From: Anaerolineales bacterium
Lineage (GTDB): Bacteria > Chloroflexota > Anaerolineae > Anaerolineales > UBA11579
Length of the DNA: 49,307 nt
Assembly (NCBI GenBank): GCA_040902265.1
Contig: JBBDXQ010000013.1
Location: forward strand, 1 to 49,307
Direction: 5' to 3'
A model generated the notes under the pieces. The model was not told the DNA's origin. It saw nothing but the letters and a program-made list of their open reading frames with translations, and made no database searches. Below, one piece after another: positions 1 to 49,307 of this stretch. How positions within the stretch are numbered: position 1 is the stretch's first letter; the number at the start of each line of letters is the position of its first letter. Made by a program: the position numbers and the translations under genes.

Positions 1-98
1 TGCAGGGGTTCCATTTCTTCGGGACGTCGAAGAAAACCATTTGCCTGCCAAGCTGCCAATTCCCTTGCTAGCTTTCCTATGTGAAAGGTATTTTGAAA

Positions 99-107
99 TG
101 GTAAAAT
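99..107 (+). promoter_or_regulatory. candidate extended -10 promoter element upstream of mreB
   Basis: TGGTAAAAT (TGn + TAAAAT) lies in the AT-rich leader about 120 nt upstream of the mreB GTG. There is no convincing -35. This is a motif match only. Confidence 0.25.
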
Positions 108-226
108 CACGTGTTTACGACTTAGACACATGCTTTCTTCACCCAAAGGTCCACGCAAAAAATAAAAACCTATGAAGTCTAACCATCTCACTAACTCTGC
201 ACCCCTAAGCCCAGGCAGGAGCCCGC

Positions 227-1273
227 GTGGCATTTAATCCCCTCAACTGGATCCTGGGATTCTTCTCCCTGGACATTGGCATCGACCTGGGTACCGCAAA
301 CACATTGGTCTTCGTGCGCGGCAAAGGCATTGTGATCAACGAGCCCTCCTGGGTGGTCGTGGATAAGAAAACCCGCCGCCCGATCGCCGTGGGCCGCAAA
401 GCCAAGGAAATGGCCGGCCGCACACCTAAGAACGTCCTGGCTGTCCGCCCCCTGCGAGATGGCGTGATCTCTGAGTTTGAGATCACAGAAGAAATGCTGG
501 CTTATTTCATCGGCAAGGCGCATGAGCAGAGCATCGTGCCCCTGCCCCGGCCACGAGTAGTGATCGGTGTGCCTACCGGAGTCACCGAAGTGGAGAAACG
601 CGCGGTCAACGACGCCGCCTTGCTTGCCGGCGCACGCGCCGTGTATCTGATCGAAGAACCTACCGCATCCGCGCTGGCCGTGGGCTTGCCCGTCGACAAA
701 GTCGGCGGCACAGTGATCATCGATATCGGTGGTGGCACCTCCGAGGTGACTGTGTTTTCCATGGGCGGTGTGGTGACCTCAAAATCCCTGCGTATGGCTG
801 GAGACGAAATGGACCTGGCCGTGCTGCAATACATCCGCAATAAATACAATATCCTCATCGGCGAGCGGGCAGCCGAACAGGTGAAGATCAAGATCGGCTC
901 TGCCTATCCGCTCAAAGAAGAAAAGACCATGATGGTACGTGGCCGTAACCTGGTGAGTGGCCTGCCAGAAACTCTGGAGATCTCTTCCATCGAGATCCGC
1001 GACGCCTTATCCTCAGCTGTGGACAGTATCGTTCAATCCTTCAAGGAAACCATTGATGAGATCCCTGCCGAAATGCTCGGCGATGTCATGGACAATGGCA
1101 TCTGCATGAGCGGTGGCGGGTCGATGTTGCAAGGCCTGGATGAGCGCTTTAGCGAGGAACTCCATATTCGATGCTGGGTAGCTGACGATGCGTTGACCTG
1201 TGTGGCGCGCGGGGCGGGCCTGGTCCTGGAGGATATTGAAGCCTACCGGCACCTACTACTTCAACTGGATTAA
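227..1273 (+). CDS. mreB: rod shape-determining actin-like protein MreB
   Basis: 348-aa ORF with actin/Hsp70-fold motifs DIGIDLGTANTLV and IIDIGGGTSEV. AGGAG precedes the GTG start. mreC and mreD follow. Confidence 0.95.
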   Translation: MAFNPLNWILGFFSLDIGIDLGTANTLVFVRGKGIVINEPSWVVVDKKTRRPIAVGRKAKEMAGRTPKNVLAVRPLRDGVISEFEITEEMLAYFIGKAHEQSIVPLPRPRVVIGVPTGVTEVEKRAVNDAALLAGARAVYLIEEPTASALAVGLPVDKVGGTVIIDIGGGTSEVTVFSMGGVVTSKSLRMAGDEMDLAVLQYIRNKYNILIGERAAEQVKIKIGSAYPLKEEKTMMVRGRNLVSGLPETLEISSIEIRDALSSAVDSIVQSFKETIDEIPAEMLGDVMDNGICMSGGGSMLQGLDERFSEELHIRCWVADDALTCVARGAGLVLEDIEAYRHLLLQLD

Positions 1274-1322
1274 AACCCGCAGTCCCAACCTGGGCAGGTT
1301 ATCATCCTGCCGATAATCATCC

Positions 1323-2162
1323 ATGCGCTTTTCCAAAAATAATCCTGTTCAGCTCGTAACTTTGATCCTACTGGCAGCCGGGCTATTGGTCCTGGCGCTT
1401 GGCGGCTACCTTAGCCCGATCCTGAATAGCGCCATGCAGCCGATCATCGGCGTGCAGACCTTTCTCTATGATCGCTTCCAGGCCATTCAGGATTTCATTA
1501 ACGCCCCGGCTGACATAACCCGCCTGCGCCAGGAAAACGCCGAGCTGCGTTCGGAGAATGCCACCCTGCAGACTCAGATCATCGCCTTACAGCAGCAGGT
1601 TAGCGAGATCGAGCTTCTTTCAGCCCTGCTGGATTTCGCCAGGGCGCGACCCGAGAACGCCTACCAGGCGGCTGGCGTGGTCGGCCGAGACCCCAGCCCC
1701 TTCCTGCACTATGTCATCATCAACCGCGGCTCTGATGATGGCATCCGCCGCGGCATGCCGGTGGTGGGACAAGAGGGCCTGGTGGGCCGGGTAGCCCAGG
1801 TAACCGCCAAGGCAGCTCGTGTGGAACTGATCACCGACCCGGCCGCCCAGGTGAGCATTCGTTTACAACCCTCCGACGTCGACGGGGTATTAACCGGCAG
1901 CATCACCGGTGACCTGAGCATTGACCTGCTCCCCCAGGATGCAGTCTTACAGGCTGGCGACCTGGTGTTCACTTCAGGGATTGGCGGCTTGTACCCCATC
2001 AACATCCTGGTGGGCCAGGTGAGCAGCGTGCGCCAGGAAGCCCAGGCCTTATTCCAAACAGCTACAGTGCAACCCGTGGTGGATTTCACCCGTCTGGAGA
2101 TCGTCCTGGTGATCGTAAACTTCCAACCGGTGGACTTGACCCCCTTGTTGATCAACCCATAG
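1323..2162 (+). CDS. mreC: rod shape-determining protein MreC
   Basis: 279 aa with an N-terminal TM helix, a coiled coil (LRQENAELRSENATLQTQIIALQQQ) and a C-terminal MreC-type domain (GMPVVGQEGLVGRV). It lies between mreB and mreD. Confidence 0.85.
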   Translation: MRFSKNNPVQLVTLILLAAGLLVLALGGYLSPILNSAMQPIIGVQTFLYDRFQAIQDFINAPADITRLRQENAELRSENATLQTQIIALQQQVSEIELLSALLDFARARPENAYQAAGVVGRDPSPFLHYVIINRGSDDGIRRGMPVVGQEGLVGRVAQVTAKAARVELITDPAAQVSIRLQPSDVDGVLTGSITGDLSIDLLPQDAVLQAGDLVFTSGIGGLYPINILVGQVSSVRQEAQALFQTATVQPVVDFTRLEIVLVIVNFQPVDLTPLLINP

Positions 2163-2174
2163 GCGGTTGATACT

Positions 2175-2675
2175 TTGCGCATCCTGCTCGGAATCGTTTT
2201 TCTGTTTGGCGCTGCACTCTTGCAGATCACGCTGGTAACTCGTATCAGCCTGTTGCAAGGGGTTAGTGATCTGGTGCTACTGACGCTGATCTGCTGGATG
2301 CTGCAACCCGGCAATAAGCCAGACTGGCGCTGGGGAATACCAGCCGGGCTTATGTTGGGCTACGCCAGTGCCCTCCCCGATTGGATATTATGGGTCGGCT
2401 ATATTGGCGCGGCCGGCATTTGCCAGGTGCTCCGCCGTCGCATCTGGCAAGGGCAATTGCTCACATTGCTTTCGATCACTTTACTGGGAACTCTGGGTAT
2501 CCATCTGGTCACGTTAATATATTTATTTGCTAGCGCCCATCCCATAGACACTATCGAGCCACTGAATTTGATAACCATTCCCAGTATGCTGCTGAACCTC
2601 ATCTTTGTCTTACCTGTATATGCAATAATTAGCGAGGTCACCAAGCTAATTAGCCCAGTAGAGCAACCTGTATGA
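2175..2675 (+). CDS. mreD: rod shape-determining protein MreD (polytopic membrane protein)
   Basis: 166 aa and very hydrophobic (about 5 TM). TTG start. Follows mreC and overlaps mrdA by 4 nt. The call rests mostly on synteny. Confidence 0.7.
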   Translation: MRILLGIVFLFGAALLQITLVTRISLLQGVSDLVLLTLICWMLQPGNKPDWRWGIPAGLMLGYASALPDWILWVGYIGAAGICQVLRRRIWQGQLLTLLSITLLGTLGIHLVTLIYLFASAHPIDTIEPLNLITIPSMLLNLIFVLPVYAIISEVTKLISPVEQPV

Positions 2676-4747
2676 GCGCAATTGCAGAAAAAAGCACAAA
2701 ACCAACCCTGGAAGCCTGGCGTTTGTACGCGTTCCTGGCGGCCATTGGCTTTGCTCTTTTGATCTTTATTGCACGCCTTTTCTATCTTCAGGTGCTGGAG
2801 CACGAGAATTGGCTGCGGCAGGCGAACGAAAATCGCACTGAAACCATCAGCCTGGCGCCCCAGCGCGGCGTGATCTATGATCGCAATGGCATCGTACTGG
2901 CGCAAAACGTGGCGTCCTACAACATCATCATCACCCCCGCCCTCCTTCCGGATGATGCGGGTGAGATCGAGCTGATCATTATCGAATTAGGCAAACTTAC
3001 TGGCGTTCCGGTTACCCTGGGTTCTATCGAAGAACCGCTGATCCCCTGCGGGGATAACTTGGGGATCCGTGAGATGGTAGCGATCCAGACTTCGTTCTCA
3101 CCATACGATCCAGTTCAGATCCAATGCAATGTTTCCCGCGAGATGGCTTTGGCAGTCAAAGAGAAATCGGTAGACTGGCAGGGTGTGGATGTGCAGATCG
3201 AGCCAGTCCGCGACTACCCCACCGGGGAATTGACTGCTACGTTTTTGGGATACCTGGGGCCAATACCTGCCATCCAGGAAGCTGACTTGCGCTCCTTGGG
3301 ATTTGTACCCAATCGCGACAAAGTGGGCTACGGCGGACTTGAGCTGTATTTCGATGAGTTGCTACGCGGGGTTCCCGGCCAAAGAGTGGTGGAGACAGAT
3401 GTAGGCGGCCAGATCTTGCGCGACCTTGAAGCACCGATCGACCCGCAACCAGGCCAAAACCTGGTGCTGACAATTGATACCCGCTTGCAGCAAGCAGCAA
3501 GTTTCATCCTTAAGAACGACATCGTCCTTTGGAATAACTTCATTGGACGCATAGATATGACCAGCGGAGTGGTAATCGCCATGAACCCGCGTACGGGAGA
3601 GATCCTGGCCATGGTGTCCTGGCCCACCTATGAGAATAACCGTTTCGCCAGGTTTATCCCTGCTTACTATTATGAACAATTAGTTGCCGACGCCACCCAC
3701 CCCTTGGTAAATACTGCCGTCGGCGCGGAGATACCGGTCGGCTCGGTATTCAAATTAACCACTGCTGTGGGAATTTTGAACGAAGGGGTCGTGACTCCCG
3801 AGCAGATCATTCAAACCCCGGCTCTGATCACGGTCACAGAACGGTTCTTTGAGGGCCAGACCGGTCTTACCCGCGAATTTGTGGACTGGAACGATGCCGG
3901 CTTTGGCCAGTTGAATTTCGTCGGCGGTTTAGCAAATTCCAGTAATGTCTATTTCTACAAGGTCGGCGGCGGATTCCAGGAAGAGGTCCCCGAAGGCCTG
4001 GGCATTTGCCGCCTTGGCACCTATGCAAGAGCCTTAGGCTACGGTGAGCCCTTGGGTATTGAACAACCCTACGAAACGGATGGCCTGGTGCCAGACCCCA
4101 CCTGGAAGCGGCGTACCCAGGGCGAAAATTGGTCCACCGGCGACACCTATATCACCAGCGTCGGGCAGGGCTTCGTTTTGGCTTCCCCATTGCAGATCCT
4201 TATATCAGCCGCCACGATCGCCAATGACGGAGTGCAGATGCGCCCCACCCTGGTTCGCGAGATCGTGGATGGGAATGGGAACGTCGTACGCGAGTTCGAA
4301 CCAGAAGTTCGCTGGGATATAACCACCGATCCTTTGATCGAGAAATACGAGAACCCGGCTGGTATCGGTGCGTGCCGCCCTACTGGCGAGGTGGTCACCG
4401 TGCAGCCCTGGGTCGTTGAGATGGTGCAACAAGGCATGCGCGGGGCAGTGCAATTCGGCACTCTGGCGGATGAATTTGAGAATGTAGAAATCGCTGTTGC
4501 TGGCAAGACAGGTACGGCTGAATATTGCGATGAAACGGCTTTCGCAAAGAATCTATGCCAGTATGGAAACTGGCCCAGTCATGCCTGGACGCTAGCCTAC
4601 GCACCCTATGACGATCCCGAGATCGCGGTAATCGCCTTCGTCTATAACGGCAAAGAAGGAGCTACTGTGGCCGCACCCATCGTGCGCCAGGTGATCGAAG
4701 CCTACTTTAGCATTAAGCAGATCGATACTGAGCTGGGGGGCAACTAA
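2672..4747 (+). CDS. mrdA: penicillin-binding protein 2 (elongasome transpeptidase)
   Basis: 691 aa with an N-terminal TM anchor and a PBP dimerisation region. Transpeptidase motifs are GSVFK (SxxK), SSN and KTGT. Confidence 0.9.
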   Translation: MSAIAEKSTKPTLEAWRLYAFLAAIGFALLIFIARLFYLQVLEHENWLRQANENRTETISLAPQRGVIYDRNGIVLAQNVASYNIIITPALLPDDAGEIELIIIELGKLTGVPVTLGSIEEPLIPCGDNLGIREMVAIQTSFSPYDPVQIQCNVSREMALAVKEKSVDWQGVDVQIEPVRDYPTGELTATFLGYLGPIPAIQEADLRSLGFVPNRDKVGYGGLELYFDELLRGVPGQRVVETDVGGQILRDLEAPIDPQPGQNLVLTIDTRLQQAASFILKNDIVLWNNFIGRIDMTSGVVIAMNPRTGEILAMVSWPTYENNRFARFIPAYYYEQLVADATHPLVNTAVGAEIPVGSVFKLTTAVGILNEGVVTPEQIIQTPALITVTERFFEGQTGLTREFVDWNDAGFGQLNFVGGLANSSNVYFYKVGGGFQEEVPEGLGICRLGTYARALGYGEPLGIEQPYETDGLVPDPTWKRRTQGENWSTGDTYITSVGQGFVLASPLQILISAATIANDGVQMRPTLVREIVDGNGNVVREFEPEVRWDITTDPLIEKYENPAGIGACRPTGEVVTVQPWVVEMVQQGMRGAVQFGTLADEFENVEIAVAGKTGTAEYCDETAFAKNLCQYGNWPSHAWTLAYAPYDDPEIAVIAFVYNGKEGATVAAPIVRQVIEAYFSIKQIDTELGGN

Positions 4748-4786
4748 CGTTCAGCCATGTTTTATTCCACGGCTAACTAGCCCGGA

Positions 4787-4795
4787 TGCTATAAT
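4787..4795 (+). promoter_or_regulatory. candidate extended -10 promoter (TGcTATAAT) immediately upstream of minC
   Basis: A perfect TGnTATAAT is followed 6 nt later by the minC ATG (4802). No SD sequence fits in between. Confidence 0.35.
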
Positions 4796-4801
4796 TTTTT
4801 G

Positions 4802-5506
4802 ATGCTTCCTGAGGTTCAAATCAAGGGGATCCGCGAGGGTTTGCTTGTCTCGGTTGGGGACGGCGAATGGATCGTTGCCGAGCAATCCTTGCTTGGAGAA
4901 CTTGGCCGCCAGAAAGATTTTCTCAAGGGCGCCAGACTTATCCTGGATGTGGACCAGCACGAAATCAATGCAGCATCGATGGGCAGGCTGCGCGACCAGA
5001 TATCTGAACAAGGGCTGTCGTTATGGGCAGTGCTGAGCCGTTCGCCTCTCACCGAACGCAGCGCCCAGGCTATGGGTTTGGCCACACGTATCCATCAATC
5101 CGAGCCTGAGCCTGAAGAAAAGGGTGAAGAAGATGAAACCCCTAGTTCTTTAACAGAAGCAAATGCACTCTTGCTAAGGAAAACAATGCGGTCCGGCGCC
5201 AGCCTGAGCCACCCAGGGCACGTGACCCTGATCGGGGATGTGAACCCGGGAGCCCAGATCATCGCCAGTGGCGATGTGGTAGTGTGGGGCCGCCTGCGTG
5301 GCCTGGTGCATGCGGGTGCTGAAGGTGATGATCGCGCCGTAGTGTGCGCTTTGGACCTTTCGCCCACCCAATTGCGTATTGCCGGGCACATCGCCATCCC
5401 CCCCCAGGAGCGCGGCGAAAAAACCCCAGAGATCGCCTATGTCAAAGACGGCGAAGTCGTGGCAGAAGAGTGGAACATAGGCAGAAACAAGGATGAACAA
5501 AAGTAA
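4802..5506 (+). CDS. minC: septum site-determining protein MinC
   Basis: Has the MinC C-terminal beta-helix signature (GDVNPGAQIIASGDVVVWGRLRGLVHAG) and is followed by minD and minE. The ORF track starts at TTG 4799. ATG 4802 is preferred here. Confidence 0.85.
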   Translation: MLPEVQIKGIREGLLVSVGDGEWIVAEQSLLGELGRQKDFLKGARLILDVDQHEINAASMGRLRDQISEQGLSLWAVLSRSPLTERSAQAMGLATRIHQSEPEPEEKGEEDETPSSLTEANALLLRKTMRSGASLSHPGHVTLIGDVNPGAQIIASGDVVVWGRLRGLVHAGAEGDDRAVVCALDLSPTQLRIAGHIAIPPQERGEKTPEIAYVKDGEVVAEEWNIGRNKDEQK

Positions 5507-5509
5507 CTT

Positions 5510-6310
5510 ATGGCACGCGTAATCACAGTCACTTCAGGTAAAGGCGGCGTAGGCAAGACTACCGCCACGGCTAACATTGGAGCAGCCCTGGCTGCCCTGG
5601 GAAACAAGGTAGTCTGCATCGACGCGGATATTGGTTTACGTAACCTGGACGTGGTGCTCGGCCTGGAAAACCGCATCGTATACGACCTGGTGGATGTTGT
5701 CGAGGGGCGTTGCAAACTGCGCCAGGCAATGATCCGCGATAAACGCCTTGAGGAGTTGTACCTGGTTCCTGCGGCGCAAACCCGCGACAAAAGCGCCGTC
5801 TCACCAAAAGATATGAAGAAGGTGTGCGACGAGCTCGGCAAGGATTTCGACTTTGTCATCATCGACTCACCGGCGGGGATCGAACGCGGTTTCAAGAATG
5901 CCATTGCGCCGGCCGACGAGATTATTATCGTCACCAATCCCGAGGTTTCTGCGGTTCGGGATGCAGACCGCATCATCGGAATCGTGGAAGCTGAACAGAA
6001 GGGCCCAGCCAAGCTGGTAGTTAACCGCATCAATCACGACATGGTAAGTCGCGGAGATATGCTGGCAGTTGCGGATGTACTCGAATTGCTGGCCGTGGAG
6101 CTGATCGGCATCGTACCGGAGGACCAGGCGGTGTTGGTGAGCACCAATCGCGGAGCGCCGATCTCCCTGGAAGCCAAGAGCAAAACAGGCCAGGCCTTTC
6201 GCGATATTGCCAGGCGGATCATGGGTGAGCAGGTCGCCTTCACTTCTGCTAATGGAGGCGGAGGCTTTATCGGCCGCCTGTCGAAGCTCATTCGCTCGGG
6301 TGGAGACTAG
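5510..6310 (+). CDS. minD: septum site-determining ATPase MinD
   Basis: 266 aa with the deviant Walker A SGKGGVGKTT and a C-terminal amphipathic membrane-targeting helix (FIGRLSKLIR). Confidence 0.95.
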   Translation: MARVITVTSGKGGVGKTTATANIGAALAALGNKVVCIDADIGLRNLDVVLGLENRIVYDLVDVVEGRCKLRQAMIRDKRLEELYLVPAAQTRDKSAVSPKDMKKVCDELGKDFDFVIIDSPAGIERGFKNAIAPADEIIIVTNPEVSAVRDADRIIGIVEAEQKGPAKLVVNRINHDMVSRGDMLAVADVLELLAVELIGIVPEDQAVLVSTNRGAPISLEAKSKTGQAFRDIARRIMGEQVAFTSANGGGGFIGRLSKLIRSGGD

Positions 6311-6312
6311 CT

Positions 6313-6582
6313 ATGCGAAACCTTGCCAGACTATTCAATTACAAAGGCAGTGCCAATACAGCCAAAGAGCGTTTGCGCCTGGTGCTGATCCACGACCGCA
6401 GCACCCTGCCCCCGGGCGCGATGGAAGAATTGCGCGATGAGTTAATCGAAGTTATTTCGCGGCATGTGGACGTTGAGCGCAGCTCGGTGCGCCTGGAGAT
6501 CGCCCAGGATGGGCGAACCCAGCGGCTTTTAGCCGATATTCCGCTGAAGCGCGCTGATCAGCGTCTACCCGAAGAATACTAA
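6313..6582 (+). CDS. minE: cell division topological specificity factor MinE
   Basis: 89 aa, placed directly after minD. Typical MinE size and N-terminal segment. Confidence 0.9.
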   Translation: MRNLARLFNYKGSANTAKERLRLVLIHDRSTLPPGAMEELRDELIEVISRHVDVERSSVRLEIAQDGRTQRLLADIPLKRADQRLPEEY

Positions 6583-6620
6583 TACCCCGCCCGCAATCCA
6601 AGGCGGAATAGGGAACTCAC

Positions 6621-7727
6621 TTGAGAACTGCTATTTGGCGTCATTTTGATTTTTGGCTGCTTGGGGCGGTAGCCGTGCTGGTCACTTTTGGCCTGGCCAT
6701 GATCAGCTCCTCTATCGCGGGTAACGCCGAGTTGGTTGAGCTGGATATTGTCGGCCGCCAGATCACCTACGGGTTAGTGGGCTTTGTCGTCATCATTATC
6801 GCCGCTTCCATGGATTACCGGCTGTGGATCTCAATTAATCGGGTCCTGTATGTGATCCTAGCTGTGCTGCTTTTTGTGATCTTCTTGATCGGCGAAGCCA
6901 GCTTTGGCGCAACCCGCTGGCTGAATATCGGCTTGTTGATCTTCCAGCCATCCGAATTGGCCAAGATAACCATGATCATCATCCTGGCAGACTATTTTGC
7001 GCGCAATCGAGATGCCCCTAAAGACCTGAAATGGATCTCCCGCAGCGTAGTGTTGACGTTGGGCTTGGTTGTTCTGATCATGATCCAACCCAACTTAAGC
7101 ACCTCGATCGTGCTAATGACCGTTTGGTTTGCGTTGTTGTGGATCAGCGGATTGCAATTGAAGCACCTGGTTGTGTTCGTTTTTGGAGCGCTGCTGGTCG
7201 CGGGTGTCACCTTTCCCTTGCTGCAGCCCTACCAGCAACAACGCGTGCTCAATTTTGTGGCACCAGACCCGGACGCAGCTCTATCTGAAAATTACAACGT
7301 AACGCAATCGCTGATCAGCATCGGTTCAGGCGGCCTGCTGGGCCAGGGATATGGGCAAAGTACGCAGGTGCAATTGCGCTTCCTAAAAGTGCGTCACAAC
7401 GACTTTATCTTTTCCGCCATTTCCGCAGAGTTCGGGATGGTAGGTGGCCTGGTGGTGCTCGGCTTAATATTCTTTGTGATCTGGCGTTGTGTGCGCGCCG
7501 CTCAACTTTCGCAAGACACCTTTGGCTCCTTGATCGCCTACGGGGTGGCCGTTATCATTGCCCTGCATACCATTGTGAATGTGGGCATGAATATTTCGGT
7601 GTTACCTGTTACCGGCTTGCCTTTGCCATTCATTAGCGCAGGCGGATCTTCGCTGCTTACGTTTATGTTCGGCATTGGCCTAGTGGAAAGTGTAGTGGCG
7701 CGCCATCGCGCCTTGAACTTCTCCTAG
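6621..7727 (+). CDS. rodA: SEDS-family peptidoglycan glycosyltransferase RodA
   Basis: 368 aa with about 10 TM. FtsW/RodA/SpoVE motifs are PSELAKI, GSGGLLGQGYG, HNDFIFSAI and PLPFISAGGSS. It lies in the mre/min block. TTG start. Confidence 0.9.
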   Translation: MRTAIWRHFDFWLLGAVAVLVTFGLAMISSSIAGNAELVELDIVGRQITYGLVGFVVIIIAASMDYRLWISINRVLYVILAVLLFVIFLIGEASFGATRWLNIGLLIFQPSELAKITMIIILADYFARNRDAPKDLKWISRSVVLTLGLVVLIMIQPNLSTSIVLMTVWFALLWISGLQLKHLVVFVFGALLVAGVTFPLLQPYQQQRVLNFVAPDPDAALSENYNVTQSLISIGSGGLLGQGYGQSTQVQLRFLKVRHNDFIFSAISAEFGMVGGLVVLGLIFFVIWRCVRAAQLSQDTFGSLIAYGVAVIIALHTIVNVGMNISVLPVTGLPLPFISAGGSSLLTFMFGIGLVESVVARHRALNFS

Positions 7728-7729
7728 CC

Positions 7730-9220
7730 ATGAGCGCCAAGAGCCCACGGGTGCGCTTTGCCCCCTCCCCTACCGGACTTACCCACCTGGGCAGCGCGCG
7801 CACCGCATTGTATAACTATTTGATAGCGCAGCAGAACAAAGGGGTGTTTATCCTGCGCATAGAAGACACAGATCAAAAACGCTACGACCCCCAGGCAGAG
7901 CAAGACTTGATCGCCAGCCTGAAATGGCTGGAATTGGCTTGGAAAGAAGGTCCCGATGTAGGTGGGCCGCATGCCCCGTATTACCAATCCAAGCGCATGG
8001 ATATTTACCGCAAACATGCTGAAGAATTAGTAAGCAAGGGCAAGGCCTACTATTGTTTCTGCAGCACAGAGGAATTGGACCGGGTGCGCAAGGAACAGCA
8101 AGCCAATAAACAGCCCCCGCACTATTCAGGGCGCTGCCGCGACCTGCCACCTGAGGAAGCTCGTCAGCGTGTTGCTGCCGGCGAAAGCTGTGTGATCCGT
8201 TTCAAGGCGCCAAAGGGCGGTTCCATAACGGTATTAGACAAACTGCGTGGTGAGATCACGGTCGAGAACCGCAGCATTGACGACCGGGTCTTGCTCAAAT
8301 CCGACGGGCATGCTGTTTACCACCTGGCCGCCATGGTGGATGACCACCTGATGGGGATCACCCATGTGCTGCGCGGCGAAGAATGGCTGCCCAGCTTGCC
8401 CTTGCATGCCCATATTTACGAAGCCTTTGGTTGGGAGCAGCCGGTGTGGGTGCATTTGTCGGTTTTCCTTAAGCCCAGCGGCAAAGGAAAGATGAGCAAG
8501 CGTGATACCGAGCAGATGCGACTGACCGGCCAATCCATATTCGTCAAGGACCTGGTGGACCTGGGTTATTTGCCTGAAGGGGTGGTCAATTGGATCGCAC
8601 TGATGGGTTGGAGTTACGACGATCACACCGAATTCTTCACGATGCCAGACCTGATCGAGAAGTTCGACCTGGAAAAAATGAACCCTTCACCAGCTGCCAT
8701 CGATTTTAAGAAGCTGGATCATTTTAATGCGCTGCACATCCGAGCCATGCCTGAAAAAGAACTGGCAAAACGGTTGCTGCCTTACTTCGAGAAAGCCGGA
8801 ATCAAGCTGGACGCTGGAATGCTGGCGCCTGTTATCCCGATCATCCAAACCCGGATGACCACCCTGGACGAAGGGCCTGAGCTGGCTGGTTTCTTTTTTC
8901 GTGAAGGGATCAGCCCGCCAGTGGAGATGCTGATCGGCAAGGGGATGACCACCGCTGCGTCTGCGGCGGCCTTGCGCAAGGCGCTTGGCATCCTGGAAGT
9001 GCTCCCGGAGTTCAATGCCGCCAGCGCCGAGGAGCCTATGCGGGCCGTGGCGGATGAGCTTGGGTTGAAGGCTGGCCAGCTATTCGGGATCTTACGCAAT
9101 GTGATCACCGGGCAGGAGATCAGCCCGCCGCTCTTCGAGAGCATGGAGATCGTAGGACGCGTAACGGTGATGGCGAGAATACAATCCGCCATCACCGCGT
9201 TGGACCAATTAGCTGATTAA
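7730..9220 (+). CDS. gltX: glutamate--tRNA ligase
   Basis: 496 aa. Class I signature (SPTGLTHLGSART, HIGH-type) and KMSKR (GKGKMSKRD). Overall GluRS-like N-terminal sequence. Confidence 0.95.
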   Translation: MSAKSPRVRFAPSPTGLTHLGSARTALYNYLIAQQNKGVFILRIEDTDQKRYDPQAEQDLIASLKWLELAWKEGPDVGGPHAPYYQSKRMDIYRKHAEELVSKGKAYYCFCSTEELDRVRKEQQANKQPPHYSGRCRDLPPEEARQRVAAGESCVIRFKAPKGGSITVLDKLRGEITVENRSIDDRVLLKSDGHAVYHLAAMVDDHLMGITHVLRGEEWLPSLPLHAHIYEAFGWEQPVWVHLSVFLKPSGKGKMSKRDTEQMRLTGQSIFVKDLVDLGYLPEGVVNWIALMGWSYDDHTEFFTMPDLIEKFDLEKMNPSPAAIDFKKLDHFNALHIRAMPEKELAKRLLPYFEKAGIKLDAGMLAPVIPIIQTRMTTLDEGPELAGFFFREGISPPVEMLIGKGMTTAASAAALRKALGILEVLPEFNAASAEEPMRAVADELGLKAGQLFGILRNVITGQEISPPLFESMEIVGRVTVMARIQSAITALDQLAD

Positions 9221-9246
9221 ATCCCAGCCATTGAAAACTGTTGTTA

Positions 9247-11154
9247 CTAAGATAAGCCGATTATTCTGCCTGTTTCTACATCCAAGTCGATGTCGAAGAA
9301 CACCGGCCGGGTTGATAACCCAGGCATCGTAGAGATTTCGCCTGCCAGCGGATAGAGGAAGCCGGCTCCGATCGCCGCCCGCAGATCACGCACAGGGATG
9401 CGGAAGCCCTTAGGCACGCCTTTTAGCGCTGGGTCGTGGCTGATGCTGAGCGGAGTTTTGGCCATACAGATGGGGAGGTGATCGTACCCGAGCTTGGTGT
9501 ATTGATCGATCTTCTCCTCTGCTTCTGGAGAATAATCCACCCCGTCTGCCCCATAAATTCTCTTGGCTATCCGTTCGATCTTCTCTTTGATGGAAAACTC
9601 CAGCGGATATGTAAATTCAAATTCACCGGGTTGGTCAGCTGCCTTAACTACTTCCTCGGCTAATGCGACCGCCCCTGCGCCACCATTTGCCCAATGGCTG
9701 GAAACAGCGGCTGAGGTAGCACCGGCATCCAGGGCTGCCTGGCGCACCATCTCGAGCTCGGCTTCAGAGTCTGTCGGGAATTGATTGACGGCCACCACCA
9801 CAGGTACACCGAAACCAACCGCGATGCCGATGTTGTGCCTTAGGTTTGGCAAACCTTTTTCGAGCATTTCCAGATTTTCTTCTGTATAGGCAGAATCCAG
9901 CGGTTTTCCGGCAACCACCTTCGGCCCGCCACCATGCATTTTTAAGGCACGGATCGTGGCAACTAGCACGATGACATCCGGTCTGAGTCCTGAATAGAGG
10001 CACTTGATGTCAGCAAATTTCTCCAAGCCGATATCGGCCCCAAATCCTGCTTCAGTGACCACGTAATCGGCAAGCTTCAAGGCGATACGGTCAGCGATGA
10101 TCGAGCTGTTGCCGTGTGCGATATTGGCAAAGGGACCCGCGTGCACGAAAACCGGCGTCCCTTCCAAAGTTTGCATAAGGGTTGGTTTAACCGCGTCGCG
10201 CATCAGGACGGCCATAGCTCCCGCTACGCCGAGATCATCAGCAGTTACTGGTTGGCCAGCTTTGCTCATGCCAATAACGATACGTCCAAAACGTTCCCGC
10301 ATATCGGCCAAGTCGCTGGACAACGCCAGGATCGCCATGACCTCGCTGGCCACGGTTATGTCAAAAGCCGAAGCCCGCGTCAGGGAAGCTTCGTCAGCCG
10401 GGTTGGCTAACAGCATCTTGCGTAGGAAGCGGTCATTGGTGTCGATCACTCGCTTCCAGGTTATGCTGTGGAAGTCGATATCCAAACGCACTAAAAGGCG
10501 GCGTTGCTCAGCGTCCAGCGCTTCAACATCATCCCCAAAACCCAACCGCTGCATGCGCCGGCGAATGGCTGGCGCAACTTTGCGCGGTGCCCCTTTTTTC
10601 TTGGGCATCAGGTGATCAAAAAGCTGCTTGTCGCTTTGGCGTGACTCATGAAACATACGCGCATCAATAGCTGCGGCCAACAGGTTGTTAGCAGCCGTGA
10701 TGGCGTGAATATCACCGGTCAGGTGAAGATTAAACTCTTCCATTGGCACGACCTGGCTATACCCACCCCCGGCGGCCCCGCCTTTAATGCCAAAGGTCGG
10801 TCCCTGGCTGGGTTGGCGAATACAGGCAAAACTATCCAGCCCCAAGTGTGCCCCTAAAGCCTGGGCAAGCCCGATAGTTGTCGTAGTTTTCCCCTCGCCA
10901 AGCGGCGTGGGTGTGATAGCGGTAACCAGGATGTATTTGCCTAGGTTTTCTTTTTCCAATCGACCCAGGACGCTCAGATTCACTTTTGCCTTTGTGGTCC
11001 CATACAGCTCGAGTTCCTCCTCAAGCAGCCCGGCCATTTCGGCGATATCCTGGATCGGCAATAGCTTGGCCTTTTGCGCGATTTCAATATCCGCAGGGAC
11101 TTTGCCGTTGTGCGAAACAACTCCCCCGGGGTGGTGATTGACTGGTTGGCTCAT
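9247..11154 (-). CDS. fhs: formate--tetrahydrofolate ligase (long, eukaryote-like form)
   Basis: 635 aa. P-loop [13 protein letters not shown] plus [15 protein letters not shown] and [11 protein letters not shown]. Carries an insertion of about 55 aa relative to short bacterial FTHFS. Confidence 0.95.
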
Positions 11155-11364
11155 TCTTTTCTTGGCCTCCAGTCTTATTATGTGGTCAAAGCAGTATGTG
11201 ACGAAAGGGACAAATGCCTCTCAGGGATTGGCTTTTCCCACCAAATAGTCCCCTGAGCAAGCAAGACGAGCCCCCTGTTCATCCCGCATTGTCTAGACCT
11301 TCGGCAAAACGAACCTAGCTTATCTGATTACATTTATATAGTTCCAAGACCACCCTTGAGAGTT

Positions 11365-12864
11365 TCAGGCGTTATGCCGGTTAAATGTCAATAATTTCAT
11401 TTCGCTCATCTCTTCAATAGCATAGCGCAACCCTTCCCTGCCCAATCCGGATTGTTTGACGCCGCCGTATGGCATGTGATCTATGCGGAAGGTGGATACG
11501 TCATTGACCATCAAGCCCCCAACCTCAATCTCATCGAACGCCTCCTGGACAATTTTCATATCCTTGGTGAATATACCTGCCTGCAGCCCAAACTGGCTGT
11601 ACCCCACATTCTTTATTGCCTGGTGAACATCCGTGTAGGGATAAAGACCGACGACAGGTCCAAAAGCTTCCTGGCAGGAGATGGTCATGGATTCTTGCAA
11701 AGAAGCAAGGATAGTGGGCGCAAATAGGGTTCCGTTGGGCGTTCCGCCGACCAGCACCTCAGCGCCGCCCAAGGTGGCTTCTCGCACCCAGCTTTCCAAG
11801 CGCTTCGTGGCGCTCATGTCAATCATCGGACCCACATCGGTTTTTTCATCCAGCGGATCGCCCAGCACCAACCCTTTGACCCGGTGCACCAGTTCACCGA
11901 CAAATTCTTCATAGACTTCTTGGGCAATATATACGCGCTGTACAGAAATGCAGGATTGGCCGGCGAAGGAGAACCCACCCCAGGCCACGCGTTCCGCCGC
12001 ATATTTGATATCCGCATCAGTATGCACGATTACGCCAGCGTTGCCACCTAGTTCCAAGGTCACGCGTTTCATACCGGCGCGGTTCTTGAGCGCCCAGCCC
12101 ACCGTTGGGCTGCCGGTAAAGGTGAGCAGCTTTATACGATGATCCTCGATCAGCGGACCAGCGTCACTGGTGGTCGAGGGCACCACAGCGAAACCGCCCT
12201 CAGGCCAGCCGGATTCGAGCACGATCTCACCCAAGGTCAGCGCGCTGACCGGAGTGGCGCTGGATGGACGCAAGATGATTGGGTTGCCGGCAGCCATGGC
12301 TGGGGCTGCTTTATGAGCCACTAAGTTCAGCGGAAAGTTGAATGGCGCTATTCCCGCAATGGGACCCAGGGGCACATGCATCACCTGGGCGACGCGGCCT
12401 TCATTACCCGGCAGCCAATCGAGGGGAACGATTTCCCCATAGATACGTTTTGATTCTTCGGAAGCGACCTGAAATGTGAAGGCGGCGCGATCCACTTCCA
12501 AGCGCGCCGTGCGGATAGGTTTGCCAGCCTCCAAAGCAATGGTGCGTGCCAAGTCTTCCCGGCGGGCCGTGATGCCTTGGCTGACCTTCATCAATACTTC
12601 GGCACGCTTCCAGGAAGGAAGCTTGCGCGTCAATTGAAAAACGTCGACCGCAACTGCAATCGCTTGCTCGATCTCTTTGGGGCCAGCGCGATGCACCACA
12701 GCCACAAGTGCATCATCATAAGGACTATGCACCTCAATTGCATCGCCGGTCTTCAGCCAAGTCCCGTTGACAAGTGCTCCGTATTCGCCCAGCTCCCCTT
12801 TCTTAGCTCCACCCTGCGCCTGGCGCGTCTCCGACCCGCGTAATCTGTTAGTACCTTCCATCAT
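11365..12864 (-). CDS. NAD(P)-dependent aldehyde dehydrogenase
   Basis: 499 aa. ALDH motifs are ELGGNAG, the catalytic Cys in FAGQSCISVQR, and FTGSPTVG. AAGGAG RBS lies before the ATG. Confidence 0.9.
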   Translation of the reverse strand: MMEGTNRLRGSETRQAQGGAKKGELGEYGALVNGTWLKTGDAIEVHSPYDDALVAVVHRAGPKEIEQAIAVAVDVFQLTRKLPSWKRAEVLMKVSQGITARREDLARTIALEAGKPIRTARLEVDRAAFTFQVASEESKRIYGEIVPLDWLPGNEGRVAQVMHVPLGPIAGIAPFNFPLNLVAHKAAPAMAAGNPIILRPSSATPVSALTLGEIVLESGWPEGGFAVVPSTTSDAGPLIEDHRIKLLTFTGSPTVGWALKNRAGMKRVTLELGGNAGVIVHTDADIKYAAERVAWGGFSFAGQSCISVQRVYIAQEVYEEFVGELVHRVKGLVLGDPLDEKTDVGPMIDMSATKRLESWVREATLGGAEVLVGGTPNGTLFAPTILASLQESMTISCQEAFGPVVGLYPYTDVHQAIKNVGYSQFGLQAGIFTKDMKIVQEAFDEIEVGGLMVNDVSTFRIDHMPYGGVKQSGLGREGLRYAIEEMSEMKLLTFNRHNA

Positions 12865-13273
12865 TGCTCCTTGTATCCCAAACAGGGCCTGGTTAAATAT
12901 TTCACCAAGTGTCCCAGCAATTGGACCATTATTTTATCTTCGAAAAAGCTACGGGTGTTGCGCAGACTAAAATCGCCGGCTTCTCCTCGGGTGACCATCC
13001 GCCCGCCTTATTCTTGCCTGCCCAGTCCCGGCCGATCATCGAATTGCAAAGCGGCGCAACCTGGGTGGTCCTAATCTCCGACTAGAAAAGTAAAAATTAC
13101 TTTGGGGGAATAAATCTTGTTGACCGTATAGCATTTTCCTATACCCAGCCATAGATAAATATAGAAGCTGCAGGGACAATCTGCCCTACTGGCGTTGTCG
13201 GTCTGCGCATATAGTCAAGCTAGCTCTTGATAAAGCCCAAACGCAAATAAACCCGGGTCAAGGGAGCAAACTT

Positions 13274-13603
13274 ATGGATGAGCTCATGCTTGCACGCGCT
13301 ACACGACAGGCAGCCCGTTGCCGTCTTTTAGGCAATGCCTGCCGATTGCAGATCCTTTGGAGCCTGTCCAATGGAGAGTTGTCCGTCAATGAAATCGCTA
13401 CCCGTGTGGGTGGCTCTCTTCAAAATGTGTCCCAGCACCTCAGCCTGCTCAAAGAGCATAAGTTGATCAGCTCGCGCCGGGATGGCCGCCATATCTACTA
13501 TCACATCAACGATTCTGAATGGCTGAGCAGCTGCATTGCCACATCGCGTATCTCAGGCGAGCGCCTGGAACATATCGAATTTCCCACACTTATCGGAGGA
13601 TGA
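13274..13603 (+). CDS. ArsR/SmtB-family winged-helix transcriptional regulator
   Basis: 109 aa with HTH LSVNEIATRVGGSLQNVSQHLSLLKEHKLI and wing RRDGRHIYYHI. It is the first gene of the sulfur/redox operon. Confidence 0.85.
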   Translation: MDELMLARATRQAARCRLLGNACRLQILWSLSNGELSVNEIATRVGGSLQNVSQHLSLLKEHKLISSRRDGRHIYYHINDSEWLSSCIATSRISGERLEHIEFPTLIGG

Positions 13604-13606
13604 AAA

Positions 13607-13861
13607 ATGACCACCCTAGATCTAACCACCCTTTCTGTGGCAAAAGTTGTCGATGCTCGTGCCATGTCCTGCCCCGGCCCTTTGCTTGAAGCGAAGAAAG
13701 CAATCGGCACGGTAAAGGTCGGCGAAGTGCTCGAGATTTGGTCCGGCGATGCGAACACCAAGGTAGACCTGCCGCGCTGGTGCCAGAAAGTCGGGCATGA
13801 ATTCCTGGGCTTTGATCCTGGCGAAGGTTATGAGCGCCTGTATGTGCGCCGCTTGAAGTAA
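13607..13861 (+). CDS. tusA: TusA/SirA-family sulfur carrier protein
   Basis: 84 aa with the CPGP active-site motif (ARAMSCPGPLLEAKK). Strong GGAGGA RBS. Starts 3 nt after arsR. Confidence 0.85.
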   Translation: MTTLDLTTLSVAKVVDARAMSCPGPLLEAKKAIGTVKVGEVLEIWSGDANTKVDLPRWCQKVGHEFLGFDPGEGYERLYVRRLK

Positions 13862-13888
13862 CCAACGTCCACCTCTGGAGAGCCACCG

Positions 13889-14338
13889 CTGCACGCCACT
13901 GCTCAGAAACGAGAGCCTAAGATCCTAATCCTGGGAACTTTTTCAGGAGGCTATGCCGGAGCCAACACGACCGGCCAGGCTCATGCTGAATACCCGGCGA
14001 ATACATACATCCTGCCGGTGGTTTGCCCGGTTCTGTTTCCGCCTGAGTTCTACTTGCGGGCTTTCAACAAAGGCATTGACGGCATCATCGTCATGTATAG
14101 CGGTACGGATAGCCCCTTCTCGGTAGAAGCGGATGGTACCTCCAAGCTGATCACCGCCAGCTACGGCTTGATGAAGGAACACGGCCTGGATATTCGCCGC
14201 CTGCGCCTCGCCGCTATCTGCACAGTGTGCGTCAAACCCTTCCTAAAGGAAGTCAACCAAATGAACACGCTACTTAACGAGATCGGCTTTGCCAAGGACG
14301 AATTGATGAAAATAGCCGTACCGGCGGTGGCCGCGTGA
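13889..14338 (+). CDS. MvhD/FlpD-like protein (cysteine-depleted); start uncertain
   Basis: MvhD-like similarity (KILILGTFSGGYAGANTTG...YPANTYILPVVCP...FYLRAFNKGIDGIIV) begins upstream of the first canonical start, GTG 14018. CTG 13889 has GGAGAG 8 nt upstream. The 3' end overlaps the next gene (GTGA). Confidence 0.6.
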   Translation: MHATAQKREPKILILGTFSGGYAGANTTGQAHAEYPANTYILPVVCPVLFPPEFYLRAFNKGIDGIIVMYSGTDSPFSVEADGTSKLITASYGLMKEHGLDIRRLRLAAICTVCVKPFLKEVNQMNTLLNEIGFAKDELMKIAVPAVAA

Positions 14339-15666
14339 GCGCCCAGCACTTCGATGCGCTGGTAGTGGGCGGCGGTATTGCCGGCTTGCAGACTGCAGTC
14401 GACCTTGCGGATCAAGGCTTCCAAGTGGCACTAGTAGAGCGTGAGCCCAGCGTGGGTGGCAAGATGATCGTTCTCAGTAAGGTCTTCCCCACCCTGGACT
14501 GCGGCAGCTGCATCACCACTCCCAAAATGGCCGCCGTCGCGCACCATCCCAACATCCAGTTGTTCACCTATTGTGAGGTGCAATCCATCCGCAAGAAAGG
14601 CGCTGGTTCCGTGGCCACTGTGCTGCAAAAGCCGCGCTACGTAGACGGGGCCAAGTGCACCGGGTGCCGTTTGTGCGAATACGCCTGCCCCATCACCATA
14701 GCGAACGAATTCGACCAGAATCTAGGCGCTTACCGCGCCATCCGCGTTCCTTTCTCCACTGCGGTTCCCCAAACTGCTGTGATGGATGCTGATAACTGCC
14801 TTTTCTGCGGGAAATGTGAAACGGTGTGCCCGGTGGACGCGATCGACTTCAACCAGAAGCCAGAGACCTTCACCATCCAGGCGACCGCGGTAATCCTGGC
14901 AACGGGTTTCAAACTGACACCGATGGATGCCAAGAAGGAATACAACGCCGCCAAGCTGCACAATGTGATCGATCCTCTGATGATGGAGCGCTTGCTGGCG
15001 CCAACAGGGCCATACGGCCGCATCCTGCGGCCTGGAGATGGCAAAGAGCCGACCTCGATTGCTTACGTGCAATGCGCCGGCTCACGAGATGCGAGCCTGG
15101 GCGTGGAATATTGCTCCCGAGTGTGCTGCATGTACGCCATCAAACAGGCCATGCTGCTCAACGGCGCCCTGCCTCTGGCAGACGTGACCCTTTACTACAT
15201 GGACATCCGTACCTTCGGCAAAGGGTACGAACAGTTCTATCAGAACGCCAAGGCCATGGGCGTGAACTTCGTGCGCGGCAAGGTAGCCGCTATCCGCGAG
15301 GATGAAAACCAGGATCCCATTGTGAAGGTGGAACTAATCGAGGAAGGCCGTGTAGAGGAGCGCACTCACGACCTGGTGGTCCTTTCCCTGGGCATGCTCC
15401 CCGCCGAGGATCTTTCCCTCGATCTAGGCAACTCACGTGGGCAGGATGGCTTTGTGCACATTCCCAACCCGAATGCCAACGCCAACGCCACCGACCAACC
15501 AGGAGTTTTTTCCACCGGCACCGCCATGGGGCCGATGGATATTGTGGACAGTATCGTTACAGCCAGCGCGGCTGCCTCCGCCGCTTCGGCCTATATTCGT
15601 GAATTTGGCGAGACGCCTTTTGTGGCCGAGCCAACAGAACCCCATAAGGAAGCCGTCTATGCCTGA
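14335..15666 (+). CDS. HdrA-like FAD/FeS oxidoreductase, QmoA-like
   Basis: 443 aa. FAD fold (VVGGGIAGLQTA), HdrA-type Cys motifs (TLDCGSC, YCSRVCC) and two ferredoxin CX2CX2CX3CP motifs. Confidence 0.85.
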   Translation: MSAQHFDALVVGGGIAGLQTAVDLADQGFQVALVEREPSVGGKMIVLSKVFPTLDCGSCITTPKMAAVAHHPNIQLFTYCEVQSIRKKGAGSVATVLQKPRYVDGAKCTGCRLCEYACPITIANEFDQNLGAYRAIRVPFSTAVPQTAVMDADNCLFCGKCETVCPVDAIDFNQKPETFTIQATAVILATGFKLTPMDAKKEYNAAKLHNVIDPLMMERLLAPTGPYGRILRPGDGKEPTSIAYVQCAGSRDASLGVEYCSRVCCMYAIKQAMLLNGALPLADVTLYYMDIRTFGKGYEQFYQNAKAMGVNFVRGKVAAIREDENQDPIVKVELIEEGRVEERTHDLVVLSLGMLPAEDLSLDLGNSRGQDGFVHIPNPNANANATDQPGVFSTGTAMGPMDIVDSIVTASAAASAASAYIREFGETPFVAEPTEPHKEAVYA

Positions 15667-17689
15667 GTCAAAGCAGCCACAAGACGAACTGCGCATTGGC
15701 GTCTATACCTGCTACTGCGGGGGGAATATCAGCGGTGTGGTCAATTGCGACAAAGTAGCCCAGGCAATGGGCAAACAATCGGGCGTGGTGGTTTCTCGCA
15801 CTGACATCTCCATGTGCTCGAGCGTAGGACAGGCCTTGATAGAAAACGACATCAAGGAATTGGGCATCAACCGAGTCGTTGTTGGGGCTTGCGCCCCTGC
15901 TTTGCACGAGCAGACCTTCCGCGGCGCAGTTACCCGCGCCGGCCTGAACCCATATTTGTATAACCATGTGGGTTTGCGTGAGCAGGCATCCTGGGCACAT
16001 CCACACGAGCCTGAAGCTGCCACCGAAAAGTCCATGCACCTGATGGCAGCCGGGATCGCCAAGGCTCGCTTGCTGGATCCCCTGGAGCCGATCCGCTTGG
16101 AAGCCAAGAAGCAGGCGCTGGTCATTGGCGGCGGGGTATCCGGGTTACGTGCAGCCCTGGATATGGCGCGGCAGGGCTTGGGTGTCATCGTGTTGGAAAA
16201 AGCTCCCTTCCTTGGCGGGCGTGTACCGCAACTTCACAAGACGTTTCCGAATCAAGACCCGGCCATCACTTTGGTCAATAACTTGATCCATGAAGTTAGC
16301 ACCCATCCTAAAATCACCATCTTTACCCAGGCCGAGATCGACGGCGTAAGCGGGTATGTAGGTAACTATTCCGTGCAGGTGCGCCAGCACAGCCGCGGGG
16401 TTAGCGCGGAGCGCGCTGAAGCCGTGATGGCAGCCAGCATGCAGGAAGTGCCAGATCCCTTCAATTACGGACTGACTCAGCGAAAGGTCGTCTACCGACC
16501 TTATGAAGGCAGTTATCCCCCCACCCCTGCAGTGGATTGGGAAAACTATGATGGCAACCCCATCCAAGTGGATGGGTATTCTGCGAAGTTGATCGATGAA
16601 ACGCAGTCTTTCGATCTCAGCGTAGGCGCCATCGTGGTGGCTACCGGCTTTGATCCTTACACCCCGCGCACTGGGGAGTACGGGTACGGTGAGTTGGCTG
16701 AAGTGGCCACTTTACCCCAACTGGTCAGGCATTTGGTCCTCCAGAAAGAAGCCAAGCAACTTTCCTGGAACGGAAAACATGTGCGCTCCCTGGCGCTGAT
16801 CCATTGTGTGGGCAGCCGTGAAATCGAAGGTCTGGATGAAGCACAGGCTGACGGGAATGTGAACAATTATTGCTCGCGAGTGTGCTGCTCTGCTGTGCTG
16901 CAAGCCTGCGGTGAACTGCATGAACAATTTCCCGAGCTGACTATCTACGACCTGCACCAGGACATCCGCACCTACGGCCGTGGCCACGAGCAACTCTATT
17001 ACAGCGCACTTGAAAACGGCGTGCGTTTCCTGCGCTTCGCCGGTGAAGAGCGACCCACAGTCAGTGCCGCGCCGGAGGACGACGACTACCCCATCCTGGT
17101 GAAGGTGAATGACCTGCTGACCCAGCATGAGGAAATCGAGATCGGCGTGGACCTGGTGGTGCTGGCCGTCGGCATGCAGCCCCGCGAAATCGACCAATTG
17201 GTGAAGATGCTGAAGATCACGCGGGGCGAAGACCGCTTCCTGTTGGAAGTACATCCCAAACTGCGACCCGTGGAAACAGCAATGAACGGCATCGTTTTGG
17301 CCGGCACAGCCCAAGGACCCATGAATATCAATGAGAGCCTGCTGGCAGCCTCTGCTGCAGCCGCCAAGGTCAGCTCGCTGCTTGGCCAAGGCTACGTCGA
17401 GCTGCCGCCCTTTGTTGCCAGCGTGAATACAGACCTGTGCACTGGCAGCGGGGCTTGCGTAAAGGTATGTGAATATGAAGGCGCGCTGAGCCTGCAAACC
17501 TTGGTGGAAGATGGCAAGGAAGTCACTCACGCGATAGTCACCCCGGCTAACTGTACAGGCTGCGGCGCATGTGTAGCTGCTTGCCCTAATGGCGCCATCG
17601 ACATCATGGGCTGGACCCTGGGCCAATACGATGCCATGGTGGACGCCATTGCCATGGAAATTCCCGTCAGCGAGGAGATCGCCCAATGA
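15659..17689 (+). CDS. HdrA-type FAD/FeS oxidoreductase, QmoB-like (lacking a fused MvhD domain)
   Basis: 676 aa from ATG 15659, overlapping the upstream stop by 8 nt. HdrA N-terminal Cys domain (YTCYCGGN...MCS), FAD fold (IGGGVSGLRAA), YCSRVCC, and two C-terminal CX2CX2CX3C motifs. The 750-aa track ORF extends upstream into the previous gene. Confidence 0.85.
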   Translation: MPESKQPQDELRIGVYTCYCGGNISGVVNCDKVAQAMGKQSGVVVSRTDISMCSSVGQALIENDIKELGINRVVVGACAPALHEQTFRGAVTRAGLNPYLYNHVGLREQASWAHPHEPEAATEKSMHLMAAGIAKARLLDPLEPIRLEAKKQALVIGGGVSGLRAALDMARQGLGVIVLEKAPFLGGRVPQLHKTFPNQDPAITLVNNLIHEVSTHPKITIFTQAEIDGVSGYVGNYSVQVRQHSRGVSAERAEAVMAASMQEVPDPFNYGLTQRKVVYRPYEGSYPPTPAVDWENYDGNPIQVDGYSAKLIDETQSFDLSVGAIVVATGFDPYTPRTGEYGYGELAEVATLPQLVRHLVLQKEAKQLSWNGKHVRSLALIHCVGSREIEGLDEAQADGNVNNYCSRVCCSAVLQACGELHEQFPELTIYDLHQDIRTYGRGHEQLYYSALENGVRFLRFAGEERPTVSAAPEDDDYPILVKVNDLLTQHEEIEIGVDLVVLAVGMQPREIDQLVKMLKITRGEDRFLLEVHPKLRPVETAMNGIVLAGTAQGPMNINESLLAASAAAAKVSSLLGQGYVELPPFVASVNTDLCTGSGACVKVCEYEGALSLQTLVEDGKEVTHAIVTPANCTGCGACVAACPNGAIDIMGWTLGQYDAMVDAIAMEIPVSEEIAQ

Positions 17690-17985
17690 CCAGCCAAGCA
17701 GATAAGAAGGCGCGCAGCGAACTGCTGAAACAGCTGCGAGAAACCCATGCGGCGACTCTTTCCCACACGCAGGAGTTACTGAAATCGCAGAAGCAGATCC
17801 AGCAAGGCATCAGCAAGGCCATCGAGGAGCAGCCTCGCAGCGTGCCTGAGGTAGCCGCAGCCACCGGAATTGCCAGCGAGACAGTGCTGTGGTGGCTTTG
17901 CACCATGAAGAAATACGGCCTGATCGCAGAAGAGGGTATGCAAAACGATTATCCCCTCTACAAGCTGGTCGAGGAGAAGAAATGA
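17686..17985 (+). CDS. small coiled-coil + winged-helix-like protein of unknown function
   Basis: 99 aa. ATGA overlaps at both ends couple it to the flanking redox genes. The C-terminal part (SVPEVAAATGIASETVLWWLCTMKKYGLIAEEG...YKL) looks like a wHTH. Confidence 0.5.
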   Translation: MTSQADKKARSELLKQLRETHAATLSHTQELLKSQKQIQQGISKAIEEQPRSVPEVAAATGIASETVLWWLCTMKKYGLIAEEGMQNDYPLYKLVEEKK

Positions 17986-19145
17986 CCAATCGCTCTGATC
18001 CTCAACTGTTACTTGAACTGAAGAAGTACGGGGCTGTGGGTATAGAGAATTGCTTCAACTGCGGGAATTGCACAGCCATATGCTCGCTGACCAGCAACGA
18101 CCATCTCTTCCCCCGCAACATGATCAGGCTGGCGCAATTGGGATTGAAAGATTCTCTGCGTGCCAGCAGCGACCCATGGCTGTGTTACTACTGCGGCGAT
18201 TGCTCTGCCAGCTGCCCGCGCGAGGCTGAGCCCGGGGAAACCATGATGGCGATCCGGCGCTGGTTGACCGCGCAGTACGACCGCAGCGGCCATGGGGCAC
18301 GGCTATATACATCAGAAAAAGCAGTGTGGTGGACTGTTGCTCGAATTTCACTAATCACATTGGCATTTTTTCTGGGGATGAACTTGCTGGGTCTAGGGCG
18401 AATCGAAACCGGGCAGGTTGCCTTGAACCAATTCGCGCCGGCCTTACTGGTATGGGGCTTTGTTTTGGCGCACTTCGCCTACCTGGGTACCAGGGTTTTC
18501 TCCGGGATCATCAATATGTTCAAGTCGACTATGGCCTCAACTTTACGCACCGGGAATATTCCGCTCAGTACCTATCTAAGCGAATTCAAAACTCTTGTAA
18601 TTCACTTTTTCACTCAGAAACGATGGACGCAGTGCAGCACTGAAAAGCCGCCGCGTCGCTGGTTGGTGCATATGTTGCTTGTAAGCGGCTATCTCACCAT
18701 GTTGACCCTTATTGTCGGCTTTCTGTGGTGGTTCCAAACTGACGAACTTCTCCCCGTGTACCACCCCCAACGGTGGCTGGGCTATTACGCCACGATCGTG
18801 CTGATCTATGCCTCCACAGATATGTTGATTGGGCGCCTTCGAAAGAAAGACCAGATGCACCGGTTTTCGCATGCCAGCGATTGGCTTTTCCCAGCCTTCA
18901 TCCTTTTTGGGGCGGTGAGCGGCATCCTCGTTCACATCCTGCGATACGCCGGTCTTCCCTGGCCAACGTACCTGGTTTACCTGATCCACGTCATGGCCAT
19001 GGTGGCCATGCTGGATACTGAAGTTGGCATCGGCAAGTGGGCTCATCTGATCTATCGCCCGATGGCCATATACCTGGAAGCCGTAAAGGTCAAAGTAAGG
19101 CAAACACGCGAATCTGCACCTGGAGTTGTCGTGCCGGTTGATTAA
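17982..19145 (+). CDS. QmoC-like subunit: HdrC-type di-[4Fe-4S] domain fused to a cytochrome b-like membrane domain
   Basis: 387 aa from ATG 17982. Has CFNCGNCTAIC and CYYCGDCSASCP, then about 6 TM helices with His inside four of them (LAHFAY, LVHMLL, LVHIL, LIHVM). Confidence 0.75.
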   Translation: MTNRSDPQLLLELKKYGAVGIENCFNCGNCTAICSLTSNDHLFPRNMIRLAQLGLKDSLRASSDPWLCYYCGDCSASCPREAEPGETMMAIRRWLTAQYDRSGHGARLYTSEKAVWWTVARISLITLAFFLGMNLLGLGRIETGQVALNQFAPALLVWGFVLAHFAYLGTRVFSGIINMFKSTMASTLRTGNIPLSTYLSEFKTLVIHFFTQKRWTQCSTEKPPRRWLVHMLLVSGYLTMLTLIVGFLWWFQTDELLPVYHPQRWLGYYATIVLIYASTDMLIGRLRKKDQMHRFSHASDWLFPAFILFGAVSGILVHILRYAGLPWPTYLVYLIHVMAMVAMLDTEVGIGKWAHLIYRPMAIYLEAVKVKVRQTRESAPGVVVPVD

Positions 19146-19172
19146 ACATTTACGAGGTAACCAAGAAAAATT

Positions 19173-19370
19173 ATGTCTGAAAAACTGATGATCGTATGCC
19201 AGTTGTTCAATGACGTGCTGGACCTGGGCGGCCATGTGGTGTTGTGCGTGCTGGCGCTCGAAAACAAAGACATCGACCCCAAGGATGTGCGCGACAGCCG
19301 CATCAGCATCGGAGAGGCGCCGCCTTTCCTGATGGCGGCTGAAGGCGCGGGCATGACCTTTACATTCTGA
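19173..19370 (+). CDS. hypothetical small protein (possibly a truncated DsrE-like paralog)
   Basis: 65 aa with GC3-rich codons but a weak RBS. The N-terminal KLMIVC and C-terminal FLMAAEGAGMTFTF loosely resemble the first half of DsrE-family proteins. Confidence 0.35.
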   Translation: MSEKLMIVCQLFNDVLDLGGHVVLCVLALENKDIDPKDVRDSRISIGEAPPFLMAAEGAGMTFTF

Positions 19371-19397
19371 GCCGACCCTAAAAGAGGAGGTGTGTGA

Positions 19398-19766
19398 ATG
19401 AGCGATGAAATTGGAAAGATGGTGGTAGTGCTGAACCATGAGGATGCCAATTCTGTGCTGGCCTCGCTGGTGATGGCGGCCTCGATTGCCACTTGCGGCG
19501 AGCAGGTGATGTTCTTCGTGCAACCGGGCGGAGCCAGGATGCTGGCCAAGGGCGAATTGGAAAAGTTCCAGGGTCTCAAAGGCCAGCCAGACCCCGTGCA
19601 CCTGTACGAATCGATCCGCACTTTGGATGGCCGCTTCATCCTGTGCGAACTTGGATTGGAGATCTGCGACATCAAGAAAGACGACCTGCGCGATGGAGTA
19701 GAGGTCATGATGGCCTCATCCTTCATGTTCGATATTGAAGGCGCCAAGCTTAGTTTTTCCTATTGA
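19398..19766 (+). CDS. DsrE/DsrF-like sulfur-relay family protein
   Basis: 122 aa with a strong GAGGAGG RBS. DsrE-like fold pattern (KMVVVLNHED...VMFFVQPGG...FILCELGL). Confidence 0.75.
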   Translation: MSDEIGKMVVVLNHEDANSVLASLVMAASIATCGEQVMFFVQPGGARMLAKGELEKFQGLKGQPDPVHLYESIRTLDGRFILCELGLEICDIKKDDLRDGVEVMMASSFMFDIEGAKLSFSY

Positions 19767-19775
19767 GGAGGAAGC

Positions 19776-20027
19776 ATGCCGAATACAATCACGATCACCA
19801 AAACCTTGGACGTGTGCGGGCTGATCTGCCCTTACCCGGACATGGACACCCTGGCCACTTTGAAAAAGATGGCCAAGGGCGAGGTCCTGGAAGTCATCCT
19901 GGATTATCCACTGTCCCTGGAGCGCATCCCGCGCAACCTGACCAAGCAGGGCCATAAGTTGTTGAGCGTGGAGCGAATTGACGGCCCCAAGCACCGCATC
20001 ATCATCGAAGCGCAAGGCCTCAAATAG
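19776..20027 (+). CDS. TusA/YeeD-like sulfur carrier protein
   Basis: 83 aa with a CPYP motif (LDVCGLICPYPDM). GAGGAGG RBS. Lies immediately upstream of the yeeE-like gene, as in yeeE-yeeD pairs. Confidence 0.85.
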   Translation: MPNTITITKTLDVCGLICPYPDMDTLATLKKMAKGEVLEVILDYPLSLERIPRNLTKQGHKLLSVERIDGPKHRIIIEAQGLK

Positions 20028-20150
20028 CCACGAAGCGGGGAAGCAGAGGAGGCAAGTCCTCGATGAAACTCCCCCCTGGGCCAACCCCCAATAGTCCCAC
20101 AGGTCAAATGGCGCCGGCTGGAGCGAGATTGACCGCATAGAGGAGCACAC

Positions 20151-21194
20151 ATGGATCTTATCGTTCTTTCTGGTTTAGGCATCGGCGTGGTATTTGGCTA
20201 TGCCCTGCAGCGCGGCCGCTTCTGCATGAACTCGGCGACGCGCGACTCGGTGATGCTGAAGGATTACACGCTGTTGAAGGCTGTCGGCGTGGCGCTGATC
20301 GTGCAAATGATCGGCTTTGCCCTGCTGGAAGTAAGCGGGCTGCAGGCGACCCTGCCGAAGCCCTTCTTCTGGGGAGCCAACCTGGTGGGCAGCTTCACCT
20401 TTGGCGTGGGTATGGTGCTGGCTGGCGCATGCGCCAGCGGCATCACCTATCGCACGGGTGAAGGCATGGTGAGCGCCATGGTGGCCGCCATTGGCTTCAC
20501 GCTGGGTGCGTTCGTCACTGCGGCAGGCGGCTTCATGAACCCGATCGCAGCCAACCTGCAGACCAGCACGGTCATCCAAACCGCCGAAGGCAGCAACCCG
20601 ACATTGGCGAACCTGCTCGGCGTGCCTTATTGGATGCTGGCCCTGGGCATTGCCCTGGCAGCCATCGTGGTCTGGGTGCTGTTGGCCAAACCTTTCAGCC
20701 TGGAAAGCACCAAAGCCAAGGCCCAAGAAGTAAAGGGCCTTTCGCACGGATGGGGATGGTTGACCACCGGCCTGGTCATCGGCCTGATCGCCATCGTGGC
20801 ATTCCCATTGTCTGTGGCTGCCCAGCGCCCCTCGCCCATCGGCATTACGGATGGCTGGCTTGGCCTGATGAAGGCGATCTTCATGGGCGGAGCCTGGAGT
20901 TGGGCGCCTTTGCTGATCATCGGCATCATCCTCGGTTCTTTGGCAGCCGCGGTGGTCAACAAGGAGTTCAAGTTCCGGACACCCTCGATCGGCATGCTAG
21001 CGCAGGTGATGATTGGCGGCTTGCTGATGGGCTTCGGGGCGGTATGCTCCAGCGGCTGCAACATCGGCCATATCCTGAGCGGGCTGCCGCAGTTGGCGAT
21101 TGGCTCGATCGTGGCCACATTGGCGATCGTGGCCGGCGGCTGGCTGACGGCATACTTGATCTTCAACGTGTTGCGCAAGAGCCCCGCGGTCTAG
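20151..21194 (+). CDS. yeeE: YeeE/YedE-family sulfur-compound (thiosulfate-type) transporter
   Basis: 347 aa, polytopic. Conserved Cys-containing segments are QRGRFCM, LAGACASG and GAVCSSGCNIGH. Confidence 0.9.
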   Translation: MDLIVLSGLGIGVVFGYALQRGRFCMNSATRDSVMLKDYTLLKAVGVALIVQMIGFALLEVSGLQATLPKPFFWGANLVGSFTFGVGMVLAGACASGITYRTGEGMVSAMVAAIGFTLGAFVTAAGGFMNPIAANLQTSTVIQTAEGSNPTLANLLGVPYWMLALGIALAAIVVWVLLAKPFSLESTKAKAQEVKGLSHGWGWLTTGLVIGLIAIVAFPLSVAAQRPSPIGITDGWLGLMKAIFMGGAWSWAPLLIIGIILGSLAAAVVNKEFKFRTPSIGMLAQVMIGGLLMGFGAVCSSGCNIGHILSGLPQLAIGSIVATLAIVAGGWLTAYLIFNVLRKSPAV

Positions 21195-21214
21195 GGCTGA
21201 CGGAGAAAGAGTGA

Positions 21215-21249
21215 AAGCAGGCGCGCTATTATGAGGCGCCTGCTTTTTT
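21215..21249 (+). terminator. rho-independent terminator after yeeE
   Basis: A 10-bp perfect stem, AAGCAGGCGC/GCGCCTGCTT, with an 11-nt loop, followed by a T run. Confidence 0.7.
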
Positions 21250-21521
21250 ATATTGCTTGGCAACACGCAAAAGAAAGAAACGGCCGTCCTGGAATTCAAT
21301 TGGATGATAAGGATGGATTCTTCGCGGCGCACGGCTTGCCTTCGGCAGCCTTAGCTTGCTCAGAATGACAAGATAATTGAAGGGGGCACAGCATGCCGAG
21401 CCTATATGGTTTTGCAAGTCGAGGTTGCTAATTCGACAAAGTTGGCAGCAGTTGGAGCCGCTGCGCAAGGCGAAGACCTCCCTGGAACGAGCGGAGGAGA
21501 TCCAAATTGGAGAGTACGAAT

Positions 21522-22454
21522 TCAGGCCAGGACCAGTTGTTCGGGGAGCGAAAGCAGGTCGGCATTTTCTTGCGCGTGGACAAAGCTCCAAAACACATCG
21601 CGGGGACGGTGGGCTGCGCCGACGCGCTTGCGTATCATGTAGACCGGGCGCTGCAAGCGGAGGTCTTCCACGGCGAGTTGGGCAATGGCGCCGTGCTTGA
21701 TCGGCTCGATCACGGCCAGGGAGGAGACAAAGGAAACACCGTACCCAGCCGCCACGGTAGCTATGATTGCTTCGGCGTTACCTAATTCCAATAAAACACG
21801 CAGGTCATCTTCGCCTATATCATGCTTGCCTAATTCGGCCAGCACGACACGGCGGGTGCCTGATTCCGGCTCGCGCATGATCAGCGGTTCTTCCAATAAC
21901 TCCTGAGGCTCGATGGAGCTGCGTTTGGCCCAGCGATGGTCGGCTGGCACGATGAAGCTGATGTTGTCCTTGAAGAAACTCTGGGTTTCGAAATTTGGGT
22001 CAGTGATCTCTGAACTAACCACGCCGATGTGGGCTTCGCCGCGCATCAGGTCCAGCGCGGCGCGTTCGGGGCGGCAGGTGAGGATGCGGGCGCGGATGTT
22101 GGGGTAGCGCTTGCAGAAGCGGGCTACGATGAGGGGCAGGATGTATTTTCCGGAGGTGGTGCTGCAGGAGATACGCAGCTCCCCCACGATGTCTTCCTCA
22201 AGGGAGTTCATCATCTCTTTCAAATTGACGAAATCCTGGATCAGGCGCCGCGCCCAGGGGAGCAGCACGCGGCCGGCCTCGGTCAGCTCCAGGCCGGTGT
22301 TGCTGCGGGTGAAGAGAGCGACGCCCAATTCGCGCTCCAGGGTCTTGATCTGGTGGCTGACGCTGGGTTGGCTGAGGTGCAGCAGCTTGGCGACCTCGGA
22401 GAAGCTGAGGCTCTCGGCGGCGCAAAGAAAGGTTTCGATCTTATCGGCGTTCAT
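21522..22454 (-). CDS. LysR-family transcriptional regulator
   Basis: 310 aa from ATG 22454. N-terminal HTH (FLCAAESLSFSEVAKLLHLSQPSVSHQIKTLE) and a LysR substrate-binding domain. The track's 22 upstream codons are judged non-coding. Confidence 0.9.
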   Translation of the reverse strand: MNADKIETFLCAAESLSFSEVAKLLHLSQPSVSHQIKTLERELGVALFTRSNTGLELTEAGRVLLPWARRLIQDFVNLKEMMNSLEEDIVGELRISCSTTSGKYILPLIVARFCKRYPNIRARILTCRPERAALDLMRGEAHIGVVSSEITDPNFETQSFFKDNISFIVPADHRWAKRSSIEPQELLEEPLIMREPESGTRRVVLAELGKHDIGEDDLRVLLELGNAEAIIATVAAGYGVSFVSSLAVIEPIKHGAIAQLAVEDLRLQRPVYMIRKRVGAAHRPRDVFWSFVHAQENADLLSLPEQLVLA

Positions 22455-22577
22455 GGTTAATCTGTGGATTAAGTATGCCCAGATCAGCCAGCGGCCAGTA
22501 GTGACAATCGTCACAAGCAAATGTGGCGAAAACCGGCTCTACCTACGGGTAAAGCGAGTATAATTAAGATGAATCGC

Positions 22578-22648
22578 TGGGGATTCGTCTAGCGGTAGGA
22601 CACTTGACTCTGAATCAAGGAGCTCTGGTTCGAATCCAGAATCCCCAT
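22578..22648 (+). tRNA. tRNA-Gln (anticodon CUG)
   Basis: Hand-folded cloverleaf. Acceptor TGGGGAT/ATCCCCA, D stem GTCT/GGAC, anticodon stem CTTGA/TCAAG with loop CTCTGAA, T arm TCTGG-TTCGAAT-CCAGA. No encoded CCA. Confidence 0.9.
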
Positions 22649-22650
22649 CT

Positions 22651-22676
22651 AAAACTGCCCGAAAGGGCAGTTTTTT
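22651..22676 (+). terminator. rho-independent terminator after tRNA-Gln (also direct repeat DR1, copy A)
   Basis: AAAACTGCCC-GAAA-GGGCAGTTTTTT. The segment 22645-22680 recurs at 26634-26668. Confidence 0.75.
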
Positions 22677-22687
22677 GTTCATAGCGC

Positions 22688-22745
22688 TGGGGATTCGTTG
22701 CGAGAAAAGCACTCGCGTTGGCGGTTAGGACGCTTGACTCTTAAT
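22688..22745 (+). pseudogene. degenerate tRNA-Gln 5' half
   Basis: TGGGGATTCGT, then a 20-nt insertion, then GGCGGTTAGGACGCTTGACTCTTAA. This mirrors the tRNA-Gln acceptor, D arm and anticodon 5' stem, but no 3' half follows. Confidence 0.55.
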
Positions 22746-22851
22746 TAATTGGTTGACAACGAGAAAAGCCGCCTAAATTCTAGGCGGCTTGTATTTTAGG
22801 TGTCGAGACGCCTTCCCCTCTGTTTTGCTCTTGGTGCAACCGTGGTGCAAC
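22736..22851 (+). repeat. direct repeat DR2, copy A (about 116 bp, contains a terminator-like hairpin)
   Basis: Near-identical to 26520-26634, with about 88 bp perfect and then 3 differences. The internal hairpin AAGCCGCCT-AAATTCT-AGGCGGCTT plus GTATTTT lies at 22766-22797. Confidence 0.9.
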
Positions 22852-22984
22852 TACATTCTATGTGCGATTTGGGGGACTTTCTATTCCGCGATTCTGTGGA
22901 CTTTTACCACCGCTACTGACACCAGTGGGGGGGGTAAATCGGCAGACTGGTAATATTAGTTGGGCAGTGCCCAACTAATAAACT

Positions 22985-23440
22985 TTACTCAACCTCGACA
23001 ATCATATACACTGAAGCAGCAAATCCCATTGGCAAACTGACACCAACTGCTGTTCGTGTATGCTTGCCTGCTTCTCCGAAGATTTCAACAATGAAATCGG
23101 ATGCACCGTTCATGGCTTTGGCTTGCTCCTCACAATCAGATGTGCTATTAACCATGCCATGTACGGCAACAACCTGCTTGATGTGATTCAGTGACCCAGC
23201 CACACTTCTGATTGCTGCCAAGCAGTTGATTGCGGAGGCTTTTGTTGCAGCACGAGCTTCGTCAAGGCTTAAACGATCTCCTAATTTACCTTTATACTCC
23301 TGCCCTTCTTTTACAGAAACCTGGCCAGCAGTAAATATTAAATTTCCGACACGTTTGGCTGGAACGTAGTTCGCAATGGGAGCAGGAAGAATTGGTAATG
23401 TTATTCCCAACTCTTGTAAACGTTCTTCATAATGGTTCAT
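22985..23440 (-). CDS. RidA/YjgF/RutC-family protein
   Basis: 151 aa with the YjgF-family pattern (LIFTAGQVS...VAVHGMVNS...RTAVGVSLP). Lower GC than the flanking core genes, judged by eye. Confidence 0.8.
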   Translation of the reverse strand: MNHYEERLQELGITLPILPAPIANYVPAKRVGNLIFTAGQVSVKEGQEYKGKLGDRLSLDEARAATKASAINCLAAIRSVAGSLNHIKQVVAVHGMVNSTSDCEEQAKAMNGASDFIVEIFGEAGKHTRTAVGVSLPMGFAASVYMIVEVE

Positions 23441-23583
23441 AATAGTATCCTTTATGTCTTAAGTATTTGAGGTTTTTTATCAAATCAATAAGGCTGATCA
23501 AGCAAACTAAATATTTTTTTACAAGGAACAGTCCAACAGTTTGTGTTTCTTGTTTGTGGGTGGGCGTGCTGAACCCAAAGGGG

Positions 23584-23967
23584 CTACTTATTCCCCGTTA
23601 GTCGGTTAAAGCCAACGAATTGGGGTGTTATTGAAATGACAGCCCACTGGGAGACGCGTTGTCGCATCCCTTCAATGACAGCCTCATTTGGCTGGCCGTA
23701 GATTTCAACACTTGTGGTTGTGATGTATTGCATCACGTCGCGCATGTATGGGTCGGCGAGTTGCCAATGAGTCAGGATTGATTCTGAGTCTCGATGTATC
23801 TGGACTCCGTGTGCACGCATCTCGTTCTCATCGATGCAGACCTCTGCCAAAAGCTGGGGACCGTTCGCCTCCAGGAAATCCGTTGACTTTTGAGCCGCCT
23901 CTTTGAATTTCTCGAGGGCACCTTTTTCGATCTGAAAGGTTGTGATAAAGACTATGGGTACAGTCAT
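23584..23967 (-). CDS. small ABM/Dabb-like (ferredoxin-fold) protein, function unknown
   Basis: 127 aa from ATG 23967, with AAGGAAAGGAAAA immediately upstream. The beta-alpha-beta pattern (IVFITTFQIEKGALEKFKEAA) is suggestive only. Confidence 0.5.
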   Translation of the reverse strand: MTVPIVFITTFQIEKGALEKFKEAAQKSTDFLEANGPQLLAEVCIDENEMRAHGVQIHRDSESILTHWQLADPYMRDVMQYITTTSVEIYGQPNEAVIEGMRQRVSQWAVISITPQFVGFNRLTGNK

Positions 23968-24551
23968 TTTTCCTTTCCTTGCTGGCAATTTAATCTTACA
24001 ATTCGAATCCGAGTCCGACTAACAAATCGTTACCTGCATGCGTTTTTGCACTGAGTGCAGTTCAACCAGAGCCAAAATTAGCTTCTTGTGTGCCATCCTC
24101 GGTTGGGTAGCAGGTCATGGTTAACGCTGCGTTGGGCATGGATCACAGCCATTTCTTCAGAAACTCAGTTCCACAGTTTCACCCTCATAGATTAAGATGG
24201 CCTTTCTATACTCTTAAATGAAAGTAGAGAATTTTAGTAGATTTGTAATTCCGTAAAACCTATCATATTACAATTGTGGTATAGCCCTAGTTTGTCTTAC
24301 TAAGTAAATTCTCGTTTTGGCAAAATGACTAGGAAGCATTGAAGCACATGTGTCGGTCACCGATATCAGCCGTTGGGTGCTGTAACAGTTAGCCGATATC
24401 GTGCACGCCAACGACTACAAAGTGCTGCACATGTATGTGTGCAGCCTCAGTCGACGAACTCGGCTCCCGCGGGGACGGCCTGGGGTGCACACGCTCTTTT
24501 GTGCTACACCCTTCCGCAAGCCGATTAGCTTTTCTGAATTGATCCAAAAAT

Positions 24552-26036
24552 TTATTGCTTTCCTGTGATCTCATCTCCCAACTCGCGCACACGTTGCACC
24601 AGCGCGTCTACTTCGGATTGGGTGCCGCGAGGATTGATGTAGCACGGACGGATAGCGATCCGACCATTTATCTCGGTGGTGGAAGGAACCAGTCGGCCTT
24701 CGGAACGTAGGAGACGAGCGATTTCCGTGTTGAGTTCGTTAAGCGCCTTATCGTCTTTCCCTTTGCCTAAATAGCGAAAACAACAGATGGAAAGTGTGGC
24801 TGGTGAGAGCACTTCGAGATACTCGTCTTCTTCAACTAGACGTTGCAGGCGGCGGGCAAAATCATTGTGGCGGACAATGCGATCACGCATGCCTTCAGCT
24901 CCAATCTCCTTTAGAATAGCCCATACAGAAACTCCCCTTGATGGAGCAGATTGTTCCAGATTGTAGTCGTGGAGAAGCTCTCCGAATTGATCAAACGTAG
25001 AGGCCACCTCGCCAGATGAGGTGGCTCCCTCCAAATATTCGGCGGGTTCTAGGGTGAGGGCGCGGCCAAGCAAAAGTCTATCGCGTACGAAGGTAGCCCC
25101 TATTCCCACAGGAGCAGCCAGCCATTTGTGCGGATCTACTGCGAATGATCCAGCTCGCAGGAGGCCCTCAAACTGCGGGGCGAGTCGCTCGTCAAGTACG
25201 CCAAAACCACCATAGGCCCCATCTACATGTAGCCATGAGTTATATTCGTCAGCCAAATCAGCGATAGGCGCAAGTGGGTCGATAGCCCCAGTATTAACTG
25301 TGCCAGTGGTTGCAATTATGGCGAGGGGACGAATTCCCTTCTTTTTATCGTTTTTAAGCAAAGTTTCGAGTTCATTGACATCGATACGGTAAGCATTGTC
25401 CGGTGGGATTTGGACCACAGAATTACGTCCCATTCCTAGTATGGCGGCAGCGCGGATGTTTACGTGGTGTACTTCGCTACTGGAATAGATCCGCCAACTC
25501 TGTGAATTGTTTACGCCCTCACTGGCAGGATCCACGCCGATTTGCTCGAAAGCGTATTGGCGGGCAGCTGCTAATCCAATAATGTTGGCAATCGAGCCTC
25601 CGCTGCTAAATGTGCCTTGCCAGTCGGAGGGCAAACCGAGTAGATCAGCCAACCAGTCTAGCGCTACCTTTTCTATAGTGTTGAAGGACTGCACCCACCA
25701 GCGCTGTGAACCTGCCACGCTGCCTGCCAAGTTGGCGACGATGGCCGATGTGGTTGGAGACGTGGTTATCCAACCACTGAATCCAGGCATACCGTTGCGT
25801 GCTCCGTTGGGAATAAATGTTTCGCTTAATTCGGAAAGTACGTTGTCCAGTCCCACCCCTTTTTGTGGAAGAGTCTGTTCTAGGACGGCTTTCCATTCTT
25901 TTTGACGGGCACCGCTTTGATCAGGCTCGGCATAGCGGCTGAACTCCTCTAGTGCAGGAATGATTGCCTTGAGGGCTTCGCCCAGGCGACTGCTATCGGC
26001 TCGGTCTTCGTTCAACTTGTGCTCCTTTAGCATCAA
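24552..26036 (-). CDS. group II PLP-dependent amino-acid decarboxylase
   Basis: 494 aa. PLP-lysine motif SFAVDPHKWL plus SGGSIANIIGL and WLHVDGAYGG, typical of the aromatic-amino-acid/tyrosine/glutamate decarboxylase family. Confidence 0.9.
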   Translation of the reverse strand: MMLKEHKLNEDRADSSRLGEALKAIIPALEEFSRYAEPDQSGARQKEWKAVLEQTLPQKGVGLDNVLSELSETFIPNGARNGMPGFSGWITTSPTTSAIVANLAGSVAGSQRWWVQSFNTIEKVALDWLADLLGLPSDWQGTFSSGGSIANIIGLAAARQYAFEQIGVDPASEGVNNSQSWRIYSSSEVHHVNIRAAAILGMGRNSVVQIPPDNAYRIDVNELETLLKNDKKKGIRPLAIIATTGTVNTGAIDPLAPIADLADEYNSWLHVDGAYGGFGVLDERLAPQFEGLLRAGSFAVDPHKWLAAPVGIGATFVRDRLLLGRALTLEPAEYLEGATSSGEVASTFDQFGELLHDYNLEQSAPSRGVSVWAILKEIGAEGMRDRIVRHNDFARRLQRLVEEDEYLEVLSPATLSICCFRYLGKGKDDKALNELNTEIARLLRSEGRLVPSTTEINGRIAIRPCYINPRGTQSEVDALVQRVRELGDEITGKQ

Positions 26037-26383
26037 TTTTGTAGAGGCCCCATAATAGAGGCGGAGTCGGATATTTAGTGCAACAAATGAAGGATAATTC
26101 GTTTGTACGCAAACATAAAATTGACCAAGCGAATGCCCCCTACAGCCTCGTCGCTGCCAAAACCTTCAAGCCGTTGAAGTATAACTCACCCTGACCAGAA
26201 ATTCTCCATTGATGATCCGGCCATGGCCCCAAATTTTTGTGTGAGGACATACATTAGCAAATTGGAAATATTTTTGATTAATGCCAGTGATTGTCGGCTT
26301 GAGAATGATTTAAGACATTGGTTCTATCGATTACATTGATTTATGACGTTAAGTTTTAATGAGATCGCCATTTCTTCGCAAGG

Positions 26384-26416
26384 TTCAGTTGCAATTCAGT
26401 TGCAATTCAGTTGCAG
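26384..26416 (+). repeat. 11-bp tandem repeat x3 (TTCAGTTGCAA)
   Basis: TTCAGTTGCAA TTCAGTTGCAA TTCAGTTGCAg in a non-coding AT-rich region, about 350 bp upstream of the decarboxylase start on the opposite strand. Confidence 0.9.
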
Positions 26417-26519
26417 TTGGTGTGGAAACAAAATATTAGGTGGGCATAAAACACTCTCCTTTCTCTCGTAAATTCATGATTGTAGGCCGTTTTCTCGGAG
26501 GATTTTCCCCTTCGTACTC

Positions 26520-26634
26520 GACTCTTAATTAATTGGTTGACAACGAGAAAAGCCGCCTAAATTCTAGGCGGCTTGTATTTTAGGTGTCGAGACGCCTTCC
26601 CCTCTGTTTGGCTCTTGGTGCAACGTGGAGCAAC
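26520..26634 (+). repeat. direct repeat DR2, copy B
   Basis: Matches 22736-22851 and includes the same terminator-like hairpin at 26550-26581. It is preceded by a weak tRNA-5'-like remnant (GGATT..TTCGT..GACTC). Confidence 0.9.
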
Positions 26635-26668
26635 CATCAAAAACTGCCCGAAAGGGCAGTTTTTGTTC
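26634..26668 (+). repeat. direct repeat DR1, copy B (copy of the tRNA-Gln 3' flank and terminator)
   Basis: CCATCaAAAACTGCCCGAAAGGGCAGTTTTTGTTC compared with CCATCtAAAACTGCCCGAAAGGGCAGTTTTTTGTTC at 22645-22680. Confidence 0.8.
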
Positions 26669-26803
26669 TCAAGATCCGAGGAACGTCCTTACCCTGGGTC
26701 AAGTGGACAGGGGTCAATACACATTGGCGAGGTCCCGCGGCCTCCCCAGCAAGGAAGAAATGGCGAGCAGCTGATCGTCCAACTACCTTCGTTAACGGAG
26801 GCG

Positions 26804-26885
26804 TGGTAGGTGTGTACATGTTGTCAATAGAGTTGATTTGGTAGGTGTGGTTGCTATGGTTGGTGTGGTCGGTGTGGTAGGTGCT
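26804..26885 (+). repeat. GT-rich periodic repeats (TGGTAGGTG core about every 35 bp)
   Basis: TGGTAGGTGTG occurs at 26804 and 26839, and TGGTAGGTGCT at 26875. GGTGTGGT units lie between them. The region is non-coding. Confidence 0.6.
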
Positions 26886-27037
26886 CGTGATGAGGCAAGG
26901 GATTTATGTGTTGGTGGACAAATATTTAACACACAGCATTATTGCTTAAAAATCTATGGAATGGAAGACAAAAGGCGAATAATCAAGGTAGTTGACGAAG
27001 TCCCGCCCTGCGCTCCGGTGGCGCCGAAGGGCACACC

Positions 27038-27730
27038 TCAGGTGCGCTCCGCTTCACGGTTCAGCAGACAATCTGATATACCCACGATTTCTCCGGCGAT
27101 GGGCAGAGACTTCGGAACTTTATCAACTCTACCTTTTTTCGGTGTCACATAAAAGTGCGGCACTCGCCTCACATCCTTAAGAACAAGTGGGCGGACGCGG
27201 ATATAGTTGCCGTAAGCGGGCGGTAGCGCAACCTTACTTGTCTCTGGGTAGTAGCGGCGCAAGTTCCCGGGTTTATCGCCCAGCAGCGAATCACAACAAA
27301 CAAACGCGATCCTGGTGCAACCCATAACGGAAAGAGCCAATGCAACCGCTATGCGCACGCTCATTTCCGGTGGTCTAAGATCCAGGGATTTCACATAGTC
27401 GAGCCATAGACGGTTGGGGTGTTCATTCAGGCACAGTTCACCATACCCACGTCTGGGTAAAATAACCGGAATGTCATTCCGCGGGTAAATCATTCCTTCT
27501 GCGCACTGATGGCCAGGAAGGTCGCGCTTTTCGCAACCGTCTTTTTGGAGGGAATAGATTTTGTTGGGCAATCCCAAATCCTGGACGATCTTGATAGCGC
27601 TATTCAACGTGATGATCGGCCCAGAATCGAAGGGCTCAGCAGTCAGGTATTTAATGCTTGCCCCCAGGCCGACGATCCAAGCTGTTTCACCGAAATGCTT
27701 CCCTCGCATTACTTTGGCAGCGTCAAACAA
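27038..27730 (-). CDS. hypothetical protein (possible Rossmann-like, DUF115/sialyltransferase-like N-terminus)
   Basis: 230-aa isolated ORF in the accessory region. The N-terminal WIVGLGASIKYL...ITLNSA resembles GxGxS nucleotide-sugar or MptE-like folds. Similarity is weak and from memory only. Confidence 0.45.
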   Translation of the reverse strand: MFDAAKVMRGKHFGETAWIVGLGASIKYLTAEPFDSGPIITLNSAIKIVQDLGLPNKIYSLQKDGCEKRDLPGHQCAEGMIYPRNDIPVILPRRGYGELCLNEHPNRLWLDYVKSLDLRPPEMSVRIAVALALSVMGCTRIAFVCCDSLLGDKPGNLRRYYPETSKVALPPAYGNYIRVRPLVLKDVRRVPHFYVTPKKGRVDKVPKSLPIAGEIVGISDCLLNREAERT

Positions 27731-27758
27731 TTAATCCTCCTGACTCCACGCCCGCAGA

Positions 27759-27845
27759 TGGTTAGATAAGTTGACTGATTATAAATGGTAAGGACGTTTG
27801 ACTCACCCGCCTTCCCGATCAAGTGTGGTGCAACCCAGCGCACCG
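27759..27845 (+). repeat. two tandem degenerate tRNA-Gln-like fragments plus a partial DR2 3' end
   Basis: ATGGTTAGATAAGTTGACT and ATGGTAAGGACGTTTGACTC resemble the tRNA segment GCGGTAGGACACTTGACTC. The following CGCCTTCCC...TGGTGCAACC matches the end of DR2. Confidence 0.45.
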
Positions 27846-27964
27846 GAAAAGTAATTGTTGATTTTTATAACTTCCGAGAGATTATTACCCCAATGGGAGC
27901 GGCTAAAATTGGAGATCTATCCGGGCTTTCACCAATGCGGTGAGCCCAGAGAGGAAGGTTCTTT

Positions 27965-28324
27965 ATGTACGCACTGCTCTTTGTCCTGGACGATCCTGAT
28001 CGCCTCGATGAGGTCCTGGCTGCCTGGGAAAGGATCGGGGTACGGGGCGTTACCATCATTGAAAGCATGGGCTGGCAGCGCCACCGCATCAGGCAGGCCA
28101 TGCCGGGAGCCCGCTTCGACTTCGCGTCACTGGCTACAGGCGCCCGTATGGATGATCACGTGACCCTCTTCGTTGTCGTCGAAAGGAAGGGGATCATTCA
28201 GGAGGCGCTCACAGCTGCTGAAGCCATCGTTGGGAATTTAGATGAACCCAACACCGGGATCCTGGTGGCCTGGCGGATCGAGGTTGTCAAAGGCCTGCCC
28301 GATCGCGAAAAAACGGAGACGTAA
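27965..28324 (+). CDS. PII-like (ferredoxin-fold) small signalling protein
   Basis: 119 aa with GAGGAAGG RBS. The beta-alpha-beta pattern MYALLFVLDDPDRLDEVLAAWERIGVRGVTIIES is followed by a long loop and a second beta-alpha-beta. The stop overlaps the start of the exchanger gene (TAATG). Confidence 0.55.
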   Translation: MYALLFVLDDPDRLDEVLAAWERIGVRGVTIIESMGWQRHRIRQAMPGARFDFASLATGARMDDHVTLFVVVERKGIIQEALTAAEAIVGNLDEPNTGILVAWRIEVVKGLPDREKTET

Positions 28325-29304
28325 TGTTCTGGGTCCAGTTTATCGCCGCCTCCGCCATTGTTGTCCTGGCTGCCATGCAGCTCGCCCGATATGGCGATGT
28401 GATCGCCATACGCACGAAGCTGGGCGGGATGTTTGTGGGGACGCTGCTGCTTGCCGGCGCCACGTCCCTGCCCGAATTATTGACCGCGATCAGTTCGCTC
28501 CAGCAAAATGTGCCCAACCTGGCAGCGGGTAATTTTTTCGGCTCCAACATGTTCAACATGCTCATGCTGGCAGTGCTCGACCTGACCCACCAGAACCAGC
28601 GTATCCTGCGGCAAGTGGCGATGAAACACGCCCTGACTGGCGGCCTGGCGATCCTGTTGATCGGAATGGCGGTGCTGTCCATCGAAGTAAATCTGGACTG
28701 GAGTGTCGGTTGGGTGGGGTTTGACAGCCTGCTATTAATCCTGGTCTACCTGGGCGGCGTACGCCTGCTGCATGGAAACAAGAATATCGTCCCCGAGCAA
28801 GCGGAGCTGGATCCAAGACTGCCGCCGTTGTGGAAGGCGTTGCTCGGTTTTGCGATTGCCACTGCGGTGCTCGTCGCCGTCGCGCCGATGTTGGTCTCCT
28901 CCAGCAAACGCATCGCCGAGATCACCGGCCTGGGCAGCGGCTTTGTTGGCCTCCTGCTGGTCGGCCTGGTGACTTCCCTGCCCGAACTGGTCACGGTGAT
29001 TGCCGCGGCTCGTTTGGGCGCCTATGACCTGGCGGTCGGCAACCTATTCGGATCGAACATCTTCAACATGTTCGCGCTGGGTCTGACTGATATCTTCCTG
29101 ACTTCCGGCCGCTTCATGGGTGTCATCGATGGCGATTTCGCCGTGGCTGGCATGTTTGGCTTGATCCTGACCACCCTGGGTCTGATCGGCAACCTGGCGC
29201 GGCTGGAGCGCCGTCTATTTTTCATCGAACTGGATGCCTTGCTGCTTATACTGGTCTACCTGGGGGGCATGTGGATGTTGTTCTCGTTGGGGATGGCGAA
29301 CTGA
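28324..29304 (+). CDS. CaCA-family cation/Ca2+ exchanger (YrbG-like)
   Basis: 326 aa with about 10 TM. Two alpha-repeats carry GATSLPELLTAISS and LVTSLPELVTVIAA, plus GNFFGSNMFN and GNLFGSNIFN. Confidence 0.9.
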   Translation: MFWVQFIAASAIVVLAAMQLARYGDVIAIRTKLGGMFVGTLLLAGATSLPELLTAISSLQQNVPNLAAGNFFGSNMFNMLMLAVLDLTHQNQRILRQVAMKHALTGGLAILLIGMAVLSIEVNLDWSVGWVGFDSLLLILVYLGGVRLLHGNKNIVPEQAELDPRLPPLWKALLGFAIATAVLVAVAPMLVSSSKRIAEITGLGSGFVGLLLVGLVTSLPELVTVIAAARLGAYDLAVGNLFGSNIFNMFALGLTDIFLTSGRFMGVIDGDFAVAGMFGLILTTLGLIGNLARLERRLFFIELDALLLILVYLGGMWMLFSLGMAN

Positions 29305-29317
29305 AGGCCTAGTCGGA

Positions 29318-29815
29318 TCAAAAGACCACCACCGACATTTCTACTTGTTGCCCGGCCGCCAGCCTAATAGCGGCTGGTTCACGAACAGTGTGAACAACAA
29401 CATGAGATCCTTCAGGTGCTTCGACCACGCGGCGAATCCCATCTAGCCAAGACCCTTTTATACTTGCGATTTTTCTTTCAACAAAATCCCGAATATCTGA
29501 GGCTCGACAATTTTCACTTTTTGTGCCATGTCTAAAATATATCGAGCCAACGCTAAACGCTGTTTGCTGTCTTCCTCCACCTATATCGTAGGTGCCTGGT
29601 TTTTTAAATACAATTGGATACTCTGAGACTGAAACAAGAAAGGCTGCTGTCCGACTTCCTCCTCGAGTTAGCTCACGGATGTCAATACTGCTGAATTGTT
29701 CATCTGTATAAGAAGATATTTTGTTTACAATATTTGCCTGGTCAAGTTTTAGTATTAGATTGCACAAAACAGGTCGAGCAGGCTTCTTTATCCTCTCACT
29801 CCATTCTGAAGGCAA
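29318..29815 (-). CDS. AlbA_2/Schlafen-like DNA-binding domain fragment (possibly a gene remnant)
   Basis: 165 aa in AT-rich DNA. The segment FLVSVSEYPIVF...GSIYFRHGTKSENCRASDIRDFV resembles the C-terminal half of AlbA_2 domains. No ATPase or helicase part is present. Confidence 0.3.
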   Translation of the reverse strand: MPSEWSERIKKPARPVLCNLILKLDQANIVNKISSYTDEQFSSIDIRELTRGGSRTAAFLVSVSEYPIVFKKPGTYDIGGGRQQTAFSVGSIYFRHGTKSENCRASDIRDFVERKIASIKGSWLDGIRRVVEAPEGSHVVVHTVREPAAIRLAAGQQVEMSVVVF

Positions 29816-29855
29816 AACAGAGTCTCGCGGCTAAGACCGGCTTGGAGGATATACT

Positions 29856-31796
29856 GTGCCCGGAAGCACAAATAGGCTAGCCCTTATGCTCAAAGCAAAC
29901 CATGTGCTCACAAGAGTGCGCAGCTACCCATTGCTGCCCGACCTGCTTTCCCTGGCGGGCGGTATGGTGTATGTAGCCCAGACCTTTTCCTACATTTTCA
30001 CCTCGCGCGGCATGCTGGATGAGGGGCTCTATCTGCTGAAAGGCTGGTTCTACGCCACGGGACAATACGCGCCTTTCCAGGATTATGGCCCGCTGACCAA
30101 CCACATGCCGCTGGCCTTCCTGATCCCGGGAAGCGTGATGAAGTGGTTCGGGGCTAACCTGCTCAGCGGGCGCGTGTATGCCGCGGTACTCGGCCTGGTG
30201 GGCCTGGCCTGCTTGTGGTGGCTGGCCCGGCGCTTGAGCGGCAAGTGGTGGGCGGCCTTCGCAGTCTGGGGCCTGGCGCTGAACGTGGCCCTGGTGCGCA
30301 TTTACAGCCTGGCGCTCTCGCAGGTGCTGGTGGCTGCGCTGCTCATCCTGGTGCTGCTGCTCTCTGTGCGGCGCAATCCGACGCCCTGGCAGCTGGGGCT
30401 GGCGGGGGCGCTGTGCGGCGCGATGCTGATGGTGCGCATCAATATGTTCCCGTTTGCCATCCTGTGGGTGCTCTACATCTTCTGGCAGCACTCACGGCGC
30501 CTGGGGCTGCTGGCGCTGGGGAGCGTGGCGCTGGTCCCAGTGCTGATCCACATTGCCTACTGGCCCAATATTTTGCGGATGTGGGCCTATTGGATCCCCG
30601 AAGGGCTGATCGCCGGGCTTGAGCCGTTCTACACGCCCTGGGATAAATACAGCGGGGTGGAGTTCACCGCCAACTGGGCCTGGCTGGGCGACCTGGATGA
30701 CCGCAGCTGGAACCCGATCGTCAGCTTTTGGCAGGGCCTGCGGTTCAATTTCGTGGTCATGGTGGGGGTGCTGCTCAACCTGCTGCTGTGGCCGAAGTTC
30801 AAAAGCTGGCCGGATACGTTTACTTTGCGCACCGCCCTGTTCCTCAACAGTTCCTATCTGGCGCTGACAGCCATCCACATGTGGGCTTCGCTGGGCGGCC
30901 AAAGCTGCCACGAGTTCTGCTTCTCAGGCTATATGGCTTTCTTCAGCTCGCTAGGATTGCTGGCGGTGGTGGTCACCGCGCCGCACTGGCGGCGGACCTT
31001 CCACCCGGCAGCGCTGGTGGGCTTAGCCCTGGCTTTATTGTTGGTGGCGGCTGGGCTGGGCTTTGGCAGCGCCAACACCACCGGCCGGTTCGTGGCCGAG
31101 TTCGAGCTGCCCCGTTTGGGCGGCGGGGATGCCTTCCCGCTGTGGGGACTGATGGAGAACAAATTTGGGATGGATTACCGGGATGCCAGGCGCGTCCTGC
31201 CAGCCGTGGCTGGCTTCGCTTTGGCAGCAGCGCTCTTGCTGGGGGTCTACGCTGCCAGTTGGCTGAGGAAAGACAAGGGGAAGATGCCGGTCGTCCAGCG
31301 AGCGTGGCTAAGCCTGTTCACGATAGGGTTTCTGCTTGCCCCCACCCCACTGCTATCCGCGGGGGATGCCACTTTGCAATGCGGCGGCAATCTCCCCCAG
31401 GCTTATGCAGACCTGGGCGAGCAACTGCGCCAGCATATTCAGCCTGGCGACCTGCTTTATTACCATGGACCCAACTCGCCGGCCATCCTGATGTATTTGC
31501 CAGGCGTCAGAATATTCCCGCAACAGCTAAACGGCTCGTTTTCATTCAATGATGAGAACCCCGAATCGAGCGTGGACGACTTGTTGCGCTTCGGGTATTG
31601 GAACCAGGAGATCAAGGAGAGCTGGATCCGGGAGGCAGATTACATCCTGGTGGAAGAGCGCCGATTCGCCGAGTGGCAACCGTTAGTGGCGAGAATGAGG
31701 CTCGATACGGTGCTGGTAACACAGCCCATCGAGGCTTGTGTGGGCAAAGGTTCGCAGCAAGTGCTATTACGCGTACCACATGAGGAGCAACCTTAA
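29856..31796 (+). CDS. GT-C fold polytopic glycosyltransferase (ArnT/PMT-like)
   Basis: 646 aa with more than 10 TM and a C-terminal soluble domain. The first loop (DEGLYLLKGWFYATGQY) is ArnT/GT39/GT83-like. The start is uncertain (GTG 29856 or ATG 29886). Confidence 0.65.
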   Translation: MPGSTNRLALMLKANHVLTRVRSYPLLPDLLSLAGGMVYVAQTFSYIFTSRGMLDEGLYLLKGWFYATGQYAPFQDYGPLTNHMPLAFLIPGSVMKWFGANLLSGRVYAAVLGLVGLACLWWLARRLSGKWWAAFAVWGLALNVALVRIYSLALSQVLVAALLILVLLLSVRRNPTPWQLGLAGALCGAMLMVRINMFPFAILWVLYIFWQHSRRLGLLALGSVALVPVLIHIAYWPNILRMWAYWIPEGLIAGLEPFYTPWDKYSGVEFTANWAWLGDLDDRSWNPIVSFWQGLRFNFVVMVGVLLNLLLWPKFKSWPDTFTLRTALFLNSSYLALTAIHMWASLGGQSCHEFCFSGYMAFFSSLGLLAVVVTAPHWRRTFHPAALVGLALALLLVAAGLGFGSANTTGRFVAEFELPRLGGGDAFPLWGLMENKFGMDYRDARRVLPAVAGFALAAALLLGVYAASWLRKDKGKMPVVQRAWLSLFTIGFLLAPTPLLSAGDATLQCGGNLPQAYADLGEQLRQHIQPGDLLYYHGPNSPAILMYLPGVRIFPQQLNGSFSFNDENPESSVDDLLRFGYWNQEIKESWIREADYILVEERRFAEWQPLVARMRLDTVLVTQPIEACVGKGSQQVLLRVPHEEQP

Positions 31797-31806
31797 AGGG
31801 GCGGCG

Positions 31807-33003
31807 ATGAAAACCACAAAGGGAGCCTGGACATTTAGCGTGAGTTGGCATTTCACGGCAGCATTGCTCCTGCTGGTGGTTCCTTTTGCGCTGTTCACTG
31901 TGTTCCCAAGTGTCTTCCCACATCCTGAGCCGATCAGCCCGTACCTATCCCTGCTTGCCGTAATCCTGTGCTGCTGGGCTTTGATCAGGTTACGAGGAAG
32001 CAGGTTGTTTTGGCGCTACTTGTTAATTCCCCTATTCGGCCTTTTTGTGTTCTTAGAAGAAATTTCATATGGCATGGAGCTGGGTTTATATGACCCGTTT
32101 AGCGTGGGGATCTCGGAGGTGCCTTTCCAGGACTTTCACAACTTCATCCCCGGACTGTGGCGCTGGACCACAGGGCAATTGGGCTTTGGCCCGTGGAACT
32201 CTGCGCAGGTCACTCAATTTATGGTGATCAATGCGATCATCGTTGGGTTGGGGGTTGCCTGGTTGCTGCTGGTCAGGAGCAGGTCAGGCGGAATAAGCGA
32301 ACGAGCGTGGAAGAAGAGAATCCTGCCGTTTACGCTGCTTTCTTCGGCGCTGATCTCGGCAGCCAGCATCATCTGGCTGGCGAGTTTACCTGCTGACCCC
32401 AAGAATGCGATCCTGTTAGGGTTTTCAGCGTTCAGGTTAGCGCAGTTGGCGGGTTTGTTCATTGCGCTTGGAGTGGTCTTGTATCTGTGGAGTTCGAGCG
32501 CACGAAACAAGGGCTTCTTGGATGGAGCCATAAAGTACCTGCAATCACCCCGGAGAATGCTAATCGCAAACATGTGCCTGACCCTGCTGCTGGTCGCGGG
32601 GCTGATGTATGAATTGTTCGCGGGGTACACCTCTCCTGAAGAGACCGTAGTGATCGAGAGGATCACGCCAGTGGCAGCCTGGTTGCTGGCGCAAAGCGTA
32701 TTACTCATCCTGGCCCTGGCTGTATGGCGCGGACGGCTGCGGCGAAGCCTGGCCGGCTACGCGTCCGCTCTGCGCTGCGTGCTTTCCCAGCACCCCGCCC
32801 TGATCTACGTGGGGTTTGCCGCGCTGGTTATTGTGATCGCCCAGGGCTTTGACCGGGATGTATATCTCCTGCCGGACACCAGCCGCGCAATGAGCGGCAT
32901 CCTGGCGCGCAATTGGCAGGTGTGGACCGAGGAGACGCTGGAAATGATCGGCAGCCTGCAAATACTCGCGGCCAGTTTTTTCTTCCCGGCAGGCAAGGGT
33001 TAG
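31807..33003 (+). CDS. polytopic membrane protein, unknown function
   Basis: 398 aa from ATG 31807 (the track starts at 31738, inside the previous gene). About 10 TM helices. No motif recognised. Confidence 0.55.
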   Translation: MKTTKGAWTFSVSWHFTAALLLLVVPFALFTVFPSVFPHPEPISPYLSLLAVILCCWALIRLRGSRLFWRYLLIPLFGLFVFLEEISYGMELGLYDPFSVGISEVPFQDFHNFIPGLWRWTTGQLGFGPWNSAQVTQFMVINAIIVGLGVAWLLLVRSRSGGISERAWKKRILPFTLLSSALISAASIIWLASLPADPKNAILLGFSAFRLAQLAGLFIALGVVLYLWSSSARNKGFLDGAIKYLQSPRRMLIANMCLTLLLVAGLMYELFAGYTSPEETVVIERITPVAAWLLAQSVLLILALAVWRGRLRRSLAGYASALRCVLSQHPALIYVGFAALVIVIAQGFDRDVYLLPDTSRAMSGILARNWQVWTEETLEMIGSLQILAASFFFPAGKG

Positions 33004-33035
33004 ATGCAAATACAGAGTGCATGCCGCACCACTTG

Positions 33036-33974
33036 TCAGGTTGAGCAAACGGTATCCAGCAAGCCTGCATAGAGCTGGTTCATCTCCTCGAAGGTGGGGG
33101 TTTTGGGAGGCTGGTGGTAGGGGAACTGGAAGCGCTGCACCTGCAGTAGTGGGAAGGCCTGCTGCATGATCCCCAGGGTGGTATCAAAGCAAAGCATCGG
33201 GTCGCGCACCGACATGGCGAAATAACACGGCTGCGCAAAAGTCTGAGCTTGGATTTCAAAATTCAACATCTCAGTCAACTGGGAACAGAGCACGTCCGCA
33301 GTGCTATCCGATATTTTTTGGAAAACTTCCGGGATGGAGACCGACTTTTCAACCCGGCCAATTTTGGCGATCGTGCCAGCCAGAAGGCGGTTGATGCTAG
33401 CGCTACGCGCTGATCTCATTATGCTGGAACGAAAGCGCGGCACGCGGAAGGCTCTGACCATGCCCCTAAGCAATTGAAGGCGAAGAGCGGAGAATTTAAG
33501 CGCCCGCCTGGAAAGCACCGGAGAAAGCAGGATGACCTTCTCGACCCGGCCGCGCAGGCGGTAGAGCGTGGTCATGGCCAGGATGCCGCCAAACGAAAAA
33601 CCCATCAGGGATACAGTGGCGTGCCCTAGTTGATCGATAAAATCCTCCACCGTCTCTGCCGCCAGCTGAGAACTGAATGGCTCCTTGAACGGCGAGGATT
33701 TGCCATGGCCGGGCAGTTCAAAAAAGTACACCGTGAAGCGCTGCCCCATGAATTGAGCCAAGGCCAGCCAGTTTTCGATCTTGGAGATGGTAGCCGGCAC
33801 GATGACCAGAGGCGGCCCTGACCCACAGGAGATGTAGTGCAGGTTGGTCTTGGGCAGCTGGATGCGATGGTAGCTAACTTGCGGGGCTGGCCGGTGAGCT
33901 GGCCGATCCGCGAGGTTGACCCCGGCGAGGGCAGTGAGCGGCTGGCTGCTATCCTGAAAATTTTGGGCCAACAT
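33036..33974 (-). CDS. alpha/beta-fold hydrolase
   Basis: 312 aa. Has HYISCGSGPPLVIVP, ELPGHGKS, and a nucleophile-elbow-like LMGFSFGG. The start overlaps the upstream stop (TGATG). Confidence 0.85.
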   Translation of the reverse strand: MLAQNFQDSSQPLTALAGVNLADRPAHRPAPQVSYHRIQLPKTNLHYISCGSGPPLVIVPATISKIENWLALAQFMGQRFTVYFFELPGHGKSSPFKEPFSSQLAAETVEDFIDQLGHATVSLMGFSFGGILAMTTLYRLRGRVEKVILLSPVLSRRALKFSALRLQLLRGMVRAFRVPRFRSSIMRSARSASINRLLAGTIAKIGRVEKSVSIPEVFQKISDSTADVLCSQLTEMLNFEIQAQTFAQPCYFAMSVRDPMLCFDTTLGIMQQAFPLLQVQRFQFPYHQPPKTPTFEEMNQLYAGLLDTVCST

Positions 33975-34663
33975 CAGGGCCCCAAGGTTTCCGAGGTTAG
34001 CTTGCGGAACAAGGTGAGCCAGACCACGTACAAGCCAACGATGATCAAGATCACCAGCAATAATAGGCCGGGGGCGAGGTCAAGGGAAGCCATATCGGTT
34101 CCATGAGCGCCAAGGAAGGTCACTAAAAAGATCAGAGGCGCCCTGCCTACTAAACTGGCCAAGGCAAATTGCTGCAAGCTGATCGAACTTAGCCCGGCTA
34201 CATAATTCATGGTATCCGTGGGGAAAACCGGCAGCATAAAACTGGTCAGGAAAAAGACCAGCCCATGCTTCCTGGACACGGCATCCCAGCGGTCGATGAC
34301 CTTGGCCGGCGCCAGCCGGTCGACCACCGGGCGGCCCCAACGGCGGGCAATGGCAAAGGCCAGCAAACCAGAGCCCACTGTGACGAACCAGTTCAGGGCG
34401 AAACCAGGAACCAGGCCGTATATATATCCCCCCGCCAAATAGAATACATCGCCCGGCACAATGGAAATCAGTATTTGGACAAGGTGCAGGGCCGAAAGCA
34501 CAAGCGGGCCAAGCCAACCAAACTTATAGATATAGGCGGTAAAGGCATTGCGGTCACTGATAAAGGTCAATAAGGTCAGCAGCGGTTCCCGCAGCACCCA
34601 TAAGATCAATAGCGCTAACAGGAGGGCGAGGACCAGCACCGGCCAGTTCTTGAATCGTCTCAA
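33974..34663 (-). CDS. TVP38/TMEM64 (DedA-related) family membrane protein
   Basis: 229 aa. Signature VPGDVFYLAGGYIYG and ARRWGRPVVDRL. Confidence 0.85.
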   Translation of the reverse strand: MRRFKNWPVLVLALLLALLILWVLREPLLTLLTFISDRNAFTAYIYKFGWLGPLVLSALHLVQILISIVPGDVFYLAGGYIYGLVPGFALNWFVTVGSGLLAFAIARRWGRPVVDRLAPAKVIDRWDAVSRKHGLVFFLTSFMLPVFPTDTMNYVAGLSSISLQQFALASLVGRAPLIFLVTFLGAHGTDMASLDLAPGLLLLVILIIVGLYVVWLTLFRKLTSETLGP

Positions 34664-34691
34664 TGGGTTGGCACCTTGACCTGTGGGAAGT

Positions 34692-37007
34692 TTACCGCAG
34701 TTCTCGTTTAGACCTTTTCAAAATGATCCAACCCAGCCAAGCCAGTGTGCTGACAGCCAAACCCAGCGCAAAACTGGCGGGGCGGTAATTGAAAACCACC
34801 TCATGATCTCCCTCCCCCAGCGGCACTGCCCGGTAAAGCCCATCCGCTGGATAAATTGGCACTTCGACCCCATCGACGGTTGCGTGCCAACCGGGATACC
34901 AGGTGTCGGCCAGCACCAGCCAACCGCCGCTGGGCGAATCCAGCTGCACGCGAACAGTGTTGGCGGAGCCAGCTAACAAAACGACGCGGCCGGAAGACCC
35001 CAAACCGCAAACTTCTTCGACCAGGACGGTGCTCTCCACGAGGACCAGGTCGTTTGGCGACCAACCAGCCGCGCCGGTCCCAGCGAGCGCCTGTGCAGCC
35101 GTTGAGACGGGCCGGGCGCAATTGACCCAGCGGGCACGCGGCAGGGCGTCTTTTTGCTCAAAGGCGACTTGCTCCTGGCTGCCATCAGGCCCCACCCGCA
35201 CGATGACATTTATGCTCATGGCGGCCAGCATGGCGTCGCGAAGACCGGCGGGAGCCGCCTCAAGCGCCTGGATCCAATGACGATAGCGCCCCGGCAGCAA
35301 AGGGTCAAAATTGTTGGCCGAGGCGATGCCTTCCAGAAGAGTGGTGTTAGGCAACAAACTTGTGCGGATCGCGCCGGGATCTGCGCTATAAAAATCATCG
35401 AAACGGAATAAGCGCTCAAATTTCAGGCTGTATTCATCTTCAGCGGGCAGATACACCCGCCCGGCGCCAAGGCTTGACTGCGCGGGCGTAGCAAATTCTT
35501 CCCTGTATAGGTCCAGATCAGCCCCAGGGTTCAACCCCCAACCGGCGTAGAGCAGATCGGCGGCCAGCAGCAAGCAGACCAGCCAGGCCCAGCGGGGTGG
35601 ACTGCCAGTCTTGCTTGGCGCATTCAAGTTCAGCCAGGCTGCGCCCACGGCAACGAGGCCGAGCGAAAGCCCAGCCCAGACAAAAATGCCAAACCCGTGG
35701 ATGGCTCCCTGGGCCAACAAGCCAATGGCGATCACCGACTGGAGCAGAATGGCGAGGGCAGCCGCCAGCGCAAGCCGCGACCAATACAGCGCCCTCCCCT
35801 GGGGAGCGCGCCATATGTCAACACCAAAGGCGGCCAAGAGCGCCAGGCCAAAGACCAGCCAGATGCTGAAACGCGTTGGCGCCTGGAAGAGTGCAAAGCT
35901 GGGAACGTGGTCGTATAGCCAGCCAAACAAGGGTGTGTTGGCCCCAAGCGCAAACAGAAAGGCAAGCAAAACCAGCGCAGACAGGAAGAAAAACAGCGGG
36001 CGATCTTTCCTGGCCTGCCAGAAGCGTACCAAGGCAAGCATCGAGAGGAACAAAGGGATGAGACCGATATAGACAGCATCTTCCCAAAAATTTCCGTAGC
36101 CAAGATAGCTTCCATAGGCGGGATTCCCAAAAAAGTTAGGCGCCAACAGGGTAATTAAGCGCCAGGGCCAAAAAGAATAGGTGGCAGCCTGGGCAAAATC
36201 CACCTGGGCGGCGCGTTGGGAGTTAAGCAGATACTCGGCGGTGGGGAACAACTGAACGGCGGACAGGGCAAAAGCCAACAGCGCGGCAGCAAAAAGCCCA
36301 AGGGCTGCCCGGCCGACCTGCGGCCAGTATCCCGCCCGCCAGGACCAAAATCCCGTCCAAGCCGCGGCCAGCCAGAGGCTGTACCAGGCGATCTGGGCAT
36401 GGCCAGCCAGCCACTGCATCGCCAAAAAGAAGGCCAACATCAGCAGGCCTCGCTTGCGCTTCGGCTGCTGCGCCAGGTCGTAAGCGGCCAGCAAGACCCA
36501 GGGCAGCCAGGCGACAGCCGCGTTGATGCTAAGGAAATGGGCGCGGGCTACCAGGTAGCCGGACAGCGAGAAAGCCAACCCGCCAACGGTCTGGGCCAAC
36601 TCGCTGCTGCCAAGGCGGCTGATCAGGCGGCCCATGCCCCAGCCCGCCCAGGCCAGATGCAGGCCCACCAGGAAGGCCTGCACCCAAGCCATGAGAGGCA
36701 GCCCGCCCAGCGCAGCCAATCCAAAATAGATCCAGGTGGGAGGATAGAACAAGGCCGACTGATAATTTGCCAGCAGCGGGGCACCCATGCCCAGCAGAGG
36801 ATTCCAAAGCGGCCATTCACCGGCGAGGATCGTTTGCCAGGCCTGCCACCACCAGGGAATGAACTGGCTGGAAGGCGTGCCCCAATATAAGGCCTTCCCG
36901 GTTAACCAAACTGGTGATAACAAAATGAAGGGACAGAGCAGCAACAACCAGCGCAGGCTGGGCTGGATGGAAAACTTTAATCGGGAAGATAGCAATGCTT
37001 TAGCCAT
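34692..37007 (-). CDS. YfhO-family polytopic membrane glycosyltransferase-like protein
   Basis: 771 aa. YfhO-like N-terminus (FIPWWWQAWQTILAGEWPLWNPLLGMGAPLLANYQSALFYPP), many TM helices and a C-terminal extracytoplasmic domain plus a final TM. Confidence 0.7.
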   Translation of the reverse strand: MAKALLSSRLKFSIQPSLRWLLLLCPFILLSPVWLTGKALYWGTPSSQFIPWWWQAWQTILAGEWPLWNPLLGMGAPLLANYQSALFYPPTWIYFGLAALGGLPLMAWVQAFLVGLHLAWAGWGMGRLISRLGSSELAQTVGGLAFSLSGYLVARAHFLSINAAVAWLPWVLLAAYDLAQQPKRKRGLLMLAFFLAMQWLAGHAQIAWYSLWLAAAWTGFWSWRAGYWPQVGRAALGLFAAALLAFALSAVQLFPTAEYLLNSQRAAQVDFAQAATYSFWPWRLITLLAPNFFGNPAYGSYLGYGNFWEDAVYIGLIPLFLSMLALVRFWQARKDRPLFFFLSALVLLAFLFALGANTPLFGWLYDHVPSFALFQAPTRFSIWLVFGLALLAAFGVDIWRAPQGRALYWSRLALAAALAILLQSVIAIGLLAQGAIHGFGIFVWAGLSLGLVAVGAAWLNLNAPSKTGSPPRWAWLVCLLLAADLLYAGWGLNPGADLDLYREEFATPAQSSLGAGRVYLPAEDEYSLKFERLFRFDDFYSADPGAIRTSLLPNTTLLEGIASANNFDPLLPGRYRHWIQALEAAPAGLRDAMLAAMSINVIVRVGPDGSQEQVAFEQKDALPRARWVNCARPVSTAAQALAGTGAAGWSPNDLVLVESTVLVEEVCGLGSSGRVVLLAGSANTVRVQLDSPSGGWLVLADTWYPGWHATVDGVEVPIYPADGLYRAVPLGEGDHEVVFNYRPASFALGLAVSTLAWLGWIILKRSKRELR

Positions 37008-37011
37008 GCAG

Positions 37012-38550
37012 CTAAGGAAGAGGCGCCCAGATGTGCATATCGCCTGATTCGTAAACTACATGCCAGCCGGGTAGTGAAGGCAAATTTCCCAGCACCCTTT
37101 CGCGCGGCCCGTAAAACAAGTAATCGATATGCATGCGTGCCACGTATTCGGCCAACTGCTCCTGAGTCAAATTGCCTGAAAAAAAGGCAAGCACCTCTGC
37201 ATGGCGCAGCCCAGCCGCGACAGTTTCGAATGGATGCGCGTAGATCACCTGCATTGAAGCATAAGCAGGCAGCCGCAGGCTAGTTTCCGGCGCAGCCAGG
37301 ACCAAGGAATTTCCTGGAGCGTGGTCCTCAAGCCACTTGAAGGCAGCCAGCTCCGGCTGAAATGAAGTAAGCGCGGGTTGTTGGCTACTCACTGCATTTA
37401 ACCCTCCAAGAATTATGATTGCGTTGGTGGGCAGAGCCAAAAAAAGAAGAGCAAGAGACGCAAATCGCCTGACAGTCGCAGAGCTTAGCTGCGCTAATGC
37501 ATAAACAGCCAGAGCGCCCACAGGGATATACCAGCCGCTGATCAGCCGCCTTTGGAAATTTAGCGGCAGGTAGACGAGAGCGATGCCGACTATCAACCAC
37601 AGCGCCAGGAACTTGAACTGGCTTTCACCTTCCCTAAACACGCGGCCTGCGCCAAGCGCGGCCAGGATCAGCGCTGGCGAGAGCGCCAGCAACGTGTCCA
37701 GGAGGGGTGGCGCCGGCGTCAGGTTTTGCGCGTCCCACAAGGCAAGCACAGGATGGCTGCGAATGACCAAATAAGCGTACAACGCGTAAGGCGCTCCTCC
37801 CAGCAAGATAGCTCCCCAATGGCGCAGCTCCGCCCTAGCCAGGTCCCGGCGCCAGGCTTGCCACGCTACCCAGGCCGTCCAAACTGCGGCAGCCACCGCC
37901 CACCCAAAAGGATACAGGATGGACAACATCGCGGCTGCTCCCGCTGTGGCGACCAGCCGCTGCCACCCGATAAGCGCATCGCTTTGCAGCGGGGTCAGCA
38001 GCCAAACCTGGATGGCGAGACCCAAAGCAAAATGTGGGTTAGTGTAGCTGGCCAAAAAAGGGTAGGCTTCGGCCACCCAAAAGTCACTGGAAAAACCTCC
38101 CAGGCTGATAGCCAGCCAACCCAGCCCAGAGCCGAATAGGGTTAAGACTAAGGCGACCAAACGCGGCCCTGGTTGGCTGAAAACCCTGGCAAACAGTCGA
38201 TATAACGCCAGGGCAAGAAGCAAGGCCCCAGCAACCCTGCTGGCATGAAAGGTGAAAAGCAAAGACCAGGCTAGTCCCCCGGAAATATGGCCCAGAAATA
38301 AATAATATAAATTGATAGCCGCGCCCGCGCCAGGCTCAGCGGTGTATGGCAGGGTAAAGAACCATGCGCCTTCCAGACCCTGACGCATTTTAGCCAGGTA
38401 ACTATGACCATCAACTGGATTCAATAAAAATCCGCTGAAATAAAGATCCTGTTTGGTGGATGCCTGGGCTACCAGATATGGAGCTGAAATAATGATCAAA
38501 AACAAAAGAATGACCGCCCCCACCAGCCATTTTTCTCGGCGCTGCGGCAT
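37012..38550 (-). CDS. polytopic membrane protein, GT-C-like
   Basis: 512 aa with about 12 TM and a soluble C-terminal domain. Lies 4 nt upstream of the YfhO-like gene on the same strand. No firm motif. Confidence 0.5.
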   Translation of the reverse strand: MPQRREKWLVGAVILLFLIIISAPYLVAQASTKQDLYFSGFLLNPVDGHSYLAKMRQGLEGAWFFTLPYTAEPGAGAAINLYYLFLGHISGGLAWSLLFTFHASRVAGALLLALALYRLFARVFSQPGPRLVALVLTLFGSGLGWLAISLGGFSSDFWVAEAYPFLASYTNPHFALGLAIQVWLLTPLQSDALIGWQRLVATAGAAAMLSILYPFGWAVAAAVWTAWVAWQAWRRDLARAELRHWGAILLGGAPYALYAYLVIRSHPVLALWDAQNLTPAPPLLDTLLALSPALILAALGAGRVFREGESQFKFLALWLIVGIALVYLPLNFQRRLISGWYIPVGALAVYALAQLSSATVRRFASLALLFLALPTNAIIILGGLNAVSSQQPALTSFQPELAAFKWLEDHAPGNSLVLAAPETSLRLPAYASMQVIYAHPFETVAAGLRHAEVLAFFSGNLTQEQLAEYVARMHIDYLFYGPRERVLGNLPSLPGWHVVYESGDMHIWAPLP

Positions 38551-38609
38551 AGCGGCATTGTAGCAGAGGGAAGCATGGAAGCCAGCTAGTCAAGGCTATA
38601 ATCCCTGCT

Positions 38610-39311
38610 GTGAATCAAACATTTAAACTCTTTCGCCTGCAGCAGATTGACAGCCAATTGGACAAGATCAGAGAGCGGCTGGAGCAGATCGAGGACCTAT
38701 TGGAGGACGACCAAGTCGTCAGGGAAGCCAAGGAAGCCGTGGATGCCACCCAGGCCGCCGGAGAGCAAGGGCGCAAAGAGTTGCAACTTGCCGAGGGCGA
38801 AAGCAAAGCTCAACAAGATAAGCTAAAGGAAAACCAGGATGCGTTGTACGGGGGGAAGGTGAGGAACCCAAGAGAACTACAGGAATTACAACAAGAGGCC
38901 GATGCGCTCACTCGCCATCTTGGTGAACTGGAAGACAGGCAACTCGAACTGATGGAGACATTTGAACGCCAGCAGGCTGACATGCAATCGGCCGAGGCCA
39001 ACCTGGAAGCCGTCCAGGCTCAGCGCAAGGTGAATGAGCGCACATTGGGCAGCGAGCAGAGCGCATTGAACTCCGAAGGTGAGCGACTCTACGGCGAGCG
39101 CGAAACAGCCCTCTCCGGAATTGAAGGTGAAGCGTTGAAGCTCTACGATGGATTGCGAAAAAGTAAAAAAGGCCTGGCGATTGCCAAAGTAACCAGCAAG
39201 ACCTGCAGCGCCTGCGGCGCTGAGCTCTCGGCTTCGCTGGCCGAGGCCGCCCGCTCCCCCAACGCCCTGGCGCGCTGTGATTCGTGCAAACGGATCTTGT
39301 ATTCGGGCTAG
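38610..39311 (+). CDS. coiled-coil protein with C-terminal C4 zinc ribbon (DUF164/CT398-like)
   Basis: 233 aa with a long coiled coil. The C-terminal CSACGAEL...CDSCKRILY is typical of the zf-RING_7/DUF164 family. GTG start. Confidence 0.75.
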   Translation: MNQTFKLFRLQQIDSQLDKIRERLEQIEDLLEDDQVVREAKEAVDATQAAGEQGRKELQLAEGESKAQQDKLKENQDALYGGKVRNPRELQELQQEADALTRHLGELEDRQLELMETFERQQADMQSAEANLEAVQAQRKVNERTLGSEQSALNSEGERLYGERETALSGIEGEALKLYDGLRKSKKGLAIAKVTSKTCSACGAELSASLAEAARSPNALARCDSCKRILYSG

Positions 39312-39625
39312 GAGCGTAGTTGGCGCAAAATGCGCGCCTGCGCCTCGGCGCTCTCCATATCCAGGATCGACACCAGTTTGTCTCGTCCGGTTTCCCCGGC
39401 AATTATTTCGATGCGCGTGCGCGGCACATCCAACACCTTGGCCAGGAATTCGATCAGGGCTTCGTTGGCCTTACCCTCCAGCGGAGGAGCGGTAAGGCGA
39501 ATCTTGACGGTCTGGTCGGCCAACACCTCCACGACCTCGTCGCGGCGAGCGCGCGGCGTCACGCGGATAGCCAGGGCTGCGCCGCGCCGGCTATTTGAGA
39601 GTCGTCGGGGTTTTCGTGCTGGCAT
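39308..39625 (-). CDS. yggU: DUF167 (YggU) family protein
   Basis: 105 aa. VTPRARRDEV...IRLTAPPLEGKANEALIEFLAKVL matches the YggU signature. Confidence 0.85.
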   Translation of the reverse strand: MPARKPRRLSNSRRGAALAIRVTPRARRDEVVEVLADQTVKIRLTAPPLEGKANEALIEFLAKVLDVPRTRIEIIAGETGRDKLVSILDMESAEAQARILRQLRS

Positions 39626-39626
39626 G

Positions 39627-39872
39627 CTACAACACCATCAAGCCCAGGATAAGCCGGCCCAACAGTTGAATGATCAATACAAGCACAATCGGGCTGAAAT
39701 CCACTCCGCCAATGTAAGGCAGGATGCGCCGAATGGGAGCCAACATCGGCTCCACCAATCTATCGACCACTTCACGCGCAGGGTGATACGGGGTTAGCAA
39801 GTAGGATAGCAATACGTACACGATCACCAATAAGGTCAATGCGTTGACAGCCAAACGAATCAATTCAAACAT
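39627..39872 (-). CDS. yggT: YggT-family membrane protein
   Basis: 81 aa with two TM helices. Has the YggT-like PIRRILP...GGVDFSPIV motif. Lies downstream of yggS. Confidence 0.85.
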   Translation of the reverse strand: MFELIRLAVNALTLLVIVYVLLSYLLTPYHPAREVVDRLVEPMLAPIRRILPYIGGVDFSPIVLVLIIQLLGRLILGLMVL

Positions 39873-39883
39873 TCAAGCTCCAT

Positions 39884-40606
39884 TCAGGCAGGCCGCGGGC
39901 CCAAGATGGCTGTGCCGATACGCAGCAAGGTAGAGCCTTCCCGGATGGCTGCTTCAAAATCATCACTCATACCCATGGAAAGCTGGCTCCACTCTCCTTC
40001 AGGGTGGCGGGTCTTTAACTCCCCCAGCAGCGCGCGGGTACGCGCAAAATAAGGCTGCGATCCTGCGGAGGTCGGGGTCATGGGAGCCATACACATTAAG
40101 CCACGAACGAGCACATTAGGCAACTGCAATACCTTTGCTATTTCAGGCAGCGCGGCCTGAAAAGCGGTGTCGGTCTTCGCCGGCCAGCCGTGTTTGCTGG
40201 CTTCTCCACTCACATTCACTTCCAACAGAACGGGCAACGTTTTGCCAGTCTGGGCGGCGAAGCGGTCCAGGCGGGTGGCCAGCTTTAGGCTGTCCACGGC
40301 GTGTACCAGGCCGAAATGCCTGGTCACGTCCTCTGCCTTGCGGCTCTGCACATGCCCGATCATATGCCAGAGCAGCCCGGGGAGCTCCCCAAGCTCCACT
40401 TGCTTGCTGCGGCCCTCCTGCACATAGCTTTCACCCAAATCGCGGATGCCGAGTTCCCACAATGTTCGCAAGGCTCCCACTGGGTGACCCTTGGTGACCA
40501 CCACCAGACTGATCTCCTCGGGAGCGCGACCAGCCTGCCTGGCTGCGACAGCAATGCGCAACCTGATCGATGCGAGGTTTGCCTCAAGTTGCTTTGCGTC
40601 AAGCAC
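39884..40606 (-). CDS. yggS: YggS-family PLP homeostasis protein
   Basis: 240 aa. LVVVTKGHP (PLP Lys), HMIGHVQSRK and LSMGMSDDFEAAI. Confidence 0.9.
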   Translation of the reverse strand: MLDAKQLEANLASIRLRIAVAARQAGRAPEEISLVVVTKGHPVGALRTLWELGIRDLGESYVQEGRSKQVELGELPGLLWHMIGHVQSRKAEDVTRHFGLVHAVDSLKLATRLDRFAAQTGKTLPVLLEVNVSGEASKHGWPAKTDTAFQAALPEIAKVLQLPNVLVRGLMCMAPMTPTSAGSQPYFARTRALLGELKTRHPEGEWSQLSMGMSDDFEAAIREGSTLLRIGTAILGPRPA

Positions 40607-40609
40607 GGT

Positions 40610-41395
40610 TCATTTAAGGGCCAGCAATACGCCAAAGCGCCCAGTTTTGCCACCTGCGCCGCGATGCGAAAACCAGTCCTGCTGGTTGTCAAAGGTGCAT
40701 AGTCCGGCCTGCTCGATGTTTCGCACTCCAGCTGCTTCCAAGACACGCAGGTTGGCTGCCACCAGATCCAAATGAGTGCTGCCATTGAATTGTGGCAGCA
40801 GTTCAGCCGCCTGCTGACCGAAAACTGTTTGCACCTGGGCCACGACTTCCGGACCCACTTCATACTGCTGCACAGAAATAGCCGGGCCAATACCCACCAG
40901 CAAGTCCTGCGGGCGGCTCCCATAATGGGCGCGCATCTCATCCACCGCTTTGGCGGCCACCTTGAGTAAGGTGCCACGCCAGCCGGCATGGGCCAGCGCC
41001 AACGCGCGTTTCACCGGGTCAACGTAGAGCAAGGGCACGCAGTCGGCATAACGCATGAATAAAGTCACGTTGGGTTTATTAGTAAGAATAATATCGCCCT
41101 GCGGCGGCTTGCCCCATTCTGCGGGACGTGGCCCACCCGCCACCAGTGCACCGGCCCCGTGCACCAGGAAGCTATCGAACATCGAGGCGCGCGGCCTGCC
41201 CATGGCCACAAAGATGCGTTCTATATTTTCAGCTACACGGGCTGGGTCATCGCCTACGCTGATGCCAACATTCAGCTTTGCGTAGGGTCCTTCGCTCACC
41301 CCACCCTGCCGGGTGGCCACCGCCTGGGTCACCGGCCCCAGTGAAAGATTCTCGAACTGGAAGACGCGTAACCCGCCGATCTCAACAAACGGCAT
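40610..41395 (-). CDS. pgeF: peptidoglycan editing factor PgeF / YfiH (laccase-domain) protein
   Basis: 261 aa. ADCVPLL, HAGWRGT and the C-terminal FFSHRG-like motif (WFSHRG). Confidence 0.9.
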   Translation of the reverse strand: MPFVEIGGLRVFQFENLSLGPVTQAVATRQGGVSEGPYAKLNVGISVGDDPARVAENIERIFVAMGRPRASMFDSFLVHGAGALVAGGPRPAEWGKPPQGDIILTNKPNVTLFMRYADCVPLLYVDPVKRALALAHAGWRGTLLKVAAKAVDEMRAHYGSRPQDLLVGIGPAISVQQYEVGPEVVAQVQTVFGQQAAELLPQFNGSTHLDLVAANLRVLEAAGVRNIEQAGLCTFDNQQDWFSHRGAGGKTGRFGVLLALK

Positions 41396-41396
41396 G

Positions 41397-42389
41397 CTAG
41401 GGCTTCTTTTTGCCGGCCAGCCGCGCTTTTTTGGAGGCGACCACCACGCGGGTTTCCGCGATCGATTCCTCCAATAAGGGGAACCCGAACCAGGCCGTGG
41501 TGAATCCGAACAGGGCTCCGGTAAGGGTGCGAAGCAAAGGAGTACTCTCGCGATATTCCCACCAGGAGAAGCCGGGGAATTGGCTCAACAGTTGGCTGAA
41601 CCCATCCAGTGCCACCGGCGCAATGCCGATCAACAACCATAGATACCAGGGCAGCGGACGAATGCGCCTGCCAGTGACTGCGAACAGCAAGCCGAACATC
41701 AGCATAGCGCCATAGATGGCAATATCCCTCTGGCAAAAAGCCACCTTGTATCCTAATTCTTCGTTGCCGATAAAATCACGGGCGGCCAGCAGGTTGCGCG
41801 GGTCGCTCTCGTCAATGCCGGTAGCCGCTTGAAATGTTTCGACGCCCTGCAGCCCTGCAGTAGCCCGCGGGTACATGGCCTGCTCGCCAAATAAGAACCA
41901 GGAACGGAATCCCAACTGGTGGCAGACCGCGCCATACAAACCATAGATAGGCCTGGCTGCCTGCGGATAGCCTGCTTTCATCAACATGGGAGCCAAGAAA
42001 GGCAAACCCACATAAAGGAAGATGATGAGATTGAGCACGACCAGGTAGCGTTGGCTCCACCAGGAGTTTAGCCTGTCTGTGGGGGTCAATAGTTCGCTGC
42101 GTGCCTTGCGCGCCTGGAAGCCGGGGTCAGAGGCTAATTGCTCCTGGCGGTCGTGGGCGGCGGCCAAGGTAGCCTGCGCCTGCTTGCGTGAAAAAGGCGC
42201 CGAGAGCGTGTAAGGCCCGGCTTGCAGTACGGGTACGCGCTCGCCATAAGCGGCTTTGAGTGCGGGGTCTGTCTCAATATCGACCAAAGCCAGATTATGC
42301 GGGATCTTGGCTCGCAGAGCCTTCAGGTCGCTCAGCGCTTTTTTACACAGCGAGCATGCTTTTTTGGTGTAAAGGGTCACGGTGATCAC
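41397..42389 (-). CDS. glutaredoxin-like domain fused to a DUF2085-type membrane domain
   Basis: 330 aa. N-terminal thioredoxin fold with CSLC (TLYTKKACSLCKKA...VPVL). The C-terminal membrane part has CHQLGFRS and FCQRDIAIYG, typical of DUF2085. Confidence 0.65.
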   Translation of the reverse strand: MITVTLYTKKACSLCKKALSDLKALRAKIPHNLALVDIETDPALKAAYGERVPVLQAGPYTLSAPFSRKQAQATLAAAHDRQEQLASDPGFQARKARSELLTPTDRLNSWWSQRYLVVLNLIIFLYVGLPFLAPMLMKAGYPQAARPIYGLYGAVCHQLGFRSWFLFGEQAMYPRATAGLQGVETFQAATGIDESDPRNLLAARDFIGNEELGYKVAFCQRDIAIYGAMLMFGLLFAVTGRRIRPLPWYLWLLIGIAPVALDGFSQLLSQFPGFSWWEYRESTPLLRTLTGALFGFTTAWFGFPLLEESIAETRVVVASKKARLAGKKKP

Positions 42390-42892
42390 GGGCGAACTCC
42401 CATTTGAACCAGGTAGGCATCCAGAGTTTCCTCGCTCATCTCGCCGATATGAAGTATCTGGATCACCCCGTCCTCATCCACGAAGAAAGTGGTCGGGTAA
42501 CCGCGTACGCGATAGAGCGCCTGCACCTCGCCGCCCGGATCGAGCAGTACCGGGAAGCTGAGATGCAAATCGTCTGCGAAGTCCTGGACCCGCTGCGCAG
42601 GCTCGTTAAAATCGATCGCCAGCACGGCAAAGCCGCCGTCATTATAGCTCGCCTGGATTGCCGGCATTTCCAGCCTGCATGGGCCGCACCAGGTCGCCCA
42701 AAAATTGAGCAGCACCACCTGCCCGCGCAGCTCACTCAGGGCAGCGCGGTTGCCTTGCAAGGTGAGCAGCGCGATCTCCGGCGCCACCGCGCCTACTTCA
42801 GGCGCTGGCGCAGAAAGGAAAGCTGGCGAGCAGGCAACCAGTAATGCCAGCCAAACCAGGCACAATAATTCTAAAGTTGCTCTTCTAGCCAA
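42386..42892 (-). CDS. TlpA/ResA-like extracytoplasmic thiol-disulfide oxidoreductase
   Basis: WCGPC active site (FWATWCGPCRLEMP). A lipobox-like LLVAC follows a TTG start at 42892 that overlaps the ccdA stop. The track start (42988) would overlap ccdA by 104 nt. Confidence 0.8.
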   Translation of the reverse strand: MARRATLELLCLVWLALLVACSPAFLSAPAPEVGAVAPEIALLTLQGNRAALSELRGQVVLLNFWATWCGPCRLEMPAIQASYNDGGFAVLAIDFNEPAQRVQDFADDLHLSFPVLLDPGGEVQALYRVRGYPTTFFVDEDGVIQILHIGEMSEETLDAYLVQMGVRP

Positions 42893-43799
42893 TAGCAAAG
42901 GAAAAAGCGCCGGCCAGGAAGAGGACGACGAAGACGATGAACAATAATCCTGAACCCAGAAACCAGCTATCCACAAACGGCTTTCCATGGCGGCGTGCCC
43001 ACCATCCGGCGAAAAGCCCGAGAATTAATGAAGCGCCTATGCCGGCAAGCAACAAAATGCCTACCCGGCTCTCATCCACGAAAATATCAAAGAACGCGCC
43101 CAGGCTGCTGATGGTGGATAAACGGCCGGTGAGCAGCAGGACACCAACAAAGATCAGCACAAAGCCCATCACGCGCTGGATCAGCGATCCCATCCTGGGG
43201 TGGCGGCGCAGCAAATAGGTGACCCAGCCGATCTGCGTGGCAGCCAGGAGGAAGGGAATGGCCAGCCCGGCAGAATAAGCGCTGAGCAACAGCGCTCCCT
43301 GGACGGGGTTGCCATCGTTGGCCGCCAAGGTCAGGATCACACCCAGCGCCGGCCCTACGCAAGGCGTCCACCCTGCTGAGAAGAAAACGCCCATCAGGAC
43401 CGAAGAGAGGTAACCACGTTCGCGTTGTACGCGGTTCTGGGCGCGCAGATCGTAGTCAAGATAGGGGATGTGGACCAGACTAGAGAGATGCAGGCCAAAA
43501 ACGATGGCGAGCAACCCACCCACAAAGGCAATGTAGCCCTGGATACCAGCCAGCAACGCGCCAAGAACTGAGGAGAGCAGACCCAGGGAGATAAAGACCA
43601 GGCTGAAGCCGAGCACAAAAGCCAGGCCATGGCTAAGCGCACCTGCAGTGGTACTTTCCCCTTTTCCGCTCGGTGCAGCTGCAGTGCGGCCACCCAGGTA
43701 GCCAACATAGGCTGGCACCAGGGCAAACACACATGGGGAGAGGAAGGAGGCCAGGCCGGCGAGAAAGGCTAAAGCAAAACTAGGGGCGTCGAGTGGCAT
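42885..43799 (-). CDS. ccdA: CcdA/DsbD-family transmembrane thiol-electron transporter
   Basis: 304 aa, polytopic. Conserved Cys sites are LSPCVFALVPAYVGYLGG and GWTPCVGP. Confidence 0.9.
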   Translation of the reverse strand: MPLDAPSFALAFLAGLASFLSPCVFALVPAYVGYLGGRTAAAPSGKGESTTAGALSHGLAFVLGFSLVFISLGLLSSVLGALLAGIQGYIAFVGGLLAIVFGLHLSSLVHIPYLDYDLRAQNRVQRERGYLSSVLMGVFFSAGWTPCVGPALGVILTLAANDGNPVQGALLLSAYSAGLAIPFLLAATQIGWVTYLLRRHPRMGSLIQRVMGFVLIFVGVLLLTGRLSTISSLGAFFDIFVDESRVGILLLAGIGASLILGLFAGWWARRHGKPFVDSWFLGSGLLFIVFVVLFLAGAFSFAIG

Positions 43800-43811
43800 G
43801 GGGGCAACCGT

Positions 43812-44900
43812 TTAGGATTCGACCACGCGCACTAAGGAGCCGGCGATCTGGTCCAATTTTCCGGGTTGATAGGGCACATGCGGCGCGCTCCAGCGAAAGA
43901 CGAACTTGGCGTCCTCGGGTCGCACGTTGACGCAGCCTGCAGAGGTCCGTTCGCCGAAGTTGTTGTGCCAATAGGTTGAGTGAACGGCGATACCTCCTGC
44001 GGCAATGAAGGTGGTCCATCCGATCCCGGAAAGATCATATCCGGCGCCTGTGGCTCCTCCCTCCATGTGAGTGGATACGAATTTCATAAAGATCTGTAAG
44101 TTTTCGCTTACTGGTGTCTGCGTATCTTCCCCAAATCGGCCGGTGGAGACCCGGCAAAAATACACTTCTCTGCCATCTTCGAAGCACGACATGGTTTGGC
44201 GAGCAATATTGATCAGGATGCGCTTGTTTTCGACTTGTGGAGAAATTGCCTGGATATCTTCCGGGAGGATCGGCTTGAACGCCTGGGCTGGCGCCCAAAA
44301 ATGGTCGCCGCGGCTGCCGTGCAGTTCGCGCACATGATATTCCACGCCGTGGTCCCCGTTGCGAATGTCATCCGCCCACCATACCTGCCCGTAATAGAAA
44401 CGGATCGGCAGGGAATTTTCCGCCAAGAAGCGCATACGGAACCCCAACGGGCTGGGGTTGGCTAGTTGAGCTACCACATAGGGAACAGTCACTTCCATCC
44501 ACATGCCGGGTTCCGACCCGGTCTGCGTCAGCGTGTCCAACGGAGTGTTGAGCAGATTTCGCACCGGCTGCAGCAGCGGCGCCCACACGTAGCCTTGCGG
44601 CGTCTCCACCCAGCGCTGGTTACGATACGGCGTGTAGCCCACTACTTCGCGCAGCCAGGGCACTACATCGTCGCCAGCTAATTGGCCTGCCTCAGGTGCG
44701 TCCGAAGAGGGGCGCGTGCGCACATTGATATAAGTGCCCAGCTCATCCACCACACGCCCCAGCCGTTCGCTTTGCGGGAACTCGCTCTGCCAGTGAGATT
44801 GAGTCAGCAGGCTGCCCTTGGAGCCCAAAGCCAGAGCGCCAAGGCCAAGGCCGCTTAGCTTAATAAAATCTCGGCGGGAAAATCGAGGGTCGGGGCTCAT
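43812..44900 (-). CDS. L,D-transpeptidase (YkuD domain) with Tat signal
   Basis: 362 aa. Twin-arginine signal SRRDFIKLSGLGLGALA. Catalytic motif HSTYWHNNFGERTSAGCVNV. Confidence 0.85.
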   Translation of the reverse strand: MSPDPRFSRRDFIKLSGLGLGALALGSKGSLLTQSHWQSEFPQSERLGRVVDELGTYINVRTRPSSDAPEAGQLAGDDVVPWLREVVGYTPYRNQRWVETPQGYVWAPLLQPVRNLLNTPLDTLTQTGSEPGMWMEVTVPYVVAQLANPSPLGFRMRFLAENSLPIRFYYGQVWWADDIRNGDHGVEYHVRELHGSRGDHFWAPAQAFKPILPEDIQAISPQVENKRILINIARQTMSCFEDGREVYFCRVSTGRFGEDTQTPVSENLQIFMKFVSTHMEGGATGAGYDLSGIGWTTFIAAGGIAVHSTYWHNNFGERTSAGCVNVRPEDAKFVFRWSAPHVPYQPGKLDQIAGSLVRVVES

Positions 44901-44965
44901 TAGAATCGATTGTACCGTAGGAGCATGAATAGGACTTTAGTGTTGCTTATTGACCGCAACCAAGG

Positions 44966-47398
44966 TCAGCTGCGCGGTTTCCAGCTTCGCAGCCGCAGGC
45001 TGTTGCCGATCACAAAGATGTCACTGATCGCCATGGCGCCTGCCGCCAGGATGGGGTTCAACAGGCCAAAGGCAGCGGCCGGGATCAGCAGGATGTTGTA
45101 GATAAAAGCCCAGAACAGGTTTTGTTTGATAGTGCGCAATGTAGAGCGCGCCAACTGGATAGCGCGCGGCACGCCACGCAAATCTCCGGTGATCAGCACT
45201 ACCGGCGCGGCGGCCATCGCCACGTCAGTGCCGGTGCCGATAGCTATGCCCAGCTCGGCTTGCGCCAATGCCGGAGCGTCATTAATGCCATCGCCCACCA
45301 TGGCCACGACCTCGCCCTGCTCCTGCAGGCGGCGCACTTCGGCCACCTTCTGATCTGGCAGCACTTCGGCGACCACGGTGTCTAATCCCAATTGCCTGCT
45401 AATGGCCTCTGCCACCACCCGGTTATCCCCGGTGATCATTCCGACCTTGAGTCCCATGGCATGCAATTGGACCACCGCTTCGATCGAAGAATCCTTCAGC
45501 GTATCTGCCACGCCAAAAATGCCGCTAGCGGCGCCATCCACAGCCACCATGACGGCAGTCTTGCCTTCGCCCTGTAAACGATCCACGCTGGGGCTAAGGC
45601 CGTTCATTCCTACGCCGCGCTCAGCCATCCAGCGAGGTGAACCCACCAGCACCTGGCGACCCTCCACCTCAGCGGATACCCCTCGACCGCCTTCGGCCTG
45701 GAAGGCTGCCGGCCGGCTCAGCGTCAGCCTGCGCTCGTGGGCCATGGCCACGATGGCTTCACCCAGCGGGTGTTCGCTGGCATCCTCCACACTGGCGGCG
45801 ATGGTCAATAAAGCATTCTCGTCGGGCCAAGTTTTGCTTAGTAGGATATCGGTTACCGCCGGCTGGCCGCGGGTAACTGTCCCGGTCTTATCCAAGAGCA
45901 CCATGCTGATATCGGAGGCGCGTTCCAGCGCCTCGCCGGATTTGATCAGTACGCCCATCTCCGCGCCGCGGCCCGTACCGACCATGACGGCTGTCGGCGT
46001 AGCCAGGCCCATGGCACACGGGCAGGCGATCAGCAGCACGGCGGCGGCATTGATCAACGCCCGGGTGAACCCGGCGTTGCCTGCCGCGCTGCTCGCAGCC
46101 GGAACAAGGAATAGCCATACGGAAAAGGTGACCAAGGCGATCACAAGCACAGCCGGCACAAAGATGGCTGAGACTCGGTCCCCAAGTTTTTGTATAGGCG
46201 CTTTGCTGGCTTGCGCATCCTCCACCAGACGAATGATCTGAGCCAGGGCAGTGGCCTTGCCCACCTTAGTCGCCTCGAAGATCAGTCGCCCCTGCTTGTT
46301 GAGGGTAGCGCCGATGACGATGTCTCCTGGCCCCTTGTCGAGGGGCATCGATTCGCCGGTGATCATCGACTCGTCGGCCGCACTGCGCCCTTCCACCACC
46401 ACGCCATCCACCGGGAACTTCTCGCCCGGCCGCACTACCACCATATCGCCCACCTGAACTTCAGCGGAGGAGATTTCGATCTCCTGCCCGGCGCGCAGCA
46501 CGCGGGCCTGCTTGGGGCGCAGGCCCATCAGCTTGCGGATAGATTCGCCGGTGCGCCCCTTGGCGCGCGCTTCCAGGTATTTACCCACGCGGATCAAGGT
46601 GATGATGGCCGCAGCAGTTTCGAAGTAACCATGCCCGGTAAACAAGCCGAACATGGCTGCCAGGGAGTAAAAATAAGCCGCGGAAGATCCCATAGCCACG
46701 AGCACATCCATGTTGGCGCTGCCGTTGCGCAGTGACTTGTATCCATTGATGTAATAGCTAAACCCTACGTAAAATTGGACCGGGGTGGCCAGCGCAAAGA
46801 ACAGCCATTCGAGCCAGGGTTGCATGGCGATCGCCATTGGCAGCAATCCAAAATCGCGCGCCATGGATAGCACCAGCAGCGGAGCGGTCAGCAGCACGCC
46901 GATCCACATCAAGCGGGCTTGTTTGCCGATCTCTGCCAGCCGGGAGGCTCGCTCGGCGTCCTCAGTCTCCTCGCCTTCCTTCAGCGCCTCGAAGCCGGCA
47001 GCCTTGGCTGCGGCTCGCAGGTCTGCCTGGCTCAGGATGGTGGGGATATAGCGCACGCGAGCGCGTTCGCTGGCCAGATTGACTCGGGCGTCGATCACTC
47101 CGTCCATGGCGGCCAGCATGCGTTCCAGGCGCTGGGCGTCGTTGGCGTCGTGCAGGTCCTCGAACTTCAAGTCGGCTTCCCCTGCGGCCAGGTCATATCC
47201 GGCACGGCGGATGCGATCCACCATTGTGTCCAGGGAGGCGAGCTTGGGGTCAAAATCCACCGAGGCGCGTTCTGAGGATAAGTTCACCTGGGCGTTCAAC
47301 ACACCGGGGACTTTCTTGAGATTGCGCTCCACCGTGGAAACACAGTTGGCGCAGGTCATGCCTGTGATGGGTAAGTTATACGTTTTAGTTTCGGCCAT
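44966..47398 (-). CDS. copA: copper-translocating P1B-type ATPase (CPC type)
   Basis: 810 aa. N-terminal HMA domain GMTCANC, a second HMA-like domain lacking Cys, CPC in the TM region, DKTGT and GDGINDAP. Confidence 0.95.
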
Positions 47399-47408
47399 GC
47401 GTCCTTTT

Positions 47409-47921
47409 TTATGCCAAGTTATCCCTGGCTTTGCCTATGATCTTGTCCGGCTCGGCTACTACGCGCCCGCCGCGCACGGTAGCTCCAATCACCAGTCCGG
47501 CGCTCACCAGCACGACGTTCTTGAATATGTATTGGCCCTCCAACGTGGGCGCATACGGGAATACGGTGAATACTTCATTGGGGAAGAAAAAGATAGGCGT
47601 GACGGTGCCCAACATCTGCACCCACAACAGGAACAGGGTCACTCGCAATTGCAGGCCAAGGATGAGCCCGATGCCGATCAGGCTTTCCCACGCCGCCAGG
47701 ATGAACACCGCGGTGGCGGCGGGCAGCATGCCAAAAGTGATCTGGGAGATGGTGCGGGCGGCCAGGTCCTCAGCTGGACTCAGGCCAGGGAAGAACTTCA
47801 ACACGCCGAACCACAGGAAAACAATGCCCAAGCTGACGCGAAGCAATAAAATGCCGTAGCGAGCCATCCAGCTGGTTAGTTTAGTATCCACCCGGTCAAA
47901 TAAGATTCTCAACATTTTCAT
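47409..47921 (-). CDS. DUF417 (YkgB)/DoxX-like membrane protein
   Basis: 170 aa with 4 [22 protein letters not shown] and the C-terminal [17 protein letters not shown] resemble the YkgB family (from memory). Confidence 0.55.
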
Positions 47922-47925
47922 GTCC

Positions 47926-49307
47926 TCAAACTCCCAGATTCACATTGCGCAACAGCTGCGCGTTCACGGCCACGATCACCGTACTGGCGGACATGAGCAG
48001 AGCTCCTACTGCCGGCGATAGCAGGATGCCCGCCGCGGCCAGCACACCGGCCGCCAGCGGAATAGCCACCACATTATAGCCAGTGGCCCAGATCAGATTT
48101 TGGATCATCTTGGCGTAGGTCGCGCGGCTTAACTCGAAAACTTTCAGCACATCCACCGGGTTGCTGTTCACCAGGATAATGCCGGCTGATTCCACTGCCA
48201 CATCCGTGCCGCTGCCGATAGCAATACCCACATCCGCACGGGCCAGGGCCGGAGCGTCGTTGATGCCGTCCCCCACCATGGCCACTCGCTTGCCCCGGCG
48301 CTGCAATTCACTGATCTTTTTGTCCTTATCCTCGGGCAGCACTTCGGCAAAAACCAGCGTGATCCCCAGGTCGGCGGCCACGGAATTAGCCACTGCCTGG
48401 CTGTCGCCGGTGATCATGGCTACCTCGATCCCCAGCTGCTGCAAGCGCTGCACAACATCGGCGCTCTCCGACCTGATGACATCGGCCAAGCCAAAAGCTG
48501 CGACGATCTTTTTTTCCGAGATCAGGTAGATGACGGTGTGTGCCTTATCGCCAGCCTTGTGCATGAAAACCCCAACATCATCCTGAGCGACCAAGCCTAA
48601 ATGTTCCAGCAGCCGCGGCCCGCCCAGGTAGATCTCGCTACCATCACTGAGGGCACGCACTCCCTTTCCTTTGATAGCCTCAAATTCACTCACCTTGGGC
48701 AGGGCAAGCTTACGCTCCGCTGCGGCGCTACGCACTGCCGCCGCCAGGGGGTGCTCGGAGTCGCCCTCGACCGCCGCAGCCAGAGCTAATGCATCCTCTT
48801 CCTTCCAACCCTCGAAAGTTTCCACCGCCGCCACGCCCAGTTCGCCTTTGGTCAGCGTTCCGGTTTTGTCGAATACGACCACGTCGATCTGGCGCGCAGC
48901 TTCCAGGGACAAACGGTTCTTGATCAATAAGCCATTTTTAGCCGCCTGGCTTGTGCTGATCGCTACTACCAATGGTACAGCCAAGCCCAGGGCATGCGGG
49001 CAGGCGATCACCAGAACCGTGACCACGCGCTCCAAAACGAAGGAATCGAAGCCGCGCACAGCCGCCCAGGCCAAGGCGGTGGCTACTGCGGCAGTCAGCG
49101 CCAAATAGAACAACCAACCTGCCGCCTTATCTGCCAGGATCTGCGTATGCGATTTGCTTTGCTGCGCCTCCTGCACCAGGCGCATGATGCCGGCCAAGGT
49201 TGTTTTTTCGCCAACAGCCGTCACCTTTACGCGCAGGCTGCCCTGGCCGTTCAACGCGCCGGCAATCACCCTGTCGCCCCTGGCTTTATCCACCGGCTGG
49301 GATTCAC
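47926..49307 (-). CDS. heavy-metal P1B-type ATPase, CPH type (CopB-like); N-terminus outside the window
   Basis: Frame is open to the window edge. [13 protein letters not shown] (CPH motif), DKTGTLT and [11 protein letters not shown]. Only the C-terminal 455+ aa are visible. Confidence 0.9.

What the first reader, a model, noticed from the sequence alone, without database searches (positions are those of the whole stretch)
13274..21249. Qmo-type membrane redox complex embedded in a TusA/DsrE/YeeE sulfur-carrier operon, with no AprAB, Sat or HdrB
Eleven co-directional genes run from arsR to a strong terminator. Most junctions are overlapping or tightly spaced: GTGA at 14335, an 8-nt overlap at 15659, and ATGA at 17686 and 17982. 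The three redox proteins are a 443-aa HdrA-like protein, a 676-aa HdrA-like protein, and an HdrC-type di-cluster domain fused to a 6-TM domain with four membrane-embedded His. Together they reproduce the subunit logic of QmoABC. From established knowledge, QmoABC is the quinone-interacting complex that partners APS reductase in sulfate reducers and some sulfur oxidisers. No aprAB, sat, dsr or CCG-domain (HdrB) catalytic subunit is visible here. The MvhD-like module is a separate upstream gene. The complex is bracketed by two TusA-type carriers (CPGP, CPYP), a DsrE-like protein and a YeeE/YedE transporter. As I recall, the right half resembles the yedE-tusA-dsrE ('YTD') clusters reported in sulfur-disproportionating bacteria. 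Inference: this is a membrane or quinone-linked electron module acting on protein-bound sulfane sulfur or thiosulfate-derived sulfur. I do not know this wiring as a characterised system.
Basis: partly seen in the sequence, partly recalled or inferred. Interest (0 to 1): 0.8.

Follow-up and report, generated by a model that had tools for sequence, protein, structure and literature searches.

The report
Sulfur-carrier-linked HdrA–QmoC membrane redox complex
This operon encodes a membrane-anchored flavin/iron-sulfur complex, built like the Qmo complex of sulfate reducers but wired to small sulfur-carrier proteins instead of APS reductase or a hydrogenase; it is conserved in many Chloroflexota, Planctomycetota and archaeal loci, and I found no published description or characterisation of it.

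Summary
Eleven co-directional ORFs (13274-21194) end at a strong terminator, with the stated overlaps.

The conserved core is tusA – mvhD-like – short hdrA – long hdrA – ~100-aa winged-helix protein – qmoC-like – dsrE. It is complete in 52 of 54 related Chloroflexota loci. It recurs in Planctomycetota and in distant, partly archaeal, contigs. The tusA2–yeeE half is accessory (15 of 61 loci).

No apr, sat, dsr or hdrB gene is in the window or recurs beside relatives.

By descent this is not canonical QmoABC. QmoC scores 200 bits against a cut-off of 300. MvhD is unfused. In a small tree the HdrA paralogues group with hydrogenase-linked relatives, not with apr-linked QmoA/QmoB. It fits the 'type II Qmo' noted in the literature as having unknown function.

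Sister operons carry Mvh [NiFe]-hydrogenase genes where this one carries TusA and DsrE. The MvhD subunit changes with the partner. Every sulfur-carrier-linked copy (60 of 60, plus 2 distant) lacks the canonical Fe-S cysteine pattern and has an invariant CxxC. None of 7 other copies has that CxxC.

Best reading: a quinone-linked, possibly bifurcating, oxidoreductase acting on carrier-bound sulfane sulfur. Direction and chemistry are inferred, not shown.

The parts
13274..13603 (+). ArsR/SmtB-family regulator, first gene of the cluster
   Evidence: It scores 79.7 bits on NF033788 and has a weak BigR hit. An ArsR gene lies upstream in 45 of 54 Chloroflexota loci. Cys16 is 78% and Cys87 94% conserved. 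A role in sensing persulfide is inferred only.
13607..13861 (+). TusA-type sulfur carrier 1 (CPGP), core component
   Evidence: PF01206 at 73.6 bits. Cys22 is invariant in 62 homologues. The gene always lies directly upstream of the mvhD-like gene.
13889..14338 (+). MvhD/FlpD-like subunit lacking the canonical MvhD Fe-S cysteine pattern and carrying an invariant CxxC; the start codon here is CTG
   Evidence: PF02662 hit. The AF2 model has pLDDT 79.8, and the top Foldseek hits are MvhD chains 5odc_D and 5odh_D with TM about 0.7. Cys111 and Cys114 are present in 60 of 60 homologues, Cys46 in 43 of 60 and a Cys at position 75 in 28 of 60. The CTG at 13889 aligns with the ATG of L001.
14335..15666 (+). 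Short HdrA-like flavoprotein (QmoA-like). It has the thioredoxin-reductase-like FAD domain, an inserted 2x[4Fe-4S] ferredoxin domain and the C..C..CC cluster motif
   Evidence: It aligns to HdrA 5odc_A residues 146-565 at E = 9e-113. Fourteen of its 15 Cys are invariant in 63 homologues.
15659..17689 (+). Long HdrA-like protein (QmoB-like). It spans the full HdrA length, has no cysteines in the inserted domain, has 7 Cys in the C-terminal ferredoxin domain, and has no fused MvhD
   Evidence: It aligns to 5odc_A residues 2-633 at E = 5.6e-138. The motif corresponding to the short HdrA's TLDCxxC is replaced (NQDPAIT).
17686..17985 (+). Small protein of about 100 aa (long helix plus winged-helix-like domain), translationally coupled to both neighbours. 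It is conserved next to QmoC-like genes whatever the partner module
   Evidence: ATGA overlaps on both sides. It is present in 74 loci. Homologues in a hydrogenase-linked locus (L091), in TusA-linked loci and on two truncated contigs give E = 1e-16 to 1e-33. It is absent from canonical L086. The AF2 model has pLDDT 72 and no significant PDB match.
17982..19145 (+). QmoC-like membrane subunit: an HdrC-type 2x[4Fe-4S] domain fused to an HdrE/NarI-like haem-b-type membrane domain
   Evidence: NF038018 qmoC at 200.5 bits (cut-off 300), covering model positions 4-358 of 360.
19173..19370 (+). Remnant of a DsrE-like gene (dsrEa) with a 55-codon in-frame internal deletion
   Evidence: Comparison with the 120-aa orthologue L001:11188-11550.
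19398..19766 (+). DsrE-like sulfur carrier (DrsE_2), intact
   Evidence: PF13686 hit. Cys83 is invariant in 26 homologues. A DsrE-type gene follows qmoC in 68 of 69 Chloroflexota loci.
19776..20027 (+). TusA-type carrier 2 (CPYP), accessory module
   Evidence: PF01206 at 72.7 bits. Cys18 is invariant. TusA2 and YeeE occur together in 15 of 61 loci.
20151..21194 (+). YeeE/YedE-family (Sulf_transp) membrane transporter, accessory module
   Evidence: PF04143 at 242 bits. NF052577 TsuA at 279 bits, below its cut-off of 400.
21216..21249 (+). Intrinsic terminator closing the cluster
   Evidence: A 9-bp perfect stem, AGCAGGCGC/GCGCCTGCT, followed by T6.
21522..22520 (-). Convergent LysR-family regulator, a conserved neighbour
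   Evidence: HTH_1 and LysR_substrate domains. Homologues lie just downstream in 64 loci, mostly on the opposite strand.

Best explanation
**What the cluster encodes.** A membrane-anchored redox complex with these parts:
- a QmoC-like subunit (two [4Fe-4S] clusters plus a haem-b-type membrane domain that talks to the menaquinone pool);
- a heterodimer-like pair of HdrA flavoproteins, one short and one long;
- a small winged-helix subunit;
- an MvhD-like adaptor.

**The swap of partner.** In sister operons the same scaffold is joined through a normal Fe-S MvhD to an Mvh-type [NiFe] hydrogenase. In canonical QmoABC it serves APS reductase. Here the hydrogenase genes are replaced by the cysteine-persulfide carriers TusA and DsrE. 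The adaptor lacks the canonical MvhD cluster-cysteine pattern and has an invariant CxxC.

**Proposed mechanism (inferred).** I infer that the complex couples two-electron thiol/persulfide chemistry of carrier-bound sulfane sulfur to the quinone pool:

Cys-S(-) + HS(-) <-> Cys-S-S(-) + 2e(-)

The reaction would occur at or via the MvhD-like CxxC. Ferredoxin could be a second, bifurcated partner through the C-terminal ferredoxin domain of the long HdrA.

**Direction (inferred).** I lean towards the oxidative direction, with sulfur-derived electrons entering where hydrogenase electrons enter in relatives and leaving to menaquinone. I put that at about 0.4, against about 0.25 for the reductive direction.

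**Other parts (inferred roles).** The ArsR protein, and perhaps the LysR protein, would switch the operon on in response to reactive sulfur. The optional DsrE-TusA2-YeeE module would import the sulfur substrate.

**Shown versus inferred.** Shown: gene content, conservation, domain and cysteine patterns, and the partner swap. Inferred: complex formation, substrate, direction and bifurcation.
For: **Conservation.**
- The order tusA-mvhD-hdrA-hdrA-small-qmoC is complete in 52 of 54 Chloroflexota loci that have enough flank. A dsrE-type gene follows in 68 of 69.
- In Planctomycetota the same set occurs with dsrE first, in 4 of 4 loci.
- It also occurs on contigs whose QmoC is only 28-29% identical to the window's: L084 (archaeal-looking neighbours) and L087.

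**Tight coupling.** The genes overlap by 4-8 nt.

**Modular partner swap.**
- L046 carries hdrA-hdrA-mvhD-mvhG-mvhA-qmoC-hypA.
- L091 carries mvhB-mvhD-mvhG-mvhA-hdrA-small-qmoC-hycI.
- L086 carries sat-aprB-aprA-qmoA-qmoB-qmoC.

**The adaptor co-varies with the partner.** The CxxC is present in 60 of 60 TusA-linked MvhD-like proteins and in the divergent L084 and L087 copies. It is absent in 7 of 7 hydrogenase-linked, archaeal or QmoB-fused copies, which keep CxxC...C...CxxxxC-type patterns.

**Fold retained.** The AF2 model matches MvhD (TM about 0.7). The CxxC sits at a strand-to-helix junction.

**Carriers look functional.** The active-site Cys is invariant in TusA1, TusA2, DsrEa and DsrEb.

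**Cofactor sites conserved.** The HdrA-like pair keeps its FAD and Fe-S motifs. QmoC keeps its Fe-S cysteines and its histidines.

**No alternative catalytic partner nearby.** The window and recurrent neighbours lack apr, sat, dsr and hdrB.

**From established knowledge.**
- In solved Mvh-Hdr complexes MvhD is the electron entry adaptor to HdrA.
- TusA and DsrE work in oxidative sulfur pathways (rDsr, sHdr; PMC11094781).
- ArsR-type SqrR, BigR and sHdrR repressors control sulfide and thiosulfate oxidation genes (PMC12423496).
- The midpoint of menaquinone (about -75 mV) and ferredoxin (about -450 mV) is close to S0/HS- (about -270 mV).
Against: - There are no expression, biochemical or structural data. 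Physical association of TusA or DsrE with the complex is inferred from synteny alone.
- The direction of electron flow is unresolved. Canonical Qmo in sulfate reducers works reductively.
- The CxxC could, in some members, be part of a rewired Fe-S site together with Cys46 and Cys75. About 19 of 60 members have four Cys.
- The window's own copy looks slightly degraded (CTG start on mvhD, deleted dsrEa). The system may be impaired in this genome.
- Only 49 kb of the genome is visible, so apr, sat, dsr, sqr or a hydrogenase could be encoded elsewhere.
- The HdrA tree is a small neighbour-joining tree with one canonical reference.
- The fate of the sulfur product is unknown.
Confidence: 0.5

Rival explanations
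1. The same complex runs reductively. Menaquinol, alone or confurcated with reduced ferredoxin, reduces TusA/DsrE-bound persulfide, polysulfide or S-thiosulfonate to H2S (plus sulfite). The purpose would be an electron sink, detoxification of reactive sulfur species, or supply of sulfide for assimilation from thiosulfate imported by YeeE.
For: Canonical QmoABC delivers quinol electrons to a sulfur acceptor (PMC10504309). The complex has only FAD, Fe-S, haem and thiols, which is enough for S-S cleavage. The YeeE/TusA2 module resembles the thiosulfate uptake pair YeeE/YeeD (PMC11073785). From established knowledge, persulfide-sensing repressors also control a persulfide reductase in Enterococcus. 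Many hosts are anaerobic Anaerolineae.
Against: Quinol (about -75 mV) to sulfane (about -270 mV) is uphill, and spending ferredoxin on it is wasteful. YeeE is present in only 15 of 61 loci. MvhD is the electron entry adaptor in the solved relatives and in the sister hydrogenase operons. TusA and DsrE are best known from oxidative pathways.
Confidence: 0.25
2. It is a genuine Qmo complex that serves an APS reductase/Sat or Dsr system encoded elsewhere in the genome. TusA and DsrE would merely feed that pathway.
For: The architecture matches QmoABC, and QmoC hits the qmoC model end to end. The literature reports 'type II' Qmo in the sulfate reducers Ammonifex degensii and Vulcanisaeta moutnovskia (PMC10504309). 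Only 49 kb of this genome is visible.
Against: No apr, sat or dsr gene is in the window or among the recurrent neighbours of 80 related loci. In the canonical locus these genes are adjacent. The QmoC score is below the equivalog cut-off. The HdrA paralogues lie outside the canonical QmoA/QmoB pair. Type II Qmo is reported in genomes lacking Apr and Dsr (PMC10504309). Hosts such as Anaerolineae, Pirellulales and Phycisphaerales are not known sulfate reducers (my own knowledge).
Confidence: 0.07
3. TusA and DsrE are not substrates but maturation or sulfur-supply factors, for example for Fe-S assembly of a cluster-rich complex. On this reading the complex's real partner, such as an unlinked hydrogenase, NADH or ferredoxin, is unrelated to sulfur. 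Alternatively the carriers handle selenium.
For: TusA has biosynthetic roles in E. coli (my own knowledge). TusA2 has its best NCBIfam hit to YedF-type selenium-metabolism proteins, at 66 bits against a cut-off of 79. The scaffold is partner-promiscuous.
Against: Hydrogenase-linked and apr-linked versions of the same scaffold need no TusA or DsrE. The MvhD cysteine switch co-varies perfectly with the presence of TusA and DsrE. An ArsR-type regulator and, in a quarter of loci, a sulfur transporter are attached. YeeE scores far better on the thiosulfate-transporter models than on the selenium models, 279 versus 100 bits.
Confidence: 0.1

Closest known systems
QmoABC (canonical, 'type I'), the quinone-interacting membrane-bound oxidoreductase that partners APS reductase
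   Same: It has two HdrA-derived flavoproteins and an HdrC/HdrE-fusion membrane subunit, and it has no HdrB. An MvhD-type module is present. QmoC aligns end to end with the eight Fe-S Cys and three His invariant.
   Different: The QmoC score is below the equivalog cut-off. MvhD is a separate gene with a different cysteine set, whereas it is fused to QmoB in L086. There is an extra small subunit of about 100 aa. The HdrA paralogues appear to arise from a different duplication. The complex is linked to tusA and dsrE rather than sat-aprBA.
'Type II' Qmo (Neukirchen et al. 2023, PMC10504309, citing Chernyh et al. 2020)
   Same: [quoted passage not shown] The window's proteins behave this way.
   Different: In what I could search, that work does not report the TusA/DsrE linkage, the MvhD cysteine switch or the small subunit. 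Orthology to the named type II references (A. degensii, V. moutnovskia) could not be tested here.
MvhAGD-HdrABC of methanogens, and the hydrogenase-linked HdrA-QmoC operons found here (L046, L091, L090)
   Same: It shares the HdrA fold and cofactor motifs, with E = 1e-138 to 5odc_A. It shares the MvhD fold, and the same small subunit and QmoC as L091.
   Different: It has no MvhA or MvhG and no HdrB or HdrC catalytic module. MvhD lacks the canonical cluster-cysteine pattern. The sulfur carriers take the hydrogenase's place in the operon.
sHdr-LbpA sulfur-oxidising heterodisulfide-reductase-like system with TusA and DsrE3 (PMC11094781)
   Same: An HdrA-type flavoprotein system is genetically tied to TusA and DsrE carriers and to an ArsR-type regulator.
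   Different: sHdr is soluble, needs sHdrB1/B2, C1/C2 and lipoate-binding LbpA, and has no QmoC or quinone link. None of those genes is present here.
YTD cluster (yedE-tusA-dsrE-chp) of sulfur disproportionators, and the YeeE/YeeD thiosulfate uptake pair
   Same: The right-hand accessory module contains YeeE, TusA and two DsrE-like genes (PMC12998232, PMC9751629).
   Different: The module is optional (15 of 61 loci). Its scores are below the TsuA and TsuB cut-offs. Complete YTD clusters are reported only in Desulfobacterota and Nitrospirota (PMC12998232). Orthology was not testable.

Membership tests
Canonical QmoABC (type I) | QmoC is an HdrC-like 2x[4Fe-4S] domain fused to an HdrE/NarI-like haem-b membrane domain | tested here: met
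   Alignment covers NF038018 positions 4-358 of 360. Eight Cys and His230, His336 and His355 are invariant, including against apr-linked QmoC. Haem binding itself was not testable.
Canonical QmoABC (type I) | QmoC reaches the curated equivalog score | tested here: not met
   200.5 bits against a cut-off of 300. In the neighbour-joining tree of representatives, apr-linked QmoC (P0369) lies in a distant clade.
Canonical QmoABC (type I) | QmoB carries a fused C-terminal MvhD-like domain | tested here: not met
   The window's long HdrA ends after the ferredoxin domain, and MvhD is a separate upstream gene. Canonical L086 QmoB is 739 aa and includes FlpD.
Canonical QmoABC (type I) | QmoA and QmoB are orthologous to apr-linked QmoA and QmoB | tested here: not met
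   In the neighbour-joining tree, canonical QmoA and QmoB pair together (0.905). The window's short HdrA-like protein groups with the short HdrA-like paralogues of other loci, including hydrogenase-linked ones (0.915). The tree is small and has one canonical reference.
Canonical QmoABC (type I) | Genetic linkage or co-occurrence with aprBA and sat | tested here: not met
   These genes are absent from the 49-kb window and from the recurrent neighbours of 80 loci. Whole-genome co-occurrence was not testable.
Type II Qmo (PMC10504309) | QmoAB closer to typical HdrA than to bacterial QmoAB, and found with or without Apr/Dsr | tested here: inconclusive
   The short HdrA is 43% identical to M. thermolithotrophicus HdrA against 36% to canonical QmoA. 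The top NCBIfam hits are HdrA2 and HdrA.
Mvh-Hdr (MvhAGD-HdrABC) | HdrB (CCG domains) and HdrC catalytic module, and MvhA/MvhG hydrogenase | tested here: not met
   No CCG, NiFeSe_Hases or Oxidored_q6 hit in the window. These domains are present in the sister loci L046 and L091.
Mvh-Hdr (MvhAGD-HdrABC) | MvhD with the conserved cluster-binding cysteines | tested here: not met
   The CCxxC and CxxxxC motifs are absent. An invariant CxxC occurs at a new position.
sHdr-LbpA system | sHdrB1/B2, sHdrC1/C2 and lipoate-binding LbpA encoded with sHdrA | tested here: not met
   None was found in the window. sHdrA (6tjr) is only a distant hit, at E = 1e-23 to 1e-34.
YTD cluster | [quoted passage not shown] | not testable with these tools
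   The composition is similar: YeeE, TusA2 and two DsrE-like genes. No reference YTD sequences were available.
YeeE/YeeD (TsuA/TsuB) thiosulfate uptake | Scores above the NCBIfam cut-offs for TsuA and TsuB | tested here: not met
   YeeE scores 279 bits (cut-off 400) on NF052577 and 145 bits (cut-off 645) on NF041049. TusA2 scores 28.9 bits (cut-off 147.5) on NF041048. Family-level membership in Sulf_transp and TusA is met.

The most novel reading that the evidence does not exclude
This would be a previously unrecognised class of energy-converting sulfur enzyme: a flavin-based electron-bifurcating sulfane-sulfur (persulfide) : menaquinone/ferredoxin oxidoreductase. In it, the Fe-S adaptor MvhD of hydrogenase-linked complexes has been converted into a CxxC thiol/persulfide redox site that is served by TusA and DsrE carriers. 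It would give Chloroflexota, Planctomycetota and several archaea, none regarded as sulfur oxidisers, a way to draw both quinol and low-potential ferredoxin from sulfide or sulfane sulfur.
Probability: 0.2. Interest if true: 0.9.

Novelty: new variant of a known kind. Interest (0 to 1): 0.72.

Why it matters
**Known parts, unfamiliar combination.** HdrA-type complexes are the standard example of flavin-based electron bifurcation. TusA and DsrE relays are the standard cytoplasmic sulfur-trafficking device. I found no description of an operon that replaces the hydrogenase or APS-reductase partner of an HdrA-QmoC scaffold with sulfur carriers and remodels the MvhD adaptor to a CxxC.

**It is common.**
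- 4,230 QmoC-like sequence clusters (90% identity) match at E <= 1e-5 and 3,016 MvhD-like clusters at E <= 1e-3 in public data. Both counts include family members not linked to TusA.
- The cluster is found in dozens of Anaerolineae, Ardenticatenaceae and Promineifilaceae genomes, in Planctomycetota and in archaeal-looking contigs.
- Any function it has would therefore affect how sulfur cycling is read from metagenomes of sediments, sludge and subsurface.

**It bears on open questions.**
- It would give a function to the 'type II Qmo' genes that the literature flags as unexplained.
- Annotation pipelines call these genes QmoC, heterodisulfide reductase or F420-non-reducing hydrogenase subunit. 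Those labels could wrongly suggest sulfate reduction, methanogen-type Hdr or hydrogenase activity.

Tried and rejected
1. **Is the 99-aa protein DsrD-like or DsrC-like?** Pfam and NCBIfam gave only sub-threshold HTH hits. The AF2 model (pLDDT 72, from a 7-sequence alignment) matched only generic winged-helix regulators at E > 0.3. No specific relationship could be claimed. It has no conserved Cys.

2. **Homologue search for the 99-aa protein.** The word-indexed search returned only 7 proteins. Its breadth was established from loci with a local HMM instead.

3. **Labelling QmoC clades with the NCBIfam cut-off.** I expected the representative that passes the cut-off (P0307, 305.7 bits) to be apr-linked. 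It turned out to be another dsrE-tusA-mvhD-hdrA-hdrA-small-qmoC locus. The cut-off therefore does not cleanly separate the two wirings. Context look-ups were needed.

4. **Solved structures.** No QmoABC structure is in the PDB copy.

5. **Promoters and operators.** The sigma-70-type scan found no convincing promoter upstream of arsR. Only a weak palindrome at 13195-13218 was found. No operator is claimed.

6. **Literature.** Eight searches on combinations of Qmo, HdrA, MvhD, TusA, DsrE, YeeE, Chloroflexi, Anaerolineae and YTD found no description of this cluster. Subscription-only papers were not searchable.

7. **Short contigs.** Look-ups for P0300 and P0306 landed on contigs too short to show context.

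8. **BigR/SqrR-type sensor.** A dithiol at the same positions was considered for ArsR. The conserved Cys residues (16 and 87) are not at the BigR positions as I recall them, so persulfide sensing remains a guess.

Full report
**1.

Listing ORFs and scanning them against Pfam and NCBIfam gives eleven co-directional ORFs on the + strand:

| Coordinates | Product |
|---|---|
| 13274-13603 | ArsR/SmtB regulator |
| 13607-13861 | TusA (CPGP) |
| ends at 14338 | FlpD/MvhD-like gene |
| 14335-15666 | 443-aa HdrA-like protein |
| 15659-17689 | 676-aa HdrA-like protein |
| 17686-17985 | 99-aa ORF |
| 17982-19145 | 387-aa QmoC-like protein |
| 19173-19370 | 65-aa ORF |
| 19398-19766 | DrsE_2 protein |
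| 19776-20027 | second TusA (CPYP) |
| 20151-21194 | Sulf_transp/YeeE protein |

- The cluster ends at a 9-bp perfect G+C-rich hairpin followed by T6, at 21216-21249.
- Pfam scans of 40 window ORFs, including all plausible ORFs of at least 150 aa, found housekeeping genes: MreBC, PBP2, MinCD, FTHFS, an aldehyde dehydrogenase, a LysR regulator, thiol-disulfide proteins and Cu-ATPases. They found no AprA/B, ATP sulfurylase, sulfite reductase or CCG/HdrB domain.

Two corrections:

- The mvhD-like reading frame has no canonical start codon before 14018. Its orthologous start is a CTG at 13889, which aligns with the ATG of the closest relative.
- The 65-aa ORF is a DsrE-like gene that has lost 55 internal codons in frame. 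It is 120 aa in the relative.

**2. Source organism and conservation**

The best QmoC-like hits are 60-85% identical proteins from Anaerolineales and other Chloroflexota metagenome-assembled genomes.

Two context look-ups showed the same gene order in an Anaerolineales genome and an Ardenticatenaceae genome. A scan of species-representative genomes returned 80 loci. I mapped the eleven window proteins onto them with phmmer.

| Feature | Count |
|---|---|
| tusA-mvhD-hdrA-hdrA-small-qmoC complete, Chloroflexota loci with enough upstream flank | 52 of 54 |
| dsrE-type gene directly after qmoC, Chloroflexota | 68 of 69 |
| arsR upstream, Chloroflexota | 45 of 54 |
| tusA2-yeeE extension | 15 of 61 |
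| Planctomycetota loci with the same core, dsrE placed first | 4 of 4 |

- The yeeE half is therefore accessory.
- A convergent LysR gene follows the cluster in 64 loci.
- No sulfate-reduction gene is a recurrent neighbour. The recurring flanking genes are the LysR regulator, a radical-SAM protein, a VKOR-like protein, small NifX/NifB-like proteins and MinD-like Fe-S ATPases. These last identities were read from the sequences by eye, not confirmed by profile search.

**3. What the redox proteins are**

- **Long HdrA-like protein.** It aligns over its full length with structurally solved methanogen HdrA (5odc_A residues 2-633, E = 5.6e-138). It has no cysteines in the inserted ferredoxin domain and has 7 Cys in the C-terminal ferredoxin domain.
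- **Short HdrA-like protein.** It corresponds to HdrA residues 146-565. It keeps the inserted 2x[4Fe-4S] domain, the TLDCxxC motif and the C..C..CC cluster motif. The two paralogues thus look like a complementary heterodimer that replaces the HdrA homodimer.
- **QmoC-like protein.** It matches the NCBIfam qmoC model end to end but at 200.5 bits, below the cut-off of 300. It has eight invariant Fe-S cysteines, 5-6 hydrophobic segments, and three histidines that are invariant even against apr-linked QmoC.

**4. Relationship to canonical Qmo**

An exhaustive search of 50%-identity representatives found 1,989 QmoC-like clusters at E <= 0.001. A neighbour-joining tree of them has several deep clades. 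Context look-ups for representatives of different clades gave three kinds of wiring:

| Wiring | Locus | Gene order |
|---|---|---|
| Canonical | L086 | sat-aprB-aprA-qmoA-qmoB(MvhD fused, 739 aa)-qmoC |
| Hydrogenase-linked | L046 (Heimdallarchaeota) | hdrA-hdrA-mvhD-mvhG-mvhA-qmoC-hypA |
| Hydrogenase-linked | L091 | mvhB-mvhD-mvhG-mvhA-hdrA-small-qmoC-hycI |
| Hydrogenase-linked | L090 | qmoC with NuoF-like, HdrA, FlpD and MvhGA genes |
| Sulfur-carrier-linked | L084, L087 | dsrE-tusA-mvhD-hdrA-hdrA-small-qmoC |

- The QmoC proteins of L084 and L087 are only 28-29% identical to the window's.
- L093 is archaeal-looking and truncated upstream. It also shows hdrA-hdrA-small-qmoC.

In a small tree of the shared HdrA core (18 sequences, 403 columns):

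- Apr-linked QmoA and QmoB pair with each other (bootstrap 0.905).
- The window's short paralogue groups with the short paralogues of sulfur-carrier-linked and hydrogenase-linked loci (0.915).
- The short paralogue is 43% identical to methanogen HdrA and 36% identical to canonical QmoA.

This agrees with published statements. QmoAB arose at least twice. A 'type II', closer to HdrA, occurs in organisms with or without Apr and Dsr, and its role is unclear (PMC10504309). So the window's complex works like a Qmo in architecture. It is not a member of the canonical Qmo family.

**5.

*The ~100-aa protein.* It lies between the long HdrA and QmoC and is translationally coupled on both sides. It is homologous across sulfur-carrier-linked loci and a hydrogenase-linked locus (E = 1e-16 to 1e-33). 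It is absent from the canonical loci. It behaves like a fourth subunit of this lineage rather than a sulfur-specific regulator. Its model is a long helix plus a winged-helix-like domain with no significant structural match.

*The MvhD-like protein.* It keeps the MvhD fold. The AF2 model has pLDDT 80, and the top Foldseek hits are 5odc_D and 5odh_D at TM about 0.7. Its cysteines have been exchanged:

- The CCxxC and CxxxxC motifs of MvhD are gone.
- A CxxC (ICTVC) at a strand-to-helix junction is invariant in 60 of 60 copies. Cys46 is kept in 43 of 60 and a Cys at position 75 in 28 of 60. Seven of 60 copies keep only the CxxC.
- The same CxxC is present in the very divergent sulfur-carrier-linked copies of L084 and L087. 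It is absent from all seven hydrogenase-linked, archaeal or QmoB-fused MvhD domains examined.

This co-variation between adaptor chemistry and partner module is the strongest evidence that TusA and DsrE are functional partners of the complex and not bystanders.

**6. Mechanism**

*Shown:*
- A conserved, tightly coupled gene set.
- Intact FAD, Fe-S and His motifs.
- Invariant active-site cysteines in TusA1, TusA2, DsrEa and DsrEb.
- The partner swap and the adaptor cysteine switch.

*Inferred:*
- The proteins form one membrane complex that connects the menaquinone pool, through QmoC, with two-electron thiol/persulfide chemistry on carrier-bound sulfane sulfur at or via the CxxC.
- Ferredoxin may be a second partner.

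*Why I lean towards the oxidative direction (about 0.4):*
- MvhD is the electron entry adaptor in the solved Mvh-Hdr complexes and in the sister operons.
- TusA and DsrE relays, and ArsR-type sulfane-responsive repressors, are known from oxidative systems (PMC11094781, PMC12423496).
- The S0/HS- couple (about -270 mV) lies near the midpoint of menaquinone and ferredoxin, so bifurcation would be feasible.

*The reductive alternative (about 0.25):* the complex would be a persulfide or thiosulfonate reductase acting as electron sink, detoxification route or assimilation route. It fits the canonical Qmo direction and the optional YeeE importer.

*Less likely readings:* service to an Apr or Dsr system encoded elsewhere, or a purely maturational or selenium-related role for the carriers.

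*A chemical limit.* Nothing in the cluster could insert oxygen atoms to make sulfite. The chemistry is probably limited to forming or cleaving S-S bonds.

**7. Novelty and limits**

- Eight full-text searches found no description of this wiring. The nearest statement is that type II Qmo occurs without Apr and Dsr and needs experimental study. Subscription-only literature was not searchable.
- The right-hand module resembles the YTD cluster of sulfur disproportionators in composition. Orthology could not be tested.

I rate this as a new variant of a known kind. Known modules (HdrA, QmoC, MvhD, TusA, DsrE) appear in an undescribed, widespread combination with a remodelled adaptor.

Limits:
- Only 49 kb of the genome is visible.
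- The trees are small neighbour-joining trees with a single canonical reference.
- Complex formation, substrate and direction are inferred.
- The window's own copy carries two possibly damaging changes (CTG start on mvhD, deleted dsrEa).

Noticed in passing
window 13862-14018 (start region of the mvhD-like gene): The gene has no ATG, GTG or TTG where its homologues start. A CTG at 13889, preceded by GGAGAG, aligns exactly with the ATG of the closest relative, L001. This could be a rare start codon, a sequencing error or an inactivating change.
   Followed up: partly
window 19173-19370: This DsrE-like gene has a 55-codon in-frame internal deletion (65 aa, against 120 aa in L001). The second DsrE-like gene at 19398-19766 is intact. 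It could be gene decay or an assembly artefact.
   Followed up: partly
window 21522-22520 (- strand): A LysR-family regulator lies convergent to the cluster. Homologues occupy the same position in 64 related loci, so it is probably part of the system's regulation.
   Followed up: partly
L046 3766-11872; L091 2416-9639; L090 201-9352: In these sister operons the same HdrA/QmoC scaffold is joined to Mvh-type [NiFe] hydrogenase genes and maturation genes (hypA, hycI). L091 also carries the same small subunit. They imply a membrane-bound H2:quinone, possibly bifurcating, complex in Heimdallarchaeota and other organisms.
   Followed up: partly
L037 717-7226: On one Chloroflexota contig, arsR is followed directly by a QmoC-like gene. 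A second, divergent qmoB-small-qmoC-dsrE set lies on the opposite strand. This suggests two paralogous systems or a rearrangement.
   Followed up: no
window 38610-49293: This stretch holds a thiol-disulfide and copper homeostasis neighbourhood. It includes a glutaredoxin-like/DUF2085 protein, an AhpC/TSA-thioredoxin-like protein, a DsbD/CcdA-type membrane protein, an L,D-transpeptidase and two P-type (HMA) ATPases. The last ATPase is cut by the window end.
   Followed up: no
window 34001-40000: AT skew is unusually high (0.23-0.29) over the region that encodes large YfhO-like and unannotated membrane proteins on the - strand.
   Followed up: no
Related loci, 2-8 kb downstream of qmoC (for example L020 10306-11663, L010 13898-14314): Small genes that look by eye like the NifX/NifB family, together with MinD/ParA-like ATPases carrying Fe-S motifs, recur near the cluster in 8-11 loci. 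A radical-SAM gene and a gene that looks like a thioredoxin-VKOR fusion each recur in 15 loci. These identities were not confirmed by profile search.
   Followed up: no
window 9247-11154 (- strand) and L001 1757-3664: Formate-tetrahydrofolate ligase lies just upstream of the cluster in both the window and its closest relative. It lies further upstream in the window. The intervening genes differ: an aldehyde dehydrogenase in the window and FG-GAP proteins in L001.
   Followed up: no
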